Shown: positions 1 to 64,000 of the stretch, piece by piece
Layout of the letters: each line of letters opens with the position of its first letter
Position numbering within the stretch: position 1 is the first letter of the stretch
Source: Candidatus Omnitrophota bacterium
Lineage (GTDB): Bacteria; Omnitrophota; Gorgyraeia; 2-01-FULL-45-10
Length of the DNA: 64,000 nt
Assembly: GCA_041663425.1 (NCBI GenBank)
Contig: JBAYMS010000001.1
Coordinates: 8,884 to 72,883 of the forward strand
Direction: 5' to 3'
Notes under the pieces: generated by a model
What the model was told of the DNA's origin: nothing
The model's database searches: none
Seen by the model: the letters and a program-made list of their open reading frames with translations, nothing else
Program-made: the position numbers and the translations under genes

Positions 1-168
1 CTCTGAGCCCAACTCTTTAAGTTCGCTGCGTGGGAGGGTCTTCTCCCTCATCTGCAATATATCCACACCGCCGGAAATCGCAAGCCTGGCGATTTCTGCC
101 GCAGGCCTTCCTTTGCCGCATTCTCCACTCAATACGAGATATAAGTTATGCTCTTTTAATTTGCTCAT
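1..168 (-). CDS. thiE: Thiamine-phosphate synthase (ThiE), N-terminal part; the gene runs off the window edge
   Basis: The reverse-strand translation starting at the ATG at 166-168 reads MSKLKEHNLYLVLSGECGKGRPAAEIARLAISGGVDILQMREK..., which resembles ThiE N-termini. It is open to position 1. Confidence 0.55.
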   Translation of the reverse strand, partial: MSKLKEHNLYLVLSGECGKGRPAAEIARLAISGGVDILQMREKTLPRSELKELGSE

Positions 169-219
169 AGATAAAAAACCCTCGCACCATACACCAAACT
201 TATGCTGTCAAGGCTGTTC

Positions 220-1218
220 TCACAGTCTTAAGCGTTCAACATCCTCGATTGTAGCAGGTTTTACAGAGATAGTCTTTTTATCCGCCGAACCCGCCTGCCA
301 ATAATAGACGTTCAGTAATGGTTCGTTCCTGAACTTTGTATGATACGCCGCGACGCCTGCGGCCAGGGCAATGGTATTTTCATCGCCACCACCACGCAAA
401 ACCGCCAGAGGTCCCTGGTAATCTTTTAACTTAAACATGATATCTGTCTTTCCTGCCATCTCCTGAAGCGCCTCATTCTCATCCTGGTCTCTTCCCACAG
501 CCAGCTTAGCCGCTGAAGATATCCTGAAGTGACGTCCGACCGTCAGGAACTTCAGATTCTGGGGTGAGAGTTCATTGTGCTGTATAAGGTCTTTAACCCT
601 CTTCGTAAAACCGGGGTCGGTAAGAAGACACCCGCCTGCCGGGTTCGGATATTGTTTTATACCATATTGTTCGGCCAGGGTAAATTGCGGCTTACGCGAC
701 CGGCCGGATATGGCAAGCAGCCTTTCTCTGTCAACAGCACCGTCTTTTTCCGGCACTGTAGGCTCGAGCAGTTTTGCCGATAGGGGTCTGAGCAGAAAAC
801 CTTTTAAACCGGAATCTCTTGTAATGATGTTAAGCGCATCGAGCCTCTGAGACATCGGCCGCTCACCGAGCACTTCTCCCGTTATGATAAATGATGCCCC
901 AAACTCGGCCATCATTTCTTTAGCTTTTTTAAGCATAAATATTTTACAGTCGATGCACGGATTTATATTTGCACCATATCCATGGCTGGGATTTTTGAGG
1001 ACACTTATATATTCTTCGGTAATATCGACGACTCTGATCGGCACGTCGAGCGCCTTGGCAGCTTTCGTCGCGACATTCTCACCATCCTGCATGATGCAGG
1101 CGCAGAAATCTATAGAAAAATTTACCGCCTGGACCTCGACATTCTGTTCCTGCATCAGCTTTACGGCAAGAATGCTGTCAAGTCCGCCTGAAAACATAGC
1201 AATACACTTTTTGTTCAT
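220..1218 (-). CDS. PP-loop superfamily ATP pyrophosphatase, ThiI-like sulfurtransferase
   Basis: It has an N-terminal SGGLDS PP-loop motif, a CIDCK cysteine motif and a ThiI-like GEVLGERPMSQ segment. It lies next to thiE. The exact family is uncertain. Confidence 0.5.
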   Translation of the reverse strand: MNKKCIAMFSGGLDSILAVKLMQEQNVEVQAVNFSIDFCACIMQDGENVATKAAKALDVPIRVVDITEEYISVLKNPSHGYGANINPCIDCKIFMLKKAKEMMAEFGASFIITGEVLGERPMSQRLDALNIITRDSGLKGFLLRPLSAKLLEPTVPEKDGAVDRERLLAISGRSRKPQFTLAEQYGIKQYPNPAGGCLLTDPGFTKRVKDLIQHNELSPQNLKFLTVGRHFRISSAAKLAVGRDQDENEALQEMAGKTDIMFKLKDYQGPLAVLRGGGDENTIALAAGVAAYHTKFRNEPLLNVYYWQAGSADKKTISVKPATIEDVERLRL

Positions 1219-1257
1219 ATTGATGATTATAGCTTAGTGCGGAGCAAAACTGAAGAA

Positions 1258-3705
1258 TTAGTTTCTGCGCGGCGGAATAAACCTCTCTATCCTGTCCAGG
1301 CAGAATATGACTTCCTTTCGATTTATAGCATCGAACGGAATATATATCTGATACACCCCTTTGCCGCCATTCTTTATTCCTCCCCAGATAAAATAACAGC
1401 CTTTTTTTATTATGGAGTTCAGACGCATCTGCGCATTATTCCAATCGACAAAATAAAAATTCTTAATAGCATCGGCAGGGTCATCATAGCTTGAATCCGA
1501 GAACCATCTTCCCTCTATCCATGATTTTTTCTCCACCTTGGTGCCGTTTTCATCACAATGGAAGAACCTGTTTATAAATATATTTTTTTTCGCAACATAC
1601 ACCTTCATCGGACCGTCAAAATTTTCTGCGTTCTGGCCCAGTTCAGCCATAAGTTTTTTCGCAATTTCAGGCGGGGCAGTATCGTATTGCAGCCTATCCT
1701 TTATATTAAATTTTACCGTATTGTGGCTCTCGCCGAACAGCTCATATGAATTATTTTCATTAAGCTCGTCATACTTTACCGGAACGCTCACCCACCGTCC
1801 TTTTTCCCCATCGCCCCCGGGACCCTTTTTAGCTTTTTGTCCGCGATCTATTACTATCGTTTTATACGATTCTTTCCATAGAGAATCAAATTTTTCTTTA
1901 TATTCTTTGACAGCGCACGGAATAAAGACAAGACTTTCTCTCTCTTTGGTTTTTTTACCATCCCAATCATAACTGCCGGTAACCGTCTCATTTCCTATGA
2001 CTACAAACTCATTGCTCATGAGGCGCTTGCTTACACGATCATAGGTTATCGAAATATCTCCCCTTCGATAATTATTGATTCCCGAGACAGCCTCCTGCCG
2101 TTCAGCTTTTTTCTGAAGATCGCAAAAGTACTTTTTTATGATCCCTTTCTTTTGCTGGCTCGGATCAAGCAGGATTTGAATATTAACTCCCGATTCTCTG
2201 GCATCGAATAACGCTTTTGCTATTTTTTTATTTGTGAAAGAATGTTGCGCTATGCGTATGCTGGTATCTTCTGCGGGATGTTCCAGTTTACGTATCTTTG
2301 CTTTGTGGATAGAATTTATTATTGCTGTTTCACATTCGCATTGGCTGGAAAAATATGCTCTTACACCGTCGGGCGGTGAAAGATTTCGCGGTAACAGCCG
2401 TTTTTCGCCTCCCCACAGATAATCAAATTCCTCCTGAAAGCCGTCGGCATATTGTGTTAGAACGAGGCTGTCTTCGTTTATTTTTCCCGCTTTCTCGTCC
2501 CAATCAGAGCTGCCTGTCACTACAACCTTTTTATCGACAATAATAAACTTATCATGCATAAGGCCATTGCGCGAATCATACATTATATTCACTCCGCACT
2601 TTACCAGTTTTTTACTTATATCATCGTCCGCCTGGTCCTTGTTTAACACGATCCTTACCCTGACACCCGGCCGCCTGTTTTTCAGTGCACTCAACAAGAC
2701 GTCGGATTTAAAATTATACATGACTATATCGATCGCATTGTGAGCATTTGCGATTTCTTTGGACAAAGAACCAAGGGAACTGCCGTCCGGTGAAAATAAA
2801 ACACGCGCAGGTTCGTATGCCTTCACACTGTCTATTACTGTATAGTTTAATTTGCCCTGTATCGCTTCTATGTCTTTACGATTTTTACCGTCATTGTGCC
2901 TGGCGAGGATCTCCAATACACGGCGCCGCTCAGCGGTATTGTCCATGAGATCATCCGTTATTCTGTATTCGTATCCACCGGACATTGCTGTATTTGCCGT
3001 AACCAATCCCATCTGCGCGAGCAGATCCAGGCTGCGATAAACCTTCTGTGGAGATATTTCCATTTTTTTTGCATATTCCGAAACTGTGGCTTTTCCCTTA
3101 AAGTTATACGTAAGGCATTTCAATACTTCGCTCACCGGCAAAGGTCCTGCCCTGTTATTTTCCTCTGTGATTTCTTTGTATTTTTCACAGCTTAACTCTT
3201 CAACAAAAATCCTGCGGAAAGACCGTGACCCGACCTCTATATGATTAAACGTTCTGGCCCTGCTTTTATTGCGGAAATAATGGAAAACTTTGGCACTCGA
3301 ACCGGGTCTTTGCCTATAAGTTATGTATACCCCGTCCTGTATATCGATTTTTTCTATTTTCACCCTGCTGCAATTCGGCAATTTTATAATACGCCGGAGA
3401 TCGCTAAGCGAAAGTCCTGCTTCCAGTCCTCTCGATACAAAAAAAGCTGTGTAAAGAAATGTTGTATCGCTTTCTAATTTTTCTTTCGTGTCGTTTGTAT
3501 CGCTACATACCTTAAGCTGATTATCGGCGTTTGTGATTTTCACCAATGGCGCAAATTGTGAGTTAGGGCTTATGCTTTGAATGTCGGGATAAATGGGGGC
3601 ATCGCTTAATAGCGCATATAATAAAAAAGACCATGCGGCGATCTTTATCCCACATGGTCTATGCGGCTTTTTTGCAAACCTGCTTTCTACTAAAACAATA
3701 CTCAC
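1258..3705 (-). CDS. Multidomain protein: HTH-like segment, one intact HKD (phospholipase D/Nuc-like) domain, a degenerate second HKD-like region and a C-terminal domain of unknown function
   Basis: The intact HKD motif is LMHDKFIIVDKKVVVTGSSDWDEKAGKINEDSLVL (HxKxxxxD...GS...N). A second copy, MSNEFVVIGNETVTGSYDWD, has lost the H and K. An upstream MarR-like stretch reads YAKKMEISPQKVYRSLDLLAQMGLVTA. The start codon is uncertain. Confidence 0.5.
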   Translation of the reverse strand: MSIVLVESRFAKKPHRPCGIKIAAWSFLLYALLSDAPIYPDIQSISPNSQFAPLVKITNADNQLKVCSDTNDTKEKLESDTTFLYTAFFVSRGLEAGLSLSDLRRIIKLPNCSRVKIEKIDIQDGVYITYRQRPGSSAKVFHYFRNKSRARTFNHIEVGSRSFRRIFVEELSCEKYKEITEENNRAGPLPVSEVLKCLTYNFKGKATVSEYAKKMEISPQKVYRSLDLLAQMGLVTANTAMSGGYEYRITDDLMDNTAERRRVLEILARHNDGKNRKDIEAIQGKLNYTVIDSVKAYEPARVLFSPDGSSLGSLSKEIANAHNAIDIVMYNFKSDVLLSALKNRRPGVRVRIVLNKDQADDDISKKLVKCGVNIMYDSRNGLMHDKFIIVDKKVVVTGSSDWDEKAGKINEDSLVLTQYADGFQEEFDYLWGGEKRLLPRNLSPPDGVRAYFSSQCECETAIINSIHKAKIRKLEHPAEDTSIRIAQHSFTNKKIAKALFDARESGVNIQILLDPSQQKKGIIKKYFCDLQKKAERQEAVSGINNYRRGDISITYDRVSKRLMSNEFVVIGNETVTGSYDWDGKKTKERESLVFIPCAVKEYKEKFDSLWKESYKTIVIDRGQKAKKGPGGDGEKGRWVSVPVKYDELNENNSYELFGESHNTVKFNIKDRLQYDTAPPEIAKKLMAELGQNAENFDGPMKVYVAKKNIFINRFFHCDENGTKVEKKSWIEGRWFSDSSYDDPADAIKNFYFVDWNNAQMRLNSIIKKGCYFIWGGIKNGGKGVYQIYIPFDAINRKEVIFCLDRIERFIPPRRN

Positions 3706-3879
3706 AGGATTTCACCTTTCTTTAAAAAGGCGGGCATAAAAAAATGCCTGGCGAAAATATGCCAAGCATTTATTCAGTATTTTTAAAGCCTATAAAAGCT
3801 TACATTAAGAATGGGGATAAAGCAATAGGCGGGAGGCTACCTTTTTTATCTTTAATCAACTAAATTTAACAAAAGATTA

Positions 3880-5184
3880 TCACTGCTTTTTAAGATTTTC
3901 AAGCCATTCTTTGATCTTTTTCTCGTAACCCATCTCGGTTGGGATGTAATAAGCCTTGCTGGAGGGCTTATATTCCTGCTTCACATAATGATTTTTGAAA
4001 TCGTGCGCATATTTGTAATCTTTGCCGTGTCCGAATGCATCGGAATCCATAGTAGCATCTTTGAGGTGGTTAGGCACTTCCAGGACCTTACCCTCCTCAA
4101 CATCTTTCATAGCTGCCTCTATGCCCAGATACGCCGCATTTGACTTAGGTGCACATGCTACATAAACGGCTGCCTGGGCAAGCGGTATGCGCGCTTCCGG
4201 CATTCCGACAAATTCCGACACCTGCAGCGCCGCATTCGCTATTACTATCGCCTGCGGGTCTGCGTTACCCACATCTTCTGCCGCACATATCACGATTCTG
4301 CGGGCTATAAACCGCGGATCTTCGCCTGCGTAGATCATCTTTGCCAGCCAATAAAGCGCTGCGTCCGGATCCGAGCCTCTCATAGACTTTATGAATGCGG
4401 AGATCGTGTCGTAATGCCCGTCTTCGTCTTTGTCATACAATACGGACTTCTTCTGTATCGACTCCTCGGCAACTTTAAGCGTAAAATGTATTTTTTTGTC
4501 TTTGGCGGCAAGGGTGGTCAGCGCTCCTACCTCAAGCGCAGAAAGAGCCCTCCTCGCATCACCATCTGAAACTTTAGCCAGATGCTCCAGCGCTCCGGCC
4601 TCTATCTCAACCGGCATCTTACCAAGTCCGCGCTCTTTGTCTGCCAAAGCCTTTTTTAATATTGTAATTATATTTTCGTCTGAAAGTTTCTTGTATTCGA
4701 AAACCTGGGACCGGGACAGTAAGGCGGCATTTACGTAAAAGAACGGGTTATGTGTTGTTGTGCCTATCAGTATTGGGTTGCCGGCTTCAACATCCGGCAT
4801 AAGCACATCCTGCTGCGCCTTATTAAACCGGTGTATCTCGTCGACTAAAAGTATTGTCCGTTTGCCGCTGGTCGCTTCGCGCTTATGCGCCTGTTCTATT
4901 ATACGCCGCATGTCCGCGACATTGTTTGACGCGGCGTTTATACGCTCAAAATGGGAATTCGTCTTCTCGCTTATTATAAGAGCAAGTGTAGTCTTGCCGC
5001 AACCAGGAGGGCCATAAAGAATTATCGAGGAGATAGTATCGGATTCGATCAGACGGCGCAACAGCTTATCTTTGCCGAGGATATGTTCCTGGCCTACAAA
5101 ATCATCGAGCGACCCGGGCCTCATACGCGAGGCCATAGGCTCATTTTCTTTTATTTTAATTTTTTCTTTTTCGAATAGATCCAT
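3880..5184 (-). CDS. rarA: Replication-associated recombination protein A (AAA+ ATPase RarA/MgsA)
   Basis: It has the Walker A motif GPPGCGKTTLA and the C-terminal MgsA-type helical domain WLAKMIYAGEDPRFIARR. Confidence 0.9.
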   Translation of the reverse strand: MDLFEKEKIKIKENEPMASRMRPGSLDDFVGQEHILGKDKLLRRLIESDTISSIILYGPPGCGKTTLALIISEKTNSHFERINAASNNVADMRRIIEQAHKREATSGKRTILLVDEIHRFNKAQQDVLMPDVEAGNPILIGTTTHNPFFYVNAALLSRSQVFEYKKLSDENIITILKKALADKERGLGKMPVEIEAGALEHLAKVSDGDARRALSALEVGALTTLAAKDKKIHFTLKVAEESIQKKSVLYDKDEDGHYDTISAFIKSMRGSDPDAALYWLAKMIYAGEDPRFIARRIVICAAEDVGNADPQAIVIANAALQVSEFVGMPEARIPLAQAAVYVACAPKSNAAYLGIEAAMKDVEEGKVLEVPNHLKDATMDSDAFGHGKDYKYAHDFKNHYVKQEYKPSSKAYYIPTEMGYEKKIKEWLENLKKQ

Positions 5185-5423
5185 ATTAAATAAAAAAATC
5201 CCCGCCTGTGCCGTGTGAACTTAATAATTTTGATCCCGATTCTCATCAGGTGGGAGCCCTCGAACAAACGCCAAAGCGTTTAACCAGTTAGGCCCCCGAT
5301 TCTAAATTATTGGGTCAAAATTTCTAATTCAATCACGCGCACCGCAGGGATATTTCTATTCCTAAATAAAGTATATCATACGATTACCGCAAAGGCAAAT
5401 TACGCCCGGGCGGTGCGATGGTT

Positions 5424-7463
5424 CTATCGTAATTTTGCGTCGAGTTTTTCTTCAAGTACACGCAGAATATTTGAATGGACAGACGTAACATCTTTTTCTT
5501 CGAGAGTTTTGGACAGATCAGCGTATTCAAGCCTGTAGGTAAGACTAACCTTACCGTCGGGAATCTGTTTACCGGCATATCTGTCGATCAGTTTTATCTC
5601 TTTTAGGATCGTCCCTGCCGTAGATTTTACCAGGTCGATAAGATCGGCATTTAAAACATCTTTGGGTACTACAAGCGACATGTCCCTGTGAGCTGACGGG
5701 TATTTCGGAAGCTCTACAAATCGCTTTTTAAGATTAGCGTGTTTTATTATAGTTTCCAGCGACAGCTCGCAGAAATATACATTGTCTTTGACGTCAAATT
5801 TATTAAGCATCTCCCTGTAAACCTCGCCTATCATGCCTATCACTTCTCCGGATATCTCAATAGATGCAGAGCATGAACGGGAATAAATATCGCCTGAGGT
5901 GGTTTTGAAAATTACTTTATCTATGCCGAGCGCTGATAAGGCCGCCTCTACCATTCCTTTTAGATCAAAAAAGCTGCAGGCCCTGGCGCCTTCTATCCAA
6001 CTCGTCACCTCTCCGGTAATGCCTATCGATAGATGTTTTTTTTCGGCAAATTTAATATCCGATTCTCTTATATATATTTTACCTATCTCAAAAAGTTTCA
6101 GATCTTTTGCTTTCCTGTTTATATTCCATAATATCGAGGAAAGCATGCCCGAGACAAGATTCGGCCGCATCACTTCCTGCTCGCTCGATAGCGGATTCTT
6201 TATCTCAACTATGGTGTTCAAAGCCGTATCAGAAACCGTAAGCATATTCTTACCAAGCAAACTATAGGTTATGATCTCGTCCGCACCCAATCCAGTCAGT
6301 ATTGTCCTTACTATTGTTTCGACTGTCATCTCAACGGGGATTTTGTTCTCCTGCTCCACTATTTCAGGTATGGTGCTCGGTATTTTATTATAACCATATA
6401 TGCGGGCCACCTCTTCCACCACGTCTATCTCTGTGTTAAGATCATACCGGAATGGCGGCGGTTCCACCACTATGCCGCTCTTTGAAGTTTTCTTTATCTT
6501 CATACCGAGGGAACTGATAATTCTCTTTGCCGTAAGCGCGGGTACTTCTATCCCCAAAGTTGCCTCAAGCTTTGAAAACCGTAACGTTATCGTTTTTTTA
6601 GCTGGAATATTTTTGCCTATGTCGATAAAATTACAAATTTCACCGCGGGCCGTTTCTTTTATAAGTGACGCCGCCCGCGAAGAGGAATACACTATATTAT
6701 TTATATCTATCTTTCTTTCAAACCGATAGCTTGAATCAGTAGATATGCCGAGCGATCGGGCAGTTCTTCTCACGGATATCTGGTCAAATGAAGCAGCTTC
6801 AAGTAGTATATTTTTCGTTGCGTTTGTAACTTCTGTATTTATACCGCCCATCACTCCGGCGATCGCGATCGCTTTCACTTTATCGGCTATTACAAGCATG
6901 GACTCGGTAAGAGTTCTTTCGACACCATCGATCGTGACTATCTTTTCGCCCTTGCGCGCCTTCCTTATAATGATCTCGCCGCCTTCGATTTTATCCATAT
7001 CGAAAGCATGCATGGGCTGGCCGGTTTCGAATAAACAGAAATTGGTTATATCGACAACGTTATTGACCGGGCGCAGGTTCATTGCATCAAGTTTTTTTCT
7101 GATCCCATCTGCGGAATCCGCGACTTTTACATCTTTTATAACCTGCAGCGTATATCTGGGACATAAGGTTTTTTCTTCAACGTTAACTTTTATCCCGGCT
7201 TTATCTTTGGAAGTTTTTATTTTCGGAAGGATGGGCAGTTTAAGTTTATTACCCGTAATGGCAGAAAGCTCTCTTGCCACTCCTATGTGCGATAGCCAAT
7301 CGGGCCTATTCGCAGTAACTTCTATTTCCAGAATGTAGTCGCTGCCTTCTTTATGCAAGATAGACTCTGTTGTAAGCCCGGACATTGTCAGCAGTTCTGC
7401 CAACTTTTCGGGCGCAGCATTCAGATTTATATAGTCTTTTAACCAGTTATAGCTTATGCGCAT
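5424..7463 (-). CDS. pheT: Phenylalanine--tRNA ligase beta subunit
   Basis: It begins with the PheT-typical MRISYNWLKDYINL and lies immediately downstream of pheS. It is a shorter form (679 aa). Confidence 0.9.
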   Translation of the reverse strand: MRISYNWLKDYINLNAAPEKLAELLTMSGLTTESILHKEGSDYILEIEVTANRPDWLSHIGVARELSAITGNKLKLPILPKIKTSKDKAGIKVNVEEKTLCPRYTLQVIKDVKVADSADGIRKKLDAMNLRPVNNVVDITNFCLFETGQPMHAFDMDKIEGGEIIIRKARKGEKIVTIDGVERTLTESMLVIADKVKAIAIAGVMGGINTEVTNATKNILLEAASFDQISVRRTARSLGISTDSSYRFERKIDINNIVYSSSRAASLIKETARGEICNFIDIGKNIPAKKTITLRFSKLEATLGIEVPALTAKRIISSLGMKIKKTSKSGIVVEPPPFRYDLNTEIDVVEEVARIYGYNKIPSTIPEIVEQENKIPVEMTVETIVRTILTGLGADEIITYSLLGKNMLTVSDTALNTIVEIKNPLSSEQEVMRPNLVSGMLSSILWNINRKAKDLKLFEIGKIYIRESDIKFAEKKHLSIGITGEVTSWIEGARACSFFDLKGMVEAALSALGIDKVIFKTTSGDIYSRSCSASIEISGEVIGMIGEVYREMLNKFDVKDNVYFCELSLETIIKHANLKKRFVELPKYPSAHRDMSLVVPKDVLNADLIDLVKSTAGTILKEIKLIDRYAGKQIPDGKVSLTYRLEYADLSKTLEEKDVTSVHSNILRVLEEKLDAKLR

Positions 7464-7466
7464 ATA

Positions 7467-8507
7467 TTAAAATTGTTTCAGGAACCTCTCGTCGTTCTCA
7501 AAAAACAGCCTTATGTCATTTACTCCATACTTAAGTATTGCTATCCTGTCAGCTCCCATGCCGAATGCAAATCCGGTATATTTTTCCGGATCATATCCTA
7601 CATTTTTAAACACCTTCGGATTTACCATGCCTGAACCCAATATCTCTATCCAGCCTTTACCGCCGCAGAGACTGCATCTGGCATGACCCTTAGATCCCGA
7701 TCCTTGCCCTCCGCAAAGTATGCATGATATATCTACTTCGGCGCTGGGTTCCGTGAAAGGAAAGAAACTCGGACGGAAACGCATTCTTGTAGATTTTCCA
7801 AATAACTGCTTTGCAAATACTTCTAAAACACCTTTGAGATCGGAAAATTTTATTGATTTTCCTACTACCAGCCCCTCGATCTGATGGAACATGAAGGAGT
7901 GAGATGCGTCGGTAGCGTCAGGCCTGTAAACTTTCCCCGGAACGATTATCGAAAATGGCGGTTTATTCTTTTCCATAAAGCGCGCCTGTACTGGAGATGT
8001 ATGGCTTCTTAAAAGATATTTTTCTGCGGACTTCAGATAAAAAGTATCGAAAGCATCCCTGGAGGGATGTTCCAGCGGTATGTTCAGAGCTTCAAAATTA
8101 TAACGCTCAGTCTCTATTTCCGGCCCCTCGACTATCTTAAAACCAAGCGAGACGAATACTGAGCATATTTCGTTTATTGTCTGCGTAATAGGATGTATCT
8201 TGCCGGGTTTTCTGGCAATGCCGGGCAGCGTTACATCAATACGGTCTTTGATTTCTTCGGCATGCGAAGCTACAGCCAGCTTATCATCAAGCGTCTTGGT
8301 AAGAGTGTTCTTAAGGGCATTTACAAGGACACCTACCTCGGGTTTTTCGGCAGCGGGAAGGAGCGCCATTTTTTTAAACAACTCCGTCACCACACCTTTA
8401 CGCCCGAGATATTTTATCCTTAGAGTCTCCAGACAAGCCTTGTCGGTATTTGATGAACCTATCTCGGCAAGTGCTTCGGCTTCTATTTTTTTAAGCTCTT
8501 CTTTCAT
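7467..8507 (-). CDS. pheS: Phenylalanine--tRNA ligase alpha subunit, with a CxxC...CxxC insertion
   Basis: It has the class II aaRS motifs FPFTEPSAEVD and GMGADRIAILKYG. The insertion reads CILCGGQGSGSKGHARCSLCGG. Confidence 0.9.
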   Translation of the reverse strand: MKEELKKIEAEALAEIGSSNTDKACLETLRIKYLGRKGVVTELFKKMALLPAAEKPEVGVLVNALKNTLTKTLDDKLAVASHAEEIKDRIDVTLPGIARKPGKIHPITQTINEICSVFVSLGFKIVEGPEIETERYNFEALNIPLEHPSRDAFDTFYLKSAEKYLLRSHTSPVQARFMEKNKPPFSIIVPGKVYRPDATDASHSFMFHQIEGLVVGKSIKFSDLKGVLEVFAKQLFGKSTRMRFRPSFFPFTEPSAEVDISCILCGGQGSGSKGHARCSLCGGKGWIEILGSGMVNPKVFKNVGYDPEKYTGFAFGMGADRIAILKYGVNDIRLFFENDERFLKQF

Positions 8508-8528
8508 CTGCTAAGCTTTACGTTCCTG

Positions 8529-8876
8529 CTATGCTTTTACTGCTTCTACAAGTTTTGTAAATGCCTTTTTATCAGAAACTGCAAGTTCCGCCAGTATCTT
8601 TCTGTCTATAAGAACTTTTATCTTCTTGAGGCCGTTCATGAACTTCGAGTAAGATATTTCGTTCTCTCTGCAGGCTGCATTGATCCTGACTATCCAAAGC
8701 GAACGGAAATCGCGTTTACGCGCTTTACGGTCTCTGGTGGCATACATCATGCCTTTTGCCACGGACTCCATAGCGCGTTTATGAAAACGCGACCTGCCGC
8801 CCCATTGGCCTTCGGCAAGTTTCATTACCCTTTTTTTACGTTTATGTGCCGCTACTGCATGTTTTACTTTTGACAT
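8529..8876 (-). CDS. rplT: 50S ribosomal protein L20
   Basis: It is 115 aa and very basic, and it sits in the infC-rpmI-rplT order. Confidence 0.9.
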   Translation of the reverse strand: MSKVKHAVAAHKRKKRVMKLAEGQWGGRSRFHKRAMESVAKGMMYATRDRKARKRDFRSLWIVRINAACRENEISYSKFMNGLKKIKVLIDRKILAELAVSDKKAFTKLVEAVKA

Positions 8877-8887
8877 TGATCCCCCTT

Positions 8888-9088
8888 TTAAGCGCCGTAG
8901 GGCAGAAGCTTATTCATAGCGGACTCAAAACCTTTCGCTACAAATCCTGCCTTAGATAATTGGCGTTTTCTTTTTGCCGTTCTGCCCGTCAATAGATGGC
9001 TCTTATTGGCTTTGAACCTTTTTATCTTGCCGGACTTCGTTGTTCTCATTCTTTTTTTAACACTTCTGTTCGTCTTTAGTTTTGGCAT
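8888..9088 (-). CDS. rpmI: 50S ribosomal protein L35
   Basis: It is 66 aa and reads MPKLKTNRSVKKRMRTTKSGK... Confidence 0.9.
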   Translation of the reverse strand: MPKLKTNRSVKKRMRTTKSGKIKRFKANKSHLLTGRTAKRKRQLSKAGFVAKGFESAMNKLLPYGA

Positions 9089-9201
9089 CGTCTTTCTCCT
9101 TTGTTATATCAAACCATTCATAAGTTGCAAATTATAAGCTGCGAATAAATGCCTTGCTGTTACGGCTAAAGCTTAAAGCTGGTATTTACCTGACTTTGCT
9201 C

Positions 9202-9717
9202 TTATTTCGCCCTTATAACCATATTTATAAACCGGCCTTCTTGTCTGGGCGGCTCTTCTATTTCGCCTATCTGGGAAATATCGCTCGATAATCTGTCCAG
9301 TATCTTTCTGCCAAGGTCGACGTGGGCCATTTCTCTGCCTTTAAACATCATCGTGACTTTCACTTTGTCGCCTCGTTTCAAAAAGTCTTCCAGATTTCTT
9401 ACTTTAAACTGGTAGTCGTGCTCTCCTATCTTAGGGCTTAGGCGTATTTCTTTAAGACGCACTACTTTTTGTTTTTTACGAGCCTCTTTTTCCCTCTTCT
9501 CCTGTTCGTATTTATACTTTGAGTAATCCATTATTCTGCAAACAGGCGGCACAGCTGTTGGCGCTACTTCGACCAGGTCCAGGCCCGCTTCTTCAGCTCT
9601 TTTTAATGCATCCGGTGTTGCTAATACTCCGAGCTGCTCGCCGGCTTCTCCGACAACCCTGACCTCCCTGACTCTTATCCGGTTATTGATCCTCAAGTCT
9701 TTCTTAGCGATAGTCAA
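9202..9717 (-). CDS. infC: Translation initiation factor IF-3; the apparent start codon is TTG
   Basis: It has IF-3 N- and C-domain sequence (RVREVRVVGEAGEQLGV...). The reverse complement of 9715-9717 is TTG, which fits IF-3 genes that use rare start codons. It abuts the thrS stop. Confidence 0.9.
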   Translation of the reverse strand: MTIAKKDLRINNRIRVREVRVVGEAGEQLGVLATPDALKRAEEAGLDLVEVAPTAVPPVCRIMDYSKYKYEQEKREKEARKKQKVVRLKEIRLSPKIGEHDYQFKVRNLEDFLKRGDKVKVTMMFKGREMAHVDLGRKILDRLSSDISQIGEIEEPPRQEGRFINMVIRAK

Positions 9718-11514
9718 TCACCTCACTTTCTCTTTGATCTCTTTATTTATCATCTGAATAAATTCTTCACCTGTCATTATACCCATATCTCCCTGAGCCT
9801 TAGACCTTATGGAAAGAACTTCTCCGGCGGCCTCTTTCTCGCCCACGATTATCATGTATGGGATCTTTTCAATCTCCGCATCCCGTATTTTTTTCTGCAA
9901 TCTTTCATTTCTGGAATCCAAAGAAACCCTTATATTCTGCTCAACCATATTCGCTTCAACTTTTTTCGCATAGCTGAGAGCTTTGTCAGATATCGGTATT
10001 ATAATACACTGAACCGGCGCAAGCCATAAGGGCATCGCACCCGCAAAATGTTCTATCAATGCGCCCATGAATCTTTCCAGAGAACCCAGTATTACCCTGT
10101 GAAGCATTATCGGGCGGTATTCTTTGCCGTCCTGGCCTATATATTTAAGGTTAAACCTCTCTGGAAGAGCGAAATCGCACTGGATCGTTGCGCACTGCCA
10201 TTCACGCTTAAGAGCATCTTTCAGTTTGATATCTATTTTGGGCCCGTAAAAAGCGCCGTCGCCTTCATTTATCGTGTAATTCAGGTATTTGCGTTTTAAT
10301 GCCTGGATCAGCGCCCGCTCAGCCGCTTCCCAGTCAGCATCGTTGCCTATAGATTTCTCCGGCCTGGTCGATACCTCGACGGAGAAATCCTCAAATCCAA
10401 AGACATTCAGAGTATCTATAACAAAGTTGATGACCTTTATTATCTCGTCCTCAACCTGATCTCTCAAACAGAATATGTGCGCATCATCCTGTGTAAATCC
10501 CCTGACCCTGAGAAGGCCGTGCAGAACTCCGGATTTTTCGTTTCTGTAAACAGTCCCCAGTTCAAAATATCTTAACGGCAGATCTTTGTAGCTTCTCGTT
10601 TTTGACCTGTAAACCAGGATGTGTCCCGGACAATTCATAGGCTTTATCGCATATTCCTGGCCCTCGATCTTGAACATGTACATATTTTCTTTATAATAAT
10701 CGTAATGGCCTGACTCTATCCAGATATCGCTCTTCATTATGTGCGGGCCCAGGACGAGCTCATAACCGCGCCTTAAATGCTCTCTTTTTATATAATCTTC
10801 TATGATGCTTCGAAGCCGCGCGCCTTTAGGATGATACAGCACTAACCCGGGACCAACCTCTTCATTGAAACTGAAATATTCCAGCTGCTTGCCAAGCACT
10901 CTGTGATCTCTCTTGCCGGCTTCTTCCAGGAGCGTCAAATAGCTCTGCAGCTCGTTTTCTGTTTCAAAAGCTGTCCCGTATATTCTCTGCAGCATCGGGT
11001 TGGTTTCTATACCGTGCCAATATGCTCCGGCTATCGAAAGCAATTTAAAAGCTTTTATCTGCCCTGTTGATTCAATGTGCGGCCCGCGGCACAGGTCTAT
11101 AAAATCTCCGTCCTGATATATGGTGACAACGGCTTCGGGGATTTTTTCGATTAACTCAACTTTATATTTCTCTTTTAATTTTTTAAAAAGCTTTATCGCC
11201 TCAGCCTTTTTCATCTCTTTTTTTTCAAACTTATAGTCTTTTTTTATGATCTCCTGCATCCTGTTCTCTATAAGCTCTATATCTTCCGGCGTGAAGGGAT
11301 CTTCCATGTCAAAATCGTAATAGAAACCATCTTCAATAGACGGCCCTATGGCAAGTTTTGCGTCGGGCCATAAACTTTTTACCGCCTGCGCCATAACGTG
11401 TGCAGTAGAATGTCTTAGTGTTGCTAAATCCATATACAATCTTTCTATTTTTTGTAGCCCCTCATCCTCATGAGCTAAACCGTATAGACCCGGGATAATC
11501 TTGCCCGAGCACAA
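9718..11514 (-). CDS. thrS: Threonine--tRNA ligase, short form with no obvious TGS domain
   Basis: It has class II catalytic and anticodon-binding regions and a RHSTAHVMAQA editing/N2-like start. An alternative ATG at 11433 would give 571 aa. Confidence 0.9.
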   Translation of the reverse strand: MCSGKIIPGLYGLAHEDEGLQKIERLYMDLATLRHSTAHVMAQAVKSLWPDAKLAIGPSIEDGFYYDFDMEDPFTPEDIELIENRMQEIIKKDYKFEKKEMKKAEAIKLFKKLKEKYKVELIEKIPEAVVTIYQDGDFIDLCRGPHIESTGQIKAFKLLSIAGAYWHGIETNPMLQRIYGTAFETENELQSYLTLLEEAGKRDHRVLGKQLEYFSFNEEVGPGLVLYHPKGARLRSIIEDYIKREHLRRGYELVLGPHIMKSDIWIESGHYDYYKENMYMFKIEGQEYAIKPMNCPGHILVYRSKTRSYKDLPLRYFELGTVYRNEKSGVLHGLLRVRGFTQDDAHIFCLRDQVEDEIIKVINFVIDTLNVFGFEDFSVEVSTRPEKSIGNDADWEAAERALIQALKRKYLNYTINEGDGAFYGPKIDIKLKDALKREWQCATIQCDFALPERFNLKYIGQDGKEYRPIMLHRVILGSLERFMGALIEHFAGAMPLWLAPVQCIIIPISDKALSYAKKVEANMVEQNIRVSLDSRNERLQKKIRDAEIEKIPYMIIVGEKEAAGEVLSIRSKAQGDMGIMTGEEFIQMINKEIKEKVR

Positions 11515-11526
11515 CTACGGCAAAAC

Positions 11527-11613
11527 TGGTGCCGGGAGGGGGGGTCGAACCCCCGTGGCCTTGCGGCCGAGGGATTTTAAGTCCCTTGCGTCTGCCAATT
11601 CCGCCATCCCGGC
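11527..11613 (-). tRNA. tRNA-Leu (anticodon TAA), with a long variable arm
   Basis: The reverse complement is GCCGGGATGGCGGAATTGGCAGACGCAAGGGACTTAAAATCCCTCGGCCGCAAGGCCACGGGGGTTCGACCCCCCTCCCGGCACCA. It has a cloverleaf, an anticodon loop CUUAAAA and an encoded CCA. Confidence 0.85.
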
Positions 11614-11928
11614 GTATTTATATCGTTCCCGGTCTTTTAAGGAAAATCACATAGACTTCCCAAGCACACAAAAGATATAAGATGCTAGGGATGATTTGTC
11701 TGGCTGAGATGACAGCAAATCACGAGACAGCTTCGCTATATTTACTATTTAAGCGGAACCGGTAGTAAAAAAAACACCTGCTCCTACAAAATTATCCTTA
11801 AATTCGTAAGCGCTATTATATAATTATTAATAATAATAGGCAAGGTTTTTCTCGATTAATAGAGGCGGGCCGGTGATATGTGGTCCAGAATGCTGAAATA
11901 CTTAAAAACAATGGGTATTTAACAAAAT

Positions 11929-12008
11929 TGGCGTCCCCATGGGGATTCGAACCCCAGTCGTCAGAATGAAAATCTGATGTCCTAGGCCAGGCTAGACGAT
12001 GGGGACGC
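11929..12008 (-). tRNA. tRNA-Glu (anticodon TTC)
   Basis: The reverse complement is GCGTCCCCATCGTCTAGCCTGGCCTAGGACATCAGATTTTCATTCTGACGACTGGGGTTCGAATCCCCATGGGGACGCCA, which has a GTCCCC...TTC Glu-type signature. Confidence 0.85.
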
Positions 12009-12017
12009 TCTTAAAAT

Positions 12018-14606
12018 TTACTTCTTCCGCTTTATCGTTTTCTTCTTGCTCTTGTCTTCTGTCTTCTTAGGCTCAGGCTTAACTTCTTTATCAACCTCTG
12101 CCGATACTTCTTCCTTAAGCTCTGTTTTTACAGTTTCTGGCTTAACAGGCTCTGCTTTAACCGGTTCTATTTTTTCGCTTTCATCTTCAGGAACTATTTT
12201 TGCTACAGACGCTACTTTGTCACCTGCATCCAGCCTCATCAGCCGGACACCTTGCGTAGAGCGGCCTGTGCTGCGGATATCTTTTATCGGGCAACGGACT
12301 ATCATGCCTTTTTCGGTCATGAGTATTATTTCATCTTTATCTGAAACGGTTGTAAGGCCTACCGCTTCACCGTTTTTACCCGTAACTTTGATATTTATAA
12401 TACCTTTTCCGCCCCTAGATTGCAACCTATATTCTTTAAATGAAGTTCTTTTGCCAAACCCCTGTCCCGTCACTGTCAGGACCGTCTGGTCGGCACGGAC
12501 AACTTCCATAGCAATACACTCATCTTTTTTGCCCAGAGTTACACCCTTAACACCCTTGGCTGCCCTGCCCATATCGCGCACTTGAGACTCTTTAAATCTT
12601 ATGGCCTTGCCTTCTTTGGTCGCCATCAGAAGCTCATCGTCGCCGGAAGTCATCTCTACTTCAATAAGCGCGTCATCTTTTTCAAGACCAATACCGATGA
12701 TGCCGCCTTTTCTCGGATTTGAGTAGGCTGTAAGAGCTGTTTTCTTGATAAGGCCGTTCTTTGTGCACATCATCAGGAAGCTGCCTTCTTTAAATTCTCT
12801 CACAGGCACAAATGCACTGATCTTCTCTCCTGCAACAAGCGAAAGCATATTCACTATCGCTTTGCCTTTGGATAGCCTACCGCCTTCGGGGATCTCATGA
12901 ACTTTGAGCCAGCGGACAGTGCCTTTATCACTGAAAAACAGCATATAGTCGTGGGTCGAGGCAATAAATAAGTGTTCGACAAAATCTTCTTCCTTCATAT
13001 CCGCACCGGTCACACCTTTACCGCCGCGATGCTGCTTTTTGTAACTGGAAACAGGGAGCCTCTTTATATAACCTGAGTGGCTAATCGTTACTACCACATC
13101 CTCTTCGGCTATCAGGTCTTCTATTTCCAGCTCTTCGGCCTCAGGCGCTACTTCCGTCCTTCTTTCATCGCCGAACTTTTCAGACAAAGCATTCATTTCT
13201 TCTTTTATGATCTCAAGGACTTTTTTCTCGCTCGCAAGAATAGATTTCAGGAATTCGATCTTCTTTATAAGTTCCAGGTATTCTTTTTCTATCTTGTCGC
13301 GTTCCAGGCCTGTCAGACGCTGTAATTGCATTTCAAGGATCGCCGTTGCCTGTTTTTCGGATAGCCCAAATTTTTTCATCAGCTCTACTTTAGCTATCTG
13401 CGGATTTGCCGATTCTTTTATAACTTTTATGATCTTTTCGAGATTGTCCAGCGCTATCTTTAATCCCTCAAGGATGTGCGCCCTATCCTGGGCTTTCGCA
13501 AGTTCAAATTTAGTTCTCCGGACAATTACTATTTTCCGGTGTTTTATAAATTCATCCAGAATTTCTTTCAGATTTAAAACTTTTGGTCTGCCGCCGACTA
13601 GCGCCAGCATAATAACACCGAAAGTTTCCTGCATCTGTGTATGTTTATACAGCTGATTCAATACGACATGCGCATTAGCACCGCGTTTCAGATCTATCAC
13701 TATCCGCATTCCGTCCTTATCGGATTCATCCCGCAAATCGGAAATGCCCTCTATTTTTTTATCTTGGATCAGGTCTGCTATAGATTTAATAAGATTTGCT
13801 TTATTGACCTGATATGGGATCTCTTTAACTATAATGGCTTCCTTGCCGCTCTTCTGTTCTTCGATGAAAGCCTTCGCATTTATTTTAAGACGCCCCCGCC
13901 CTGTCGTATATGCGTTCTTTATGCCGTCATAACCGCGGATTATTCCGCCCGTCGGGAAATCAGGTCCTTTTACTTTTTTTAGAAGGTCTTTCGATTCGCA
14001 CTCAGGATTGTCTATCACATAAATAACCGCGTCACATATCTCTCTTAAGTTGTGCGGAGGGATATTGGTTGCCATACCAACAGCTATGCCGCTCGATCCG
14101 TTAACCAGAAGATACGGCAGGCATGTGGGAAGAAGCGACGGCTCCTGAAGCGACCCGTCAAAGTTCGGAACAAAATCTACAGTGTCTTTTTCGATATCGA
14201 GAAGCATCTGATCGGTTATATGTTCAAGGCGCGCTTCCGTATACCTCATAGCAGCCGCGGAATCACCGTCTATCGAACCGAAATTTCCCTGCCCGTCAAC
14301 TAAAGGATAACGCAACGAAAAATCCTGTGCTAAACGCACAAGGGTCTCGTAAACCGCACTATCGCCATGCGGATGATATTTACCTAAAACTTCTCCGACT
14401 ATTCTTGCGCATTTTTTATATGGCTTAGTATGTTCTAGGCTAAGTTCCTTCATCGCGTAGAGGACTCTCCTGTGAACCGGCTTCAACCCGTCGCGAACGT
14501 CCGGCAGTGCGCGGCCGACAATAACGCTCATCGCGTAATTGATATACGAATCTTTCATCTCTTCTTCTATGTATCTCGGTAATACTTTTTCGTTACGTGT
14601 ATACAT
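12018..14606 (-). CDS. gyrA: DNA gyrase subunit A
   Basis: The N-terminus is [52 protein letters not shown]. It has a C-terminal beta-pinwheel region and a lysine-rich EPVK-repeat tail. Confidence 0.95.
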
Positions 14607-14625
14607 TTTCTCTCCTGAAATTTTT

Positions 14626-17392
<2,767 letters not shown>

Positions 17393-17396
<4 letters not shown>

Positions 17397-18490
17397 GTGA
17401 TTTGCATTGGAAGGACTACATATATATATTCGGCACCTATTCTAACAACGCCCGGTTTTTCCGGGTCGGTTACCTCGAAAGCGATTTTTTCAATTTCAGT
17501 ATTTTTTAAAAAGTCTATTAAGTAATTGGGATTGAACCCGACAGATATTTCCTTACCTTTATATTCTGCATCTATCTCTACCCGCGCCTCCCCTAAATAC
17601 GGTGTGCTTTTAGAGATCACCACTTTATCCTTACCGAGATCCATTTTTATTGCCGCGGAATCCTGGTTCGTAAACAAAGCTGCTCTTTTAACTGCCGATA
17701 AGAATATGTTTTTAGATAAGATTATTTTATCTTTGGCTTCTTTTGGTATAACCTGCTCGTAATTAGGGAATTCTCCCTCTATTAATCGTGATACAAGCCG
17801 CGTTTTACCCATATCAAAAAATATCTGGTTCTCGCTGAAACATATTTTAACTTCGCCGTCATCACCCAATGATTTATCAAGCTCATTAACAGCTTTTGTC
17901 GGCACTATAAATTTACGTTCAAGTGTTTTTGGTAATTGTAGCTTATCCTCAACCATTGCAAGACGTCTTCCGTCTGTAGCAACAAGTCTTATATATGTAG
18001 GTTTTATTACAAACAGAACTCCATTTAAAACATATCTGGATTCATCGTGGCTTATTGCGAATGATGTAAGCTTCATCATTGATTTTAGTTTTTTTTGCTG
18101 CAGCACCAAAGATTCTTTATCTTTAAATTCTGGCAGTTGTGGAAATTCTTCTTTTGGCAACCCCATTATTTTAAACACACTTTTCCCGCATTCAATGTTT
18201 ACGAGATTGTTTTTTTTCACCGAAACTGATATAGGTTCACCGTCAGGTAGTTCCTTAACTATATCTGAGAATTTTTTTGCAGGTATTGTTATAGCTCCGG
18301 TTATTTGTGGTTTTAGAGTTATTTTTGATGTTATTCCTATATCAAGATCTGTTGTTGTTAGTATTAAATTATCTTCCGTTGCTTCTATAAGAATGTTTGA
18401 TAGTATAGGAAGACTTGATTTTGAGCTTATAGCAGATTGAACTTCTTGGATACCTTTTAATAGCACATCTTTCGTTGTATTAAATTTCAT
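17393..18490 (-). CDS. dnaN: DNA polymerase III beta sliding clamp
   Basis: It is 365 aa and reads MKFNTTKDVLLKGIQEVQSAISSKSSLPILSNILIEA. It is directly downstream of dnaA. Confidence 0.95.
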
Positions 18491-18722
18491 CCCAAAAAAT
18501 CTCCCAAATTTATTCAGCCAAGGTGTCGGCTAAGTGTCGATATCCACCGATATCAACCTTCTATTACAAAACCTTATTTAATTTAAAAGTAACAGAATTA
18601 GTAGAGCCTGTTGATAAGTTAGTAACTTTTTAATATATTGCAAAATAACGACTTAAAAACAATTAAAACCAGCCGGAACCTATAAAACTTATCAACACAA
18701 CTAACAACATATACCCAAAAAG
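18491..18722. promoter_or_regulatory. AT-rich dnaA-dnaN intergenic region with inverted DnaA-box-like 9-mers (candidate oriC/DUE segment)
   Basis: TGTTGATAA at 18609-18617 (the reverse complement of TTATCAACA) and TTATCAACA at 18689-18697 each differ from TTATCCACA by one mismatch. The region is strongly AT-rich. Confidence 0.5.
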
Positions 18723-20096
18723 TTAATTCTTAATGCTTTGTATCAACTTATCCACTATCGTCTTTAAACCAGTTTTATTTTTTAGTTCGTTTTCAATTTT
18801 TTCACAGGCATGGATAACGGTTGTGTGATCCCTGCCGCCAAACTGGTCGCCGATTTCAGGAAGAGAAAAATCGGTCAATTGCCTGGCCAGATACATTGCG
18901 ATCTGTCTCGGGTATGCGATTGCCTTGCTTCTTTTCTTCGCCCGCATATCTGAAAGCTTTATATCAAAATATTCAGCGACTTTTTTCTGGATGAGATCGA
19001 TCGTTATTTTTTTCTCACCCTCTATTATCATATCTTTTAAAACTTCTTTAGCCAGCTCAACAGAAACGTCCTTGCCGATAAGTTTCGCATATGCAACTAC
19101 CCGGATCAGCGCACCCTCAAGCTCTCTTATGTTTGTCTTTACTTTCTCAGCTAAAAAATAAAACACATCTTCTGATAATGCTATCGTTTCCTTCTCGGAT
19201 TTCTTTTTCAGTATCGCGGTGCGCGTTTCGAAATCCGGCGGCTGGATGTCAGTCACAAGCCCCCACTCAAACCTTGAAATAAGGCGCTCTTCAAGAGACT
19301 GTATCTCTTTCGGAGGGCGGTCGCTTGTAACCACTATCTGTTTATGTGCATCATAAAGAGCGTTAAAGGTGTGGAAGAATTCTTCCTGGGTTGATTCCTT
19401 ACCCGCTATGAATTGTATATCATCTATAAGAAGAATGTCAACATTGCGGTACTTTTCTCTGAACTTCTGCGTCGAGCGATTCTGTATCGAGCTTATAAGC
19501 TGATTTGTAAATTCTTCACTCGAAATATACAGAACTTTTGATTTGGGTGTTTTGTGCAGAGCGCTTTGTCCGATAGCATGCATCAGGTGGGTCTTTCCGA
19601 GCCCGACGCCGCCGTATATAAAAAGAGGGTTGTATGCTTTTGCCGGCGACTCAGAAACAGCCATTGATGCCGCATGCGCAAACCTGTTGCTCGGACCTAT
19701 GACAAAACTGTCAAAAGTGTATTTTGGGCTCAATCCTATTTCTTTAGCTGTGTCCGACGCCTGCCTTACAAAAGGCCAGAAAGGTTTGGATTCTTTTTTC
19801 TGCTCTTCCGGTTTAATTTTTTTAGCCGTATCATCTTCAGGTTTTTCACACAAGACAAAATCTATACGCACTTCTTTACCGACAACTTTTTTTACAGACT
19901 CTGTAAGAAGCGGCATGTAACGATCGAGCAGCCATACCTGGAAAAATTTATTCGGCACTTCCAATAAAATAGCTTCATCTGAAAGAGAGATGAATTTTAT
20001 AGGGCTGAACCATATGTTGTAGGTCTGATCATTTGAGAGATCTTTTTTAATGATCTCCAAAGCCATAGACCAGATAGAGGTATTGTCTGATGTCAC
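18723..20096 (-). CDS. dnaA: Chromosomal replication initiator protein DnaA
   Basis: It has an AAA+ domain (GGVGLGKTHLMHAIG) and a C-terminal DnaA-box binding domain. Confidence 0.95.
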   Translation of the reverse strand: MTSDNTSIWSMALEIIKKDLSNDQTYNIWFSPIKFISLSDEAILLEVPNKFFQVWLLDRYMPLLTESVKKVVGKEVRIDFVLCEKPEDDTAKKIKPEEQKKESKPFWPFVRQASDTAKEIGLSPKYTFDSFVIGPSNRFAHAASMAVSESPAKAYNPLFIYGGVGLGKTHLMHAIGQSALHKTPKSKVLYISSEEFTNQLISSIQNRSTQKFREKYRNVDILLIDDIQFIAGKESTQEEFFHTFNALYDAHKQIVVTSDRPPKEIQSLEERLISRFEWGLVTDIQPPDFETRTAILKKKSEKETIALSEDVFYFLAEKVKTNIRELEGALIRVVAYAKLIGKDVSVELAKEVLKDMIIEGEKKITIDLIQKKVAEYFDIKLSDMRAKKRSKAIAYPRQIAMYLARQLTDFSLPEIGDQFGGRDHTTVIHACEKIENELKNKTGLKTIVDKLIQSIKN

Positions 20097-20327
20097 GGAA
20101 TGCCTTTAGTTTACGGAATTAATGTTATCCACAGCTAAACAAGCACGGTTTCAACACAAAACCGAAAGTTATGCACAAGTTGTGCACAACCGTTTTCAGC
20201 ATTGGGACACCATTATAATGAATGAAATAGGTTTTTGCAACACAAAAGATATATTTTTTGTTGACGGAATTATTTGTTATGATATAATTACGATACCGAA
20301 AGTGTCTAAAATTAGAAAGGGACAACA
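20097..20327. promoter_or_regulatory. dnaA-rpmH intergenic region with DnaA boxes and the rpmH promoter (candidate oriC/dnaA control region)
   Basis: TTATCCACA at 20125-20133 and TTATGCACA at 20169-20177 are perfect DnaA boxes. TTGTGCACA at 20182-20190 has one mismatch. A sigma70-like -35 TTGACG (20261-20266) and an extended -10 TGATATAAT (-10 hexamer 20283-20288) have a 16-nt spacer and lie upstream of rpmH. Confidence 0.6.
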
Positions 20328-20465
20328 ATGAAATACGGATTAACATGCAAATCGAACCTAAAACGTAAACGAAAACATGGTTTCAGGAAACGAATGAAAG
20401 ACCGTTGGGGCAGAGAAGTGCTTAAAAGGCGCAGACAGAAAGGCCGGCACAAGCTTACTGTATGA
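20328..20465 (+). CDS. rpmH: 50S ribosomal protein L34 (45 aa; not in the ORF track)
   Basis: My own translation is [45 protein letters not shown], which matches L34. Its stop overlaps the rnpA start (ATGA). Confidence 0.9.
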
Positions 20466-20821
20466 TCTCCGACGAGAGATTCTGTAAAAAAGAACATATT
20501 CTCAAGTCAAAAGAGTTCAGTAAAGTATATAAAAAAGGATCGGCAGGCAGGATAAGCGGAGTTGTTTTGTATTGCCTGGAAAATAAGCTTGAGCACAATC
20601 GTTTGGGTTTTTCAATAGGGTCAAAAAATATTAAGCGCGCCACGTCCCGCAACCGCATACGAAGGTTGTTTAGAGAAGCTTACCGGAAAAATAAACGTAA
20701 ATTTAAGTGCGGCTTTGATATTGTTATGGTAGTGCGAAAAGACCTGCACAAGGATCTGACTTACAATTCCGCAGAAGCCGCTTTTTTGAAACTTGCTAAA
20801 GAGGTAAATCTGGCGGTATAA
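20462..20821 (+). CDS. rnpA: Ribonuclease P protein component
   Basis: It is 119 aa, basic, and follows rpmH in the usual order. It reads [22 protein letters not shown]. Confidence 0.9.
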
Positions 20822-20837
20822 AAATCAGCGCGGGCAT

Positions 20838-21047
20838 ATGAAAAAAGTAGTAATTTTCCTATTAAATTTTTATCGTAAATATCTATCCCCATTGAAGTTG
20901 CAATGTTGTAGGTTCTATCCAACCTGCTCACAATATACTGTAGAATCCGTTGAGAAATACGGGGTTTTAAGAGGTTTGTTAAAAGGTGCAAAACGTATCC
21001 TTAGGTGCCATCCTTTTGCTAAGGGCGGATACGATCCAGTAGCATAG
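20838..21047 (+). CDS. yidD: Membrane protein insertion efficiency factor YidD
   Basis: It is 69 aa and reads [31 protein letters not shown]. Confidence 0.9.
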
Positions 21048-21077
21048 TCCTAAAAGGCGTGCTTAAAAAGGAGATCG

Positions 21078-22664
21078 ATGGAAAAGAAGCTTATAACAGC
21101 AATAGCATTATCGATATTAATCATCGTAACATTCCAGTATTTTTCGCCAAAACCAACTCCTCCCCCAGCCGTTCAGGTGCAAGGTGAAGCAGGCGCTATA
21201 AAGAAAGAGATCGAGGTCATACCTGTAGCTGAGCCAAAGAATTTACCCGAAGAGAAAGAAACCGAAGTCGTAACCGGTAAATATATTTTTACATTTAGTA
21301 ACATCGGCGGGTCAATTAAGGAAATAAAGCTGGTTGACTATAAAGCGCTTGATTCTAAAGAACCTTTAAAATTAGTAGAAATAATAAATCCAAAAGATTA
21401 TATTTTTAATATAAGTAACATTAAAGGCACAGAAGTGCTGGACCTTGCCGGATATAATTTAAAAGGTAATGGTTCGGATCTGATATATGTGCTTACCACA
21501 AAAGATTTTGAGATACGGAAGAAATATATTTTACGTAAGTCAAGCTATGGCATAGACTTAGAGCTAAATATAAAAAACATTTCGGGCACCCCGAAAGAAT
21601 TTTCATATAGCATAATAAGCGGTGCAGGCCTTACCGAAAAGAGCGAACAGGATAAGAGGCTTATAGAAGCATCGGCAAATATCAATGGGAAGATGGTTGT
21701 GAGCAAACGGCCAAAACCAGGTGAGCGCACAACAAACTATGGTATAGCGGTATGGCAAGCGCTGAAAAATAAATATTTTTCGGTTATTTTGAAGCCATTC
21801 GCACAAACAAGCAGTGTTTATTCCACGGAAGACAACTCCGGTAATCTAATAATTGGTGTAAATGTTGAAAAGACCATAATACAACCAGGAGAGTCGATAG
21901 AAAATAAATATAGTTTATATGCCGGCCCAAGCAGCATACCAGACATGAAGGAGTTTGGATATGGCATAGAAGAATCTGTCAATTATGGATTTTTTGGCGG
22001 GATAAGTAAGATTTTAATAGTTGTGATGAGAATGTGCCACATGGCAGTTCGTAATTGGGGACTATCGATTATTCTTTTATCAGTGCTGCTGAACCTTGTA
22101 ACGCTTCCTCTTACCATGAAAAGTTTTAAATCCATGCAAAAGATGCAAGAATTGCATCCGCAAATGGAAAAACTAAAAGGGCAGTATAAAGACCAGCCTC
22201 AAAAGTTGAATAAAGAGATAATGGAGCTTTACAAAAAGTACAATATAAATCCGTTCAGCGGATGCCTACCTATATTGTTGCAGATGCCTATATTCATCGC
22301 TCTGTATCAAGCGCTGATGAAATCGATAGAACTTAGAAACGCGGGATTCCTATGGATTCGCGACTTATCATCGCCAGAGGCTATCCCTATCCCCATTTCA
22401 TTGCCAATAATAGGCAACACTATAAATATTTTACCGCTACTTATGGTTGGAGCGATGGTCGTTCAGCAAAAAATTTCAACCGCATCAGCCGGTTCGGCCA
22501 TTACCGAAGAGCAGAAGCAGCAGCAAAAAATAATGCTGATTGTTATGCCAATAATGTTCGGATTTATATTTTACAATATGCCGTCGGGATTAGTTTTATA
22601 CTGGATAGTAAATACTATCCTGACGATCACCGAACAAGCTTCGATATTACGTAAAGAAGCATGA
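21078..22664 (+). CDS. yidC: Membrane protein insertase YidC
   Basis: It has an N-terminal TM, a periplasmic domain and the C-terminal 5-TM YidC/Oxa1 core (PILLQMPIFIALYQAL). Confidence 0.9.
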   Translation: MEKKLITAIALSILIIVTFQYFSPKPTPPPAVQVQGEAGAIKKEIEVIPVAEPKNLPEEKETEVVTGKYIFTFSNIGGSIKEIKLVDYKALDSKEPLKLVEIINPKDYIFNISNIKGTEVLDLAGYNLKGNGSDLIYVLTTKDFEIRKKYILRKSSYGIDLELNIKNISGTPKEFSYSIISGAGLTEKSEQDKRLIEASANINGKMVVSKRPKPGERTTNYGIAVWQALKNKYFSVILKPFAQTSSVYSTEDNSGNLIIGVNVEKTIIQPGESIENKYSLYAGPSSIPDMKEFGYGIEESVNYGFFGGISKILIVVMRMCHMAVRNWGLSIILLSVLLNLVTLPLTMKSFKSMQKMQELHPQMEKLKGQYKDQPQKLNKEIMELYKKYNINPFSGCLPILLQMPIFIALYQALMKSIELRNAGFLWIRDLSSPEAIPIPISLPIIGNTINILPLLMVGAMVVQQKISTASAGSAITEEQKQQQKIMLIVMPIMFGFIFYNMPSGLVLYWIVNTILTITEQASILRKEA

Positions 22665-22717
22665 GCTTGGCGAATGCCTTGACAAACATGTTTTTATGAG
22701 GTATAGTTAAGAAAAAT

Positions 22718-22749
22718 AGTTCCACGTGGAAATTGTTCCACGGGGAACA
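22718..22749. promoter_or_regulatory. Two abutting parS-like centromere sites
   Basis: AGTTCCACGTGGAAAT (22718-22733) and TGTTCCACGGGGAACA (22734-22749) compare with the parS consensus TGTTCCACGTGGAACA. Both lie directly upstream of parA. Confidence 0.65.
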
Positions 22750-22761
22750 ATTTCAGGGAAA

Positions 22762-23613
22762 ATGGCTAAAGTAATCGCGATCTGTAATCAAAAAGGCGGT
22801 GTGGGAAAAACCACCACCGCTATCAATCTTTCCGTCTATCTTGCCCTATCTGGAAAGCGAGTTCTTCTGATAGATATAGATCCGCAAGGTAATGCCACAA
22901 GCGGATTAGGTATCAATAAGCATAATATTAAAGCCAGCATATACGATCTTCTGATAGACGAGATAGATCCGAACGGCGTAACTATTAAAACAGCTATAAA
23001 TAACCTGTCTCTGATCCCCTCTACGATCAGTCTTACAGGTGCCGAAGTTGAGCTAGTTGGTATAATGGGCCGTGAATATAGGTTGAAAAAGGCTCTCTCC
23101 CCCATTTCTGGCACATACGATTACATAATAATAGATTGTCCACCATCTTTAGGTCTCCTTACGGTTAATTCACTTACCGTAGCCAATTCAGTTCTTATAC
23201 CTATCCAGTGTGAGTATTATGCCCTGGAAGGACTGAGCCAGCTTGTGAATACTGTTAATTTGGTAAAAGAAAATCTTAATGCAAATCTAGGGATTGAAGG
23301 TGTATTGCTTACCATGGCCGATTTCAGGACCAATTTAACCACCGAGGTTATTAAGGAAGTGCGAAATTTCTTTAAAGGCAAAGTCTATGAAACTATAATA
23401 CCGAGAAATATTCGGCTCACAGAAGCTCCGGGATTTGGTAAACCAATAGCGCTTTACGATAAAAATTCTATAGGAGCGCAAAAATATCATGAGTTTATGA
23501 ATGAATTGTTAGGGGTAAAAAAAGAAATCGCCACCAATATTATAGTAGAAGAAACGCCTAAACCAAATAATGATAATGATTTACAACAAATTAGTGAAGG
23601 AGAGATTAAGTGA
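22762..23613 (+). CDS. parA: Chromosome partitioning ATPase ParA/Soj
   Basis: It has the deviant Walker A KGGVGKTT. The probable true start is MAKVIAIC at 22762; the ORF-track start at 22726 would put the parS sites inside the coding sequence. Confidence 0.9.
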   Translation: MAKVIAICNQKGGVGKTTTAINLSVYLALSGKRVLLIDIDPQGNATSGLGINKHNIKASIYDLLIDEIDPNGVTIKTAINNLSLIPSTISLTGAEVELVGIMGREYRLKKALSPISGTYDYIIIDCPPSLGLLTVNSLTVANSVLIPIQCEYYALEGLSQLVNTVNLVKENLNANLGIEGVLLTMADFRTNLTTEVIKEVRNFFKGKVYETIIPRNIRLTEAPGFGKPIALYDKNSIGAQKYHEFMNELLGVKKEIATNIIVEETPKPNNDNDLQQISEGEIK

Positions 23614-24470
23614 TGGAAAAGAGAGCTTTGGGAAAAGGTCTTAGTGCCCTTATTCCCGGTAAAGAAGTAACGCAAGAGAATGGAGAGTCAGTTTTAAAGA
23701 TTGATATATCAAAAATTAAGACAAACAAATATCAGCCTCGTTTAGAATTTAATAAAGAAAAATTAGAAGAGCTTATGAGCTCTATAAAAGAAAAGGGAGT
23801 CGTCCAGCCCGTCCTAGTCCGAAAGATCGCGGATGGCTATGAATTAATAGCTGGAGAACGGCGTTTGCGGGCCGTTACCGGCCTGGGAATGACCACAATC
23901 CCTGTTATTGTTAAAGATGTTGCGGATCTGGACATGCTTGAGCTGTCATTGATCGAAAACATTCAGCGGGAAGAGCTTAACCCGATAGAAGAAGCGGTTG
24001 CGTTCCAGAAATTCATAACAGATTTCAATTTTACACAGGAAAAGATCGCCGCATCGCTTGGCAAAGACCGTTCCACGGTAGCCAATACGATCAGACTTCT
24101 TACGCTGCCTCAAAAAATACGTGAATTCATTTCCAGCGGCAGTATAACAGCCGGCCACGCCAAAGCGATTCTGTCTTTACCGACGGAAAACGAGCAGCTT
24201 AGAGTCTGCAATCTTGTTGTTAAAAAAGGCCTATCGGTCAGAGAAACAGAATCTCTGGCATCCCGCAGAGCCAGCGGGCAGGGGGAGAAGAATGTTAAAA
24301 TAGGTAAAGACCAGAGTCTGGTCGATCTGGAAAGCCAGCTTCAGCAGTTTTTTGGTACCCGCGTCAAAATAATGCAGGGTAAAAAGCGCGGCTGCATACA
24401 GATAGAGTACTATTCCAGCGATGATTTAAACCGCATATTGGACATCTTTTCGGCAAAATCTCAAGCTTAA
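23610..24470 (+). CDS. parB: Chromosome partitioning protein ParB/Spo0J
   Basis: It has the ParB box GERRLRA and an HTH, and its start overlaps the parA stop. Confidence 0.9.
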   Translation: MMEKRALGKGLSALIPGKEVTQENGESVLKIDISKIKTNKYQPRLEFNKEKLEELMSSIKEKGVVQPVLVRKIADGYELIAGERRLRAVTGLGMTTIPVIVKDVADLDMLELSLIENIQREELNPIEEAVAFQKFITDFNFTQEKIAASLGKDRSTVANTIRLLTLPQKIREFISSGSITAGHAKAILSLPTENEQLRVCNLVVKKGLSVRETESLASRRASGQGEKNVKIGKDQSLVDLESQLQQFFGTRVKIMQGKKRGCIQIEYYSSDDLNRILDIFSAKSQA

Positions 24471-24475
24471 ATATC

Positions 24476-24504
24476 TTGACTAAATAATATTAAAACAATA
24501 CAAT
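24476..24504 (+). promoter_or_regulatory. Sigma70-like promoter upstream of ndk
   Basis: The -35 is TTGACT (24476-24481), the spacer is 17 nt and the -10 is TACAAT (24499-24504). Confidence 0.45.
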
Positions 24505-24535
24505 ATTATATTCTATATATAATAAGGAAGGGTAT

Positions 24536-25033
24536 ATGATACAACAGACATTGGTTCTTATTAAGCCTGACGGCTTAAAGAAGTCTCTGACAGGTAACGT
24601 TTTAACGCGGCTTGCCGAAACTAAGCTTGAGATCGTGGCCGGGAAGATAGTAAAAGTTTCCAGGGAACTGGCCGCAGAGCATTATAGGGAGCTTAGAGAT
24701 AAGCCGTTTTTTGAAGATCTTCTGAAATACCTGATGGGTGAATACCATAAAAAGAAAGTAATGGCTCTTGTTTATTGGGGTGAAGATGCAATAGATAAGG
24801 TCCGTAAAATATGCGGATCGACAAACCCCGAAGAGGCGGACGCCGTTTCTATACGCGGTGCTTACGGAAGGATAACGACAAAAGGTGTTTATGAAAACGT
24901 TATTCACGCCTCGGCGAATATGACCGATGCCGAACGCGAAATAAAACTTTGGTTCCAGCCCGACGAGATAATCGAAGAAATATATCCATCAAAGCTTACA
25001 AAAGTTACTGTTGAAAAAAAGATCTGGGCGTAG
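24536..25033 (+). CDS. ndk: Nucleoside diphosphate kinase
   Basis: It has an NDK fold (LVLIKPDGL...NVIHASAN) with the active-site His. Confidence 0.8.
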   Translation: MIQQTLVLIKPDGLKKSLTGNVLTRLAETKLEIVAGKIVKVSRELAAEHYRELRDKPFFEDLLKYLMGEYHKKKVMALVYWGEDAIDKVRKICGSTNPEEADAVSIRGAYGRITTKGVYENVIHASANMTDAEREIKLWFQPDEIIEEIYPSKLTKVTVEKKIWA

Positions 25034-25053
25034 AGAAGAGGAAGAGGCAAAAA

Positions 25054-25932
25054 GTGATAAATTCAATGACCGGTTTCGGGAAGGGTGAGGCGAGTTTTAA
25101 ATCAGGTAAGGTAACAGTGGAAATAAAAACCGTCAACCATAAGTTTTTTGATGCCACTCTCAAGCTCCCCAGCGGGATAATACCCTTTGAAGATAGAATA
25201 AAAGAAGTGCTGCAAAAAAGGATAAAAAGAGGAAAAATAAATTTAAATCTCACTCACGACGGAGCGCTTCTTAAAAGCGATCGGATAGCGATAAATAAAA
25301 AAGCCGCAAAGAGTTATTTTAACGAACTTGAGGCGCTTAAAAAACATCTCGGATTGCAGGAAGAAGTAAAATTAAAAGATATAATAGCGTTACCCGGCGT
25401 TTTAAGTTTCGATTCGATGGAATCGGGGCTGGCCAGTTTTTGGCCGAAGATAAAAAAAGCGCTCGATATGGCCATTGACAGTCTCATCTCCGACAGAGAA
25501 AAAGAAGGCAAGGCTCTTTGTAAAGATCTGACGTCTAGGACAAAGCAGATAGAAAAAATGCTGGCAACGATAAAATCGCGCGCCCATTTAAATATCGACG
25601 AATACAGAAAAAGATTTGCTGACAGGGTGAAGGACCTGACCGGCGGCCGTGATATAGATATGGGAAGGCTTGAAATGGAAGTAGCGATCTTTGCAAAGAA
25701 TTGTGATATTTCGGAAGAGATAACCAGACTGCAGAACCATCTTTCCAATTTCAATAAGACCATATCTTCCGGCGGGGAGGTCGGGAAAAAAATAGATTTT
25801 ATAGCACAGGAACTCCATCGCGAAATAAATACCATCGGCTCTAAGGCCAGTGATTTTAAGATATCGAAGAACGTGATCGAGATAAAAGGCGAGATAGAAA
25901 AAATACGCGAACAGGCAAAAAATTTAGAATGA
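25054..25932 (+). CDS. YicC/YloC family protein
   Basis: It has the MINSMTGFGKGE N-terminus typical of YicC and lies upstream of gmk-rpoZ, as in many bacteria. Confidence 0.8.
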   Translation: MINSMTGFGKGEASFKSGKVTVEIKTVNHKFFDATLKLPSGIIPFEDRIKEVLQKRIKRGKINLNLTHDGALLKSDRIAINKKAAKSYFNELEALKKHLGLQEEVKLKDIIALPGVLSFDSMESGLASFWPKIKKALDMAIDSLISDREKEGKALCKDLTSRTKQIEKMLATIKSRAHLNIDEYRKRFADRVKDLTGGRDIDMGRLEMEVAIFAKNCDISEEITRLQNHLSNFNKTISSGGEVGKKIDFIAQELHREINTIGSKASDFKISKNVIEIKGEIEKIREQAKNLE

Positions 25933-26489
25933 AGGCTAAATTGTTCGTAGTCTCCGCTCCGTCGGGATCCGGCAAAACCACCTTATGCAACAAACTATTA
26001 AAAGATGATTTAGGTCTTGCCCAATCTGTTTCCATGACTACACGGCCGCCCAGAAAAGGCGAGCAGGACGGGGTTGATTATCATTTTGTGTCAGAAAGAT
26101 CTTTTAAAGACACGATAAAGAAAAAAGGATTTCTGGAATACGAGGAAAATTTCGGCTGTTTGTACGGGACGCCGAAGAAGCTCATAGAAAAGCGTCTTAA
26201 AAAAGGTTTAAATGTTCTTTTAAGTATCGATGTAAAAGGTGCGATGAAGGTAAAAAAAGAATATCCCGACGAGAGTATTCTCATTTTTATCCTTCCGCCG
26301 TCTTTAGGGGTTTTAAAAAACAGGCTTAATTCAAGAAGATCGGAGGACAAGAAAGCGATCTCAGAGAGACTTAAGCTGGCAAAAAAAGAAATCGCATATA
26401 AAAAGAAATACGATTACACGGTCGTGAACGATCGTCTGGATGTTGCATATAAAAAATTGAAAAAAATAGTGCTTTCAGAAATTAACTAA
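25929..26489 (+). CDS. gmk: Guanylate kinase
   Basis: It has the P-loop SAPSGSGKTTL and the TTRPPRKGE motif. Confidence 0.9.
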   Translation: MKAKLFVVSAPSGSGKTTLCNKLLKDDLGLAQSVSMTTRPPRKGEQDGVDYHFVSERSFKDTIKKKGFLEYEENFGCLYGTPKKLIEKRLKKGLNVLLSIDVKGAMKVKKEYPDESILIFILPPSLGVLKNRLNSRRSEDKKAISERLKLAKKEIAYKKKYDYTVVNDRLDVAYKKLKKIVLSEIN

Positions 26490-26501
26490 GGAGCTAAGAA
26501 A

Positions 26502-26708
26502 ATGCAGAATTTTGATATACAGAAACTGCTGGACAAGGTCGGAAGTTTGTACAAGCTCGTCATACTTACATCTCTGCGTGCTGTGGAGTTGAGCGATGGC
26601 GCAGCGAATCTTACAGGCGAAAAACCTGATGCAAAAACGATCAATACAGCTTTGAGGGAAATATCCGAAGGAAAGATCGAGTATAAAATAAAAGAGAAAA
26701 AAGAATGA
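26502..26708 (+). CDS. rpoZ: DNA-directed RNA polymerase subunit omega
   Basis: It is 68 aa and reads SLYKLVILTSLRAVEL. Confidence 0.85.
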   Translation: MQNFDIQKLLDKVGSLYKLVILTSLRAVELSDGAANLTGEKPDAKTINTALREISEGKIEYKIKEKKE

Positions 26709-27247
26709 ACAGATCCAAGCCGGTCGTACTTGGTGTAACCGGCAGCATAGCTGCTTACAGAGCGTGCGACATAATCAGCGCGTTCAGAAGAGAAGAGATA
26801 GAAGTGCAGGCCGTTCTTACCAAAGAGGCCGCAGAATTTATCACTCCGCTTTCTCTGCAGACCCTTTCACGTAATAAAGTCATTACGGACATGTTTGCGC
26901 TGCCTGAAAAATGGGATCCTGTACATACTTCAATAGCTGAGAAGGCAGGATTGATTTTAATAGCGCCTGCTACAGCAAATGTAATCGGCAAGCTTGCCAG
27001 CGGGATATGCGACGATCTTCTGACGTGCATTGTATTTGCAACAAAAGCGCCTGTTCTTATAGCGCCGGCTATGAATGAGAAGATGTATAATCACAAAATA
27101 GTCCAGGCCAACATAGCGAAGCTGAAAGCGATAGGATACAAATTTGTAGGACCGATAAAAGGCTACCTTGCATGCGGACATGTGGATACAGGACACATTG
27201 CCGACACAGATCAGATTGTGAAGGAAGCTAAAAGACTGCTGAAGTGA
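26705..27247 (+). CDS. coaC: Phosphopantothenoylcysteine decarboxylase (flavoprotein, CoaC part), as a separate ORF
   Basis: It is 180 aa and has the flavoprotein motifs GVTGSIAAYRA and PAMN. Confidence 0.8.
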   Translation: MNRSKPVVLGVTGSIAAYRACDIISAFRREEIEVQAVLTKEAAEFITPLSLQTLSRNKVITDMFALPEKWDPVHTSIAEKAGLILIAPATANVIGKLASGICDDLLTCIVFATKAPVLIAPAMNEKMYNHKIVQANIAKLKAIGYKFVGPIKGYLACGHVDTGHIADTDQIVKEAKRLLK

Positions 27248-27897
27248 AATCAAAAAACGGAAAGAATATAACCGTTCTTGTGGTTGCAGGCCCGACGAGA
27301 GAAAAGATAGATCCCGTCAGGTTTATTTCAAATTATTCTACCGGAACTTTTGGTTATGCAATTGCCGGTGAAGCATCCAGGCGCGGCCATAGAACTATTT
27401 TAGTAAGCGGACCTACCTGTCTCGAGGTTCCGGAAAAAGTAGAATTTATCAGTGTTGAAAGCGCCCTCGAAATGAGGCGTGAAGTTAGGTCTCTGGCAAA
27501 GTCAGCAACATGCGTGATAATGGCCGCTGCGGTTTGTGATTGGAGGGCTGAGCTGGTTCTGCCGCGCAAGATAAAACGAAAAGGCGGCGTTAAAGTACTT
27601 AAGCTGAAAGAAAATCCGGACATACTTAAAGAGCTCGGAGAAAAGAAAAATAGTATTTTGGTAGGTTTTGCCCTGGAAACCGAACACTTAGAGAAAAATG
27701 CTATTGAGAAGCTCAAAAAAAAGAATCTAGATCTCATAATAGCAAACAGGCTTACAAAAGATAGCGGATTGTTCGGGGATAGATTGACAGACGTTTTGAT
27801 GATAGACAGGTCTTTGCAGAAATTGGTATGCCGCCGCAAGACCAAGAAGGAACTGGCCAAGATTATTCTTGACAAGGCCTTAAAGTCTAAGATATAG
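27244..27897 (+). CDS. coaB: Phosphopantothenate--cysteine ligase (CoaB part), with a GTG start overlapping the coaC stop
   Basis: It is 217 aa and has a DFP/CoaB domain (VTVLVVAGPTREKIDPVRFISNYSTG). Confidence 0.8.
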   Translation: MKSKNGKNITVLVVAGPTREKIDPVRFISNYSTGTFGYAIAGEASRRGHRTILVSGPTCLEVPEKVEFISVESALEMRREVRSLAKSATCVIMAAAVCDWRAELVLPRKIKRKGGVKVLKLKENPDILKELGEKKNSILVGFALETEHLEKNAIEKLKKKNLDLIIANRLTKDSGLFGDRLTDVLMIDRSLQKLVCRRKTKKELAKIILDKALKSKI

Positions 27898-27958
27898 TCA
27901 TTTCCTCGACGAAGCTCGGGATCGATCCTGGGTATAGTGAAGGATCAGAATTTCGCAT

Positions 27959-28387
27959 ATGATGAGAAAAAGAGCTTTTACTATTATAGAATTGCTGGTC
28001 GTTATATGTGTATTTCTAATTATGTTTGCCGCGCTGGCTCCTTTTGTGCGTATGGCAAAAATATACGCGAACAAAATAAATTGCGCTAATAATTTGCGGC
28101 AGATAAGTTTAGGGCTGCATAAATATGCGCGGGATCACGGCAAAAAGTTTCCAAAAAGCCTCGGAGAATTATATCCGGCTTATATAAATGACGGCGGAAT
28201 ATTGGATTGCCCTTCGATAAAAGACAGGGCAGCGAAAAATACGCCGGATTATACTTATACGCAGGGCCTTACAGAGGCTTCGCCGGCCAAAGAAGTGATA
28301 GTGCAGGATGCTGACGGTAATCACAAAGGGGCCGGAAGAAATGTTTTAAGGGTTGACGGCTCTGTGGATTTGATTTTGGCGCGGTAG
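27959..28387 (+). CDS. Prepilin-type N-terminal cleavage/methylation protein of the DUF1559 (H-X9-DG) type
   Basis: It has the N-terminal FTIIELLVVI motif and then NKINCANNLRQISLGLHKYARDHG. Confidence 0.75.
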   Translation: MMRKRAFTIIELLVVICVFLIMFAALAPFVRMAKIYANKINCANNLRQISLGLHKYARDHGKKFPKSLGELYPAYINDGGILDCPSIKDRAAKNTPDYTYTQGLTEASPAKEVIVQDADGNHKGAGRNVLRVDGSVDLILAR

Positions 28388-28452
28388 CCAAGCGGTAAGG
28401 CAGGAGTCTGCAAAACTCTTATACAGCGGTTCAATTCCGCTCCGCGCCTCCA
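28378..28452 (+). tRNA. tRNA-Cys (anticodon GCA)
   Basis: The sequence is GGCGCGGTAGCCAAGCGGTAAGGCAGGAGTCTGCAAAACTCTTATACAGCGGTTCAATTCCGCTCCGCGCCTCCA. Its 5' end overlaps the stop codon of the upstream CDS. Confidence 0.85.
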
Positions 28453-28455
28453 GAT

Positions 28456-28532
28456 GGACGCGTAGCTCAGTTGGTTAGAGCACTACCTTGACATGGTAGG
28501 GGTCACAGGTTCGAGTCCTGTCGCGTCCACCA
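28456..28532 (+). tRNA. tRNA-Val (anticodon GAC)
   Basis: The sequence is GGACGCGTAGCTCAGTTGGTTAGAGCACTACCTTGACATGGTAGGGGTCACAGGTTCGAGTCCTGTCGCGTCCACCA. Confidence 0.85.
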
Positions 28533-28595
28533 TTCTACAGTTTGAGTCGGGAATTGTGGAGTGGAGACAAAAATTTAATTTTATTTAAGGTGTGT

Positions 28596-30455
28596 ATGTG
28601 TGGAATAGTAGGATACATAGGAACAAAAAGTGCGCAGGAAGTGCTGCTGAAGGGATTGAGCCGTCTGGAATACAGGGGCTACGATTCCTCCGGCGTAGCT
28701 ATTATTGAATCTAAGAAGCTAAACCTGGTAAAACGACAGGGCAAGCTGCGCATATTGGCCGACGTCTTAAAAGAAGGTCCTTCCAAGGGTACGGTTGGTA
28801 TAGGTCATACGCGCTGGGCAACACACGGTATTCCCAATGACATAAATGCGCACCCCCATTTAGACTGCACAGGCAAGATAGCCGTAGTTCATAACGGCAT
28901 TGTCGAAAATTATCTCGAGCTCAAAAAAATCCTGATGAAAGAAGGGCACAAATTTATATCGGAAACCGATACCGAAATAATTGCGCACCTGATCGAAAAA
29001 TATTATAACGGACATCTAGAAGCCGCAGTTTTAAAAGCAATCAAACTGCTCAAAGGTTCTTATGCGATAGCTGTTGTGCATTCTGGGGAGCCGGATAAGA
29101 TAGTCGGAGCAAGGTGTGATTCACCACTTATCATAGGTCTGGGCGACGGGGAAAATTTTCTGGCAAGCGATGTTCCCGCCGTGCTTGATTATACGAAAGA
29201 CGTCATATATCTCGATAACCATGAGCTTATCATTCTGACCAAAACCGGCGTCACCATCAAAGATTATGACGGACGAGTTTTATCGAAAAAACCGTCTAAA
29301 ATAAAATGGGATATTAAACAGGCGGAAAAAGCCGGCCATGAACATTTTATGCTCAAAGAGATTTATGAGCAGGGCGACATCCTCAGAAATATACTCGACG
29401 AAAGACTGCATGGCGGCAAGGTGGTTTTTGAAGAGCTTGCCATAGAAGCCGCAGCATTCAAACATTTTAAAAAAATAGCTCTGGTAGCATGCGGTACCGC
29501 TTATCATGCGGGACTGACCGGTAAATACATGATAGAGGAATATGTCAGGATACCATGCTGGGTGGATACCTCGAGTGAATTTCGATACAGAGATCCCATT
29601 GTTGACAAGGAAACGCTCTTCATAGTTATTTCGCAGTCGGGAGAGACAGCAGATTCTCTGGCGGCGCTCCGGGAGGCAAAAAGGCGCGGGGCGACAACCT
29701 TGGGCATATGTAATGCCGTCGGAAGTTCTATAGCGAGGGAATCGGACGGAGTGATTTATACTCATGCGGGTCCGGAGATAGCGGTGGCGTCCACAAAAGC
29801 CTATACTGCACAGCTGGCGATACTTTATTTGTTGACGCTTTATATGGGCACATTGCGCGGCAATATATCGAAGACGAAACTGGAAAAGCTTATTGCAGAA
29901 TTCCGAAGAGCACCCGATCTTATGGACGAGCTCATAAGCGAATATAAAGATCCGTATAATAATATTGCAGCTTATGCGAGTGAATTTAAACGATATTACT
30001 ACGAAAAACACAATAAATCCTATTTCCTGTATCTCGGGCGTAACATAAATTATCCCAATGCGCTCGAAGGAGCTCTGAAGCTGAAGGAAATATCCTACAT
30101 CAGCGCTGAGGGGTATCCTGCCGGCGAGATGAAACACGGGCCGATAGCTCTGATAGACGAAAATCCATGGGTTGTCTGCATTGCCACACAGGCAAAGACT
30201 TATGACAAGATGTTATCCAATATCCAGGAGATAAAAGCGCGCAGCGGCATAGTAATAGCGCTTGTGACTGAAGGCGACAAAGAGATACAGCACCATAATG
30301 TCAACTATGTTATAGAGGTGCCGAAGATAGACGAGCTGTTCAGCCCGCTTTTGGTGGTGATACCGCTCCAGCTGCTTGCTTATTATGTCGCGAAAAAGTT
30401 CGGTTATGATATAGATCAGCCGCGCAATCTTGCAAAATCGGTAACAGTCGAATAA
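28596..30455 (+). CDS. glmS: Glutamine--fructose-6-phosphate aminotransferase
   Basis: The true start is MCGIVGYIG (the N-terminal Cys nucleophile) at 28596, and there are two SIS domains. The ORF-track start at 28542 is an upstream extension. Confidence 0.9.
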   Translation: MCGIVGYIGTKSAQEVLLKGLSRLEYRGYDSSGVAIIESKKLNLVKRQGKLRILADVLKEGPSKGTVGIGHTRWATHGIPNDINAHPHLDCTGKIAVVHNGIVENYLELKKILMKEGHKFISETDTEIIAHLIEKYYNGHLEAAVLKAIKLLKGSYAIAVVHSGEPDKIVGARCDSPLIIGLGDGENFLASDVPAVLDYTKDVIYLDNHELIILTKTGVTIKDYDGRVLSKKPSKIKWDIKQAEKAGHEHFMLKEIYEQGDILRNILDERLHGGKVVFEELAIEAAAFKHFKKIALVACGTAYHAGLTGKYMIEEYVRIPCWVDTSSEFRYRDPIVDKETLFIVISQSGETADSLAALREAKRRGATTLGICNAVGSSIARESDGVIYTHAGPEIAVASTKAYTAQLAILYLLTLYMGTLRGNISKTKLEKLIAEFRRAPDLMDELISEYKDPYNNIAAYASEFKRYYYEKHNKSYFLYLGRNINYPNALEGALKLKEISYISAEGYPAGEMKHGPIALIDENPWVVCIATQAKTYDKMLSNIQEIKARSGIVIALVTEGDKEIQHHNVNYVIEVPKIDELFSPLLVVIPLQLLAYYVAKKFGYDIDQPRNLAKSVTVE

Positions 30456-30477
30456 TTTCGACGCAGAGCCTAAAATT

Positions 30478-31140
30478 ATGAACGGCACATTATATGTGGT
30501 TTCTACTCCCATAGGTAATCTGGAAGACATAACCCTGCGTGCCATAGAAACATTGAAATCGGTTGACCTTATCGCTGCCGAAGATACCCGCCACACAAAA
30601 ATACTGCTCGACAGATATGAAATAAGAACTCCGACGACAAGTTACTTCGAATATAATAAGATCCAGAAGACAGATTATCTTATAAAAGTTCTGCAGGAAG
30701 GTAAATCTGTTGCCCTGGTCTCTGATGCGGGCACGCCCGGCATATCGGATCCGGGGTATAGGGTTATCCATCTTTGTATAGAAAACGGAATATCGGTAGT
30801 GCCGATCCCGGGAGCCTCGGGGCTCATAACAGCTCTTACTATTTCAGGGAAACCTACTGATAAATTTACATTTGAAGGATTTTTATCAAATAAGGGTGCT
30901 AGAAGGAAAAATCAGCTTAAGAAATTGCACGAAGAGGGCAGAACGGCCGTTTTATATGAATCGCCGCACAGGATAGTGAAGATGCTGGAGGATGCCCTGG
31001 AAGTTTACGGCGATGTGGATATTGTTCTGGCCAGAGAGCTTACAAAGAAATTTGAGGAAGTGCGGCGCGAAAAGGTTTCCGCAACGATCGCGCACTTTAC
31101 ATCTCACGCGCCAAAAGGCGAATTTATTGTAATTATTTAA
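30478..31140 (+). CDS. rsmI: 16S rRNA (cytidine1402-2'-O)-methyltransferase RsmI, short form
   Basis: It reads LYVVSTPIGNLEDITLRAIETLKSVDLIAAEDTRHT. Confidence 0.8.
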   Translation: MNGTLYVVSTPIGNLEDITLRAIETLKSVDLIAAEDTRHTKILLDRYEIRTPTTSYFEYNKIQKTDYLIKVLQEGKSVALVSDAGTPGISDPGYRVIHLCIENGISVVPIPGASGLITALTISGKPTDKFTFEGFLSNKGARRKNQLKKLHEEGRTAVLYESPHRIVKMLEDALEVYGDVDIVLARELTKKFEEVRREKVSATIAHFTSHAPKGEFIVII

Positions 31141-31153
31141 GCCCAAAATTACA

Positions 31154-31299
31154 TTGACAAAATGCTTAAAGCGTGATACAATTACCACAATAAAGTTACC
31201 TTTTAATGCCGGTCCAGAGAGTCCGGAAAAGGAGAAGTAAGGATGAATACCAGACCCACTTATCTGTTTTGTAAAAATGATAGGTGGGATTTTTATTTT
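31154..31299 (+). promoter_or_regulatory. pyr operon promoter plus a PyrR-type transcription attenuator (binding loop and intrinsic terminator)
   Basis: The -35 is TTGACA (31154-31159) and the -10 is TACAAT (31177-31182). The stem-loop CCGG-UCCAGAGAGU-CCGG (31209-31226) matches the PyrR binding-loop core UCCAGAGAG. The terminator is CCCACTTATC...GATAGGTGGG followed by ATTTTTATTTT (31255-31299). Confidence 0.6.
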
Positions 31300-31310
31300 A
31301 AGGCGGCCAT

Positions 31311-31859
31311 ATGACGTTCAAAGAAAAGACCAAAATACTCGATAAAGACGATATAGACAGATCCCTTCAGAGGATAGCCCACGAAATAGTAGAAAAAATA
31401 AAGGCCACCGAGGAAATAGCGATAATAGGCATAAAGAACCGCGGAGCGTATTTGGGCCAGCGGCTTGCTGAAAAAATAGGAAAGATAACCGGCTCGAAAA
31501 TACCGGTCGGTGCGCTTGATATCACACTATACAGAGACGATCTTACTGAGGCTTCAAGTCAGCCCATAGTCCATGCCACAGAAATAAATTTTGATATCGA
31601 GGGAAAAAAAATAATATTGGTAGACGATGTCCTGTATACCGGCAGGACGATAAGGTGTGCTCTGGATGCATTGATAGATTTTGGAAGGCCCGCCCAGATA
31701 CAGCTTGCCGTATTGGTTGACAGAGGCCACAGAGAGCTTCCGATAAGGGCAGATTATGTAGGTAAAAATGTCCCGACGTCTCTTAAAGAGGTCGTGGAAG
31801 TTAAGTTATCAGAGACCGAAGGCAAAGACGAAGTAGTGCTTTGCGAAAAAGATAGGTAA
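31311..31859 (+). CDS. pyrR: Bifunctional pyr operon regulator / uracil phosphoribosyltransferase PyrR
   Basis: It has the PRTase motif [12 protein letters not shown] and sits first in the pyr operon. Confidence 0.9.
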
Positions 31860-31863
31860 AGGG

Positions 31864-32808
31864 ATGGCAGAGAAGAAGATAGTCTGGACGAAGAAAGACC
31901 TTCTGGGGCTCGAATATCTTTCCAAAGAAGAGATCGAGCTCATTTTATATACAGCCGGAAGCTTTAAAGAAGTTACAACACGCCAGATAAAGAAAGTGCC
32001 CGCCCTGCGCGGCAAAACGGTGGTCAATTTATTCTATGAGCCCTCAACTAGAACGCGCACGTCGTTTGAACTTGCCGCAAAGCGCCTCTCAGCCGATGTC
32101 GTGAATATAGAGATAGAGACCTCCAGTGTGCGGAAAGGCGAGACCCTGATAGATACGGGGCGCAATATCGAAGCGCTGAAGATAGATATAATAGTGGTTC
32201 GGCACAACTGCAGCGGCGCTCCGATGATACTGGCGCGCAATGTGCAGGCGCGCGTGGTGAATGCCGGCGATGGATGGCATGAACATCCCACGCAGGCACT
32301 CCTGGATATGTTCACCCTGAAATCAAAACTCGGAAGAATCGAAGATCTGAAGGTAAGCATAATAGGCGACATAGCTCACTCACGTGTGGCACGGTCAAAT
32401 ATATGGGGGCTTACAAAGCTGGGCGCTAAAGTGACCGTATGCGCGCCGAAGCTTTTGGTTCCGGAAGGAATAGAAAAGATGGGCGTTAAGGTAACGACCG
32501 ACATAAGCGAAGCGCTCGAAGGGGCTGACGCGATAAATGTGCTTCGCATGCAATTTGAACGGGACGGTGCCATGGCATTTCCTTCGAAGCTGGAATATTT
32601 CAAGCAATATGGCATTACGGCCGAGCGTCTTTCGAAATGCAAAAAAGATATAGTTGTAATGCACCCGGGGCCGATAAACAGGGGCGTGGAGATGTCGAGC
32701 GAGGTAGCTGACGGGAAGAACTCGGTAATACTTGAGCAGGTGACCAACGGTATAGCGGTGAGGATGGCGGTCCTGTATCTGGTGGCTCACACAAAAGAGG
32801 CAGCATGA
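31864..32808 (+). CDS. pyrB: Aspartate carbamoyltransferase catalytic subunit
   Basis: It has the STRTR motif (EPSTRTRTSFE) and HPTQ. Confidence 0.9.
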   Translation: MAEKKIVWTKKDLLGLEYLSKEEIELILYTAGSFKEVTTRQIKKVPALRGKTVVNLFYEPSTRTRTSFELAAKRLSADVVNIEIETSSVRKGETLIDTGRNIEALKIDIIVVRHNCSGAPMILARNVQARVVNAGDGWHEHPTQALLDMFTLKSKLGRIEDLKVSIIGDIAHSRVARSNIWGLTKLGAKVTVCAPKLLVPEGIEKMGVKVTTDISEALEGADAINVLRMQFERDGAMAFPSKLEYFKQYGITAERLSKCKKDIVVMHPGPINRGVEMSSEVADGKNSVILEQVTNGIAVRMAVLYLVAHTKEAA

Positions 32809-34094
32809 GTAAACAATATCTTATAAAAGACGGAAGAGTGGTCGATCCCGCCAATAAAATAAACGATATTTTCGATATATTAATATCCGACGGGAAAATA
32901 GAAAAAACCGGCAAAAATTTAAATATTAAATCAGGCGAGACTATCGATGCTAAAGGAAAGATAGTTGCGCCAGGATTTATAGATATGCATGTTCATTTGC
33001 GAGAGCCCGGGCGGGAAGATGAAGAGACGGTCAGAACCGGATCCAGGGCGGCAGTCCACGGAGGATTTACCAGCATCCTTTGTATGCCAAATACCGATCC
33101 GGCTATTGATAATCCGGCAGTCGTGAAAAACCTGAAAGATATAATCGCCAAAGATGCCGTCTGCAACGTTTTTATAGCCGGCGCTGTTACCGAAGGCCGC
33201 ACGGGTAAAAAACTTACCGATTTTGATAACTTAAAATCCGCGGGAGTCATAGCGCTCTCCGATGACGGATCTCCGACGCCGGATAGTATGATCGACGAAG
33301 CTCTTAAGCGTTCAATGAAAGCAGGGCTTCTGCTCACAGAGCATTGTGAAGTGCCGCGGCTATCGCAGGGCGGTGTTATGAATAAAGGATTTATTTCAAC
33401 GAAGCTTGGCCTGAAAGGCATTTCCGCGCAATCAGAATATGAAGCGGTAAAACGCAATATCGACATCGCTGAAAAATTATCCGCGCGCATCCATATTGCC
33501 CACGTCAGCTGTAAAGAGTCGGTAGAGTTTATAAGGCAAGCTAAAAAGAAAGGCGTTCAGGTTACTACGGAGACAGCGCCGCATTACTTTGCGTTGAGTG
33601 AAGAATGCTGCGCTACATATGACACAAACACCAAGATCAACCCGCCTTTGCGGAGCATGGCGGATGTTGACGCGATAAAGGCAGGGCTTGCGGACGGCAC
33701 CATAGATGTGATAGCGACAGATCATGCACCCCACACAGATTCAGAAAAAGATGTCGAGTTTGATTATGCGCCGTTCGGGAAAATAGGCCTTGAAAGCGCT
33801 TTACCTGTCAGCGTTATGGAGCTTGTCGATAAGAAGATCTTATCATGGGATGAGCTTATAAAAAAGTTGTCAGCCAATCCTGCTAAAATACTGGGCGTGC
33901 CAGGCGGTAGATTAAGTAAAGGCGATCCTGCGGATATAACCATAATAGATCCCGATAAAGAATATATATTGAAAAAAGATATTATAGAATCGAAATCAAA
34001 AAATTCACCCTTCATAGGCTGGAAGGTGAAAGGGAGAATATCCACGGTTTTTGTAAAAGGCACAATAGTAATGAAGGATGAAATAATGTTATAA
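32805..34094 (+). CDS. pyrC: Dihydroorotase
   Basis: It has the amidohydrolase motifs DMHVHLREPG and DHAPH. Confidence 0.9.
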   Translation: MSKQYLIKDGRVVDPANKINDIFDILISDGKIEKTGKNLNIKSGETIDAKGKIVAPGFIDMHVHLREPGREDEETVRTGSRAAVHGGFTSILCMPNTDPAIDNPAVVKNLKDIIAKDAVCNVFIAGAVTEGRTGKKLTDFDNLKSAGVIALSDDGSPTPDSMIDEALKRSMKAGLLLTEHCEVPRLSQGGVMNKGFISTKLGLKGISAQSEYEAVKRNIDIAEKLSARIHIAHVSCKESVEFIRQAKKKGVQVTTETAPHYFALSEECCATYDTNTKINPPLRSMADVDAIKAGLADGTIDVIATDHAPHTDSEKDVEFDYAPFGKIGLESALPVSVMELVDKKILSWDELIKKLSANPAKILGVPGGRLSKGDPADITIIDPDKEYILKKDIIESKSKNSPFIGWKVKGRISTVFVKGTIVMKDEIML

Positions 34095-34105
34095 GAGGGA
34101 CAGCA

Positions 34106-35341
34106 ATGCCATTTATCGCCGACTTCCATATACACTCAAAATACTCACGCGCGACGGCAAAAGATATGGATCTGGCCTCGCTGGCAAAATGGGCGAAGAT
34201 AAAAGGCGTTGCAATGCTGGGCACCGGCGATTTTACCCACCCTTCGTGGTTTTCGGAACTTAAAAATAAATTAAAAGAAACAGATGCACCGGGCGTTTAT
34301 GAATACGAAGGCATATTATTCATACTGACGGCTGAAGTTTCAAATATATATTTTAAGGCAGGCAGGACCAGGAAAGTACACAATATAATATTTGCCCCAT
34401 CGCTTAATGCGGCTGAGGAAATAACTTCCGCAGTATCGGAATACGGCGAACTTTCCAGCGACGGCAGGCCGATCCTGAGTGTAGAATGCGACAGGATGGT
34501 CAGGCTCCTTACCAGGATAGACCCGAAGATTTTCTTTGTCCCCGCTCATGCGTGGACGCCGCACTTCAGTGTGTTCGGTTCGAATTCCGGATTTGACCTG
34601 CCCGAAGAGTGTTACGAAGACCAGACGGACAAAATATTTTCGATAGAGACCGGGTTGTCGAGCGATCCGGCCATGAACTGGCGCTGGTCCAGGCTCGACA
34701 GGTTTTGCATGACGTCCAACTCTGATGCGCATTCTCCGTCGAAAATAGGGCGCGAGGCGAATGTATTTAAAGATAAAATAAATTACACTGAGCTCATTGA
34801 TATACTTAAGAAAAAAGATAAGGCGCGGTTCCTTTACACGATAGAATTTTTTCCTGAAGAAGGAAAATACCACTGGGACGGGCACAGGGACTGCAAGGCA
34901 AGGTTTCCGCCGCGGGAAGCGATGAAGTTAAATAATATTTGCCCTGTCTGCGGCAAGAAGGTTACAATAGGTGTTATGCACAGGCTCGAAGGCCTGGCAG
35001 ACAGAAGCGAAGGATATGCCGATGCGGCGAGCCCTTCTTATAAAAGATTGGTGCCGCTGGCGGAGATCATAGGAAGTGCTTTTGGTGTAGGTACGGAATC
35101 CCTGAAGGTAGAAAGGGAATATTTCCGGTTAATTAAAAATTTCGGAACAGAATTTAATATGCTCCTGTATATGAACGAAAAGGAGCTTCGCGAAAGTCTC
35201 CCGGAGAGGATCGCCAGAGGAATTATAAACGTCCGCAGCGGCGATATCGAAATAAATCCGGGCTACGATGGAGAATACGGGAAAGTAACGGTTTTCAAAG
35301 AAGGCGACACGGCTCAGGATAAGCAGATGAGCTTCTTATAG
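34106..35341 (+). CDS. PHP-domain protein with a C-terminal CPVCG zinc finger (EndoQ-like / TIGR00375-type)
   Basis: The N-terminus is MPFIADFHIHSKYSRATAKDM...LGTGDFTHP (PHP motif I), and it carries NICPVCGKK. It is embedded between pyrC and pyrK. Confidence 0.5.
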   Translation: MPFIADFHIHSKYSRATAKDMDLASLAKWAKIKGVAMLGTGDFTHPSWFSELKNKLKETDAPGVYEYEGILFILTAEVSNIYFKAGRTRKVHNIIFAPSLNAAEEITSAVSEYGELSSDGRPILSVECDRMVRLLTRIDPKIFFVPAHAWTPHFSVFGSNSGFDLPEECYEDQTDKIFSIETGLSSDPAMNWRWSRLDRFCMTSNSDAHSPSKIGREANVFKDKINYTELIDILKKKDKARFLYTIEFFPEEGKYHWDGHRDCKARFPPREAMKLNNICPVCGKKVTIGVMHRLEGLADRSEGYADAASPSYKRLVPLAEIIGSAFGVGTESLKVEREYFRLIKNFGTEFNMLLYMNEKELRESLPERIARGIINVRSGDIEINPGYDGEYGKVTVFKEGDTAQDKQMSFL

Positions 35342-35347
35342 GAAAAC

Positions 35348-36151
35348 ATGAAACAGCTGAACGAAAAAATACTGGATAATAAAAAGATGGGTGCAGGGTT
35401 CTGGCGCATGCGCATCTGTTCTGCGTATCTCGCCGGAAAGGCAAAGCCGGGGCAGTTTGTAGAGGTGAGGTGTTCGGCAGGCTCGGATCCGCTTTTGCGC
35501 AGGCCTTTGGGCATTCACAGGATCATAAAAGGCGGCGCGGAACTTTTATATGAAGTGGTCGGCAAAGGTACGGACATACTCTCTCAGAAGAAGAAGGGCG
35601 AGGAACTCGACCTGATAGGGCCCCTCGGAAACGGTTTTGATGTCCCCGGCCGTAAAGGGATAGCGATACTTGTTGCCGGCGGTAACGGAGTGGCTCCGTT
35701 ATTCGCGCTTGCGGAGAAAATTGAAAAGCTGGGATGGAAAGTTAAAGTGCTGATAGGTGCGCGCCACAATACGCATATTTTATGCGAAAAAGAATTTAAA
35801 TCGCTCGGGGCAGAGGTTATCGTTGCCACAGAGGATGGGTCAAAAGGACACAAAGGCCTTGTGACGCATCTACTGAAAACGGAGCTGGCAGGGGCACAAA
35901 CCGGTAAAGTAGTGAATGTATATGCCTGCGGGCCCATGGGGATGCTTAAGGCTGTCGCAAATATAGCGCGCGATTACAGAGCGCCGTGTCAGGTTTCGCT
36001 CGAGGAACGCATGGCATGCGGTGTAGGCGTGTGTCTGGGCTGCCCTGTTAAAATAAAAATAGGGCACGGGATAAACGAAGCCGGCTATACATATAAGATG
36101 GTTTGTAAAGACGGGCCTGTATTCGATGCAGAAGAAGTTTTCTGGGAATAA
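35348..36151 (+). CDS. pyrK: Dihydroorotate dehydrogenase electron transfer subunit
   Basis: It has an FAD/NAD-binding fold and a C-terminal Cys cluster CGVGVCLGCPV. Confidence 0.85.
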   Translation: MKQLNEKILDNKKMGAGFWRMRICSAYLAGKAKPGQFVEVRCSAGSDPLLRRPLGIHRIIKGGAELLYEVVGKGTDILSQKKKGEELDLIGPLGNGFDVPGRKGIAILVAGGNGVAPLFALAEKIEKLGWKVKVLIGARHNTHILCEKEFKSLGAEVIVATEDGSKGHKGLVTHLLKTELAGAQTGKVVNVYACGPMGMLKAVANIARDYRAPCQVSLEERMACGVGVCLGCPVKIKIGHGINEAGYTYKMVCKDGPVFDAEEVFWE

Positions 36152-36155
36152 AAAT

Positions 36156-37079
36156 ATGAAACCTGATCTTCAAGTAAAAATAGGAACGCTGAAACTTAAA
36201 AACCCGGTCATGGTAGCGTCGGGGACATTCGGCGCTGAATACCGGGAGCTTGTCGATGTCGGTAAGCTGGGTGCGATAGTCACCAAGACCATTACGCTAA
36301 ACGGTCGCGCCGGCAATCCTGCCCCGAGAGTGGCGGAGGCATCTTCAGGTATGCTCAATTCGATAGGACTGGAAAACAAAGGGCTGGAAGATTTTATAAA
36401 CAAAAAAATACCGGCTTTTCCGGGCGGTGATACCAAACTTATTGTAAGTATTGCCGGAGACACCGAAGGTGAATTTACGCGCATGGTCGGAGAGCTCGAC
36501 AAAGTGAAGAAGGTGAGCGCTATAGAGATCAACCTCTCCTGCCCAAACGTAAAGCACGGCAGCAGGACCGGACTTACTGCCCAGGATGAGGACGCATCAT
36601 ACAGTGTAGTGCGCGCTGTGCGCAGGGCGACGGGACTGCCGATCATAGCGAAGCTTACTCCGAACGTAACCGATATAGCGAAGATAGCTGTGGCTGTGGA
36701 GAAGGCCGGTGCCGACGCTATCCTCGCAGTTAATACATTTGCCGCTATGGCTATCGATATCGAGACCCGCAGGCCTAAGCTCGGGAACGTGACGGGCGGT
36801 TTAAGCGGTCCGGCGATAAAACCTATAGCGCTGAAGATGATATGGGACATTTACAATAAAGTAGAAATCCCTATAATAGGTGTGGGCGGTATCATGAATT
36901 ATAAAGATGCCGTTGAATTTATGCTCTGCGGCGCGGCAGCGATACAGGTCGGCACGGCTACATTTGTAAATCCAAACACAGCGATCGAGATCATAAAAGG
37001 ACTTAATAAATACTGCAGTGATAAAAATATAAAAAATATGTCCGAGCTCGTCGGAAATATTAATATAGGCCGCTTGTAG
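36156..37079 (+). CDS. pyrD: Dihydroorotate dehydrogenase catalytic subunit (class 1B)
   Basis: The likely start is MKPDLQVKIGTLKLKNPV at 36156. It has a TIM-barrel DHOD with GGIMNYKDAVEFMLCGAAAIQVGTA. Confidence 0.9.
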   Translation: MKPDLQVKIGTLKLKNPVMVASGTFGAEYRELVDVGKLGAIVTKTITLNGRAGNPAPRVAEASSGMLNSIGLENKGLEDFINKKIPAFPGGDTKLIVSIAGDTEGEFTRMVGELDKVKKVSAIEINLSCPNVKHGSRTGLTAQDEDASYSVVRAVRRATGLPIIAKLTPNVTDIAKIAVAVEKAGADAILAVNTFAAMAIDIETRRPKLGNVTGGLSGPAIKPIALKMIWDIYNKVEIPIIGVGGIMNYKDAVEFMLCGAAAIQVGTATFVNPNTAIEIIKGLNKYCSDKNIKNMSELVGNINIGRL

Positions 37080-37088
37080 AACTCGCGG

Positions 37089-37122
37089 CACTTAGCCACA
37101 CCGTGGCTTAATAAACTTGGAG
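37089..37122 (+). repeat. Copy A of the repeated leader motif CACTTAG-[GCCAC..GTGGC hairpin]-TTAATAAACTTGGAG, immediately 5' of pyrF
   Basis: The sequence is CACTTAGCCACACCGTGGCTTAATAAACTTGGAG. Two more copies lie at 55047-55133. It supplies a GGAG RBS 5 nt before the ATG. Confidence 0.5.
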
Positions 37123-37126
37123 CATT

Positions 37127-37840
37127 ATGACATCCATTAATAAATTGATAGTAGCGCTCGATGTAAATACCGAAGAAAAAGCGGTCGCCCTGGCTGAGAC
37201 GCTGAAAAATGAAGTGAGATTTCTCAAGATAGGCCTTGAGTTATTTTCAGCATGCGGGCCGAAGATAGTGGAGAGGATAAAAGAGACCGGCTGCGATGTA
37301 TTCCTCGACCTGAAATTTCATGACATTCCGACAACAGTTATGAAAGCCGCAGCAGCGGTAACTGCGCTCGAGCCTTTCATGTTCAATGTGCACGCGCTGG
37401 GCGGATATGAGATGATGAAACGGACTGCCGAGGCTGTAGCGAGCGAGACCTCAAGGCTCGAAATAGTAAAACCGAAAGTTCTGGCGGTGACGATACTTAC
37501 CAGCATGGACGAAAAGGCGATGAGAGAGATAGGGCTATCCTTAAATCCGAAAGACGCGGTTCTGAAATTGGCTGCTCTGGCGAAAAAAGCGGGCTTAGAC
37601 GGAGTGGTGGCTTCACCGTCCGAGACGAAAGCCATAAGGGAAGAGCTGGGCGAGGATTTTATTATAGTGACTCCGGGTGTGCGTCCGGAATGGGCCGCAG
37701 TAAATGATCAGAAGAGGGTCGCCACACCGAAAGCGGCAATAAAAGACGGCGCAAATTATATAGTTGTCGGCCGTCCGATAACGGAATATAAAGATCCTGC
37801 CGAAGCGGCCAGGCAGATACGAAAAGAGATGGAGATATGA
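37127..37840 (+). CDS. pyrF: Orotidine 5'-phosphate decarboxylase
   Basis: It reads LIVALDV...DLKFHDIPTT. Confidence 0.9.
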   Translation: MTSINKLIVALDVNTEEKAVALAETLKNEVRFLKIGLELFSACGPKIVERIKETGCDVFLDLKFHDIPTTVMKAAAAVTALEPFMFNVHALGGYEMMKRTAEAVASETSRLEIVKPKVLAVTILTSMDEKAMREIGLSLNPKDAVLKLAALAKKAGLDGVVASPSETKAIREELGEDFIIVTPGVRPEWAAVNDQKRVATPKAAIKDGANYIVVGRPITEYKDPAEAARQIRKEMEI

Positions 37841-38406
37841 ACGAGAAAGAAGTTTTGGATGTATTTAATAAAAAGAATGCGTTGTTAACAGGCCATTTCA
37901 AATTATCGAGCGGCCTTCACAGTAAAAATTATCTGCAATGCGCCCTGATATTGCAGTATCCGGACATCGCGGAAGAGCTTTCGAAAGAGATAGCGAAAAG
38001 AGTTTCAAAAGAAAATATAGATGTGGTTGTAGGACCAGCTCTGGGCGGGGTAACATTTGCTTATGAGATCGCGAGAGCACTTAAAGTGCGCGGGCTATTT
38101 ACGGAACGACAGGAAGGTGCGATGGTGCTGCGCCGCGGTTTTACTATATCGCCGGGTGAGAAAGTTCTTGTGGCAGAAGACGTTATAACAACGGGCGGTT
38201 CTACTAAAGAAGTCATCGAAGTTGTAAAAAAGCTGGGCGGTATCGTGGTCGGAGTAGCGAGCATAATAGACAGAAGCTCAGAGCCTGTGGACTTCGGCGT
38301 GCCGTTTACGGCTCTTGCCAGGATAAAGGTTGAGACTTTCAAAGAAGAAGATTGTCCTCTCTGTAAGGCAAAAACCCCGATAACAAAGCCCGGCTCGAGA
38401 AAATAA
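37837..38406 (+). CDS. pyrE: Orotate phosphoribosyltransferase
   Basis: It has the PRTase motif VLVAEDVITTGGS. Confidence 0.9.
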   Translation: MNEKEVLDVFNKKNALLTGHFKLSSGLHSKNYLQCALILQYPDIAEELSKEIAKRVSKENIDVVVGPALGGVTFAYEIARALKVRGLFTERQEGAMVLRRGFTISPGEKVLVAEDVITTGGSTKEVIEVVKKLGGIVVGVASIIDRSSEPVDFGVPFTALARIKVETFKEEDCPLCKAKTPITKPGSRK

Positions 38407-38466
38407 GCATAAATTCTAAATTATTGCGTCCGGACGGGCGGTTATGGTATTATATTTTCCACTTTA

Positions 38467-38541
38467 GGGCAAGTAGCTCAATGGCGGAGCAATCGGTTTA
38501 CATCCGATAGGTTACAGGTTCGACCCCTGTCTTGCCCACCA
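38467..38541 (+). tRNA. tRNA-Val (anticodon TAC)
   Basis: The sequence is GGGCAAGTAGCTCAATGGCGGAGCAATCGGTTTACATCCGATAGGTTACAGGTTCGACCCCTGTCTTGCCCACCA. Confidence 0.8.
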
Positions 38542-38616
38542 CTTCTCTGAATAACCCAAGCCATGCAGTCCCGAGGAGATGTGGTTTGACTGATGCGACG
38601 AGGGACACTTAACCCT

Positions 38617-38859
38617 ATGAGCAAGTGGACTGTTTATATTCTTAAATGTAATGACGCTTCTTTATATACCGGCATTACGACCGATCTTGAAAAACGGGTA
38701 AAAAAGCACAATGAAGGCCGTGCTGCGAAGTACACGAGAGCAAAAAGGCCTGTTTCAGTGGTTTATACTGAAGGCGCTGTTAATTCATCCTCAGCTAAAA
38801 AGAGAGAAGCCGAGATAAAAAAATTATCTCGACAAGCTAAGGTAGAGCTGATAAAATAA
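38617..38859 (+). CDS. GIY-YIG nuclease family protein (UPF0213-like)
   Basis: It reads WTVYILKCNDASLYTGITTDLEKRVKKHNEG. The likely start is MSKW at 38617. It lies between two tRNAs. Confidence 0.7.
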   Translation: MSKWTVYILKCNDASLYTGITTDLEKRVKKHNEGRAAKYTRAKRPVSVVYTEGAVNSSSAKKREAEIKKLSRQAKVELIK

Positions 38860-38873
38860 GCTTCCAGATTTCC

Positions 38874-38950
38874 GGGGACGTAGTTCAGTTGGTTAGAACG
38901 TCAGATTGTCGATCTGAAGGTCGCGGGTTCGACCCCCGTCGTCCCCGCCA
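38874..38950 (+). tRNA. tRNA-Asp (anticodon GTC)
   Basis: The sequence is GGGGACGTAGTTCAGTTGGTTAGAACGTCAGATTGTCGATCTGAAGGTCGCGGGTTCGACCCCCGTCGTCCCCGCCA. Confidence 0.85.
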
Positions 38951-38985
38951 TATAGAAACAGTAACTGGTTTAATACCAGATGATT

Positions 38986-39030
38986 AGCCGTAACAAGTTG
39001 TAAATTCAACTGGTTACGGCTATTTTATTT
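38986..39030 (+). terminator. Intrinsic terminator after tRNA-Asp
   Basis: A perfect 9-bp stem AGCCGTAAC / GTTACGGCT with a 18-nt loop is followed by ATTTTATTT. Confidence 0.55.
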
Positions 39031-39104
39031 ATCTTGCGTGTTTTGGAAATTAGCGCTATTCTTGGAAGTGATGGCACAAAAATGGCACAGTCATAGGGCT
39101 CCGA

Positions 39105-39599
39105 ATGGCGAATAATATTGATGTTTCAAAACTTCCGCTAAGCAAGATATTGATTTTGTTTGGCGACTTAATGGATGAGCTGAAGAAAAGAGGCGTTGTT
39201 AGAACGCGTAATAATCCGGTAGCTGACTATGCCGAATGGCTAACGGTAAGAGTCTTTAGTCTTGGCATCCAAACAAGCTCTAACAAAGGCTTTGATGCCA
39301 TTGATAAAAAAGGAATTCGATACCAAATAAAAGGCCGTAGGCTCGATGCTTCAAACCCATCCCGGCAATTGGGGGTTATTCGCGATCTTGATAAAAAGGG
39401 ATTCGATTTTCTTATCGCTATCATATTTAACAAAGATTTTACTATTCACGATGCCTATAAAATTCCGCACGAGCTCATAGGCGAATACGCTCGTTATAGT
39501 AAACATCAAAATGGATATATATTACACCTTAAAGGAAAAATTCTTCTGGCAAAAGGCGTTGAGAATATTACCGGAGCATTAAGCAAAGTTTCGGCATGA
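39105..39599 (+). CDS. Hypothetical small protein, possibly PD-(D/E)xK nuclease-like, 8 bp upstream of the PHP-ATPase gene
   Basis: It is 164 aa. Candidate catalytic motifs are GFDAID ... YQIKG (D...(E/Q)xK). I recognise no family for it, and the motif assignment is tentative. Confidence 0.35.
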   Translation: MANNIDVSKLPLSKILILFGDLMDELKKRGVVRTRNNPVADYAEWLTVRVFSLGIQTSSNKGFDAIDKKGIRYQIKGRRLDASNPSRQLGVIRDLDKKGFDFLIAIIFNKDFTIHDAYKIPHELIGEYARYSKHQNGYILHLKGKILLAKGVENITGALSKVSA

Positions 39600-39606
39600 G
39601 GAGATT

Positions 39607-42477
39607 ATGAACTATCCACGAGGGTCGGAATGGAGAAAATGGGACTTACATTTACACACACCGTCTTCTTATGATTACGATGACAAGAGCGTCACAGATG
39701 AGCAATTGATTAAAACCTTAAAAGAAAACGAAATTACCGTTGTAGCTATAACGGATCATCATTTTATAGATGTTGAAAAGATAAAGAAACTACAAGAATT
39801 AGCAAAAGACGAAATTACAATATTCCCGGGGATTGAGCTTCGAGCAGAGCTGGGAGGTAGCGAATCCATCCATTTTATAGGAATATTCCCAGAGGATTCT
39901 GATGTAAATGATATTTGGACAAAATTACAGGGGCAGTTAGAATTAACGCCAGCGGATGTAAAGAAAAAAGGTAATGATAAGATTTATTGCCATTTGAATA
40001 AGGCCGCCGAGCTTATTCATCAGTTGGGAGGCATTATAACTATTCATGCTGGCTCGAAAAGTAACTCGGTTGAAAAAATCACTAATGCGCTTCCATATAA
40101 AGAAGCGCTTAAAGAAGACATTGTGAAATCTATCAATGTCTATGAAATCGGGAATTCAGCCGATGTGGAAGGATACAGAAGCAATGTTTTTCCGAACATA
40201 GGGATTAAAATTCCTTTGGTAATTTGTTCTGACAACCACGATATAAAAAAGTATGTGTTAAAAGAGAATTGTTGGATAAAAGCAGATCCAACATTTACCG
40301 GGTTAAAGCAGATTATATTAGAGCCGGAGGATAGGGTATATATTGGCAAAGCTCCAACGAGGAGGAAAAACCTCGCCAGCGTAATCGACAAGATTGAGAT
40401 TAGTAATTCTAACGGGTGGTTTGAGGAATCCCCTATTGTTTTAAACGAAGACTTGGTCACCATAATAGGAGAAAAAGGTGCCGGTAAGACCGCGCTTGCC
40501 GATTTTATAGCTCTGGCGGGCGGGGATTTTGGGCTTCAAAAAAGCGATGCTAGCTCTTTTGTATTCAAAGCTCTAACCCCTACCAAACAAATCGAGAAGA
40601 CCATTGAAAATTGTCAAGTAACTATCAAATGGAAAGAGGGCAATCCCGACCAGATAACTATAAACAAAGAGCTGGTTGATTATAAACCTACGAAGAAAGT
40701 AAAATATTTATCTCAAAGTTTTATTGAGGAAAAATGTCGCCCAGAACACGCTGATGAATTGAGAAAAGAAATCGAGAATATCGTTTTTCAATATATACCA
40801 ACATCCGATAGGCTTGGGCAAACAACATTTAACGATTTAAAACGTTTAATGACGCGGGGTATTGAAGTAGAAAAAAGTAACTGCAGACAGCTTTTATTCG
40901 ACCTCAATGGTGAAATTTCTATTCTAAGAGACGAGATAGATAATCTCGAAGTACAAAAGTCAACTAAGAAGAAAACTGAAGATGAAATAACTCAGTTAAA
41001 TGAACAGAAACCAAAACCTGCTGATGCCGAGGAAAAAGCCATCGAAGATAAGCTGGCTATTTTATATACCAAGAAAAGTGAGATTAACGAAAAAGTTGCA
41101 GAATGCAAGTTGCAATTAAGCACCATAGAATCTATAAAAACAAAGCTGCTAGCTCTAAGTCAATACGTTGAAAAAGAATTGATTAGCATTAAGACGGACC
41201 TTGATTCAATAGCTTTAGGCAGTATTTACAACAAGCTAACATTTTCAATAAATCCAGAATTTCATACGAAGCTTGATGAAGCTAAGAATAAGCTGACGAA
41301 ACAGATTAAAGATTTTGAAGGAGCGCCGGAAAAAGTATCGTCCCTCACCGAAGATGAGAAAAAACTAGAGCTGATAACGACTGATTTTGTCAATGGGCTC
41401 ACACTTTCTCGTTTAGATGTAATTATAGAATGGCTAGAAACAAAATCGAGCATTGCCTATGATGCAAGAAAAGTTATTAAGGATTTCGAAGAGAAAATAG
41501 AGAAAAATAAGAAAGCAGTAGCATCTTTAGAAAAAAGCATCGCCGAGGTAGAGAAAACAAAAAAACCTACTCTTGCGAAGAAAATCGAGGAAAGAAATAG
41601 TGCCTATAAAAGTTATTTCACTTTGCTCCAAAAAGAAAAAAGTGTATTTGAAAGCCTGAGCGCACCTATTAAAACAAAAATTGATTCAGAGAATGTTGGT
41701 GATAAGCAGATAGGTTACTCAGCAAGAATTGAATTTGATGTTAATGGATTTTATGAAAAAGCATGTGAAATAATAAATTTCAAAGCAGCTGGTCATTATC
41801 ATCAAGATGGCCAACTGTTATTTAAAGATATCAAAGCCATAGCAGAAAAGATTGAGCTCGCAGAAGATGCCGATGTTTGCGCTTGTCTTGTAGACCGGTT
41901 CATTCAAACATTCGAAAAAGATGATGGTAGCGATGTTGATATTAAAACTCAACTGAAAAAAGGTAAAAAACAAATTGATTTTGATGCATGGCTTTTTGGT
42001 ATTTCATTCTTCAGCGTGACATATAGCATAAAATACCAAGATACTTATATTGAATTGCTATCTCCTGGAAAAAAAGGGATAGTGTTGTTACTAATGTATC
42101 TCACGTTAGATGCTGAGAGTGGCATACCGTTGATTATAGACCAACCAGAAGAAAATCTAGACAACAAATCCGTATATGCGCATCTAATAGAATACTTCCG
42201 CCAAGCCAAGAAGCGGCGGCAAATTATCGTTGTAACACACAATCCGAATTTAGTATTAAATACAGATGCCGAACAAGTGCTTGTTGCTGATTTTCAAGTC
42301 GTACCACCTGCGGGGCAAGCAAGAATAAGATATATAAGCGGGTCTATAGAAAATTCGTTTATTAACGAGTCTCTCAAAGACCCTCTCAGAAGACAGGGTA
42401 TTCGCGAGCATGGTGCCGAGATATTGGAGGGCGGTAAAAAGGCCTTTATTCAGCGAAAAGATAAGTACGAATACTAA
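39607..42477 (+). CDS. 956-aa fusion of an N-terminal PHP phosphoesterase domain with an SMC/Rad50/SbcC-like ABC ATPase that has a long coiled-coil insert (Ppl-like candidate defense protein)
   Basis: The PHP motifs are WDLHLHTPSS, AITDHH, ITIHAG and CSDNHD. The Walker A is GEKGAGKT (about aa 290). Roughly 500 aa of K/E-rich coiled coil follow. The ABC signature-like motif is LSPGKKG, the Walker B is LIIDQPEENLD and the H-loop is VVTHN. Confidence 0.7.
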   Translation: MNYPRGSEWRKWDLHLHTPSSYDYDDKSVTDEQLIKTLKENEITVVAITDHHFIDVEKIKKLQELAKDEITIFPGIELRAELGGSESIHFIGIFPEDSDVNDIWTKLQGQLELTPADVKKKGNDKIYCHLNKAAELIHQLGGIITIHAGSKSNSVEKITNALPYKEALKEDIVKSINVYEIGNSADVEGYRSNVFPNIGIKIPLVICSDNHDIKKYVLKENCWIKADPTFTGLKQIILEPEDRVYIGKAPTRRKNLASVIDKIEISNSNGWFEESPIVLNEDLVTIIGEKGAGKTALADFIALAGGDFGLQKSDASSFVFKALTPTKQIEKTIENCQVTIKWKEGNPDQITINKELVDYKPTKKVKYLSQSFIEEKCRPEHADELRKEIENIVFQYIPTSDRLGQTTFNDLKRLMTRGIEVEKSNCRQLLFDLNGEISILRDEIDNLEVQKSTKKKTEDEITQLNEQKPKPADAEEKAIEDKLAILYTKKSEINEKVAECKLQLSTIESIKTKLLALSQYVEKELISIKTDLDSIALGSIYNKLTFSINPEFHTKLDEAKNKLTKQIKDFEGAPEKVSSLTEDEKKLELITTDFVNGLTLSRLDVIIEWLETKSSIAYDARKVIKDFEEKIEKNKKAVASLEKSIAEVEKTKKPTLAKKIEERNSAYKSYFTLLQKEKSVFESLSAPIKTKIDSENVGDKQIGYSARIEFDVNGFYEKACEIINFKAAGHYHQDGQLLFKDIKAIAEKIELAEDADVCACLVDRFIQTFEKDDGSDVDIKTQLKKGKKQIDFDAWLFGISFFSVTYSIKYQDTYIELLSPGKKGIVLLLMYLTLDAESGIPLIIDQPEENLDNKSVYAHLIEYFRQAKKRRQIIVVTHNPNLVLNTDAEQVLVADFQVVPPAGQARIRYISGSIENSFINESLKDPLRRQGIREHGAEILEGGKKAFIQRKDKYEY

Positions 42478-42655
42478 GTTTAATAATCAATTGCTGAGAA
42501 TAAATATAAACAAGAACTGATTAATCGCTGGTCTAAGCTTTATGGTAAACAGATAACCGAAGAAGAATATCGACAGATTTGTGATAATTTAAGCGGTTAC
42601 ATTAAACTTTTGTATGAGTGGGATATGAAAGATAAAACGCAAAAAGGAGAGCACA

Positions 42656-42880
42656 ATGCCAAGGATAGCAAGTAATGTTTGCCCAGCGTGTCATAATAAG
42701 TTTCCTGCACACAAAGGTAACACGAAAACTTTTAGACAACTTACGCCGGCGGAGAGAAGTAGGTCTATTAGAATGATGGCTATCAATTTAAAGAAGGCTA
42801 TAAATGCTGACTTGCCATCGACCCGTATCAGACGGCTTTTTTGGGTTATAGATTATATGGCGCGGCAGGGAAGCAGGTAA
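42656..42880 (+). CDS. Small CPAC-motif protein, or a fragment of a degraded gene
   Basis: It is 74 aa (MPRIASNVCPACHNKF...). An upstream open frame at 42487-42663 has no ATG and changes frame into this ORF, which suggests decay. Confidence 0.3.
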   Translation: MPRIASNVCPACHNKFPAHKGNTKTFRQLTPAERSRSIRMMAINLKKAINADLPSTRIRRLFWVIDYMARQGSR

Positions 42881-42883
42881 CAA

Positions 42884-43026
42884 ATGATACATGAAAAAAA
42901 CGTATTTAACGATATCTTCGCTGATTTGATTTGCCATTCCCAGTTTGATGGAGGGCATAATCCTTTAGATTATTTGCACTATATGGACAAAATGGAACAG
43001 GCTAGAAAAAATAATAATGAAGAAGT
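42884..43026 (+). pseudogene. ORF whose 3' end is truncated by the IS insertion
   Basis: The ATG at 42884 opens MIHEKNVFNDIFADLICHSQFDGGHNPLDYLHYMDKMEQARKNNNE, and the reading frame continues into the IS inverted repeat. Confidence 0.3.
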
Positions 43027-43037
43027 GACCTTACCCC

Positions 43038-43751
43038 TTACACTGCACAGCTCGTAAGGTGAATTTCTGGTGTTTTTTGTTGTTCTTTCCAGGCCTTGGT
43101 GAACTCTGCCGGAGTTAGACCGTCTAACGATCCGTGAGGCCTGAATGTATTATACTCCACTCTCCAGTCTTCGATAATCTTTTTTGCTTCTTCAATCGTA
43201 ACGAAGTAATGTTGATTGAGGCATTCGTGCCGTAGCCTACCATTGAACGACTCGATAAAAGCGTTCTGTATGGGCTTGCCGGGCTTTATAAAGTCAAGCC
43301 TAGCACCGTTATCATACGCCCATTTATCAAGGGCTCGTCCCGCGAACTCAGGACCGTTATCGGTCGTGATTACTTGCGGACATCCTCTTGTAAGAACTAG
43401 CCAATCAAGCACTCTCGTTACTCTGTTACCGTCTATAGACGTATCGACTTCGATAGAGAGACATTCTTTAGTAAAGATATCAAGCACGTTCAGCGTCTTT
43501 ATCTTCCTGCCGTTCCATAACCCGTCTGACATAAAGTCCATCGCCCAGCGTTCATTGGGCTTCGAGGCTTCCGGTAGCTCTAGTCTGATCATTGAGGCTC
43601 TCTTGTGACGTTTGCGAAGCTTTAGCGCGAGGCTATTCTCCTTATAGATGCGCTCGGTGCGCTTATGGTTTACTACAAGTCCCTCACGATGCAATATATC
43701 GTGAAGCATCGGAAGTCCCCAGCTCTTATGCGTAGCTATAAGCTCCTTCAT
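43038..43751 (-). CDS. IS3-family transposase OrfB (DDE integrase catalytic domain); the N-terminal part is upstream in the -1 frame, overlapping orfA
   Basis: It has an rve-type core: ITTDNGPEFAG...LDFIKPGKPIQNAFIESFNGRLRHECLN. Confidence 0.85.
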   Translation of the reverse strand: MKELIATHKSWGLPMLHDILHREGLVVNHKRTERIYKENSLALKLRKRHKRASMIRLELPEASKPNERWAMDFMSDGLWNGRKIKTLNVLDIFTKECLSIEVDTSIDGNRVTRVLDWLVLTRGCPQVITTDNGPEFAGRALDKWAYDNGARLDFIKPGKPIQNAFIESFNGRLRHECLNQHYFVTIEEAKKIIEDWRVEYNTFRPHGSLDGLTPAEFTKAWKEQQKTPEIHLTSCAV

Positions 43752-43888
43752 ACGGTCTAATATCTTCGCATCGTTATTAGCTCTACTGGTCTTGTAATAA
43801 TAGCTTGATCTATTAAGCTCTACAAGCCTGCATGATCTAGCCTTCGACAGCCCAAAGCGCTCTTTTAACCGAGCTACAGCAAGTCTCT

Positions 43889-44167
43889 TTACTTTGGGCT
43901 TAGGAAGTTTTTTGAGTTGAGCGCCTTTAACGCCTGGTTATCGAGTGTTAAGTCCGCGACTATGTTCTTTAGTCTGCGGTTCTCATCCTCGAGCGCCCTT
44001 AGTTTCTTCGCGTCTGATACTTCCATGCCGCCATACTTCGATATCCACTTATAGATCGTGCCTTCACAGACATTAGCTTCTCTTGAGATATCTGAAACCG
44101 CCACTCCTTGCTCATGTCTCTTTAAAAAAGCTATTATCTGTTCCTCTGTAAATCTTTTGCGTGACAT
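43889..44167 (-). CDS. IS3-family transposase OrfA (HTH)
   Basis: It reads MSRKRFTEEQIIAFLKRHEQGVAVSDISREANVCEGTIYKW and has a leucine-zipper-like C-terminus. Confidence 0.85.
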   Translation of the reverse strand: MSRKRFTEEQIIAFLKRHEQGVAVSDISREANVCEGTIYKWISKYGGMEVSDAKKLRALEDENRRLKNIVADLTLDNQALKALNSKNFLSPK

Positions 44168-44517
44168 ATCCCGAGCCTCCTTTACGTAGCTATTGGTAGC
44201 TACGGTTATACACTAGGAAACTCGCCTTGTAAACTGTCTAGTTTAGCGGGGTAGGGTCACTTTCGTCAGTTTAAATTATGGCGAGCCCGCAGATTTTTAC
44301 ATTGTCCCAAGCAAAGTCGTTGCAACCTTCATAAAAAAACATAATCGAAAGTGGCTTAAGACCCCCGGCAGAAAAGGCCAGAAACACAACCAAACCTCAA
44401 TGAGACAATTTAGAGACGACGAACAGCGATATCGTAACGCATATTACCTCATGAAGTTGTAATATTTTGTAAATTTATATAATAGTTTAAGGGACGGTTC
44501 TGACGAAAATCTGACCG

Positions 44518-45084
44518 GTGACATACCACCGACAGGTTCCTATGATACTCAAAGACTATGACATATCGTTAGTATATAGGCTACTTGAGCCGGGCCCGGT
44601 TGTGATGGTAACAACATCGCGGGATGGCAGGCCCAATGTTATGACTATGTCCTGGCATACCATGATGGAATTTACCCCGCCTCTTATAGGATGTGTTATA
44701 AGTGACAGGAATTACACATTCGATGCGCTCAAAGCCACAAAAGAATGCGTTATTGCGATACCTTCGGTAAAGCTTGCAGGCAAAGTGGTGCAGGTGGGCA
44801 GTGTTTCAGGCCGGAACACGGATAAATTTAAAACAATAGGACTTACTCCGAAACCCGCCTTTATAGTGAAAGCGCCTATCATAGCCGAATGTTTTGCAAA
44901 CATAGAATGCAGGGTGGTAGATACCTCGCTGGTAAATAAATATAATTTCTTCATAATGGAAGCGGTGAAAGCTTCCATAGATCACGCGCAAAAAAATCCG
45001 AAAACCCTCCATCATCATGGTAAAGGAACGTTCGTTTCCGATGGCGTAAAAATAAGGCGTAAATTTAACAGCCTTGAGCCATAG
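44518..45084 (+). CDS. Flavin reductase-like (FMN-binding split-barrel) protein
   Basis: It reads PVVMVTTSRDGRPNVMTMSWHTMMEFTPPLIGCVIS. Confidence 0.7.
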   Translation: MTYHRQVPMILKDYDISLVYRLLEPGPVVMVTTSRDGRPNVMTMSWHTMMEFTPPLIGCVISDRNYTFDALKATKECVIAIPSVKLAGKVVQVGSVSGRNTDKFKTIGLTPKPAFIVKAPIIAECFANIECRVVDTSLVNKYNFFIMEAVKASIDHAQKNPKTLHHHGKGTFVSDGVKIRRKFNSLEP

Positions 45085-45126
45085 AAAATAAAAATCGCAC
45101 TTATATTTGACACTTGCACATACATC

Positions 45127-47085
45127 ATGTATACTTCATCAAAAACCGAAAGGAAATTAATGTCAAATAAATCTATATTTGCGGCAGTAATAACAGTATT
45201 TGTTTTATTTATAACTTCCGTTTCTTTTGCAAGTCAAGCGTCAACCACTTCCACCAATCAAAGCGAGATCAAACCCTACTGGTTTTTAGATGCGCCTAAA
45301 GAATGGCCCGCCCAGGTAATGCCTGGTATGCGCGGCGGGACTGAGAAACTTAAAAGCTATATCGACAATCTCATCCCTGTTTTTGGCACAAAAGATATCA
45401 TACTATTTGCTGATTATAAATCTGTTATGGGAGCCAGAGGTTCAAACGAAGAGAATATAGGAATAGGGTTAAGAGATCTTCTCTTCGACGAAAAGCTTAT
45501 CCTGGGAGGCAATTTCTTCTATGATACCCGCTATACGGAAAACAAGATAAGGCATCATCAGCTGGCATTTGGTTTGGAGGGTTTGACGAAATGGGTAGAT
45601 GTAAGGTCTAATTTTTACTTTCCGATATCGGGTAGGCAGATGCTAAGCGGTGATACTACATATTTATTCGGCTCGAAAAGCCTGGATGTGCAGAACACAT
45701 ACGAAGAACCGTTAACCGGCATTGATTACGAAGCAGGTGTTCTTATACCATGTTTGTCTGATTACGTTGAGACAAGAGCATTTCTGGGAGGATATAACTA
45801 TTTTCCCGGCATAGGTAAAGGGCTTAACGGTATAAAGGCAAGGTTTGAAGTCCGTCCCATAAAGGCGCTTACGGTAAATGTTGAGATGAAAAGCGATAAT
45901 TACGGTGCGCCCCAATATTTTGTTGAAGGTTTTATGACAATCCCTCTCGATACGATGAACGTATTCAAAATAAAAAATCCATTTACCGAATTTGGAAAAT
46001 ACTTCTCCTATAAAAAGGGCATTAGGTCTTTAAGAGAACGTATGGTTGATAGAGTAGTGAGAGACATAGACGTAACCGCTAAAAGCACTCCTACGGTACG
46101 GTCAAAAGCTCATGATCTTACCTATGTAGACAACACATATTATAGCGGATACTCGAATGGTTCGCTGGATCGCCCGTATACGACTATAGCCGATGGTATA
46201 ACAAATGCCACGGGAGACCATTGGATTTACGTAAAAGGCACCGGCACTAATTATGCCGGCAATCTTAACCTCCCCTCAAACTACGTTCTTTGGGGTAGTG
46301 CTTATAATGGAGGCTTCCAGAATCTCGGCGTAAGCGGTGTTTATCCCGTCATAAGCGGCGGCACTCAATGCTTAACTATTAATAATAATAATACGGTTAT
46401 GGGGATGAAGATGCAGAGCGCCACGGACAACGGTATCAAATTTACCGCAGGGACCACATTAACCGGAACGATAAAACATAATATCTGTAATAGCAACGGC
46501 AACAACGGAATAGATCTGGACAGCAACACAGCTACGATCACAAGCTTCACCATCGACAGTAATACGCTCAATAGTAATACCAGTAATGGAATAAACTTTG
46601 GAGGCAATAGCGGGACGATGCGTAACGTTACTATTTCCAATAATATGATAGACAGCAACGGGGATGATGCAATAAGGATGTGGGCAAACTCAGGGACACT
46701 GACCGGTTTTCTCATCTCTAATAATACGTGCAGCAATGCCGGCCTTCACCATGGAATAGATATGGATGGCAATGGTGGCACTATGAGTAATTTTACGTTC
46801 TTGCGTAACGTCATAACAGGTAATAACCGGGACGGAATAATGATGAAGGGCGGGACTATAACCGGCATTAATTTTGGCGATGGCACAGCAGGCGGCTATA
46901 ACTCCATCTATAATAACAACCAAGCGGCTGGCAGCTATTACGATTTTGAAAACCAAACCGGAAACGCTGTCTACGCCCAGTATAACTGGTGGGGACAGGC
47001 TACCGGACCGGGCGCAGGGCAGATTTACAATAGTGCCACTAGCAGCACAAATTCTTCAAATTACCTATCCTCAAATCCAAACTAA
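45127..47085 (+). CDS. Inverse autotransporter (intimin/invasin-type beta-domain) with a parallel beta-helix repeat passenger
   Basis: It has a signal peptide. The beta-domain motifs YEEPLTGIDYEAG and PCLSDYVETRAFLGGYNYF resemble intimin YDERPANGFDIRFNG and PSYPALGAKLIYEQYYG. The C-terminus carries repeated NGIDLDSN / NGINFGGN / DGIMMKGG beta-helix turns. Confidence 0.55.
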   Translation: MYTSSKTERKLMSNKSIFAAVITVFVLFITSVSFASQASTTSTNQSEIKPYWFLDAPKEWPAQVMPGMRGGTEKLKSYIDNLIPVFGTKDIILFADYKSVMGARGSNEENIGIGLRDLLFDEKLILGGNFFYDTRYTENKIRHHQLAFGLEGLTKWVDVRSNFYFPISGRQMLSGDTTYLFGSKSLDVQNTYEEPLTGIDYEAGVLIPCLSDYVETRAFLGGYNYFPGIGKGLNGIKARFEVRPIKALTVNVEMKSDNYGAPQYFVEGFMTIPLDTMNVFKIKNPFTEFGKYFSYKKGIRSLRERMVDRVVRDIDVTAKSTPTVRSKAHDLTYVDNTYYSGYSNGSLDRPYTTIADGITNATGDHWIYVKGTGTNYAGNLNLPSNYVLWGSAYNGGFQNLGVSGVYPVISGGTQCLTINNNNTVMGMKMQSATDNGIKFTAGTTLTGTIKHNICNSNGNNGIDLDSNTATITSFTIDSNTLNSNTSNGINFGGNSGTMRNVTISNNMIDSNGDDAIRMWANSGTLTGFLISNNTCSNAGLHHGIDMDGNGGTMSNFTFLRNVITGNNRDGIMMKGGTITGINFGDGTAGGYNSIYNNNQAAGSYYDFENQTGNAVYAQYNWWGQATGPGAGQIYNSATSSTNSSNYLSSNPN

Positions 47086-47107
47086 TTCTTAGGTAGATTG
47101 AAACCGC

Positions 47108-47156
47108 GGGGACGGCTCTGAATGTAATTTCAGAACCGTCCCCAAATTTTTATTTT
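47108..47156 (+). terminator. Intrinsic terminator after the autotransporter gene
   Basis: GGGGACGGCTCTGAA ... TTCAGAACCGTCCCC is followed by AAATTTTTATTTT. Confidence 0.7.
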
Positions 47157-47237
47157 ATATTATCATTATCAAAAACTTGTCAACCGTGCATTTTTAATGT
47201 AAGCTTAAACCGCTGATGTTAAAAACAGAGGAGCGGC

Positions 47238-47642
47238 ATGGCCCAGAAAATATTGATAGTAGATGACGAAAAAGATTTTATCGATATGCTTGCCGAAAGG
47301 CTTATGGCAAAAGGATTTAACATAGTCGAAGCCTTTAACGGAAAAGATGGGCTCGATAAAGCGCATGCAGAAAAGCCTGATGTGATAGTGCTCGACCTGA
47401 CAATGCCGGAGATGAGCGGTTATGATGTATGCAGAAAGCTTAAAATAGATAAAAATTATAAAGACATACCGATCATAATGTTGACTGGAAAGTTCCAGCC
47501 AAACGATATAGAGTTCGGCAGGGAAATGGGAGCAGATGCGTATCTGACAAAACCGCTGGAGTTGAAAGCGTTATCCCACAAGATAGACGCGCTCTTACGC
47601 CTTCGGGATAAAAATAAAAAAATAAAAGGAGTATCAAGATGA
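47238..47642 (+). CDS. Stand-alone response regulator receiver domain (CheY-like)
   Basis: It has DDE, a phospho-acceptor D in VIVLDLTMP, and the conserved T and K. Confidence 0.8.
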   Translation: MAQKILIVDDEKDFIDMLAERLMAKGFNIVEAFNGKDGLDKAHAEKPDVIVLDLTMPEMSGYDVCRKLKIDKNYKDIPIIMLTGKFQPNDIEFGREMGADAYLTKPLELKALSHKIDALLRLRDKNKKIKGVSR

Positions 47643-48745
47643 AGAAAATGCTTGTTGCGCTGTTCGGCATTGTGTTTTTAACATCATCAGTAATAATTCC
47701 TGCCGAGGCCTGCACAAGTTTTCTTTTAAAAACCAAAAACGGCAGCCCTGTTTATGGACGCACATGTGAGTGGGGTGCTTTTGATACCGAGCCAGATATT
47801 GTAATGGTGCCGCGCAACTATAAATTTACTTCTAAGCTGAAAGACGGCAAATTGGGAATGACCTGGAAAAATAAATATGGATACGTTGCTATAAACGCTC
47901 TTAACCTGCCATTCTACCTGGACGGCATGAATGAAACCGGTCTTACCATAGGCGGTTTGTATTTACCGGCGTTCGCCGAATTTCAGCCCTTTAAAGCCAG
48001 TGAGCAATCTGTTACTGTAAATAATCTCGATCTGATAGGTTATATACTGGGCCAGTTCAAGACGACAGGAGAGGTCAGGGCCGCATTGCCAAAACTACGC
48101 ATTGTAGAATTGTCTAAAGATGTTCTCAACGTGCCTATGCCTCTGCATTATGTTGTTACAGACAGCACGGGGAATTCTATAGTGATCGAATATGTTAAAG
48201 GCTCGCTGAATATTTACGATAATACAATCGGGGTTATGACTAATTCCCCGGGTTACGACTGGCATATAATAAATTTACGCAACTATACTCATCTTACGCC
48301 ATACGGCGAAGAACCAGGCGATAAAGAAATAAACGGTGCTAATTTTACTCCCGTTGGTGTAGGCGACGGTATGACGGGTCTGCCCGGCGACTACTCGTCG
48401 GCATCCCGCTTTATCCGGGCTTTTTTCTATACAGAGACGTCCCTTCCGCTCGAAGATGCTGACGCGGCGATAAATCAGGCATCCCGCATTCTTAATAACT
48501 TCGATTATCCCAAAGGTTTTGAACGCAATGGAACTTCGGAAAAATATACGCTTGGATATACGCAGTGGAGTGTGATAGGCGACATCCGGAATAAGCGCTA
48601 CTATTGGTGGACGGAATGGAACCGCCAGATGCGCATGGTCGATCTGAATAAATTGAGTTTCAGCGGCAGTGAAATTGCTGTCAGCCAGCTGGACAAGGTG
48701 CGGATGCAAAACGTAGACGACCGGACCAGGGATTTCCAAAAATGA
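47639..48745 (+). CDS. Secreted Ntn-hydrolase of the choloylglycine hydrolase / linear amide C-N hydrolase family
   Basis: After the signal peptide comes AEA|CTSFLLKTKNGSPVYGRT, which gives an N-terminal Cys nucleophile. Confidence 0.6.
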   Translation: MKKMLVALFGIVFLTSSVIIPAEACTSFLLKTKNGSPVYGRTCEWGAFDTEPDIVMVPRNYKFTSKLKDGKLGMTWKNKYGYVAINALNLPFYLDGMNETGLTIGGLYLPAFAEFQPFKASEQSVTVNNLDLIGYILGQFKTTGEVRAALPKLRIVELSKDVLNVPMPLHYVVTDSTGNSIVIEYVKGSLNIYDNTIGVMTNSPGYDWHIINLRNYTHLTPYGEEPGDKEINGANFTPVGVGDGMTGLPGDYSSASRFIRAFFYTETSLPLEDADAAINQASRILNNFDYPKGFERNGTSEKYTLGYTQWSVIGDIRNKRYYWWTEWNRQMRMVDLNKLSFSGSEIAVSQLDKVRMQNVDDRTRDFQK

Positions 48746-49833
48746 AACAAAAAAAACGGGAGGTGTGGGTGCATAAATATTTCGCAGTATTATTGGCATT
48801 TATTTTTGTATTATTTATTTCGCCAGCTGCATTATTGGCCGGTGAGAAATCGGCAGAAATAAAGAAGACGACATGGAATGATATCTTTTCCGGAGTGGTT
48901 GGAAATTACCCGCTTAGTATGGAACAGACCAGCCCTGAGCCAGCTCAAAAAAACAAGCTCAGCATACCGAAAAACTGGGAATTCAACGCGGAAATAAAAC
49001 GTTATCTTACAAGCCATACTTCGTATGAATTTGGAAGCCCTGAAGCTCCTTTTACAAAGCCGCTAAGCCGGCTCGAATTTCCAGTTAATACATGGTGGTT
49101 AAATCTTGATCTGCGCCGGACTTCTCCGCGATGGTCTGTCGGAGGCAGGGCAGGGTTAAGCCTTAACCGCAATTCAAACCAATGGATGGAGGATTCGGAT
49201 TGGGGCCCTTCCGGCAGCGTAAATGCGTTAACCAACTATTCCAGAAATTATTGTGATATAAGGAACGCATTCCTGTTCCGTGGAGATGTAGACGTGAATA
49301 TTTCGGACTGGCTGCGTCTGCCGTCCGCGTGGGAGATCAGACCGCTTTTTGCGTTCCAGTTCCAGAGGTTCAAAGCAGTGGCGCACGATGGTGTTCAGTG
49401 GAACTACGATAAAGATACTTCCGAGCCGCTGGACGGGGATGCCATAAGCTTCCGGCAGGATTGGTATACATATATGATCGGGCTCAGAGGCTCATATAGT
49501 AAGAATTTAAACAAGAATGTAACGATTAAACTCAGAGGAGAGGCTGATTGGGGACCTGCTGTCGGATATAACGAAGATCATCATCTTCTGCGCGGGAATA
49601 GGTTTACCTATGAAAAGACATCCGGCCAGGCTCTTTACTTCTCGACCGGACTGGACATGACCGTTTCAAAAACTATAACCATGGGTGTCGGTATAGACTA
49701 TCTGCAGATAAGAACTTCAGGTATACACAGATGGTGGGATACTGCAGAAGCCGCTGATCAATGCTGGTCAGACGGGGTGAAGGCCTGGTCCGATCAGTTC
49801 GGCCTGAGCACACACATATCGTATGCATTTTAA
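48742..49833 (+). CDS. Putative outer-membrane beta-barrel protein
   Basis: It has a signal peptide, alternating amphipathic strands and a C-terminal ...HISYAF. The terminal aromatic is an OMP signature. Confidence 0.4.
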   Translation: MKQKKREVWVHKYFAVLLAFIFVLFISPAALLAGEKSAEIKKTTWNDIFSGVVGNYPLSMEQTSPEPAQKNKLSIPKNWEFNAEIKRYLTSHTSYEFGSPEAPFTKPLSRLEFPVNTWWLNLDLRRTSPRWSVGGRAGLSLNRNSNQWMEDSDWGPSGSVNALTNYSRNYCDIRNAFLFRGDVDVNISDWLRLPSAWEIRPLFAFQFQRFKAVAHDGVQWNYDKDTSEPLDGDAISFRQDWYTYMIGLRGSYSKNLNKNVTIKLRGEADWGPAVGYNEDHHLLRGNRFTYEKTSGQALYFSTGLDMTVSKTITMGVGIDYLQIRTSGIHRWWDTAEAADQCWSDGVKAWSDQFGLSTHISYAF

Positions 49834-49853
49834 AAGAGTGATATAATTAATAT

Positions 49854-50480
49854 ATGCTTATACTGATCGAGAAAATACCGTTTCACAGGCTTGGAGCGCT
49901 GATAGACGGTGTATTTGCGATAGTCATGACGATACTTGTCCTCGATATAAAAGTTCCTCATGACATGGCTGTATTTAAAAGTTTAAGTTTAGAGCACTTC
50001 CTCACCGGACAGTTCCAGGATATAGTTATCTACATGGTAGTCTTTATGGTCCTCGCGTATCTGTGGATAATAAATCACAGCGAGTCACACTTTATAAAAT
50101 TTACCGACTATGTCCACTTATGGCTTACCATACTATGTCTTATGTTCGTAGCGCTTCTTCCTTTCTCATCCGCTCTGGTGAATAAATATCCGCAAGATGA
50201 GATCGCGGAGCTGTTCCTTGCGGGGAATGTTCTGATAATAGGCATATTTAACTATATCAGCTGGGCATATATTATAAAGCGTCCGGCGCTGCTGGAGTCT
50301 ACGCTCACTGAGAAACAAACAGCCACAGAGAAGAAGAAGCTTCTGATAATGCCTCTTGTGGCCGTTATGGCAATGGCGGTTGCTCTTATATATCCCCTGG
50401 GGTCATCGTATACGCTTCTTTTAGCTCCGGTAGCAATGTTCTTTATGGAATTGCGATGGGGAGCTAGGAATAAAAGGTAA
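49854..50480 (+). CDS. DUF1211 / TMEM175-like membrane protein (putative K+ channel family)
   Basis: LGALIDGVFAIVMTILVLDI matches the RLxxFSDGVFAIAITLLVL signature. Confidence 0.6.
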   Translation: MLILIEKIPFHRLGALIDGVFAIVMTILVLDIKVPHDMAVFKSLSLEHFLTGQFQDIVIYMVVFMVLAYLWIINHSESHFIKFTDYVHLWLTILCLMFVALLPFSSALVNKYPQDEIAELFLAGNVLIIGIFNYISWAYIIKRPALLESTLTEKQTATEKKKLLIMPLVAVMAMAVALIYPLGSSYTLLLAPVAMFFMELRWGARNKR

Positions 50481-50573
50481 GGCATTGTATTTCTCTTCAA
50501 CATATGCTATACTATAGGTGAGGCCAAGGGAGAAGGGATTTAGACAGTAGCCCATAAGCCTCACAAGGTTTTG

Positions 50574-50624
50574 CCCATCTACCAAATACGGTATAAACAG
50601 AAAAGGTAGGTGGGTTTTCTTTTA
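50574..50624 (+). terminator. Intrinsic terminator or attenuator between the DUF1211 gene and the TMTC-like gene
   Basis: A 10-bp stem CCCATCTACC/GGTAGGTGGG (one G-U pair) is followed by TTTTCTTTT. An upstream stem GTGAGGC(50518)...GCCTCAC(50564) also forms. Confidence 0.5.
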
Positions 50625-50654
50625 GATAAAAACAGCACAATATCCGCATATCTG

Positions 50655-52148
50655 ATGAATCAGGAACGAAAAAATATATTTTTCCTGCCTATTATTTCAA
50701 TAATCATTTTAGGGGCTATTTGTTATGCCGGCTCTCTGAATGGGAAATTTATACTGGATGATGAGCTTCTGGTAAAAGAGAACGCGCTCATAGCGAACAG
50801 GGCAGGTCCTGGTACATTTCTTTCTACCAATATCATGGCAGGGGCCGGCATGGTCTCCGCTTTTTACCGTCCATTGCAGATGATCACCTATGCGCTGGAT
50901 CATGCCATATGGGATCTTAATCCGTTCGGATATCATATTACTAATATATTTATTCATATTCTTACCGCACTATGCATATATTGGCTGATCAATATTTTAT
51001 ATAATGATAATAAATTATCCTTTTTAACCGCCGCATTATTCGTGGTTCATCCGATGCATACCGAAGCCGTAAGCTATATCTCTGGCAGGGCAGATCCTCT
51101 TTCCGCATTATCTATGCTTCTATGCGCGATAATATATATAAAACAAGTGAAGCTGGGCAGGGCAGGTGTTTCGGGCTGCGCACTGCTCATATTAACTTAT
51201 GTTTTAGCGCTTCTTTCGAAAGAGATGAGTGTGGTGCTGCCGCTACTGCTCCTTCTTTATCATTTTGTTTTCAAAAAGAAGGTGCGTTGGCCGGCATTTG
51301 TGTCTTTACTGAGCGTCCTGGCTGTCTATCTGTTAGTCAGGTTCACTTATCTTAGAGATATATCTTTTCCGACGAATATTGGGATCGATACGATGCTTAA
51401 CAGGATTCCCGGATTCTTCGCCGCAATACTGAATTATATAAAGCTTTTATTTGTGCCGATCCCGCTTCATATGGAATACGGGGCCAGACTGTTCCGATTT
51501 GCGGACCCAATAGTAGTTTCCGGCATGGTAGTAGTTTTTAATATACTCGTTTTTGCCTATACGAAAAGAAACAACAAGGTAGTCCTATTTTCAATAGGCT
51601 GGTTTTTTCTGGCCTTGCTTCCGTCGGCTAATTTATACAAAGTAAACGCATACATGGCGGAACATTTTCTTTATCTGCCTTCCATAGGATTTTTCCTGTT
51701 GGCAGCCTATGTTTTAACAAATATTTATAATAATAAAAGGTATAAAATTATCGGACTTGCGCTGATGGTGACTGCTATCTTATTTTATTCGGTCCTTACG
51801 ATAAAACAAAACGAATACTGGAGAGACCCTATAACATTTTACACAAGGACCATAGAATTTGCCCCACCCAGTGCGAACATTTATTATGGCCGTGGAATAA
51901 TTTATGATAAAAAAGGTGACTATGATAAAGCCATATCAGATTACACCATGGCTATTAAAATAAAACCTGACTATACGGATGCATACAATAATAGGGGTAT
52001 CGTCCACAGTAAAATGGGCAATTATGAACAAGCCATATCAGATTATGCTATGGCTATAAAGATAGATCCGGACTATATTCCCGCCCAGAAAAATCTTATA
52101 AAAGCACGTAAAGATAGCGGCAGGATTGCAGAGGGCCATAGCAGATGA
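50655..52148 (+). CDS. TMTC-like polytopic GT-C-fold protein with a C-terminal TPR domain (paralog of 60284-61870)
   Basis: The N-terminal TM region with FILDDELLVKEN aligns with SFQLDDHIVIIDN of the paralog. The C-terminus carries TPRs (YYGRGIIYDKKGDYDKAISDY..., YNNRGIVHSKMGNYEQAISDY). The likely start is MNQERK at 50655. Confidence 0.55.
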   Translation: MNQERKNIFFLPIISIIILGAICYAGSLNGKFILDDELLVKENALIANRAGPGTFLSTNIMAGAGMVSAFYRPLQMITYALDHAIWDLNPFGYHITNIFIHILTALCIYWLINILYNDNKLSFLTAALFVVHPMHTEAVSYISGRADPLSALSMLLCAIIYIKQVKLGRAGVSGCALLILTYVLALLSKEMSVVLPLLLLLYHFVFKKKVRWPAFVSLLSVLAVYLLVRFTYLRDISFPTNIGIDTMLNRIPGFFAAILNYIKLLFVPIPLHMEYGARLFRFADPIVVSGMVVVFNILVFAYTKRNNKVVLFSIGWFFLALLPSANLYKVNAYMAEHFLYLPSIGFFLLAAYVLTNIYNNKRYKIIGLALMVTAILFYSVLTIKQNEYWRDPITFYTRTIEFAPPSANIYYGRGIIYDKKGDYDKAISDYTMAIKIKPDYTDAYNNRGIVHSKMGNYEQAISDYAMAIKIDPDYIPAQKNLIKARKDSGRIAEGHSR

Positions 52149-53068
52149 AGCATCTTAATAAGATAGCCGGTTATTTTACGGAATATATGGTGGCATGGGT
52201 GGTTGTCGCCGTAGTGCTGGCATATATATTTCCATCTGCATTCATTCCTCTCAAACCTTATATAGACTGGCTATTTGCCTGCACCATGTTCGGCATAGGT
52301 GCGCTCCTTTCGGTAAAAGATTTCGAGCCAATAGTTAAAAAACCCAGGCTTGTTCTTTTAGGCATTCTGGCGCAATTTGCCATCATGCCGTTTGCAGCTT
52401 TTGTGATCGTGCGCATATTAAATCTTCCTCCCGCGATAGCATTCGGACTCATACTTGCCGGAGCGGTTCCCGACGCTATGGCCGCAGGTGTGATGTCTTA
52501 TATAGCGGAGGCGGATGTCGCGTTATCGGTAGCGCTTACTACAGGGACGACGTTAATCTCGCCATTGGTTACACCCGCGCTCATGTATATATTTGCCAGG
52601 GAATATATTCCGGTCCAGTTTTTCCCGATGTTCAAAAGCATAATGTTCATGGTTATTGTCCCGCTTTTCTTAGGACTTATGGTGCGGTATCGTTTCCAGA
52701 GGCATGTAGAAATGATACGTCCGGTATTTCCGGCCTTATCCACAATATTTATAGCGTTCATCTGCGGACTGGTAGTCGCGCTTAACAGAGATGCACTAGG
52801 TCAGATCACGGCGATAGTATTTTTTGCGGTCGTGCTTCTTAATCTGGCAGGATTGGTGTTGGGATATGGTGCGGGTCTGCTATTTAAATTTAACAAAAAA
52901 CAATGCCGCACTCTCGCCATAGGAGTGGGGATGCAGAATGCCGGTCTCGGCGCTGTTCTCGCGATAAAGTATGCCTCGCCCGAAGCTGCTATACCAAACG
53001 CGCTTTTCGCAACGTGGTGCATCGTCAGCGCGGCCATACTTGCCGGTGTGTGGAGCAGGAACGTATGA
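52145..53068 (+). CDS. Bile acid:sodium symporter (BASS) family transporter
   Basis: It is about 300 aa and has the GVGMQNAGLGAVLA motif. Confidence 0.7.
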   Translation: MKHLNKIAGYFTEYMVAWVVVAVVLAYIFPSAFIPLKPYIDWLFACTMFGIGALLSVKDFEPIVKKPRLVLLGILAQFAIMPFAAFVIVRILNLPPAIAFGLILAGAVPDAMAAGVMSYIAEADVALSVALTTGTTLISPLVTPALMYIFAREYIPVQFFPMFKSIMFMVIVPLFLGLMVRYRFQRHVEMIRPVFPALSTIFIAFICGLVVALNRDALGQITAIVFFAVVLLNLAGLVLGYGAGLLFKFNKKQCRTLAIGVGMQNAGLGAVLAIKYASPEAAIPNALFATWCIVSAAILAGVWSRNV

Positions 53069-54969
53069 AGGTCTCCGATTATTTAATCAAGCATGAGAGC
53101 CTCATAGTTTCTATAGCAGCCGTGATTCTATCAGCGCTGTCTGCATTTGTATACGGTTATGAATATGGAATAACCCCAAACCATATACAATCGCTTCCTT
53201 TTATAGCAAAGATCCACGACCCATCTCTTTTTCCTAATGATTATTTTGTAAATACCTTAAGCCGGTTTCCGAGCGTTTACACATATATAATGGCGTATTT
53301 ATCTAACTGGATAAATCTGGAGATGCTGCACCTTGTGCTGTATTTCGTATTTAAATTTGCACTTTTTATATTTGCTTATCAGCTGGCCTGTTTTTTATTC
53401 CGGTCCAGGCGGACGGGGATAATAACCATGTTCCTTTTTGCTTTCTCTCCGCTTATTAACGCTTACGGCCTTTTAGGGCACGACCCTTTCATGAAAACAT
53501 CGTTTTATCAGACGAGCGCAGTCTCGCCGCTTGCCCTCGCAGCTATCCTGATGTTCCTGAGGAAAAAATACATGACGGCATATACTATTCTTGCCTGCAT
53601 ATACTATATAAATGCGCTCATAGGGAATTTTCTGATAATACTTTTTATCGCAGCGTCGGGATATGAGTATATGCGCAAAAGGAATTTCGCAGAGTTTAAG
53701 TATATAATGCGCCCCGCCTTGTTCTTCGCGGCATTGATGATACCCGGCATAGTATGGCTCACACACCTGAACATAACAAATCCGGCGCATGCAGCAGCAA
53801 ATTTCCCCTTATATCTTAAATTGTGGTATACGGGCCATTACTTTCCATCGTTCTTTACGGCACACCAGTGGTATCATTTTGCCGTCATATGTATATTTTT
53901 CATTATTTTTTTCCGGAAGGGATTCGGACGTTGCAGTGAAAAAGACACGGTGCGAGTGTTCATATATACACTCTTCGCAATGTGGCTATTCGCGGCCTTA
54001 TGCGCAGAGATCCTGCCGGTGCGGAGTTTTATACTGCTCCAGTTCCTGCGCAGCGACGTATTCTTTATAGTCCTGGGTATTATATTCGCGGCAGATTATA
54101 TAAGGTCGCTTCTATATGGTAAATCGTTGCGCAGTATAGCTATCGGCGGGCTTATGGTGCTTGCGCTGACAGAGTTTTCTCAGCCATCTTATATAGAATT
54201 TATACTGATAGCGCTTTTATTGACAGAATTTGAACTTCCAATAAAAAATTTTTTGAGAAAAGCAACGCAAGACCCCGAAGGATTGTTTAATCTTCTGTGG
54301 TTTTTCTTCACATTGGCTATAGTCGCGTTTTCTGCCGTTCCTATCCTGCTTCATAAAGCATCGCCAAAAATGAGCTGTTTTTTATTTTTCGCGGTAATGC
54401 TGATGGTGTCGGGAGATAAAAAAGCACCGCAGCGGTTTAAAAATTTAGTTGCCGCGCTGGTGCTCGCAGCGGCTGTATTTGCATATATTCATATAATCGA
54501 ATACAGAGCGGTGAGTATGAATTTTTCTAATATGCTCACTGAAAGCGATGCTGACTGGAAAAAAGTTCAGCTGTGGGCCAGAGACAACACCCCGGTTTCT
54601 TCGGTATTCATTGCACCGCTTAATATGAACGGCTTCCGCGTTTTCTCAAACCGCTCTGTATTTTTTGATTGGGTTGACGGTGCGGCCATGCACTGGTCTG
54701 CGGGTTTTGAATATGAGTGGGCGCAAAGGCTTTCGAGGCTCGGAATGGGCGAAGGCCTGACGAAAGACCGTGCCGGGCTTATCTGCGGAATGGGTGCTGC
54801 GAATGAAAAGCCTATACATAGGCTGATATACGAAAATCTGACAGAAAATGATTTCAGACATATCGCTGAAGAATGCGGTGCGGGATATGTTGTAGAGTAT
54901 GTCACCCGACCGCTTAATTTTAAAACTGTATACGAAAACGCAACATTCCGTATCTATCGGATAAGTTAA
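53065..54969 (+). CDS. Large polytopic membrane protein with a C-terminal soluble domain (function unknown; possibly an envelope glycosyltransferase)
   Basis: The start is MKVSDYLIK at 53065 (ATGA overlap with the BASS stop). The ORF-track extension from 52903 overlaps the BASS gene in another frame, so I rejected it. Confidence 0.4.
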   Translation: MKVSDYLIKHESLIVSIAAVILSALSAFVYGYEYGITPNHIQSLPFIAKIHDPSLFPNDYFVNTLSRFPSVYTYIMAYLSNWINLEMLHLVLYFVFKFALFIFAYQLACFLFRSRRTGIITMFLFAFSPLINAYGLLGHDPFMKTSFYQTSAVSPLALAAILMFLRKKYMTAYTILACIYYINALIGNFLIILFIAASGYEYMRKRNFAEFKYIMRPALFFAALMIPGIVWLTHLNITNPAHAAANFPLYLKLWYTGHYFPSFFTAHQWYHFAVICIFFIIFFRKGFGRCSEKDTVRVFIYTLFAMWLFAALCAEILPVRSFILLQFLRSDVFFIVLGIIFAADYIRSLLYGKSLRSIAIGGLMVLALTEFSQPSYIEFILIALLLTEFELPIKNFLRKATQDPEGLFNLLWFFFTLAIVAFSAVPILLHKASPKMSCFLFFAVMLMVSGDKKAPQRFKNLVAALVLAAAVFAYIHIIEYRAVSMNFSNMLTESDADWKKVQLWARDNTPVSSVFIAPLNMNGFRVFSNRSVFFDWVDGAAMHWSAGFEYEWAQRLSRLGMGEGLTKDRAGLICGMGAANEKPIHRLIYENLTENDFRHIAEECGAGYVVEYVTRPLNFKTVYENATFRIYRIS

Positions 54970-55046
54970 AAATAAAATTTAAGTTCGATGAAACTTTTTT
55001 ATCCAATCTCTTGTCTAATATTCGAAGCCTACGCCAGGAGACATAG

Positions 55047-55133
55047 GCACTTAGCTAACTGTGTGGCTGAATAAACTTGGCTGATGTCAGAGACATCAGC
55101 ACTTAGTCAGCAGCGTGGCTGAATAAACTTGGA
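55047..55133 (+). repeat. Two tandem copies (B1, B2) of the leader motif, separated by a perfect hairpin
   Basis: B1 is CACTTAGCTAACTGTGTGGCTGAATAAACTTGG (55047-55079). The hairpin is CTGATGTC-AGA-GACATCAG (55080-55098). B2 is CACTTAGTCAGCAGCGTGGCTGAATAAACTTGGAG (55099-55133). A third copy lies at 37089-37122. Confidence 0.5.
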
Positions 55134-55143
55134 GGGATTGGAT

Positions 55144-55716
55144 ATGTTAAAACAAATACTAAAATGTAAGGTAACGACGGCTCTTTGTTTGGCGCTGGTT
55201 TTATGCTCTCAGGAAGCATTTGCCAGAGGGGGAGGCGGGCCCGGACCTGAGCCGCGGCATCGCGGAGATTATTATTATCGCGGAGATCAGTTGTATAGGC
55301 ATGGATGGCTAGGGTTTGATATTGCTGTTGCGGCGCTGACTATAGGCGCAATAGTAGATTCTCTTCCGCCAAGGTATAACACGGTTGTGGTCGGAGGGGT
55401 GCCGTACTACTATTATGGGAATGCCTACTATAGGCCATGTCCGGGCGGTTACGTTGTTGTTCCGCCGCCTATTGCAACTCAACCCATTATAGTAGCGTCT
55501 GAAGCGGTCCAGCCGGTTACCGTGGTTACTCCGGTGGTCGCTGCTCAAACTCAGGCCCAGACCGCTGAAACGGTGACAATCAATATCCCCAGTTCAAAAG
55601 GCGGGTATAAAGCGATATCGCTCAAAAAATCAGGCAACGGGTTTATCGGGCCTCAGGGCGAGTATTATTATGAGCATCCCACAGTTGAGCAGTTAAAAAC
55701 ATTGTATGGAAGTTAA
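55144..55716 (+). CDS. Secreted Tyr/Gly-rich protein of unknown function
   Basis: It has a signal peptide, then RGDYYYRGDQLYRHGW ... GVPYYYYGNAYYRPCPGGYVVVPPP. The ATG at 55144 is preceded by a GGAGG that lies inside repeat B2. Confidence 0.45.
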   Translation: MLKQILKCKVTTALCLALVLCSQEAFARGGGGPGPEPRHRGDYYYRGDQLYRHGWLGFDIAVAALTIGAIVDSLPPRYNTVVVGGVPYYYYGNAYYRPCPGGYVVVPPPIATQPIIVASEAVQPVTVVTPVVAAQTQAQTAETVTINIPSSKGGYKAISLKKSGNGFIGPQGEYYYEHPTVEQLKTLYGS

Positions 55717-55742
55717 AAACAGAAATAAAAAAGGAGGGCACC

Positions 55743-56288
55743 ATGAAGTATATTATGGGTATTCTGATAGTGTTGTGTTGTGCGGTAGCGATGGTATCGT
55801 CGAGCGTATTTGCCAACGAGTGTCCTATGGGTAAAGACGGGGTTGGGCCCCAGTATGGGAAAATGGCCCGTGGTATGGACAAGGACAACATCTTTTTTTA
55901 TAAAGCGCATTTCGTTATGGAAAATGCGGCCGAGCTGGGTTTAAGTAACGAACAGATAGAAAAAATAAAAACGCTTAAATACGGCATCGAAAAAAATAGC
56001 ATAAAGAAAGATGCAGATATAATGATCCTTGCCCTTGATATTAAAGAGGCGCTTGGCAAAGACGAGACAGATATTAATGCTGTAAATGCTCTCATAGACC
56101 AGAAATATGCGCTGAAAGCTCAGAAGGCGAAAGAAGAGATGGATGCATGCGTAAGCCTTAAGAAGATCCTGACTCCTGAGCAGCTCAAAAAAATGAAAGA
56201 GATGCATCGGAAAGGCCCTAAGGGATGGGGCAAAGGCCCTGATGCGGCAAAAGTGCCTATGGCTGAAATGGAAGAGCGCGGCGAATAA
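55743..56288 (+). CDS. Periplasmic LTXXQ-motif protein (Spy/CpxP/ZraP-like)
   Basis: It has a signal peptide, a helical K/E-rich body and LTPEQLKKMKEM. Confidence 0.55.
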   Translation: MKYIMGILIVLCCAVAMVSSSVFANECPMGKDGVGPQYGKMARGMDKDNIFFYKAHFVMENAAELGLSNEQIEKIKTLKYGIEKNSIKKDADIMILALDIKEALGKDETDINAVNALIDQKYALKAQKAKEEMDACVSLKKILTPEQLKKMKEMHRKGPKGWGKGPDAAKVPMAEMEERGE

Positions 56289-56306
56289 AAAAATAATACT
56301 GTAAGC

Positions 56307-56339
56307 GGGGCCGGGCAAAACGCCCGGCCCTTTTTGTTT
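56307..56339 (+). terminator. Intrinsic terminator
   Basis: GGGGCCGGGC-AAAAC-GCCCGGCCC is followed by TTTTTGTTT. Confidence 0.75.
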
Positions 56340-56386
56340 ATGACAGCTAAAAATACTTGCATAGTCGCAAAGATGTGATATAATTA

Positions 56387-56406
56387 TTATGAACATATGT
56401 TCATAA
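56387..56406. promoter_or_regulatory. Perfect 20-bp palindrome TTATGAACATATGTTCATAA (candidate operator), overlapping a promoter upstream of the DUF134/ars cluster
   Basis: The palindrome is exact. A possible -35 TTGCAT (56357-56362) and an extended -10 TGATATAAT (56373-56381) lie just upstream. Confidence 0.55.
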
Positions 56407-56414
56407 TAGAGGAT

Positions 56415-56723
56415 ATGATGAGACCGAAAAAAACGAGATGGATAAAGTGCCTGCCCGGCGAAAGATGTTTTAAACCGATGTGCAAACCTTTAAACAAAGT
56501 TAAATGTGTTTGTCTGACCCTGGACGAGTTTGAGGCTGTTAGGTTGGCCGACCTGGAAGGTATGGAACAGGCTGAGGCTGCCAAAATGCTTAAAATATCA
56601 AGACCGACATTCTCGAGGATAGCGGCTTCCGCCCGCAAAAAAATCGCTGACGGACTGGTAAATATCAAAGCTATCAGGATAGAAGGCGGCTGCTGCAAAG
56701 TCGTAAGGAGAAAAATAAGATGA
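56415..56723 (+). CDS. DUF134 (UPF0251) family DNA-binding protein
   Basis: It has the MMRPKKTRWIKCLP... N-terminus typical of DUF134, a Cys-rich region and a sigma-70 region-4-like HTH (EAAKMLKISRPTFSRI). Confidence 0.6.
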   Translation: MMRPKKTRWIKCLPGERCFKPMCKPLNKVKCVCLTLDEFEAVRLADLEGMEQAEAAKMLKISRPTFSRIAASARKKIADGLVNIKAIRIEGGCCKVVRRKIR

Positions 56724-58024
56724 AAGATTTGAAGAAATTCTGGTGGCTCGTAGGTATATTCATAGTGATGTACTTTCTGCCGCTGGGTAACCCCAAGGTA
56801 TCGAACGCCATCTTTGAGGCGTTTAAGCTTCTTCAATGGTATGTCATTAACCATACACTAGCCTGTGTTGTTCCAGCCATGTTCATAGCAGGGGCTATAT
56901 CGACGTTTTTGTCGCAGGCCTCAGTAATGAGATATCTCGGACCGGATGCGAATCGACCACTAGCTTATACGGTAGCGTCTGTCTCAGGGATTATCCTCGC
57001 GGTATGCTCATGCAGTGTGCTTCCGATGTTTGCGGGTATTTATACTATGGGAGCAGGTCTTGGGCCCGCAAGCGCTTTTCTTTATTCAGGCCCGGCGATA
57101 AATGTTATGGCTGTATTTCTTTCTGCGCGCGTTCTAGGGTTTGATATAGGACTGGCCAGGGCTATTGGTGCGATCGGTTTTGCCTTTATCATAGGTCTTT
57201 CTATGGCATTTATATTTAGGAAGTCGGAGCACGTGCGTAATAAAGCCGCTATGGCTCTGCCGCCAGCCCCGAAACCTACCAGACAACTCTGGAAGACAGG
57301 TCTTTACTTCTTCTGTATGATAATGTTCCTTGTCTTTAGCGATTGGTATAACACTAACGACGTCACTCTTAATTTGAAAACCGGCACTACAATGAAAGCA
57401 AGCATACAATACTCAACACAGGATTTCATCGAAGTAAAAGAATATAAGGCCGACGGGATGATAGCTATAGATGCTGTGCGCCTTGACCGTAAAGATATTG
57501 CTAAAATAACCCCGGAAGATAATTTCGTAATGAGGGTACACGCTATTAAGTGGTACCTTGCCGGTCTTATGTTGTTAGCTATCCTGATCATGCTAAAAAA
57601 ATGGTTTACTCGTGCTGAGATAAAAGAGTGGATGACTGCAACCTGGGATTTTGGGATGATGATCGTTCCTCTTCTTTTTGGAGGCGTATTTGTAACAGGA
57701 TTTATCGGCGGAATTATGCCGGAGAAGGCAGTGGCTACTTTTGTGGGAGGCAACGGATTCTTCTCAAACCTTGTTGCGTCTGTCATAGGCTCACTCTGGT
57801 ATTTTGCGACGCTAACCGAGATACCGATCACCGAAATGCTGATGCGTCTGGGGATGGGCAAAGGACCTGCGCTTGCGCTTCTTCTGGCTGGCCCGGCATT
57901 GTCGCTCCCGAGCATTTTAGTCATTAACAAAATATTAAAGTGGCGGAAAACACTTATATTCTGTTTGCTTGTAGTTGGATTTTCTACTATCGTGGGATAT
58001 ATCTTTGGAATGATAGCACATTAA
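56720..58024 (+). CDS. Two-domain permease (COG0701/DUF318), ArsP-like organoarsenical efflux permease candidate
   Basis: It has the membrane CSCS motif (AVCSCSVLPMF), like ArsP TPFcSCS. It sits in a cluster with arsM and thioredoxin-like genes. Confidence 0.5.
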   Translation: MKDLKKFWWLVGIFIVMYFLPLGNPKVSNAIFEAFKLLQWYVINHTLACVVPAMFIAGAISTFLSQASVMRYLGPDANRPLAYTVASVSGIILAVCSCSVLPMFAGIYTMGAGLGPASAFLYSGPAINVMAVFLSARVLGFDIGLARAIGAIGFAFIIGLSMAFIFRKSEHVRNKAAMALPPAPKPTRQLWKTGLYFFCMIMFLVFSDWYNTNDVTLNLKTGTTMKASIQYSTQDFIEVKEYKADGMIAIDAVRLDRKDIAKITPEDNFVMRVHAIKWYLAGLMLLAILIMLKKWFTRAEIKEWMTATWDFGMMIVPLLFGGVFVTGFIGGIMPEKAVATFVGGNGFFSNLVASVIGSLWYFATLTEIPITEMLMRLGMGKGPALALLLAGPALSLPSILVINKILKWRKTLIFCLLVVGFSTIVGYIFGMIAH

Positions 58025-58067
58025 ATATCAGTATCTGTATGTAATAATCTTTGCAAGTATCTACTAA

Positions 58068-58313
58068 ATGGAGGAGAGGATGAAAATTGAAATATTAGGA
58101 GTTGGTTGCCCGAAATGCAAACAGCTTACCGCCAATGCTGAAGCAGCGGTGCAAGAGTTAAATATTCAGGCCGAAATCGGTAAAGTCACCGATATTGTCA
58201 AAATTACAGAATATGGGATCATGATGACTCCGGCATTAGCGATCGATGGTACTGTTGTATCTGTGGGTAAGGTATTAAGTAAAGATGAGATCAAAAAGAT
58301 TATATCAAAATAA
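58068..58313 (+). CDS. Small thioredoxin-fold protein (redox-active disulfide protein 2 type)
   Basis: It is 81 aa and reads MKIEILGVGCPKCKQL, with a CPKC active site. Confidence 0.7.
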   Translation: MEERMKIEILGVGCPKCKQLTANAEAAVQELNIQAEIGKVTDIVKITEYGIMMTPALAIDGTVVSVGKVLSKDEIKKIISK

Positions 58314-58329
58314 ATACAGGGGAGGGTAA

Positions 58330-58767
58330 GTGAAAAAAATATTTCCAGTTCTTCTGGCGGTTGCCGTGCTAATTAGTAGCGGCCTAATTATTTCTTTGCC
58401 GGCCCAAGCAGAAGATAATGCCAAAAGCGCGCAAGTTGTTGCTTATTATTTTCACGGAGATATGCGTTGTCCCACTTGCCATAAGCTGGAGCAATATTCT
58501 AAAGAAGCGGTGGAGACTAACTTTAAGGATGCGGTTGCATCCGGAAAATTAGACTTTAAAGTTATCAATGTAGAAGATAAAGGCAACGAACACTATGCTA
58601 GCGATTACCAGCTTTACACCAAATCGCTTATTTTGTCTTTAGTTAAAGACGGTAAGGAAATAAAATGGAAGAATATGGATAAGATATGGGAGTATGTACA
58701 TAATAAAGAGAAATTTATTGATTATGTAAAGAGCGGGGTTGCCGATTTATTAAAGGAAACCAAATGA
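58330..58767 (+). CDS. Secreted thioredoxin-like CxxC protein
   Basis: It has a signal peptide, then VVAYYFHGDMRCPTCHKLE. Confidence 0.45.
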   Translation: MKKIFPVLLAVAVLISSGLIISLPAQAEDNAKSAQVVAYYFHGDMRCPTCHKLEQYSKEAVETNFKDAVASGKLDFKVINVEDKGNEHYASDYQLYTKSLILSLVKDGKEIKWKNMDKIWEYVHNKEKFIDYVKSGVADLLKETK

Positions 58768-59444
58768 CAGAGATGCTTATAGCTTTTGCGTCAGCATTAT
58801 GGCTAGGTATATTAACTTCAATAAGCCCGTGCCCTTTGGCTAGCAATGTAGCCGCTATTTCTTTTTTATCTAAAAAGATAACACATCCAGCGCTTGTGTT
58901 TATTTCAGGCCTTGCCTACATGTTTGGTAGAATGGTATCTTATGCGATCTTGGGATGGATTATTATTAGTTCCCTTATAAGTGTCCCTCAAGTCGCCCAG
59001 TTCTTACAGAAATACATGGGGAAGGCTTTGGGGCTCATTCTGATTCTTGTCGGCCTCGTCCTGCTTGAGGTGCTAACGCTTCGTTTGCCCGGGTTGTCGT
59101 TGTCGCAAAAACATCACAAAAGAATAGCAGAGTCCGGCGCTCCGGGGGCCTTTTTGCTTGGCTTTATCTTTGCCCTTTCTTTTTGTCCTATTTCCGCCGC
59201 ATTATTTTTCGGAAGCCTTATACCTCTTGCGGTAGATAGTAAAATAGGCCTGGCCCTGCCATTTGTATATGGAATAGGAACAGGCCTTCCTGTATTTATT
59301 TTTGCTCTGGGTATTGCGCTGGGGGTTGCATCCTTAAGTCATTGGTTTAAGAAGCTGATAGCGATCGAAATATATGCCAGGAAAATCACAGGGGTGGTTT
59401 TTATTGCTGTGGGGTTGTATTATATTTTAAGATACATAGTATAA
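58764..59444 (+). CDS. CcdA/DsbD-type transmembrane electron transporter
   Basis: It has six TM helices with LGILTSISPCPLAS and a second conserved Cys region. Confidence 0.6.
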   Translation: MTEMLIAFASALWLGILTSISPCPLASNVAAISFLSKKITHPALVFISGLAYMFGRMVSYAILGWIIISSLISVPQVAQFLQKYMGKALGLILILVGLVLLEVLTLRLPGLSLSQKHHKRIAESGAPGAFLLGFIFALSFCPISAALFFGSLIPLAVDSKIGLALPFVYGIGTGLPVFIFALGIALGVASLSHWFKKLIAIEIYARKITGVVFIAVGLYYILRYIV

Positions 59445-59451
59445 AGATAAT

Positions 59452-60282
59452 GTGAGGACATACATGAAAAATATAAAAAGCAAGGTTAGAGAAGGATACG
59501 CGAAGATCGCCAAAACAAACGGTTCATGCTGCGGCGGAAGCCCATGCTGTTCCGGGGCAAATCCGGCCGAGACTATAAGCAAGAATGTAGGATATAAAGA
59601 CGAGGATATGAAAAATGTGCCTGAAGGTGCAAACCTGGGGCTTGGCTGCGGTAACCCAATCGCTCTGGCATCTTTAAAGGCCGGTGAAGCCGTACTTGAC
59701 TTAGGGTCCGGTGCAGGCTTTGACGCGTTTCTGGCAGCTAAAAAAGTCGGAAAAGATGGCCGGGTGATAGGAGTAGACATGACGCCCGAGATGGTCGAGA
59801 AAGCGCGCGGCAATGCAGATAAGGGCGGATATAAAAATGTAGAGTTCCGCTTAGGAGAGATCGAAAGCCTGCCCGTCGCAGACGCCTGCGTCGATGTCAT
59901 AATATCGAACTGTGTTATTAATCTCTCGCCCGATAAGCAAAAAGTATTTCAGGAGGCTATGAGGGTTTTAAAGAATGGCGGAAGGCTTATGGTTTCTGAT
60001 CTGGTGCTTCGCAAAGAGCTGCCCGGGGTAATAAAAAAGTCGGTCGAAGCTTATGTAGGCTGCATTTCAGGAGCCGTTCTGAAAAAAGAGTATCTGGAAT
60101 ATATAAAAAATGCCGGTTTTGAAAATATTGACGTGGTTGGTGAGACATCATTTCCTATGGACGATATGGCTCACGATATAACCGCAAAAGCGATCAAAGA
60201 TAACATCGACTTAACTCCGGACGATATTAAAGCACTGGAAGGGTCAGTGGTCAGCATAAAAGTATCCGCTATAAAAAAATAA
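59452..60282 (+). CDS. arsM: Arsenite S-adenosylmethionine methyltransferase
   Basis: It has the SAM-binding motif VLDLGSGAGFD. The conserved Cys regions CCGG (N-terminal), SNCVINLS and GCISGA match ArsM catalytic cysteines. Confidence 0.7.
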   Translation: MRTYMKNIKSKVREGYAKIAKTNGSCCGGSPCCSGANPAETISKNVGYKDEDMKNVPEGANLGLGCGNPIALASLKAGEAVLDLGSGAGFDAFLAAKKVGKDGRVIGVDMTPEMVEKARGNADKGGYKNVEFRLGEIESLPVADACVDVIISNCVINLSPDKQKVFQEAMRVLKNGGRLMVSDLVLRKELPGVIKKSVEAYVGCISGAVLKKEYLEYIKNAGFENIDVVGETSFPMDDMAHDITAKAIKDNIDLTPDDIKALEGSVVSIKVSAIKK

Positions 60283-60283
60283 T

Positions 60284-61870
60284 ATGCATGAAAATAACAA
60301 TAAAATTTTAAACCCTGTTTTTTTAACGCTTATTTTATGTGTAGCTGGGTTTATTATTTATTCCAATACTCTTGCCGGCTCTTTTCAGCTCGACGATCAT
60401 ATAGTCATTATTGATAATACCGCAGTAAAAAATATATCAAACCCAGGCGGTATCTGGAAGTATTGGCCCACGCGCTTTATTACGAATTTTTCATTTGCTG
60501 TAAATTATCAGATGGGGAAGCTTAACGTGTTATATTACCATCTGTTCAATCTTCTTATTCATATAGGTTCTGCGATATTGGTGTGGCGGCTTATGCTGCT
60601 TACTCTTATATCTCCCGGCATGAAGGGGCAGGGAATCACAAATTATAGAGAGGAAATAGCATTCTTCGCAGGATTAGTATTTTTAACTCATCCTATTCAG
60701 ACTCAGGCGGTAAGCTACATAGTCCAGAGAGCCACTTCAATGTCAGGGTTTTTTTGTATCCTGTCTATGTATCTTTACGCCAGGGCGGCATTGTTAGATG
60801 GAAAGTTTTACTTTGGAGCATTGCTGGCAGGAATAATAGCTATGTTTACAAAAGAGAGTGCCGTGATCCTGCCATTTACCATAATGCTCTACGATTTCTT
60901 TTTTATTACTGAATCCCAGTCCTCCAGATGGAAGCGGATCGCGCCTTTTCTTTTTACGCTATTTATAATTCCTGCGACCATGTTTTTTACCAGATCAATC
61001 GATTTTGCGAATATGTGCAGGGTCCAGGAGGGCTCGCCCGGCATTGCACCCGCAAACTATTTAATGACGCAATTCGGAGTTATTGTAGAATATATGAAGC
61101 TTCTGATCGTGCCCGTGAGCCAAAACGTAGACCACGATTATCGCGTTGCTTTATCTTTTACACAGCCGCAGGTTTTTATGCCCATGACTGCCCTTATATT
61201 TGTTCTTATTATAGGAGTTAAAACATTTTCGAAATACAAGCTGATCTCATTCGGGATCTTCTGGTTTTTTATTACTCTTTTACCGGAATCGAGCGTTATT
61301 CCGATAGCCGACGTTATGTTTGAACACAGGCTGTATCTGCCGATGTTAGGATATAGCGTTTTTCTGGCAGGGTTAATATATTACGCCTTAGAACGCACTG
61401 GAATAAAGACTGTGAAGACAGTCATGATGTGTTTAGTAATCATTTATTGTGCGATGACTTATAGCAGGAACTTTGTCTGGCAGAGCGAGGTCAGTCTGTG
61501 GGATGACGCAGTGAGAAAATCCCCCGCTAAAAGCCGGGTTTATAATAACCGCGGCTATGCTTATCTCGAAAAGGATAGGTTTGACCTTGCCATAAAAGAT
61601 TTCGATAAAGCGATTGCCCTTGAGCCAGATATTGAAGCAGGATATTATTACAACCGCGGCAATGTCTATAATTACACAGATAAGCCCGACGCTGCGATCG
61701 CCGATTATAGCAAGGCTATTGAGATGAATCCTTATTATGGCTTTGCATATATCGGAAGAGCATTTGCTTATTTTAAAAAGAAGGACTTCGATAAAAGTAA
61801 GGCAGATGTAGCCCGGGCAAAATCTCTTGGCTATGAAACAGATGCGATAAGCGCCGCTTTAGGACAATAA
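60284..61870 (+). CDS. TMTC-like polytopic GT-C-fold protein with a C-terminal TPR domain (paralog of 50655-52148)
   Basis: Its N-terminal TM core is homologous to the first paralog, and its C-terminus has TPRs (NNRGYAYLEKDRFDLAIKDF..., YYNRGNVYNYTDKPDAAIADY). Confidence 0.55.
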   Translation: MHENNNKILNPVFLTLILCVAGFIIYSNTLAGSFQLDDHIVIIDNTAVKNISNPGGIWKYWPTRFITNFSFAVNYQMGKLNVLYYHLFNLLIHIGSAILVWRLMLLTLISPGMKGQGITNYREEIAFFAGLVFLTHPIQTQAVSYIVQRATSMSGFFCILSMYLYARAALLDGKFYFGALLAGIIAMFTKESAVILPFTIMLYDFFFITESQSSRWKRIAPFLFTLFIIPATMFFTRSIDFANMCRVQEGSPGIAPANYLMTQFGVIVEYMKLLIVPVSQNVDHDYRVALSFTQPQVFMPMTALIFVLIIGVKTFSKYKLISFGIFWFFITLLPESSVIPIADVMFEHRLYLPMLGYSVFLAGLIYYALERTGIKTVKTVMMCLVIIYCAMTYSRNFVWQSEVSLWDDAVRKSPAKSRVYNNRGYAYLEKDRFDLAIKDFDKAIALEPDIEAGYYYNRGNVYNYTDKPDAAIADYSKAIEMNPYYGFAYIGRAFAYFKKKDFDKSKADVARAKSLGYETDAISAALGQ

Positions 61871-61871
61871 T

Positions 61872-63233
61872 TTATTTTGGCAGGAAAGTTTTTACCTTGC
61901 TGAGCAGCTTCTCAGGAGCATATGGCTTCTGGATAAAGTCATCCGCGCCCATGTCGCGCACCTTCTTCTCAAGATCGTCTTCGACATTGCCGGTGGAAAT
62001 GATCACCGGAATATTGCGCGTAGCATCAATCTGACGGAGATTTTTCAGCACAAAATAGTCATCTACCCCAGGCAGGCTTAGATCGAGAATGATGAGAGAC
62101 GGATTTTCTGTCTGAGCGCTTTTCAGCCCTCCCGCAGCGTCGTTGTTTACCAAGGCTTCGTAACCATTCGCTATAACCATATTTGCGAGCGCGGAAGCAA
62201 AATTTTTGTCATCTTCTATTATAAGTATCTTGTTATTATTTGTATGCACGTGTCTCTCCTTTTGCGCCAACGGCGCTAAAATAGTAAAGCAGTTTGGTTT
62301 TCTAGGTCCGCTGGTTGCCCATACTCTGCCGTTATGAAGCTCTATTATATCTTTTGCTATTGCCAACCCGAGGCCGTGGCCTTCCACGGAAGCATCGAGG
62401 CGTTCAAATTTATCAAATATCTTCTCCAGCATATTTTCAGCTATGGGAGTTCCTGTATTCAAGAATTCCATCCGCGCAAAGCCAGGTTCGGGCAGCATCC
62501 GGATAATGACTTTGCCTCCGGGGGGAGTATATTTTATAGAATTATTCAAGAGGTTGTTGATTGCGCGAACCATCTTTTCCCGGTCAGCGTGGACGGCAAG
62601 TTCTTTTTTAGAAGGCTCTATCAGCAACGTAATATTTTTTGAAACGGCTATGGCTTCAAGCTCGCGTTTCTGTTCGTCAACGATATCGCGCAGATCGAAT
62701 AAGCTTAAATTTAATTTAGCTATGCGTGCTTCATACTTGTATGTGTCGATCAGCTCCATGATTATGGAGTTCATCCTGTCCGTAACGCTGTCGCAGCTCA
62801 AAATGCATTCTTTTTGTTTTGCCGTAAGGTCTCCGTGGTAGCCCGCCCTTAACCCTGCTATATCGGCTTTAATTGCGGACAGGGGGCTTTTGAGGTCGTG
62901 AGCAAGAGACATAGCAAATTTTGATTTTAACTCATCCGCTTTTTTTGCCCTCGTCGCATAACTAAGGATTTTATTAATTATCTCCTCGAGAACTTTATAG
63001 CCGATGGTATAACCGAGAAGAATTATAACGCCGGCCAGGATGCAGATCCGTGTGAGGTCGGCGACAGATGTCTCAGCAGTGAAATTATTACTATAAATTA
63101 TATAAATCAGGGTAAGGATAGGGATGATGCTTATCAGGAGAAATGCAAGGTTAAGCTGCCTGTAAGGATTTTCATTTAGTTCCTGCAGTAATAGCCGGAG
63201 CTTGCTGTCTTTTTTCATGATACAAGGATACAT
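61872..63233 (-). CDS. Hybrid sensor histidine kinase with a C-terminal receiver domain
   Basis: It has an N-terminal TM, HisKA (FAMSLAHDLKSPLSAI), HATPase (N, G1, G2 boxes) and a REC domain (ILIIEDD...LDLSLPG). Confidence 0.8.
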   Translation of the reverse strand: MYPCIMKKDSKLRLLLQELNENPYRQLNLAFLLISIIPILTLIYIIYSNNFTAETSVADLTRICILAGVIILLGYTIGYKVLEEIINKILSYATRAKKADELKSKFAMSLAHDLKSPLSAIKADIAGLRAGYHGDLTAKQKECILSCDSVTDRMNSIIMELIDTYKYEARIAKLNLSLFDLRDIVDEQKRELEAIAVSKNITLLIEPSKKELAVHADREKMVRAINNLLNNSIKYTPPGGKVIIRMLPEPGFARMEFLNTGTPIAENMLEKIFDKFERLDASVEGHGLGLAIAKDIIELHNGRVWATSGPRKPNCFTILAPLAQKERHVHTNNNKILIIEDDKNFASALANMVIANGYEALVNNDAAGGLKSAQTENPSLIILDLSLPGVDDYFVLKNLRQIDATRNIPVIISTGNVEDDLEKKVRDMGADDFIQKPYAPEKLLSKVKTFLPK

Positions 63234-63361
63234 TCAGGTGTAGGAAAAGTCAAGGCATGGCGTAAAAGATTTTGAGTAACAGCAAAAATACCGCCTGAAA
63301 ATTATTGCTATAATTAATTTTAACGGCTATAATAAAACAAATACCAAAATAACGGGATGCT

Positions 63362-64000
63362 ATGGGATATAAAAGGCATAAAAAAGCATTTACGATAATC
63401 GAACTGTTAATAATTTTTTCGGTTATTGTAATCATCATCGGCATCTCTATACCGCGGTTTAAAGGGATGGCAGATTCAGCCGCCTATGCCAAAGCCAAAA
63501 AAGAGCTGGTCATGCTCTCATCGGCGGTAGAAAGTTTCTCTATCCATAATAATAAAGTGTATCCTGTAGCCTTAGCAAATCTTGTTGCTACCGTGCCTCT
63601 TATAGTTAAATCGTTACCGTTGGACCCATTTAAAAAAGATGCTGATTATGGGTATTATTTATCCCCAAACGGTAAATACTACATAATTTTCTCCGCTGGA
63701 TTTAACGGTGTTGCCACAATAGGCGGTATAGACGATACAGGCACACCTACCGGATCAGTAGGGGACGATGTCTATGTATCCAACGGCGGGTCTTCTACGG
63801 GCGGACTTACGTATAGCTGGAGCATGAATGAAGGTTCCGGAAAGACGGTAGGGGAAGGGCTTTATTCCGGGCAGATAGTAGGAAATGCGGCGTGGACGGA
63901 TGGCAAAGTAGGTGCAGCCCTGGATTTTGACGGCACCGGCAGCCATGTTTCTGTGCCAGACTCTTCCGTGCTCGACCTGACTACACAAGGAACTGTTGCA
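63362..64000 (+). CDS. Prepilin-type N-terminal methylation-motif protein (pseudopilin-like) with a C-terminal LamG/concanavalin-like region; cut off by the window end
   Basis: My own translation is MGYKRHKKAFTIIELLIIFSVIVIIIGISIPRF... It stays open to 64000 and is not in the ORF track. Confidence 0.6.
   Translation, partial: MGYKRHKKAFTIIELLIIFSVIVIIIGISIPRFKGMADSAAYAKAKKELVMLSSAVESFSIHNNKVYPVALANLVATVPLIVKSLPLDPFKKDADYGYYLSPNGKYYIIFSAGFNGVATIGGIDDTGTPTGSVGDDVYVSNGGSSTGGLTYSWSMNEGSGKTVGEGLYSGQIVGNAAWTDGKVGAALDFDGTGSHVSVPDSSVLDLTTQGTVA

What the first reader, a model, noticed from the sequence alone, without database searches (positions are those of the whole stretch)
38874..44517. Roughly 5.5 kb accessory island inserted 3' of tRNA-Asp within a highly conserved core region
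To the left lie the pyr operon, tRNA-Val, a GIY-YIG gene and tRNA-Asp. The terminator hairpin after tRNA-Asp marks the boundary. The island holds an unknown small ORF, the PHP-SMC ATPase, frameshifted or decayed ORF fragments (42487-43026) and an IS3-family element. The rightward flank resumes with a flavin reductase and envelope genes. Integration at a tRNA gene plus an IS and decayed genes is the signature of horizontally acquired DNA. A weak 8-nt echo of the tRNA 3' end (GACCCCCG at about 44349) is too short to call an attR.
Basis: partly seen in the sequence, partly recalled or inferred. Interest (0 to 1): 0.55.

Follow-up and report, generated by a model that had tools for sequence, protein, structure and literature searches.

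The report
Small defence island beside tRNA-Asp
A roughly 5.5 kb stretch of foreign-looking DNA right after a tRNA-Asp gene in an uncultured Omnitrophota bacterium carries two anti-phage-type genes and a jumping gene; it is a real but ordinary example of a swappable "hotspot" island.

Summary
tRNA-Asp ends at 38950. The next 4.1 kb is the lowest-GC stretch of the window (0.372 against a mean of 0.430).

Contents, left to right:
- A BisI-family modification-dependent restriction endonuclease (39105-39599), with all four catalytic residues intact.
- Eight bases downstream, a TrlF-family protein (39607-42477) that fuses a PHP nuclease domain to a Rad50/SMC-like ATPase.
- Three small orphan ORFs.
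- An intact 1234-bp IS3-family element (43026-44259).
- The 3' half of a small PD-(D/E)XK nuclease gene, cut off exactly at the IS end (44262-44465).

Comparative evidence supports the island reading. Two relatives are collinear through pyrE, tRNA-Val, GIY-YIG and tRNA-Asp, and both diverge immediately after the tRNA. One of them carries a different 6.2 kb low-GC insert before the same flavin reductase gene. That insert is bounded by a 21-nt repeat of the tRNA 3' end.

The window itself has no integrase and no attR. The IS has no target duplication, so its side of the island has been rearranged.

The BisI/TrlF pairing is not conserved elsewhere, although TrlF relatives often sit beside restriction systems.

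Verdict: a new member of a known kind, of modest interest.

The parts
38874..38950 (+). tRNA-Asp (GTC) with encoded CCA. Its 3' end is the left boundary of the variable region.
   Evidence: ARAGORN; Rfam tRNA 72.9 bits. Three genomes are collinear to here and then diverge.
38951..39104 (+). Island-specific leader. It holds an intrinsic-terminator-like hairpin (38985-39022, followed by a T-run) and the upstream region of the two-gene operon.
   Evidence: Inverted repeat I6, 16 nt, 94%. Fold -28 kcal/mol, z = -4.75. No similarity to L176 or L097 downstream of the tRNA.
39105..39599 (+). BisI-family (type IIM/IV) modification-dependent restriction endonuclease, 164 aa, single PD-QxK domain.
   Evidence: Eco15I (8q5m) E = 1.2e-42 and NhoI E = 1.4e-19. 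PADLOC mREase_II 3.1e-60. Pfam DUF6998. E44, D64, Q74 and K76 align to Eco15I E49, D69, Q79 and K81, all shown essential in PMC11347163.
39607..42477 (+). TrlF-family protein, 956 aa. N-terminal PHP phosphoesterase (about 1-250) fused to a Rad50/SMC-like ABC ATPase head split by a long coiled coil (about 417-694).
   Evidence: NCBIfam NF045780, 566 bits against a cut-off of 350, full length. The Ppl model matches the N-terminal 300 aa only. Conserved DLHxH, TDHH, Walker A G288-K294, signature S819-G824, Walker B D845-E848 and H878. AF2 model pLDDT 85.7. Foldseek hits Rad50, JetC and SMC heads, and RNase AM and Pol III PHP domains.
42487..42675 (+). 62-codon open frame without a usable start codon. 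Orphan, possibly a decayed fragment.
   Evidence: No family hits. No relatives in any fetched locus.
42656..42880 (+). 74-aa orphan ORF with a CxxC motif. Function unknown.
   Evidence: Only sub-threshold zinc-finger hits. Same frame as the next ORF, separated from it by TAA-CAA.
42884..43025 (+). 47-codon orphan ORF that runs into the left end of the IS. An assembly-graph branch point lies at its start (about 42860-42889).
   Evidence: It is not the N-terminus of the nuclease family found on the other side of the IS.
43026..44259 (-). Intact IS3-family insertion sequence, 1234 bp. orfA is 44167-43889. orfB (rve DDE domain) ends at 43038 and is reached by a -1 frameshift at A-AAA-AAC near 43905. 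No target-site duplication.
   Evidence: Inverted repeats I12. Reading frames. Pfam HTH_Tnp_1, HTH_21, rve, rve_3. NCBIfam transpos_IS3, 208 bits. Flanks are AAG| and |CTT.
44262..44465 (+). 3' half (66 codons plus stop) of a gene for a roughly 150-aa PD-(D/E)XK (Mrr-like, E..D..QVK) nuclease, truncated exactly at the IS right end.
   Evidence: 283 relatives at E <= 1e-3, aligning to their residues about 83-148. The family HMM matches only profile positions 83-148; the N-terminal half is absent from the whole window.
44542..45084 (+). Flavin reductase family gene. This is the first syntenic gene on the right, so it is flank and not island.
   Evidence: Pfam Flavin_Reduct 5e-31. 74% identical orthologue in the same relative position in L176.

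Best explanation
This is a small, degraded defence island sitting in a recombination hotspot at the 3' end of tRNA-Asp in a Candidatus Omnitrophota genome.

Shown:
- The tRNA 3' end is a breakpoint at which three related lineages carry three different cargos.
- In one relative the cargo is bracketed by a 21-nt repeat of the tRNA 3' end. That is the footprint of site-specific integration into the tRNA gene.
- The window's cargo is compositionally foreign.

Inferred function:
- The cargo is a two-gene operon. Gene 1 is a BisI-family endonuclease. It has no partner methyltransferase and should cut incoming DNA carrying 5-methyl- or 5-hydroxymethyl-cytosine in GCNGC-like sites.
- Gene 2 is a TrlF-family protein, in effect an Mre11-Rad50-like machine on one chain. 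A Rad50/SMC-type ATPase with a coiled coil would sense or clamp DNA and license the N-terminal PHP metal-dependent nuclease to degrade it. This would be an independent line of defence, related at its N-terminus to the anti-phage protein Ppl.

Inferred history:
- The right-hand part of the island was remodelled by an IS3 element. The IS lacks a target duplication and abuts a half-deleted nuclease gene, so an IS-associated deletion removed DNA there.
- That deletion plausibly removed whatever integrase and attR the element once had, leaving the island immobile.
For: Left boundary and hotspot:
- Alignment A1 and BLAST show the window, L176 and L097 collinear to 38949/38950 and unrelated afterwards.
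- L176 keeps pyr genes, tRNA-Val, GIY-YIG, tRNA-Asp, then 6.2 kb, then the flavin reductase.
- L176 has a 20/21-nt direct repeat of the tRNA 3' end at 3221-3241 and 9407-9427.

Foreignness:
- Lowest GC in the window, and GC3 about 2 sd below the mean.
- The nearest homologues of both genes are scattered. TrlF: 62%, 56%, 51%. BisI: 78%, 73%, 63%. They sit in unrelated contexts and on 1105 and 121 plasmid records respectively.

Gene identities:
- BisI family, with the catalytic tetrad intact.
- TrlF family above NCBIfam's cut-off, with all PHP and ABC motifs conserved.
- A confident model with Rad50/JetC/SMC and RNase AM/Pol III PHP structural neighbours.
- Operon: an 8-nt gap with GGAG before the TrlF ATG.

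IS and deletion:
- Intact IS with inverted repeats and no target duplication.
- A nuclease gene truncated exactly at the IS end, with its N-terminal half absent from the window.

The physical junctions are confirmed by independent contigs: L081 covers 38086-42860 and L084 covers 42889-55084.
Against: - No integrase, excisionase or attR is present in the window. Site-specific integration is therefore inferred from a relative, not shown here.
- Only two close relatives could be found, at 74-92% aa and 88% nt. Gain cannot be formally separated from differential loss or replacement.
- A defence role has not, to my knowledge, been shown experimentally for any TrlF-family protein. The only phenotype on record is that the Photorhabdus trl operon restricts growth at 36 C, and no selected mutations fell in trlF (PMC7554251).
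- The match to Ppl covers the N-terminal third only and is far below Ppl's cut-off.
- The enzymatic specificity of the BisI homologue is untested.
- The 42860-42889 join is not confirmed by independent assemblies.
Confidence: 0.8

Rival explanations
1. BisI and TrlF form one coupled system. TrlF acts as a restriction-linked back-up or partner nuclease, in the manner of PrrC or RloC next to type I/III R-M systems. It would either fire when the restriction enzyme is inhibited or process the ends the enzyme makes.
For: - The two genes are 8 nt apart on one strand.
- TrlF relatives lie directly after a type I hsdR (L166).
- One lies between a type III Mod and Res with gaps of 4-24 nt (L170).
- One lies directly before hsdM-S-R, next to a DUF262/DUF1524 protein (L201).
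- Two lie near R-M genes in viral contigs (L181, L194).
- The Yersinia pYR3 trl locus holds type I M fragments (PMC7554251).
- My own recollection: RloC is likewise a Rad50-like ABC ATPase fused to a nuclease.
Against: - The pairing with BisI was seen nowhere else. The closest TrlF homologues have other neighbours and the closest BisI homologues lack TrlF.
- Many TrlF genes stand alone on plasmids.
- About 6 of roughly 30 sampled contexts are R-M-linked. Ordinary defence-island clustering could produce that.
Confidence: 0.15
2. The genes are ancestral to this lineage at this site and were lost or replaced in the relatives. This would be differential loss, not acquisition.
For: Only two relatives are available and both carry some cargo at the site. 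No att repeat or integrase is present in the window.
Against: - GC and GC3 are about 2 sd below the genome's genes.
- Both proteins have patchy, cross-phylum and plasmid-borne distributions.
- The divergence point coincides with the tRNA end to the base in three genomes.
- A relative shows an att-type repeat at the same tRNA.
Confidence: 0.07
3. The island is an assembly or binning artefact, a chimeric join of unrelated contigs.
For: An assembly-graph branch at 42860-42889. L081 and L082 stop there. L084 has an unrelated 225-nt head.
Against: - An independent ENA contig (L081) runs without a mismatch from pyrE through both tRNAs into BisI, TrlF and the 74-aa ORF.
- L084 runs from 42889 through the IS into 10 kb of right flank with one mismatch.
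- Both outer junctions are therefore real. Only the internal 29-nt join is unconfirmed.
Confidence: 0.04

Closest known systems
[quoted passage not shown]
   Same: Single-domain protein of about 165 aa. Strong sequence match to Eco15I_Ntd and NhoI. Identical E-D-QxK catalytic tetrad. No adjacent methyltransferase.
   Different: Comes from an uncultured Omnitrophota bacterium. Lacks Eco15I's C-terminal domain. Translationally adjacent to a TrlF gene. Specificity is untested.
TrlF of the Photorhabdus laumondii temperature restriction locus (trlR-trlF-trlG); NCBIfam NF045780
   Same: Full-length match above the curated cut-off. PHP plus AAA-like/ABC ATPase architecture.
   Different: No trlG (Alba_2/HATPase_c_4) and no trlR partner here. 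The upstream partner is a BisI-type nuclease instead.
Ppl single-gene anti-phage system (NF042955; PADLOC Ppl)
   Same: The N-terminal PHP domain and the start of the ATPase align (residues 6-305; E = 1.9e-31 in PADLOC).
   Different: 120 bits against a cut-off of 1000. The rest of the protein does not match, so this is a different family.
Mre11-Rad50 / SbcCD and Wadjet JetC (SMC-type ATPases with coiled coils)
   Same: The ATPase head split by a long antiparallel coiled coil is the best structural neighbour.
   Different: The nuclease is a fused PHP domain on the same chain, not a separate Mre11/SbcD or JetD subunit. The coiled coil is much shorter. Sequence identity is 10-14%.
tRNA-gene-associated genomic islands / integrative elements
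   Same: Sits exactly at a tRNA 3' end. Atypical composition. Absent from relatives. A relative has an att-like tRNA-end repeat at the same site.
   Different: No integrase and no attR in the window. Only 5.5 kb. The right end was rearranged by an IS.
IS3-family insertion sequences
   Same: orfA/orfB with an A-AAA-AAC frameshift site, DDE rve domain, TG...CA inverted repeats, 1.23 kb.
   Different: No 3-4 bp target duplication. One flank is a truncated gene, which indicates a secondary deletion.

Membership tests
BisI-family modification-dependent REase | Significant sequence homology to characterised members (Eco15I, NhoI) | tested here: met
   E = 1.2e-42 and 1.4e-19 against PDB chains. PADLOC mREase_II 3.1e-60.
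BisI-family modification-dependent REase | Catalytic E...D...QxK tetrad (Eco15I E49, D69, Q79, K81) | tested here: met
   E44, D64, Q74 and K76 align column for column. The residues are defined as essential in PMC11347163.
BisI-family modification-dependent REase | No cognate methyltransferase (solitary enzyme) | tested here: met
   No MTase domain in any ORF of 38951-44517.
BisI-family modification-dependent REase | Cleaves only m5C/hm5C-containing GCNGC-type sites | not testable with these tools
   Needs enzyme assays.
TrlF family AAA-like ATPase (NF045780) | Full-length HMM score above the curated cut-off | tested here: met
   566.4 bits against 350, model positions 1-944 of 944.
TrlF family AAA-like ATPase (NF045780) | Intact PHP metal-binding motifs and ABC Walker A, signature, Walker B and H-loop | tested here: met
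   Invariant D13, H15/H17, D50, E77, D209/H211, G288-K294, S819-G824, D845-E848 and H878 in a 42-sequence alignment, numbered on the window protein.
Temperature restriction locus (trlR-trlF-trlG operon) | Adjacent trlG (Alba_2 + HATPase_c_4) and small trlR regulator | tested here: not met
   Neighbours are BisI upstream and orphan ORFs downstream, and none has such domains. Operon definition taken from PMC7554251.
Ppl anti-phage protein (NF042955) | Full-length match above the curated cut-off | tested here: not met
   120 bits against 1000. Only residues 6-305 align.
tRNA-integrated genomic island | Located at the 3' end of a tRNA gene and absent from relatives that share both flanks | tested here: met
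tRNA-integrated genomic island | Direct repeat of the tRNA 3' end (attL/attR) bracketing the island | tested here: not met
   No match above chance in the window. Met in relative L176 (20/21 nt).
tRNA-integrated genomic island | Integrase gene | tested here: not met
   No tyrosine or serine recombinase domain. The only recombinase is the IS3 DDE transposase.
tRNA-integrated genomic island | Atypical base composition or codon usage | tested here: met
   GC 0.372, the lowest 4-kb window. GC3 0.335-0.345 against 0.448 +/- 0.054.
IS3 family | Two overlapping ORFs with a -1 frameshift, a DDE (rve) transposase, and TG...CA terminal inverted repeats | tested here: met
IS3 family | 3-5 bp target-site duplication | tested here: not met
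   Flanks are ...GAAGAAG| and |CTTTCGT.

The most novel reading that the evidence does not exclude
TrlF-family PHP-Rad50-like proteins may be a restriction-linked module. They are recruited next to type I, type III and, as here, modification-dependent restriction enzymes. In this reading the BisI-TrlF operon is a functional two-component system in which TrlF either backs up the restriction enzyme when phage counter-measures disable it or processively destroys the DNA ends it creates. That would be a PrrC/RloC-like or RecBCD-like logic built on a PHP nuclease.
Probability: 0.15. Interest if true: 0.6.

Novelty: new member of a known kind. Interest (0 to 1): 0.3.

Why it matters
The locus is a clean, well-bounded example of a tRNA-Asp hotspot in Omnitrophota, an uncultured phylum with small genomes. 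Three lineages carry three different cargos at the same base.

It extends two families into this phylum: the BisI family of methyl-dependent restriction enzymes, which are useful reagents, and the poorly understood TrlF family.

TrlF is very common on conjugative plasmids (1105 plasmid records), yet I know of no demonstrated molecular function for it. The model built here, a PHP nuclease fused to a Rad50/SMC-like head with a coiled coil, together with its repeated adjacency to restriction systems, gives a concrete and testable hypothesis.

As a genome feature, the island itself is ordinary.

Tried and rejected
- **Search for an attR.** I looked for exact matches of 9 nt or more and for the best ungapped 30-mers of the tRNA 3' end in 38966-50000. 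Results were at chance level only.
- **Integrase remnant.** Pfam, NCBIfam and PHROGs scans of all ORFs and fragments found none.
- **IS interrupts one gene.** Deleting 43026-44259 restores a 114-codon frame. The idea was still rejected. The right part belongs to a family of about 150 aa whose N-terminal catalytic half does not resemble the left part and is absent from the window. The open frame is a coincidence, roughly 4% by my estimate.
- **Right-flank synteny in species-representative genomes.** The flavin reductase query gave 80 loci. The loci that scan returned showed no synteny: no tRNAs in the three best, no shared flanking genes in any.
- **pyrE-anchored metagenome scan.** One close contig was found (L097). 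The rest were too distant.
- **Exact-protein look-ups with the longest-ORF starts.** These failed. Shorter starts worked.
- **L084's 225-nt alternative head.** No match in the window, in the fetched loci or in viral contigs.
- **The three low-GC ORFs of L176's insert.** No Pfam or PADLOC hits.
- **Small orphan ORFs of the window.** No relatives next to any other TrlF or BisI locus.
- **Rfam.** Nothing beyond the two tRNAs.
Full report
**Source and setting.** The window comes from a Candidatus Omnitrophota MAG. The TrlF, BisI and flavin reductase proteins are each 100% identical to NCBI entries named 'Candidatus Omnitrophota bacterium' on a 99.5 kb contig. The best non-self flavin reductase relatives are also Omnitrophota or Omnitrophica MAGs.

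**1. The observation.**
- ARAGORN and Rfam place tRNA-Val at 38467-38541 and tRNA-Asp (GTC) at 38874-38950. An 80-88 aa GIY-YIG ORF lies between them, and the pyr genes lie upstream.
- After the tRNA come a strong hairpin with a T-run (38985-39022, z = -4.75), a 164-aa ORF (39105-39599), a 956-aa ORF (39607-42477), small ORFs (42487-43057) and an IS3-family transposase pair on the minus strand. A flavin reductase follows from 44518 or 44542.
- GC falls to 0.34-0.40 over 39250-42750.
- The interval 38951-43025 has GC 0.372. That is the lowest of all 4,075-bp windows in the 64 kb (mean 0.430, sd 0.024).
- The two large genes have GC3 of 0.345 and 0.335 against a mean of 0.448 (sd 0.054) for 49 ORFs.

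**2. Comparative test of the island idea.**
- A scan of species-representative genomes with the flavin reductase gave relatives of at most 72% with no shared neighbours. A pyrE-anchored metagenome scan gave one close contig, L097.
- L097 is 88% identical in DNA to window 38082-38949. The match stops at the last bases of tRNA-Asp. Downstream it encodes a second GIY-YIG protein instead.
- A protein search then found a 74%-identical flavin reductase on a 79.9 kb Omnitrophica contig, L176.
- L176 has pyrK, pyrD, pyrF (84% aa), pyrE (92%), tRNA-Val, GIY-YIG (80%) and tRNA-Asp in the window's order. About 6.8 kb downstream of the tRNA lies the flavin reductase, and further on SBF and DUF134 genes that also occur in the window.
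- None of the genes between the tRNA and the flavin reductase is shared. L176 has three unknown ORFs of GC 0.33-0.36 (flanks about 0.53), then a 296-aa ORF, a TPR protein and a DUF748 protein.
- A three-way alignment shows all three genomes identical through ...CCCCGCC and unrelated thereafter.
- In L176 the 21 nt CCCCGTCGTCCCCGCCAGTTA, which is the tRNA 3' end plus 4 nt, recur 6186 bp downstream with one mismatch. After the second copy come a 45-aa ORF, mscL and the flavin reductase. This is the classic attL/attR footprint.
- The tRNA-Asp 3' end is therefore a genuine integration and replacement hotspot in this lineage, and the window's cargo is one of at least three alternatives.

**3. What the window lacks.**
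- No repeat of the tRNA 3' end exceeds chance. The best exact match is 11 nt, far away at 48638.
- No integrase domain is present in any ORF or fragment.

**4. The cargo.**

*ORF 39105-39599.*
- It matches the crystallised BisI-family enzymes Eco15I (E = 1.2e-42) and NhoI (E = 1.4e-19) without gaps across the catalytic core.
- It matches PADLOC's type II methyl-directed restriction enzyme model at 3e-60.
- Eco15I residues E49, D69, Q79 and K81 were each shown to be essential (PMC11347163). With the +5 numbering offset they correspond to E44, D64, Q74 and K76 here, and all four are conserved.
- No methyltransferase is present. It is therefore very probably an active solitary modification-dependent endonuclease.

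*ORF 39607-42477.*
- It starts 8 nt after the first gene's stop, behind a GGAG.
- It scores 566 bits, full length, on NCBIfam's TrlF model, whose cut-off is 350. Only its first 300 residues resemble Ppl.
- TrlF is named after the Photorhabdus temperature restriction locus trlR-trlF-trlG. In that system the growth phenotype mapped to trlG, and no function was assigned to trlF (PMC7554251).
- A 42-sequence alignment shows the PHP motifs invariant: D13-L14-H15-x-H17, D50, E77 and D209/H211. The ABC motifs are also invariant: Walker A G288-K294, signature S819-G824, Walker B D845-E848 and H878.
- An AlphaFold model (pLDDT 85.7) shows an N-terminal alpha/beta barrel-like domain and an ATPase head interrupted by long helices at 417-534 and 618-694.
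- Foldseek finds Rad50, Wadjet JetC, MukB and SMC heads for the ATPase. It finds RNase AM and Pol III alpha PHP domains for the N-terminus.
- The most likely mechanism is inferred, not shown: an ATP-gated, DNA-clamping or end-sensing ATPase that controls a fused metal-dependent PHP nuclease.

**5. Are the two genes one system?**
- The closest TrlF relatives have different neighbours. One lies directly after a type I hsdMSR (62% identity, another Omnitrophota). One lies among toxin-antitoxin pairs (56%). One lies between a type III Mod and Res on a conjugative element (52%).
- On plasmids TrlF is common, with 1105 records, 819 of them conjugative. It is often solitary, and once sits just upstream of hsdMSR.
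- In 20 viral contigs, two showed R-M genes nearby in a crude search.
- The closest BisI relatives (78% and 65%) have no TrlF. One overlaps the end of an hsdR in a defence island. Plasmid copies are solitary.
- The BisI-TrlF pairing therefore looks like modular defence-island shuffling.
- A functional link between TrlF and restriction systems in general remains possible. I give it about 0.15.

**6. The right-hand end.**
- The IS spans 43026-44259. It has 12-nt TGACC.../...GGTCA terminal repeats and a 92-aa OrfA. OrfB is open in the -1 frame from an A-AAA-AAC site. HTH_21 and rve domains are present, so the element is intact. It is the only copy in the window.
- It has no target duplication: the flanks are AAG| and |CTT.
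- Removing the IS in silico restores a 114-codon frame, but this is misleading.
- The 66 codons to the right (44262-44462) have 283 relatives. They align to residues about 83-148 of PD-(D/E)XK (Mrr-like, E..D..QVK) proteins of about 150 aa.
- The 47 codons to the left do not resemble the family's N-terminal half, and a family HMM finds that half nowhere in the window.
- The gene is therefore cut exactly at the IS end. Together with the missing duplication, this indicates an IS-associated deletion or rearrangement.
- The three ORFs at 42487-43025 are orphans with no family or locus matches.

**7. Assembly caveat.**
- Independent contigs confirm pyrE through the 74-aa ORF (L081, 38086-42860, 100%) and 42889 through 55084 (L084, one mismatch), including the IS.
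- L081 and L082 both stop at 42860-42873. L084 has an unrelated 225-nt head to the left of about 42889.
- The internal join therefore rests on the window's contig alone. A second variant of the island's left part probably co-exists in the sample.

**8. Verdict.**
This is horizontally acquired accessory DNA at a tRNA hotspot.
- It is a small, degraded defence island: a BisI-type restriction enzyme, a TrlF PHP-Rad50-like nuclease-ATPase, orphan ORFs, an intact IS3 element and a truncated nuclease gene.
- It is a new member of known kinds rather than a new kind. The most novel reading the evidence leaves open concerns the function of TrlF and its relationship to restriction systems.

Noticed in passing
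L176:3238-9427 (GCA_028715345.1 JAQUSB010000004.1): A different 6.2 kb insert lies at the same tRNA-Asp in a relative, bracketed by a 20/21-nt repeat of the tRNA 3' end. Its first three ORFs (232, 199 and 219 aa; GC 0.33-0.36) have no Pfam or PADLOC hits. No integrase was seen.
   Followed up: partly
window 42860-42889; L084:1-225: Assembly-graph branch. Two independent contigs end here. A third, otherwise identical to window 42889-55084, carries an unrelated 225-nt sequence (GC 0.37) on its left. This suggests a co-existing variant of the island.
   Followed up: partly
window 44262-44465: 3' half of a gene for a roughly 150-aa PD-(D/E)XK (E..D..QVK, Mrr-like) nuclease with 283 relatives in the representative library. 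It is truncated exactly at the IS3 right end, and the family has no PADLOC entry.
   Followed up: yes
L097:870-1128 (Ga0172381_10334304): In an 88%-identical relative, tRNA-Asp is followed by a second small GIY-YIG gene. The GIY-YIG gene between tRNA-Val and tRNA-Asp is itself conserved (80-92% aa) in all three genomes.
   Followed up: partly
L170:182-7315: A TrlF homologue (52% identity) is inserted between the Mod and Res genes of a type III restriction system, with gaps of 4 and 24 nt, on an element that carries a relaxase and a coupling protein.
   Followed up: partly
window 45127-52148: The genes right of the flavin reductase have no counterpart in L176. They are an inverse-autotransporter-like protein, a response regulator, CBAH, an omptin, TMEM175 and a TPR protein. 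L176 has GATase_7, carB and DUF748 there before the shared SBF gene. This looks like a second variable stretch.
   Followed up: no
window 17393-18490 and 21078-23613: Other low-GC genes occur in the window (GC 0.351 with GC3 0.276, and GC 0.38-0.39). The stretch 16-20 kb is the only other region with 4-kb GC below 0.39.
   Followed up: no
window 42656-43025: The 74-aa and 47-aa orphan ORFs are in the same frame, separated only by TAA-CAA. They may be one gene split by a nonsense mutation.
   Followed up: no

What the first reader, a model, noticed from the sequence alone, without database searches (positions are those of the whole stretch)
39105..39599. Small ORF 8 bp upstream of the PHP-ATPase gene, possible PD-(D/E)xK-like partner
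This 164-aa ORF is co-oriented with the big gene and almost abuts it, so the two are probably one operon. I recognise no family for it. A GFDAID ... YQIKG arrangement could be a degenerate PD-(D/E)xK nuclease core. If it is conserved alongside the PHP-ATPase in other genomes, the unit is a two-component system rather than single-gene Ppl. A TGGCAC-N5-TGGCA element lies upstream at 39072-39087; I weighed it as a sigma54-type promoter and rejected it.
Basis: inference. Interest (0 to 1): 0.5.

Follow-up and report, generated by a model that had tools for sequence, protein, structure and literature searches.

The report
BisI-type methylation-dependent restriction enzyme gene
The small gene encodes a member of the known BisI family of restriction enzymes, which cut DNA only when it carries methylated cytosines; it sits beside the large PHP-ATPase defence gene in this genome only, so it is an ordinary stand-alone defence gene and not a dedicated partner.

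Summary
The 164-aa ORF at 39105-39599 is real. It lies 7 nt upstream of the 956-aa gene on the same strand.

The ORF does have a family. It matches the solved BisI-family enzymes Eco15I (E=1e-42, 48% identity) and NhoI (E=1e-19), and a PADLOC methyl-directed type II REase model over its full length (E=3e-60). An AlphaFold model (pLDDT 89) hits Eco15I and NhoI first, then PvuII and DpnI.

The two-component idea fails.
- None of 80 genomic loci carrying a BisI-like gene has a PHP-ATPase within 10 kb.
- None of 84 loci carrying a homolog of the large gene has a BisI-like gene.
- The closest relatives (60-78% identity) are followed by unrelated genes.

The large gene belongs to the TrlF family, not to Ppl. 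Its homologs are often embedded in type I and type III restriction operons.

Verdict: this is a new, uncharacterised member of a known enzyme family, packed tightly into a low-GC defence islet next to tRNA-Asp. The two genes are probably co-transcribed here. Interest is low.

The parts
39105..39599 (+). Gene for a 164-aa BisI-family (Eco15I-like) modification-dependent restriction endonuclease. Catalytic residues are E44, D64, Q74 and K76. Predicted methyl-pocket residues are R78, R93, H134 and Q135.
   Evidence: PADLOC mREase_II model PDLC03212, E=3.1e-60, full length. Pfam DUF6998, 28.8 bits against a cutoff of 27. PDB Eco15I 8q5m E=1.2e-42 and NhoI 8q5n E=1.4e-19. AF2 pLDDT 89. Foldseek 8q5o E=7e-16. 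Residue conservation.
39057..39093 (+). Conserved 37-nt block directly upstream of the gene: TATTCTTGGAAGTGATGGCACAAAAATGGCACAGTCA. It is a probable promoter, operator or 5'-UTR element that travels with the gene.
   Evidence: The block is 34/37 identical in L001 and 35/37 in L166, while the coding DNA is 77-79% identical. Function is not established.
38985..39022 (+). 16-bp-stem hairpin followed by a T-rich run. It looks like a terminator for tRNA-Asp. Homology to the related BisI cassette in L001 begins right after it, at 39023.
   Evidence: Inverted repeat I2, 94% complementary. blastn homology between L001 and the window starts at 39023.
38874..38950 (+). tRNA-Asp(GTC), at the left edge of the low-GC defence islet.
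   Evidence: ARAGORN. GC falls from 0.44-0.54 to 0.32-0.41 between about 39.0 and 43.0 kb.
39599..39606 (+). Junction between the two genes: the last base of the stop codon, the AGGAG ribosome-binding site and a 7-nt spacer. No terminator or promoter is predicted, so co-transcription is inferred.
   Evidence: Sequence. Promoter and terminator scan.
39607..42477 (+). 956-aa TrlF-family PHP-domain plus ABC/SMC-like ATPase. It is an independent defence-type gene, not a conserved partner of the small ORF.
   Evidence: NCBIfam NF045780 TrlF_fam_ATP, 566 bits against a cutoff of 350, profile positions 1-944 of 944; Ppl model only 120 bits against a cutoff of 1000. Pfam SMC_N, AAA_21 and PHP. The residues HxH (H15, H17), GxxGxGK (G288-K294) and DQPEENLD (845-852) are invariant in alignment A3.
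42531..42569 (+). 39-nt remnant (encoding ...SKLYGKQITEEEY...) just downstream of the TrlF gene. It is 90% identical to a piece downstream of the BisI-like gene in L166. It suggests conserved flanks around a variable middle slot that TrlF occupies here.
   Evidence: blastn, window 42531-42569 against L166 1229-1267, E=7e-9. The differences are mostly synonymous.
43038..44167 (-). IS3-type transposase (OrfA 43889-44167, OrfB 43038-43751), at the right edge of the islet.
   Evidence: Pfam HTH_Tnp_1, rve, rve_3 and HTH_21.

Best explanation
The ORF encodes a stand-alone BisI-family (Eco15I/NhoI-like) modification-dependent restriction endonuclease.

By homology it should act as a homodimer with a PvuII-like PD-(D/E)XK fold. 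It should bind a short GC-rich palindrome, predicted to be GCNGC. It should sense two to four 5-methyl (or 5-hydroxymethyl) cytosines in intact duplex DNA without base flipping, using the pockets formed by R78, R93 and H134-Q135. It should cut inside the site using a single-metal active site made of E44, D64, Q74 and K76. Host DNA is spared because it lacks that methylation. Incoming phage or plasmid DNA that carries it is cut.

The gene moves as a small cassette made of a conserved 37-nt upstream element plus the ORF. In this Omnitrophota genome the cassette sits in a low-GC defence islet at tRNA-Asp, directly upstream of an independent TrlF-family PHP-ATPase defence gene. The two genes are probably co-transcribed. 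The adjacency results from defence-island packing and is not a dedicated two-protein machine.

Shown here: family membership, fold, conservation of catalytic and pocket residues, and lack of pair conservation. Inferred: the recognition sequence, the dependence on modification, dimerisation and co-transcription.
For: Sequence. phmmer against the PDB gives Eco15I E=1.2e-42 over residues 14-155 with no gaps, and NhoI E=1.4e-19. Identity to Eco15I_Ntd is 48%. PADLOC mREase_II matches at E=3.1e-60 across 156 of 161 model positions.

Fold. The AF2 model has pLDDT 89 and pTM 0.85. The Foldseek PDB ranking is Eco15I_Ntd, then NhoI (E about 1e-15), then PvuII and DpnI. PMC11347163 reports the same structural neighbours for the family.

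Residues. In 203 relatives, E44, D64, K76, R78 and R93 are each kept in 198-203, Q74 is kept or replaced by E in all, and N36, S59 and H134 are kept in 182-197. PMC11347163 shows that mutating the equivalent catalytic residues abolishes Eco15I activity.

Independence from TrlF.
- tblastn with TrlF gives 0 hits in 80 BisI-like loci, 61 of which have at least 3 kb downstream, and the positive control works.
- A TrlF HMM gives 0 real hits in those loci.
- A BisI HMM and tblastn give 0 hits in 84 TrlF loci, 74 of which have at least 600 bp upstream.
- The closest relatives L001 (78%), L166 (73%), L003 (65%), L167 (63%), L168 (60%) and L170 (59%) have other neighbours.
- Homology to L001 and L166 stops at the stop codon.

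No C5-methyltransferase-like gene is found in the window with two query methyltransferases. This fits a solitary modification-dependent enzyme.
Against: No biochemical data exist for this protein or for its immediate subfamily. The second residue of the published internal-methyl-pocket motif (H/R)(V/I/T/M) is Q here. HQ occurs in 107 of 203 relatives and HV in 60, so substrate preference could differ from Eco15I and NhoI. The 7-nt spacing with a ribosome-binding site overlapping the stop codon is tighter than mere neighbourhood requires, so some functional coupling with TrlF in this genome cannot be excluded. The genome-wide methyltransferase content of the host is unknown, because only 64 kb were seen.
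Confidence: 0.85

Rival explanations
1. The small nuclease and the PHP-ATPase form a dedicated two-component defence system that is conserved as a gene pair, with the small protein acting as the nuclease effector or partner of the ATPase.
For: The genes share a strand, are separated by 7 nt with a ribosome-binding site at the stop codon, and have no predicted terminator or promoter between them. Both are defence-type genes.
Against: 0 of 80 BisI-like loci carry a TrlF or PHP-ATPase. 0 of 84 TrlF loci carry a BisI-like gene. The nearest relatives of each gene have different neighbours. BisI-family enzymes are active alone as homodimers (PMC4926085, PMC11347163). TrlF already carries its own predicted PHP phosphoesterase domain.
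Confidence: 0.05
2. Loose, partner-agnostic coupling. TrlF-family PHP-ATPases are restriction-linked second-line modules, analogous to PrrC or RloC embedded in type I R-M loci. Here one has been wired behind a modification-dependent enzyme, so the two genes cooperate or one guards the other, although the specific pair is not conserved.
For: About a quarter of the immediate co-oriented neighbours of TrlF homologs are R-M components, roughly 26 of 98. They include HsdS, HsdR/ResIII, N6_N4 methyltransferase, a C5 methyltransferase, a BsuBI/PstI REase and GmrSD, often at gaps of 12-80 bp. For BisI-like genes the figure is about 4 of 97. Fisher p is about 1e-5. The window arrangement, a restriction gene followed after 7 nt by TrlF, fits this habit. 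A precedent for embedded defence genes is bioRxiv 10.1101/2024.01.29.577857.
Against: This is association only. The family counts may overlap in fused proteins and are partly lower bounds. Many TrlF homologs have no R-M neighbour. No type I or type III R-M gene and no TrlG-like gene is present in the window. No interaction evidence exists. In Photorhabdus the only phenotype maps to trlG, not trlF (bioRxiv 10.1101/2020.06.02.129163).
Confidence: 0.1
3. The ORF is a decayed or inactive relic of a nuclease gene, a degenerate PD-(D/E)XK core with no activity.
For: The 'PD' and '(D/E)XK' motifs are non-canonical (FD and QIK).
Against: These are the functional variants seen in active, crystallised family members: AD or WD, and QIK or QVK (PMC11347163). 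The protein is full-length against the PADLOC model. All catalytic residues are conserved. The model is confident. The gene is 73-78% identical to relatives, with a conserved upstream element.
Confidence: 0.03

Closest known systems
Eco15I N-terminal domain (PDB 8q5m, 8q5o), BisI family, E. coli 541-15
   Same: 48% identity over 142 residues without gaps. Same fold. Same catalytic residues (E, D, Q-I-K), the same Arg/Arg/His methyl-pocket residues, and the same I at the NhoI-T144 position.
   Different: Eco15I has an extra C-terminal domain of about 110-130 aa of unknown function, which is absent here. Eco15I has AD and HV where this protein has FD and HQ. Eco15I-lineage genes sit behind an XRE-type regulator (PMC4926085), and this one does not.
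NhoI (PDB 8q5n, 8rpx) and BisI itself (Gm5C^NGC)
   Same: Single-domain enzymes of 150-180 aa with the PvuII-like PD-(D/E)XK fold. The sequence-contact residues N42, S65, R84, Q96, R101, S137 and H139 (NhoI numbering) are conserved here (PMC11347163).
   Different: Only 33% identity to NhoI. NhoI S98 is G90 here, V140 is Q135 and T144 is I139. The substrate range (2-4 5mC, 5hmC) is untested.
PvuII (conventional type II REase)
   Same: The nearest non-family structural neighbour, with a similar dimer-forming N-terminal helices plus PD-(D/E)XK core (PMC11347163).
   Different: PvuII cuts unmodified CAGCTG and is paired with a methyltransferase. There is no significant sequence similarity.
PrrC/EcoprrI and RloC (ABC-ATPase effectors embedded in type I R-M loci)
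   Same: This resembles the TrlF side only. An ABC-type ATPase fused to a nuclease-type domain is often found inside or beside restriction operons.
   Different: No homology was tested or claimed. TrlF has an N-terminal PHP domain, not an anticodon-nuclease domain. The neighbour here is a modification-dependent enzyme, not a type I system.
Photorhabdus TRL operon (trlF-trlR-trlG) and Ppl
   Same: The large neighbour passes the NCBIfam TrlF equivalog model. It shares the PHP plus ABC-ATPase architecture with Ppl.
   Different: No TrlG-like or TrlR-like gene is present in the window. The Ppl model score is far below its cutoff.

Membership tests
[quoted passage not shown] | Significant full-length sequence similarity to biochemically characterised members | tested here: met
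   Eco15I E=1.2e-42 and NhoI E=1.4e-19. PADLOC mREase_II PDLC03212 E=3.1e-60, model positions 2-157 of 161.
[quoted passage not shown] | PvuII-like PD-(D/E)XK fold: alpha0 and alpha1 helices, then a mixed beta-sheet | tested here: met
   AF2 pLDDT 89, with helices 12-28 and 36-50 followed by strands. Foldseek ranks Eco15I_Ntd and NhoI at E about 1e-15, then PvuII and DpnI.
[quoted passage not shown] | Catalytic residues: a Glu in helix alpha1, xD (variant PD), and Q(V/I)K (variant (D/E)XK) | tested here: met
   E44, F63-D64 and Q74-I75-K76. These are conserved in 198-203 of 203 relatives. The motif definition is from PMC11347163.
[quoted passage not shown] | Methyl-pocket arginines (NhoI R84 and R101) | tested here: met
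   R78 and R93, present in 201 and 199 of 203 relatives.
[quoted passage not shown] | Internal-methyl motif (H/R)(V/I/T/M) near the C-terminus | tested here: inconclusive
   H134 is present, but the second residue is Q135, which is outside the published set. HQ is the commonest form among close relatives (107 of 203) and HV the next (60). This is a specificity feature, not a fold or catalysis feature. Its effect is unknown.
[quoted passage not shown] | Cleavage within GCNGC only when two or more cytosines are 5-methylated, acting as a homodimer | not testable with these tools
   Needs purified enzyme and modified substrates.
[quoted passage not shown] | Solitary small gene with no obligatory conserved partner | tested here: met
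   No neighbour family recurs across 80 loci, except an XRE regulator in 6 enterobacterial loci.
   0 of 80 BisI-like loci and 0 of 84 TrlF loci carry the pair, with positive controls.
TrlF family (the downstream gene) | Score above the NCBIfam equivalog cutoff over the full length | tested here: met
   NF045780 scores 566.4 bits against a cutoff of 350, residues 5-955 on profile positions 1-944.
TRL operon (trlF-trlR-trlG) | An adjacent TrlG (RecG-annotated, AlbA_2 plus HATPase_c_4) gene | tested here: not met
   tblastn with a TrlG-like neighbour from L126 and with helicase, Res and Mod neighbours finds nothing in the window. Downstream there are only 74-aa and 57-aa ORFs and an IS3 element.
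Ppl (the downstream gene) | Score above the NCBIfam Ppl_antiphage cutoff | tested here: not met
   120.4 bits against a cutoff of 1000, and only residues 6-305 align. The PADLOC Ppl match also covers only residues 6-304.
Sigma54 (-24/-12) promoter, for the element at 39072-39087 | GG-N10-GC with a TGGCAC-N5-TTGCW-like sequence, occurring more often than chance, with a transcription start compatible with the ribosome-binding site | tested here: inconclusive
   The spacing and 15 of 16 bases match, but the window holds 1 match against 1.36 expected by chance. The element is conserved in L001 and L166. In L166, however, the AGGAGG ribosome-binding site lies between the -12 element and the expected start site, which argues against sigma54 use.

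The most novel reading that the evidence does not exclude
TrlF-family PHP-ABC ATPases may be a restriction-linked backup defence layer, in the manner of PrrC or RloC, that attaches to restriction genes of any type. In this genome one would be co-transcribed with, and functionally coupled to, a modification-dependent BisI-type enzyme. In addition, the HQ-pocket subfamily of BisI enzymes, which is common in uncultivated bacteria and archaea, may recognise a modification or methylation pattern different from that of the characterised HV enzymes.
Probability: 0.12. Interest if true: 0.55.

Novelty: new member of a known kind. Interest (0 to 1): 0.22.

Why it matters
The result turns a 'hypothetical protein' in an Omnitrophota MAG, and the Pfam family DUF6998, into a recognisable enzyme: a BisI-type 5mC-dependent restriction endonuclease. 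It also removes a spurious two-component system from the candidate list.

Modest value remains in two places. First, the environmental HQ-pocket subfamily is biochemically untested and could provide new modification-dependent cutters for epigenetic mapping. Second, TrlF-family PHP-ATPases sit inside restriction operons far more often than BisI-like genes do. That side observation gives a testable lead on what TrlF does.

Tried and rejected
- **Conserved pair.** Tested from both sides with tblastn and custom HMMs, and rejected.
- **Shared downstream gene in the closest relatives.** Homology of L001 and L166 to the window ends at the stop codon. Their downstream ORFs (156, 85 and 110 aa) have no Pfam or PADLOC family and no counterpart in the window, apart from a 39-nt remnant.
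- **The SMC-like ATPase after the BisI-like gene in L168 as a TrlF relative.** It is not. It is LmuA-LmuB, a Lamassu system.
- **Sigma54 promoter.** The match is no better than chance in the window, and it conflicts with the ribosome-binding site position in L166. It is left unresolved as a conserved element of unknown role.
- **Sigma-70 promoter.** The scan reports none upstream of the ORF. A by-eye TTGCGT-17-TATTCT candidate at 39034-39062 also fits L001 but not L166, where the spacer is 21 nt.
- **tRNA-derived direct repeat marking an integration site.** None was found.
- **Cognate C5 methyltransferase, TrlG, helicase, or type III Res or Mod in the window.** None was found.
- **Literature.** No paper mentions DUF6998. 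The name 'TrlF' traces only to the Photorhabdus temperature-restriction preprint.

Full report
**Observation**

The ORF at 39105-39599 (+ strand, 164 aa) exists as described, and 39105 is the first start codon in its frame. Its TGA stop ends at 39599. The 956-aa gene starts at 39607, so the spacer is 7 nt. An AGGAG ribosome-binding site lies at 39599-39603. The scan finds no + strand terminator-like or promoter-like site at the junction. The element TGGCAC-N5-TGGCA is at 39072-39087. A 100% identical protein is on record from a Candidatus Omnitrophota MAG, annotated as hypothetical.

**What the ORF is**

- PADLOC's 'type II methyl-directed restriction enzyme' model PDLC03212 matches at E=3.1e-60 over positions 2-157 of 161.
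- Pfam DUF6998 is just above its cutoff.
- phmmer against PDB sequences gives Eco15I (8q5m) at E=1.2e-42, gap-free over residues 14-155, and NhoI (8q5n) at E=1.4e-19. Identity to the Eco15I N-terminal domain is 48%.

Eco15I and NhoI are the two crystallised members of the BisI family. Enzymes of this family cut inside GCNGC only when several cytosines are 5-methylated or 5-hydroxymethylated (PMC11347163, PMC4926085).

An AlphaFold2 model built on 25 homologs has pLDDT 89 and pTM 0.85. In a Foldseek search of the PDB it hits Eco15I_Ntd and NhoI at E about 1e-15, then PvuII and DpnI. The structural paper reports the same neighbours.

**Active site and recognition residues**

According to PMC11347163, the family's 'PD' motif is AD (Eco15I) or WD (NhoI), and its '(D/E)XK' motif is QIK or QVK. 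A glutamate in helix alpha1 is also needed, and mutating any of these residues abolishes Eco15I activity. The window protein has E44, F63-D64 and Q74-I75-K76.

Conservation was checked across 203 relatives: 120 database homologs, 80 genomic loci, Eco15I, NhoI and the window protein itself.

| Window residue | NhoI equivalent | Conserved in (of 203) |
|---|---|---|
| E44 | - | 198 |
| D64 | - | 200 |
| K76 | - | 203 |
| Q74 | - | 187 (E in the other 16) |
| R78 | R84 | 201 |
| R93 | R101 | 199 |
| N36 | N42 | 197 |
| S59 | S65 | 191 |
| H134 | H139 | 182 |

One deviation stands out. The published internal-methyl motif is (H/R)(V/I/T/M), but this protein has H134-Q135. HQ is the commonest form among these mostly environmental relatives (107 of 203), and HV is next (60). 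The characterised enzymes have HV, or HT in the Providencia rustigianii locus (L047) that carries Pru4541I. The effect of Q is unknown. It is the only feature suggesting that substrate preference could differ.

**Is the pair conserved?**

From the BisI side, a scan of 185,579 species-representative genomes returned 80 loci with a BisI-like gene, each with up to 10 kb on either side. Of these, 61 have at least 3 kb downstream and 57 have at least 3 kb upstream.
- tblastn with the window's 956-aa protein found nothing at E<=1e-3 and only noise at E<=10, while the positive control on the window worked.
- An HMM built from 116 TrlF homologs found only two weak, non-adjacent ATPase hits in one locus.

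The closest relatives of the small protein all have other neighbours.

| Locus | Identity | Context |
|---|---|---|
| L001 | 78% | Followed by two orphan ORFs and an IS element |
| L166 | 73% | Followed by a 110-aa ORF |
| L003 | 65% | Lies 15 bp after a type I HsdR gene |
| L167 | 63% | Next to an FRG/PDC-S15 candidate and a type I R-M system |
| L168 | 60% | Between a type III Res-Mod pair (18-bp gap) and a Lamassu LmuA-LmuB pair (51-bp gap) |
| L170 | 59% | Among metabolic genes |

From the TrlF side, I collected 84 distinct loci: four nearest homologs (50-62% identity) and 80 metagenomic loci. A BisI-family HMM and tblastn found no BisI-like gene in any of them, although the HMM scores 257 bits on the window. 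74 of these loci have at least 600 bp upstream.

**How the two genes came to be neighbours**

DNA homology between the window and L001 covers only 39023-39599. Homology with L166 covers only 39057-39596. In both cases it ends at the stop codon. The unit that is shared is therefore the ORF plus a short upstream block.

That block, 39057-39093, is 34/37 identical in L001 and 35/37 in L166, whereas the coding DNA is 77-79% identical. It is probably a promoter, operator or leader element that travels with the gene.

Just downstream of TrlF, a 39-nt piece (42531-42569) is 90% identical to a piece downstream of the L166 gene (E=7e-9). Most of the differences are synonymous. This suggests conserved flanks around a variable slot that TrlF occupies here.

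The whole stretch from about 39.0 to 43.0 kb has 32-41% GC, against 44-54% in the pyrimidine-biosynthesis genes upstream. It begins after tRNA-Asp and a terminator-like hairpin, and it ends at an IS3-type element. It is a small, horizontally acquired defence islet.

**The neighbour**

The large gene passes the NCBIfam TrlF-family equivalog model (566 bits, cutoff 350, full length). It fails the Ppl model (120 bits, cutoff 1000). The family name comes from the Photorhabdus 'temperature restriction locus' trlF-trlR-trlG, where the phenotype maps to trlG (bioRxiv 10.1101/2020.06.02.129163). No TrlG-like gene is present in the window.

TrlF homologs are frequently embedded in restriction operons. 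Of 54 immediate co-oriented upstream neighbours, at least 6 are HsdS, 6 carry ResIII (HsdR or Res), 4 are N6_N4 methyltransferases, 1 is a C5 methyltransferase and 1 is a BsuBI/PstI REase. Of 44 downstream neighbours, 3 carry ResIII, 2 are N6_N4 methyltransferases, 1 is HsdS, 1 is HsdM and 1 is GmrSD. Gaps are often 12-80 bp. Examples are Mod-TrlF-helicase in L085 and HsdM-(372-aa ORF with no Pfam hit)-HsdR-TrlF in L081.

The same analysis on BisI-like genes serves as a control. It gives about 4 R-M neighbours out of 97. The contrast is roughly 26/98 against 4/97, with Fisher p about 1e-5. These counts are approximate, because family hits may overlap in fused proteins and only the top 25 families are listed.

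The window's arrangement, a restriction gene followed after 7 nt by TrlF, thus fits a habit of TrlF and not a habit of BisI-like genes. This leaves room for a loose, partner-agnostic coupling of the PrrC/RloC kind (compare bioRxiv 10.1101/2024.01.29.577857). That coupling is an inference and nothing here tests it.

**The sigma54-like element**

The sequence matches TGGCAC-N5-TTGCW with one mismatch and the right GG-N10-GC spacing. However, one such match per 64 kb is what chance gives (1.36 expected). It is conserved in L001 and L166 as part of the 37-nt block. In L166 the AGGAGG ribosome-binding site lies between the '-12' element and the position where a sigma54 transcript would start. That argues against sigma54 use and favours a 5'-UTR or operator role for the ATGGCACA direct repeat.

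**Verdict**

[quoted passage not shown] It most likely works alone as a homodimer that cuts 5mC-bearing GCNGC-type sites. Its adjacency to the TrlF-family PHP-ATPase is specific to this genome. Novelty is 'new member of a known kind', and interest is low. The points still worth noting are the untested HQ-pocket subfamily, the conserved upstream block, and the association of TrlF with restriction operons.

Noticed in passing
Loci L081-L165 (TrlF homologs), for example L085 182-7312, L155 444-8485 and L081 106-9045: TrlF-family PHP-ATPase genes are often embedded in or appended to type I and type III restriction-modification operons. Occasionally they sit next to type II or type IV genes. About 26 of 98 immediate co-oriented neighbours are R-M components, against about 4 of 97 for BisI-like genes. 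TrlG-like neighbours occur in only 2-3 loci.
   Followed up: partly
window 39057-39093; L001 136-172; L166 80-116: A 37-nt block directly upstream of the BisI-like gene contains the direct repeat ATGGCACA-N3-ATGGCACA. It is 92-95% identical in three genomes whose coding DNA is only 77-79% identical. Its role (promoter, operator or leader) is unknown.
   Followed up: partly
window 42531-42569; L166 1229-1267: A 39-nt remnant encoding ...LYGKQITEEEY... lies downstream of TrlF in the window and downstream of the 110-aa ORF in L166. The differences are mostly synonymous. This hints at a shared ancestral locus with a variable middle slot.
   Followed up: partly
L168 1-10495: A 60%-identical BisI-like gene is wedged between a type III Res-Mod pair (18-bp gap) and a Lamassu LmuA-LmuB pair (51-bp gap). 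This is another case of very tight packing next to an unrelated SMC-like ATPase defence system.
   Followed up: yes
BisI-family alignment, window residues 134-135: Most environmental relatives carry H-Q at the internal-methyl pocket, where the characterised enzymes have H-V or H-T. The published motif (H/R)(V/I/T/M) does not include Q.
   Followed up: partly
window 38593-38859 (+): An 88-aa stand-alone GIY-YIG domain ORF (Pfam E=7e-20) sits between tRNA-Val (38467-38541) and tRNA-Asp (38874-38950).
   Followed up: no
window 34106-35341 (+): A 411-aa ORF inside the pyrimidine-biosynthesis gene run begins MPFIADFHIHSKYS..., which looks by eye like another PHP-type metal-dependent phosphoesterase. 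It was not checked with any tool.
   Followed up: no
L021, L028, L029, L034, L035, L037 (enterobacterial Eco15I-like loci), about 230-250 bp upstream of the REase gene: A co-oriented XRE-type HTH regulator is conserved upstream of the Eco15I-lineage genes only. It is absent from the window.
   Followed up: partly

What the first reader, a model, noticed from the sequence alone, without database searches (positions are those of the whole stretch)
39607..42477. Single-chain PHP phosphoesterase fused to an SMC/Rad50-like ABC ATPase in a tRNA-Asp island: candidate anti-phage (Ppl-like) or DNA-end-processing module
The 956-aa ORF starts with a complete PHP domain (HxH, DHH, H and DNHD motif series). 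A Walker A motif (GEKGAGKT) follows. About 500 residues of K/E-rich predicted coiled coil come next. It ends with an ABC signature-like LSPGKKG, a Walker B LIIDQPEENLD and an H-loop VVTHN.

That is the head, coiled-coil, head layout of SbcC/Rad50, except that a PHP metallo-phosphoesterase is fused in cis where SbcCD/Mre11-Rad50 have a separate calcineurin-type nuclease. It sits next to an IS element in a block flanked by tRNA-Asp, within a genome-core neighbourhood, which is the classic defense-island context.

I recall a one-gene PHP plus ATPase anti-phage system called Ppl being reported. This protein may be a member or a distant variant. The tightly linked upstream small ORF is not part of that description and could make it a two-gene variant.
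Basis: partly seen in the sequence, partly recalled or inferred. Interest (0 to 1): 0.85.

Follow-up and report, generated by a model that had tools for sequence, protein, structure and literature searches.

The report
Ppl-like PHP nuclease–ATPase defence gene
This 956-residue protein really is a PHP nuclease fused to a Rad50/SMC-like ATPase, but it belongs to an already named, very widespread family (TrlF) related to the known anti-phage protein Ppl, and the small gene in front of it is an ordinary, independent restriction enzyme.

Summary
**Observation:** confirmed. ORF 39607-42477 encodes a PHP phosphoesterase fused to a split ABC/SMC-type ATPase. The catalytic core motifs are invariant across 26 homologs.

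**Identity:**
- It is a full-length member of the NCBIfam "TrlF family AAA-like ATPase" (566 bits, cutoff 350).
- It fails the Ppl equivalog model (120 bits, cutoff 1000).
- It is still a full-length distant homolog of Ppl (hhalign 99.9%). A genuine E. coli Ppl also passes the TrlF model.

**Family:** about 1,700 clusters at 50% identity, spread across many phyla and abundant on conjugative plasmids. It usually occurs as a lone gene among R-M, Abi and toxin-antitoxin genes.

**Upstream ORF:** a BisI-family 5mC-dependent restriction endonuclease (Eco15I, 1e-42). It is translationally close-coupled here, but the pair never recurs (0 of 86 and 0 of 61 loci).

**Insert:** the two genes form the lowest-GC stretch of the window, next to a single tRNA-Asp and an IS3 element.

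**Most likely function:** an autonomous, ATP-gated, DNA-end-directed exonuclease for defence. This is inferred from Ppl and has not been tested.

**Verdict:** new member of a known kind, of modest interest.

The parts
38874..38950 (+). tRNA-Asp (GTC). It is the only tRNA-Asp in the window and marks the left edge of the low-GC insert.
   Evidence: ARAGORN. No second copy of its 3' end exists in the window.
38985..39031 (+). Hairpin with 16-nt arms (94% complementary) followed by a T-run. It is probably the terminator of the tRNA transcript, and the insert probably starts after it.
   Evidence: Inverted repeat I6; sequence read directly.
39105..39599 (+). 164-aa BisI-family (PD-QxK, Mrr-like) modification-dependent restriction endonuclease. 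It is predicted to cut 5mC/5hmC-modified GCNGC-type sites.
   Evidence: phmmer against the PDB: Eco15I 8q5m 1.2e-42, NhoI 8q5n 1.4e-19. PADLOC mREase_II 3.1e-60, full length. Pfam DUF6998. E44, D64/D67 and Q74-x-K76 are conserved in the Eco15I alignment, and these are the family's active-site features as described in PMC11347163.
39600..39606 (+). 7-nt intergenic spacer containing GGAG. The BisI-like gene and trlF are translationally close-coupled and co-oriented.
   Evidence: Sequence ...gcaTGAGGAGATTATGaac.
39607..40356 (+). TrlF residues 1-250: PHP metallo-phosphoesterase (nuclease) module. Candidate metal ligands are H15, H17, D50/H51/H52, E77, H89, H147, D209 and H211.
40357..40806 (+). 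TrlF residues 251-400: N-terminal half of the ABC/SMC-type ATPase head. Walker A is G288-EKGAGKT-295 and the Q-loop residue is Q370.
   Evidence: Pfam SMC_N spans 260-887. Invariant G288, G291, G293, K294 and Q370. The A1 profile matches the Rad50 N-terminus at 1e-5.
40807..41706 (+). TrlF residues 401-700: antiparallel coiled-coil arm. The outbound helices end at 534 and the return helix is 618-694. The apex (535-617) has no Cys, so there is no zinc hook.
41707..42477 (+). TrlF residues 701-956 plus the stop codon: C-terminal half of the ATPase head. It carries the signature LSPGKKG (818-824), Walker B LIIDQPE (842-848), the D-loop NLDN and the H-loop H878. A family-specific tail motif, LEGG-x2-AF-x2-R (940-950), follows.
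   Evidence: Motif positions. Invariant columns. BLASTP to E. coli Ppl over 815-953, 30% identity, which includes the tail motif.
42656..43057 (+). Two small ORFs (74 and 57 aa) of unknown function between trlF and the IS element. There is no evidence that they belong to the system.
   Evidence: ORF list. The only hit is a weak treble-clef zinc-finger match for the 74-aa ORF. No PADLOC or NCBIfam hits.
43038..44167 (-). IS3-family transposase genes: orfA at 43889-44167 and orfB at 43038-43751. They mark the right side of the insert.
   Evidence: Pfam HTH_Tnp_1 1.4e-21; rve 2.3e-19, rve_3 1.9e-26, HTH_21.

Best explanation
The gene encodes a member of the TrlF family. These are single polypeptides that carry an N-terminal PHP metal-dependent nuclease fused to a Rad50/SMC-type ABC ATPase, whose two head halves are separated by a coiled-coil arm of about 300 residues. 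Ppl, a validated single-gene anti-phage protein, has the same architecture and is a full-length homolog.

The most likely mechanism is borrowed from Ppl and from the Rad50/SMC class. All of these steps are inferred:
1. Two protomers engage through ATP sandwiched between Walker A/B of one head and the signature motif of the other.
2. The nucleotide-bound state holds the PHP exonuclease inactive.
3. During infection, or on entry of a mobile element, free DNA ends appear and nucleotide levels change, which releases the PHP domain.
4. The PHP domain then degrades DNA exonucleolytically from the ends. This destroys the invader, and possibly the host chromosome as well, giving abortive infection.

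In this Omnitrophota genome the gene arrived by horizontal transfer in a small low-GC insert beside tRNA-Asp. It came with an unrelated, self-sufficient BisI-family 5mC-dependent restriction endonuclease and is probably co-transcribed with it. I read these as two stacked defence genes, not one obligate two-gene system.
For: **Shown**
- The ORF and its motifs are present.
- The core PHP ligands and all ABC motifs are invariant across 26 homologs.
- It is a full-length TrlF-family member: 566 bits against a cutoff of 350.
- Pfam SMC_N and AAA_21 score above their cutoffs.

**Homology to Ppl**
- PADLOC Ppl 1.9e-31.
- BLASTP aligns both ends.
- hhalign gives 99.9% probability over 816 columns.
- A genuine E. 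coli Ppl also scores 477 bits, full length, on the TrlF model.

**What is known about Ppl**
- It is a single-gene anti-phage system with an ATPase and a PHP domain (PMC11482910).
- It is an ssDNA 3'-5' exonuclease. NTPs bound to the PHP and NTPase domains inhibit it, and it is activated by nucleotide depletion together with 3'-OH ends (review PMC12904381).

**Context**
- The block has the lowest GC of 607 windows of the same size, with GC3 of 0.34 against 0.44-0.53 in the flanks.
- An IS3 element is adjacent and a restriction enzyme is adjacent.
- Homologs occur in many phyla and form about 1,695 clusters at E<=1e-30.
- 1,105 plasmid records match, of which 819 are conjugative and 219 are near full length.
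- Neighbours of homologs are enriched for R-M parts, Mrr, Abi_2, toxin-antitoxin genes and integrases.
- 49 of 75 homolog loci have no tightly coupled neighbour.
- The BisI pairing is absent from 86 and from 61 loci.
Against: - No TrlF-clade protein has been tested against phage in any paper I could find. No paper in the library contains both 'TrlF' and 'phage'.
- In the one genetic study of a trlF gene (Photorhabdus TRL operon), every temperature-tolerant mutation mapped to trlG and none to trlF, so even there TrlF has no demonstrated role (PMC7554251).
- The protein fails the curated Ppl threshold, and its middle 500 residues do not align to Ppl by BLAST. Transferring the mechanism is therefore an extrapolation.
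- The PHP fold also occurs in RNases (RNase AM) and phosphatases, so the substrate could be RNA or a nucleotide.
- Here the gene is translationally close-coupled to the restriction gene, which weakens the claim that it acts alone in this genome.
- My neighbour statistics rest on a crude ORF caller and have no matched control.
Confidence: 0.6

Rival explanations
1. This is a functional two-step 'cut-and-chew' module. The co-transcribed restriction endonuclease (BisI-like here; Type I or Type III enzymes in other genomes) makes the first double-strand breaks in foreign DNA. TrlF recognises those ends and resects them, which prevents repair and amplifies restriction. On this reading TrlF is a generic end-processing partner that can be plugged onto any cutter.
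For: - The spacing is 7 nt with a GGAG between the BisI-like stop codon and the trlF start.
- Both genes share the same atypical composition (GC3 0.345 and 0.335).
- In other genomes TrlF genes are embedded, same strand and with gaps of no more than about 25 nt, inside R-M operons of different types. Examples are hsdS-TrlF-hsdR (L020), hsdS-TrlF (L026), mod-TrlF-ResIII (L004) and ResIII-TrlF (L064). At least 15 of 81 loci have R-M parts within +-3 ORFs.
- Ppl is reported to need 3'-OH ends made by another nuclease, namely phage homing endonucleases.
- BisI-family enzymes cut within the site and leave single-base 5' overhangs.
Against: - The specific pair never recurs: 0 of 86 TrlF loci and 0 of 61 BisI-like loci.
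- About two-thirds of TrlF loci have no coupled neighbour at all.
- On plasmids TrlF is usually a lone gene.
- BisI-family enzymes are active on their own in vitro (PMC4926085 and PMC11347163).
- Clustering with R-M is a general property of defence genes, and R-M operons are known insertion hotspots (general knowledge), so adjacency does not discriminate between the readings.
Confidence: 0.15
2. The gene is a stress-triggered growth-arrest, addiction or inter-element competition module and is not primarily anti-phage. This would resemble the Photorhabdus temperature-restriction locus, or it could be a plasmid-borne function that attacks competing plasmids or incoming DNA during conjugation.
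For: - The family takes its name from the TRL operon, whose induction at 36 C arrests growth (PMC7554251).
- 819 of 1,105 matching plasmid records are conjugative, and near-full-length matches in phage records are absent.
- The ATPase resembles JetC and MukB. JetC is the ATPase of the Wadjet system, which acts against small plasmids.
Against: - In Photorhabdus the phenotype maps to trlG, not trlF.
- No TrlG-like gene (AlbA_2 / HATPase_c_4) lies beside this gene, and those families were not among the 25 most frequent families in 149 neighbours of homologs.
- The closest characterised homolog, Ppl, protects against phages T7 and Bas63.
Confidence: 0.15
3. The gene is a housekeeping DNA double-strand-break or hairpin-processing enzyme. 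It would be a one-chain analogue of SbcCD / Mre11-Rad50, with PHP replacing the calcineurin-type nuclease.
For: - A nuclease is present in cis.
Against: - There is no zinc hook or hinge: no CxxC motif, and the apex has no Cys.
- The distribution is patchy and borne on mobile elements, with no conserved housekeeping synteny.
- The composition is foreign to this genome.
- The PHP and ATPase modules show recombination between lineages, which is typical of accessory or defence genes.
Confidence: 0.05

Closest known systems
TrlF (Photorhabdus laumondii temperature-restriction locus trlR-trlF-trlG; NCBIfam NF045780 'TrlF family AAA-like ATPase')
   Same: The window protein matches the HMM over its full length and above the curated cutoff (566 against 350). 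It has the same PHP + ABC-ATPase single-chain architecture. PGAP applies this name to homologs on plasmids.
   Different: There is no trlG (AlbA_2 + HATPase_c_4) or trlR partner here; the neighbour is a BisI-family restriction enzyme. TrlF itself has no demonstrated function. The NCBIfam model is broad enough to capture Ppl as well, so membership describes the architecture and not a tested function.
Ppl (single-gene anti-phage system of E. coli; NCBIfam NF042955, PADLOC PDLC02208)
   Same: It has the same domain order and is homologous along its full length (hhalign 99.9%, 816 columns). The PHP ligands, Walker A, signature, Walker B, H-loop and the C-terminal EGG-x2-AF-x2-R tail are shared. 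Both occur on mobile elements among defence genes.
   Different: Identity is only 25-30% at the two ends, and the middle of about 500 residues cannot be aligned by BLAST. It scores 120 bits against the Ppl cutoff of 1000. The best-scoring stretch covers only positions 4-307 of the 894-position PADLOC Ppl model. Ppl is 891 aa and this protein is 956 aa. No activity data exist for this clade.
SbcCD / Mre11-Rad50 and SMC-family ATPases (including the defence-related JetC of Wadjet and LmuB of Lamassu)
   Different: The nuclease is a PHP domain fused in cis, not a separate calcineurin-type (Mre11/SbcD) or Toprim (JetD) subunit. The arm is much shorter, at about 75-120 residues per strand. There is no zinc hook or hinge. 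No kleisin-like or accessory subunit genes lie nearby.
Endonuclease Q and RNase AM (PHP-fold nucleases)
   Different: Neither is fused to an ATPase. EndoQ is a lesion-specific endonuclease with a zinc finger, and RNase AM acts on RNA. Sequence identity is only 20-24%.
BisI family of modification-dependent restriction endonucleases (BisI, Eco15I, NhoI), for the upstream ORF
   Same: It is 164 aa and aligns to Eco15I over residues 14-155 at 1.2e-42, with the alpha1 Glu and the PD-QxK residues conserved. It matches the PADLOC mREase_II model over its full length at 3e-60.
   Different: Its specificity and modification dependence are untested. I found no other case of a BisI-family gene coupled to a TrlF gene.

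Membership tests
TrlF family AAA-like ATPase (NCBIfam NF045780) | Full-length match to the family HMM above the curated cutoff (350 bits) | tested here: met
   566.4 bits, E 1.9e-169, residues 5-955 on profile positions 1-944 of 944. Homologs P0002 and P0098 and the plasmid genes score 550-656 bits.
TrlF family AAA-like ATPase (NCBIfam NF045780) | N-terminal PHP domain with conserved metal-binding His/Asp/Glu residues | tested here: met
   H15, H17, D50, E77 and D209 are invariant and H211 is present in at least 90%. Pfam PHP 2e-5. The fold matches EndoQ, RNase AM and the Pol III PHP domain.
TrlF family AAA-like ATPase (NCBIfam NF045780) | Operon with trlG (AlbA_2 + HATPase_c_4) and trlR, as in the founding Photorhabdus locus | tested here: not met
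   The neighbours are a BisI-like REase upstream and two small unknown ORFs plus an IS3 element downstream. This feature describes the TRL operon and not the protein family. AlbA_2 was not among the 25 most frequent families in 149 neighbours of homologs.
Ppl anti-phage protein (NCBIfam NF042955 / PADLOC Ppl) | Score above the curated equivalog cutoff (1000 bits) and full-length coverage of the Ppl HMM | tested here: not met
   120.4 bits, with the best stretch covering residues 6-305. PADLOC Ppl gives 107 bits, with the best stretch on profile positions 4-307 of 894. A genuine Ppl scores 1330 bits.
Ppl anti-phage protein (NCBIfam NF042955 / PADLOC Ppl) | Single polypeptide with a PHP domain followed by an NTPase, homologous along its length | tested here: met
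   hhalign of A1 against E. coli Ppl: probability 99.9%, E 3.8e-32, 816 aligned columns covering Ppl residues 2-887. Ppl itself passes the TrlF model at 477 bits.
Ppl anti-phage protein (NCBIfam NF042955 / PADLOC Ppl) | Acts as an autonomous one-gene system | tested here: inconclusive
   Here it is coupled to a restriction gene by a 7-nt spacer. However, the partner is not conserved, and 49 of 75 homolog loci have no coupled neighbour.
Ppl anti-phage protein (NCBIfam NF042955 / PADLOC Ppl) | Anti-phage protection; NTP-inhibited 3'-5' ssDNA exonuclease activity triggered by DNA ends | not testable with these tools
   These properties are known for E. coli Ppl only, from the literature. Testing them here needs phage assays and biochemistry.
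SbcC / Rad50 / SMC ATPases | ABC head halves separated by an antiparallel coiled coil, with Walker A, Q-loop, signature, Walker B, D-loop and H-loop | tested here: met
SbcC / Rad50 / SMC ATPases | Dimerisation element at the coiled-coil apex (Rad50/SbcC CxxC zinc hook or SMC hinge) | tested here: not met
   There is no CxxC motif anywhere in the protein and no Cys in apex residues 535-617. The apex is about 80 residues of short helices.
SbcC / Rad50 / SMC ATPases | A separate Mre11/SbcD-type nuclease or kleisin partner, with conserved housekeeping synteny | tested here: not met
   No such gene is adjacent. The contexts of homologs are variable and tied to mobile elements.
BisI family modification-dependent REases (upstream ORF) | Sequence homology to characterised members, and a PD-QxK (Mrr-like) active site plus a Glu in helix alpha1 | tested here: met
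   Eco15I 1.2e-42 and NhoI 1.4e-19. E44 (DYAEWL), D64/D67 (FDAID) and Q74-I-K76 are aligned to Eco15I. The family definition comes from PMC11347163.
BisI family modification-dependent REases (upstream ORF) | Cleavage of GCNGC only when it carries several 5mC/5hmC residues | not testable with these tools
   This needs an enzyme assay. No C5-methyltransferase motif IV was found in the 64-kb window, which is compatible with the host tolerating such an enzyme but is only weak evidence.

The most novel reading that the evidence does not exclude
TrlF-family proteins are generic, pluggable 'end-resection boosters' of restriction. On this reading they are recruited next to, or inside, operons of unrelated DNA cutters. 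Here the cutter is a BisI-type Type IV enzyme, and in other genomes it is a Type I or Type III R-M system. TrlF would use the DNA ends those cutters create as its activation signal and substrate. Restriction and TrlF together would then form a modular two-step immunity, and the observed swapping of PHP and ATPase modules between lineages would reflect tuning of this coupling.
Probability: 0.13. Interest if true: 0.6.

Novelty: new member of a known kind. Interest (0 to 1): 0.3.

Why it matters
The specific gene is an ordinary new member of a catalogued family, so it changes little on its own.

Three points about the family are worth keeping in view:
- **The family is large and clinically visible.** It has about 1,700 clusters at 50% identity. 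It is present on hundreds of conjugative Klebsiella and E. coli plasmids, reaches candidate-phyla bacteria (Omnitrophota and CPR lineages), and is annotated on a plasmid of the haloarchaeon Halapricum.
- **Only one clade has been tested.** Ppl is the only clade with experimental support. If the wider TrlF family works the same way, a large number of genes now annotated as 'AAA-like ATPase' are DNA-end-sensing immune nucleases.
- **The link to restriction enzymes gives a cheap test.** TrlF is repeatedly embedded in R-M operons and is close-coupled to a Type IV enzyme here. This makes it straightforward to ask experimentally whether restriction and end resection cooperate.

Tried and rejected
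1. **Integration signature at tRNA-Asp.** There is no direct repeat of the tRNA 3' end within 38400-45200 or anywhere in the window, and no integrase gene. I therefore could not define att sites, and the right boundary is only approximate (IS3).
2. **Empty-site comparison.** An exact-protein look-up of the flanking PyrE returned only a 1-kb contig, which was uninformative.
3. **Conservation of the BisI-like + TrlF pair.** I tested it from both sides and found none.
4. **A universal partner gene.** BLAST clustering and Pfam/PADLOC scans of 149 immediate neighbours found none. The most frequent family (ResIII) occurs in only 7 of 149.
5. **A solved structure of the family.** phmmer found nothing, and the profile search found only a Rad50 N-terminal fragment and RNase AM. 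No Ppl structure surfaced.
6. **The primary mechanistic paper on Ppl.** It is not in the searchable library, so I relied on a 2026 review. Gao et al. 2020 as the origin of Ppl is from my own memory.
7. **Any paper linking TrlF to phage.** There were zero hits. A search for a newly named PHP/SMC-like single-gene system found nothing relevant, and the PHP-containing 'Ophion' system is unrelated in architecture.
8. **Promoter scan of the insert.** Sigma-70-like hits were no more frequent than in shuffled sequence (9 found against 11.8 expected) and none lay upstream of the BisI-like gene. The co-transcription claim therefore rests on spacing alone.
9. **Relatedness of the second PHP protein in the window.** It is an EndoQ homolog with no detectable pairwise similarity to the TrlF PHP domain.
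10. **Phage-borne homologs.** Only 7 weak or partial matches turned up.


Full report
**1. The observation**

- HLH at residue 15
- DHH at 50
- DNHD at 209
- GEKGAGKT at 288
- LSPG at 818
- DQPE at 845
- THN at 877

These motifs are under selection and are not chance matches. I aligned 26 homologs sharing 33-66% identity with the window protein. The invariant columns include the PHP ligands H15, H17, D50, E77 and D209. They also include Walker A (G288, G291, G293, K294), the Q-loop Q370, the signature S819-P820-G821, Walker B D845-Q846-P847-E848, D852 of the D-loop, and the H-loop H878.

Pfam places SMC_N over residues 260-887 at 48.2 bits, above its gathering score of 40. AAA_21 also scores above its cutoff, and PHP scores 25.4 against 26.4, just below.

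An AlphaFold2 model built on that alignment is confident (mean pLDDT 84.1, pTM 0.66). It shows three parts:
- an alpha/beta N-terminal domain
- an ATPase head made of two separated halves
- long helices at 417-534 (outbound) and 618-694 (return) joined by an apex of about 80 residues

- cohesin and condensin heads, RecN, RecF, JetC and SbcC

Foldseek agrees.

Two details in the finding need correcting:
- The coiled-coil insert is about 300 residues, not about 500. Residues 700-810 are part of the C-terminal head lobe. The apex has no cysteine and the protein has no CxxC motif, so there is no Rad50-type zinc hook.
- There is one tRNA-Asp, upstream at 38874-38950. No remnant of it lies downstream, so the block is not 'flanked' by tRNA-Asp.

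**2. What the protein is**

NCBIfam gives a full-length hit above the curated cutoff to NF045780, 'TrlF family AAA-like ATPase': 566 bits against 350, residues 5-955 on profile positions 1-944.

The name comes from the trlR-trlF-trlG 'temperature restriction locus' of Photorhabdus laumondii. [quoted passage not shown] No temperature-tolerant mutation ever mapped to it, and it has no assigned function (PMC7554251).

The Ppl models hit much more weakly. NCBIfam Ppl_antiphage scores 120 bits against a cutoff of 1000. For the PADLOC Ppl model (894 positions), the best-scoring stretch covers only positions 4-307. By the curated criterion this protein is not Ppl.

To see how the two families relate, I fetched a genuine ppl gene from an E. 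coli IncF plasmid:
- That Ppl scores 1330 bits on the Ppl model. It also scores 477 bits, full length, on the TrlF model, above that model's cutoff.
- BLASTP between the window protein and Ppl aligns only the two ends: residues 6-304 at 25% identity and 815-953 at 30%.
- A profile comparison of my alignment with Ppl gives 99.9% probability (E 4e-32) over 816 columns spanning Ppl residues 2-887.

The accurate statement is this. TrlF and Ppl are one architectural family, Ppl is a specialised clade within it, and the window protein is a distant, full-length relative of Ppl from a different clade.

No member of the family has a solved structure in the PDB copy I searched.

**3. How common it is and where it lives**

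- The protein is identical to a hypothetical protein of a Candidatus Omnitrophota MAG.
- A search of 1.84 billion representative proteins finds 1,695 clusters at E<=1e-30 and 4,329 at E<=1e-10.
They come from Planctomycetota, Desulfobacterota, Bacillota, Acidobacteriota, Nitrospirota, Verrucomicrobiota, Bacteroidota, Actinomycetota, Pseudomonadota, Cyanobacteria-related Melainabacteria and CPR lineages.
- In PLSDB, 1,105 plasmid records match. Of these, 219 match over at least 80% of the length and 819 are conjugative. Most are Klebsiella or Escherichia plasmids, and PGAP already labels the listed genes 'TrlF family AAA-like ATPase'.
- A plasmid of the haloarchaeon Halapricum also carries a gene annotated with this name; only the N-terminal 305 residues were used as the query for that match.
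- Phage records hold only seven partial matches.

**4. The upstream ORF**

The 164-aa ORF at 39105-39599 is not an unknown accessory subunit.
- It aligns to the crystallised restriction endonucleases Eco15I (E 1.2e-42, residues 14-155) and NhoI (1.4e-19).
- It matches a PADLOC 'Type II methyl-directed restriction enzyme' model over its full length at 3e-60.

These enzymes form the BisI family. They are small dimeric PD-QxK (Mrr-like) nucleases that cut within GCNGC only when several cytosines are methylated or hydroxymethylated. They leave one-base 5' overhangs and work on their own in vitro (PMC11347163 and PMC4926085). The window ORF keeps the helix-alpha1 glutamate (E44 in DYAEWL), the aspartate region (FDAID) and Q74-x-K76.

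**5. One system or two**

Locally, the two genes look like one transcription unit.
- The BisI-like TGA stop is followed by GGAG and then by the trlF ATG, with a spacer of 7 nt in all.
- A strong hairpin plus T-run just after tRNA-Asp probably ends the tRNA transcript.
- The two genes share an atypical composition: GC 0.39 and 0.37, and GC3 0.345 and 0.335, against 0.44-0.53 in the flanking pyrimidine-biosynthesis genes.
- The 3.4-kb block is the lowest-GC stretch of that size in the whole window; 0 of 607 other positions are as low.

The pairing is not conserved.
- None of 86 loci carrying TrlF homologs has a BisI-like gene within 6-8 kb. This includes the four closest relatives I could place in context.
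- None of 61 metagenomic loci carrying close BisI-like genes has a TrlF. Of those, 34 are at least 4 kb long.

No other partner is conserved either. Among 149 immediate neighbours of homologs, the most frequent Pfam families are:
- ResIII, 7
- DUF2130, 5
- DEAD, 5
- SWI2_SNF2, 4
- N6_N4_Mtase, 4
- Mrr_cat, 4
- Methylase_S, 3
- Phage_integrase, 3

In 49 of 75 loci there is no same-strand neighbour within 30 bp on either side. That count comes from a crude ORF caller.

On plasmids the gene stands alone among accessory or defence cargo:
- an Abi_2 protein and an HNH endonuclease in Enterobacter kobei
- an Abi_2 protein and a PLD-family protein in Yersinia ruckeri
- an Fst toxin in Staphylococcus hominis

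My reading is that TrlF is an autonomous single-gene module, like Ppl (PMC11482910). In this genome it has been stacked with an independent Type IV/IIM restriction enzyme.

**6. A pattern that stops me dismissing coupling**

TrlF genes are repeatedly embedded inside restriction-modification operons of different types, on the same strand and with tiny gaps:
- hsdS-TrlF-hsdR (L020)
- hsdS-TrlF (L026)
- Type III-like mod-TrlF-ResIII helicase (L004)
- ResIII-TrlF (L064)
- hsdMSR-TrlF in the closest Omnitrophota relative (L001)

At least 15 of 81 loci have R-M parts within three ORFs.

According to a 2026 review, Ppl needs 3'-OH ends made by another nuclease (phage homing endonucleases) as well as nucleotide depletion (PMC12904381). 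It is therefore conceivable that TrlF proteins exploit ends made by whichever cutter sits next to them.

I rate this idea low, at about 0.13, for two reasons. Clustering with R-M is a general property of defence genes, and I have no matched control.

**7. Most likely mechanism**

*Shown here:*
- a complete PHP metal site
- a complete ABC catalytic set in an SMC/Rad50-type head with a coiled-coil arm
- full-length homology to Ppl
- foreign composition and a context tied to mobile elements

*Inferred:*
- ATP-dependent head-to-head dimerisation, which is general ABC/SMC knowledge
- recognition of DNA ends by the head and arm
- nucleotide-dependent gating of the PHP exonuclease, then exonucleolytic destruction of invading DNA once ends appear and nucleotide levels fall, by analogy with Ppl

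The PHP module's best structural neighbours are nucleic-acid enzymes (EndoQ, RNase AM, Pol III PHP) and not small-molecule phosphatases. This favours a nuclease role but does not settle whether the substrate is DNA or RNA.

I put about 0.95 on the identity and architecture, about 0.6 on a defence role of this kind, and less on the specific gating details.

**8. Rivals**

- A housekeeping SbcCD-like repair role is unlikely. There is no hook or hinge, no conserved synteny, a patchy and plasmid-borne distribution, and a foreign composition.
- A stress-arrest or inter-plasmid competition role stays open at about 0.15. The TRL operon phenotype and the heavy bias toward conjugative plasmids point that way.

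**9. Novelty and verdict**

However, the family is already named, modelled and applied in routine annotation. Its best-studied clade has a published mechanism. The proposed 'two-gene variant' dissolves into two known kinds of defence gene that happen to be neighbours.

This is a new member of a known kind. What remains unknown is whether the non-Ppl bulk of the TrlF family defends at all, and whether its frequent embedding in restriction operons has a function. I set interest at 0.3.

**10. Side observations**

- The family shows clear module shuffling. The window protein's PHP module is 60-64% identical to homologs whose ATPase regions are only 14-43% identical. Its ATPase part is 69-83% identical to a homolog whose PHP module is only 36% identical.
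- The window also holds a genuine Endonuclease Q homolog inside the pyrimidine-biosynthesis operon.

Noticed in passing
window 34106-35341 (+): This 411-aa ORF lies between pyrC and pyrK inside the pyrimidine-biosynthesis operon. It is an Endonuclease Q homolog (PfuEndoQ 5zb8, E 3.5e-55, residues 5-399), although Pfam sees only PHP_C. It shows no detectable pairwise similarity to the TrlF PHP module (BLASTP E 0.48). An enzyme that cuts at dU and hypoxanthine, linked to pyrimidine-synthesis genes in an Omnitrophota genome, is a curious arrangement.
   Followed up: partly
alignment A1 (window protein 1-250 against 251-956; homologs P0002, P0076, P0089, P0093, P0098, P0113, P0117): The TrlF family is mosaic at the domain level. 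The PHP module of the window protein is 60-64% identical to homologs whose ATPase regions are only 14-43% identical. Its ATPase part is 69-83% identical to P0002, whose PHP module is only 36% identical and belongs to a different subtype (about 60 extra residues, and TDY in place of DHH). This implies recombination near residue 250.
   Followed up: partly
L020, L026, L004, L064, L015, L001 (homolog loci): TrlF genes are embedded on the same strand, with gaps of -7 to about 25 nt, inside Type I (hsdS-TrlF-hsdR) and Type III-like (mod-TrlF-ResIII) R-M operons. At least 15 of 81 loci have R-M parts within +-3 ORFs.
   Followed up: partly
L010, L013, L015, L024, L078 (homolog loci): A DUF2130 protein (a coiled-coil protein of about 430 aa) is an immediate neighbour of TrlF in five unrelated genomes, with a best Pfam E-value of 3.8e-81. 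Its function is unknown.
   Followed up: no
window 42424-42456 (TrlF residues 940-950) and E. coli Ppl, L151:5022-7697: The C-terminal tail motif L-E-G-G-x2-A-F-x2-R, which lies beyond the ATPase head, is invariant in 26 TrlF homologs. E. coli Ppl also has it (MEGGEKAFRSR). It is a family signature with no known role.
   Followed up: no
window 38593-38859 (+): This 88-aa stand-alone GIY-YIG domain protein (Pfam 6.7e-20) is wedged between tRNA-Val(TAC) and tRNA-Asp(GTC). Its low GC3 (0.337) resembles that of the insert and not that of the pyr operon.
   Followed up: no
L148:9940-10974 (-) and L152:4906-5955 (+) (plasmids of Enterobacter kobei and Yersinia ruckeri): Abi_2 (AbiD/F-type) proteins lie next to TrlF on two unrelated plasmids. 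They are only 27% identical to each other and are oriented differently relative to TrlF.
   Followed up: partly
window 42656-43057 (+) and 43038-43751 (-): Two small ORFs (74 and 57 aa) of unknown function lie between trlF and the IS3 element. The 57-aa ORF overlaps the 3' end of IS3 orfB by 20 nt on the opposite strand. The stretch 42478-42655 has no ORF of 50 aa or more.
   Followed up: no
window 45127-47085 (+): This 652-aa protein has an inverse-autotransporter beta-domain (1.7e-12) followed by right-handed beta-helix repeats. It is probably a surface adhesin and lies just beyond the IS3 element.
   Followed up: no
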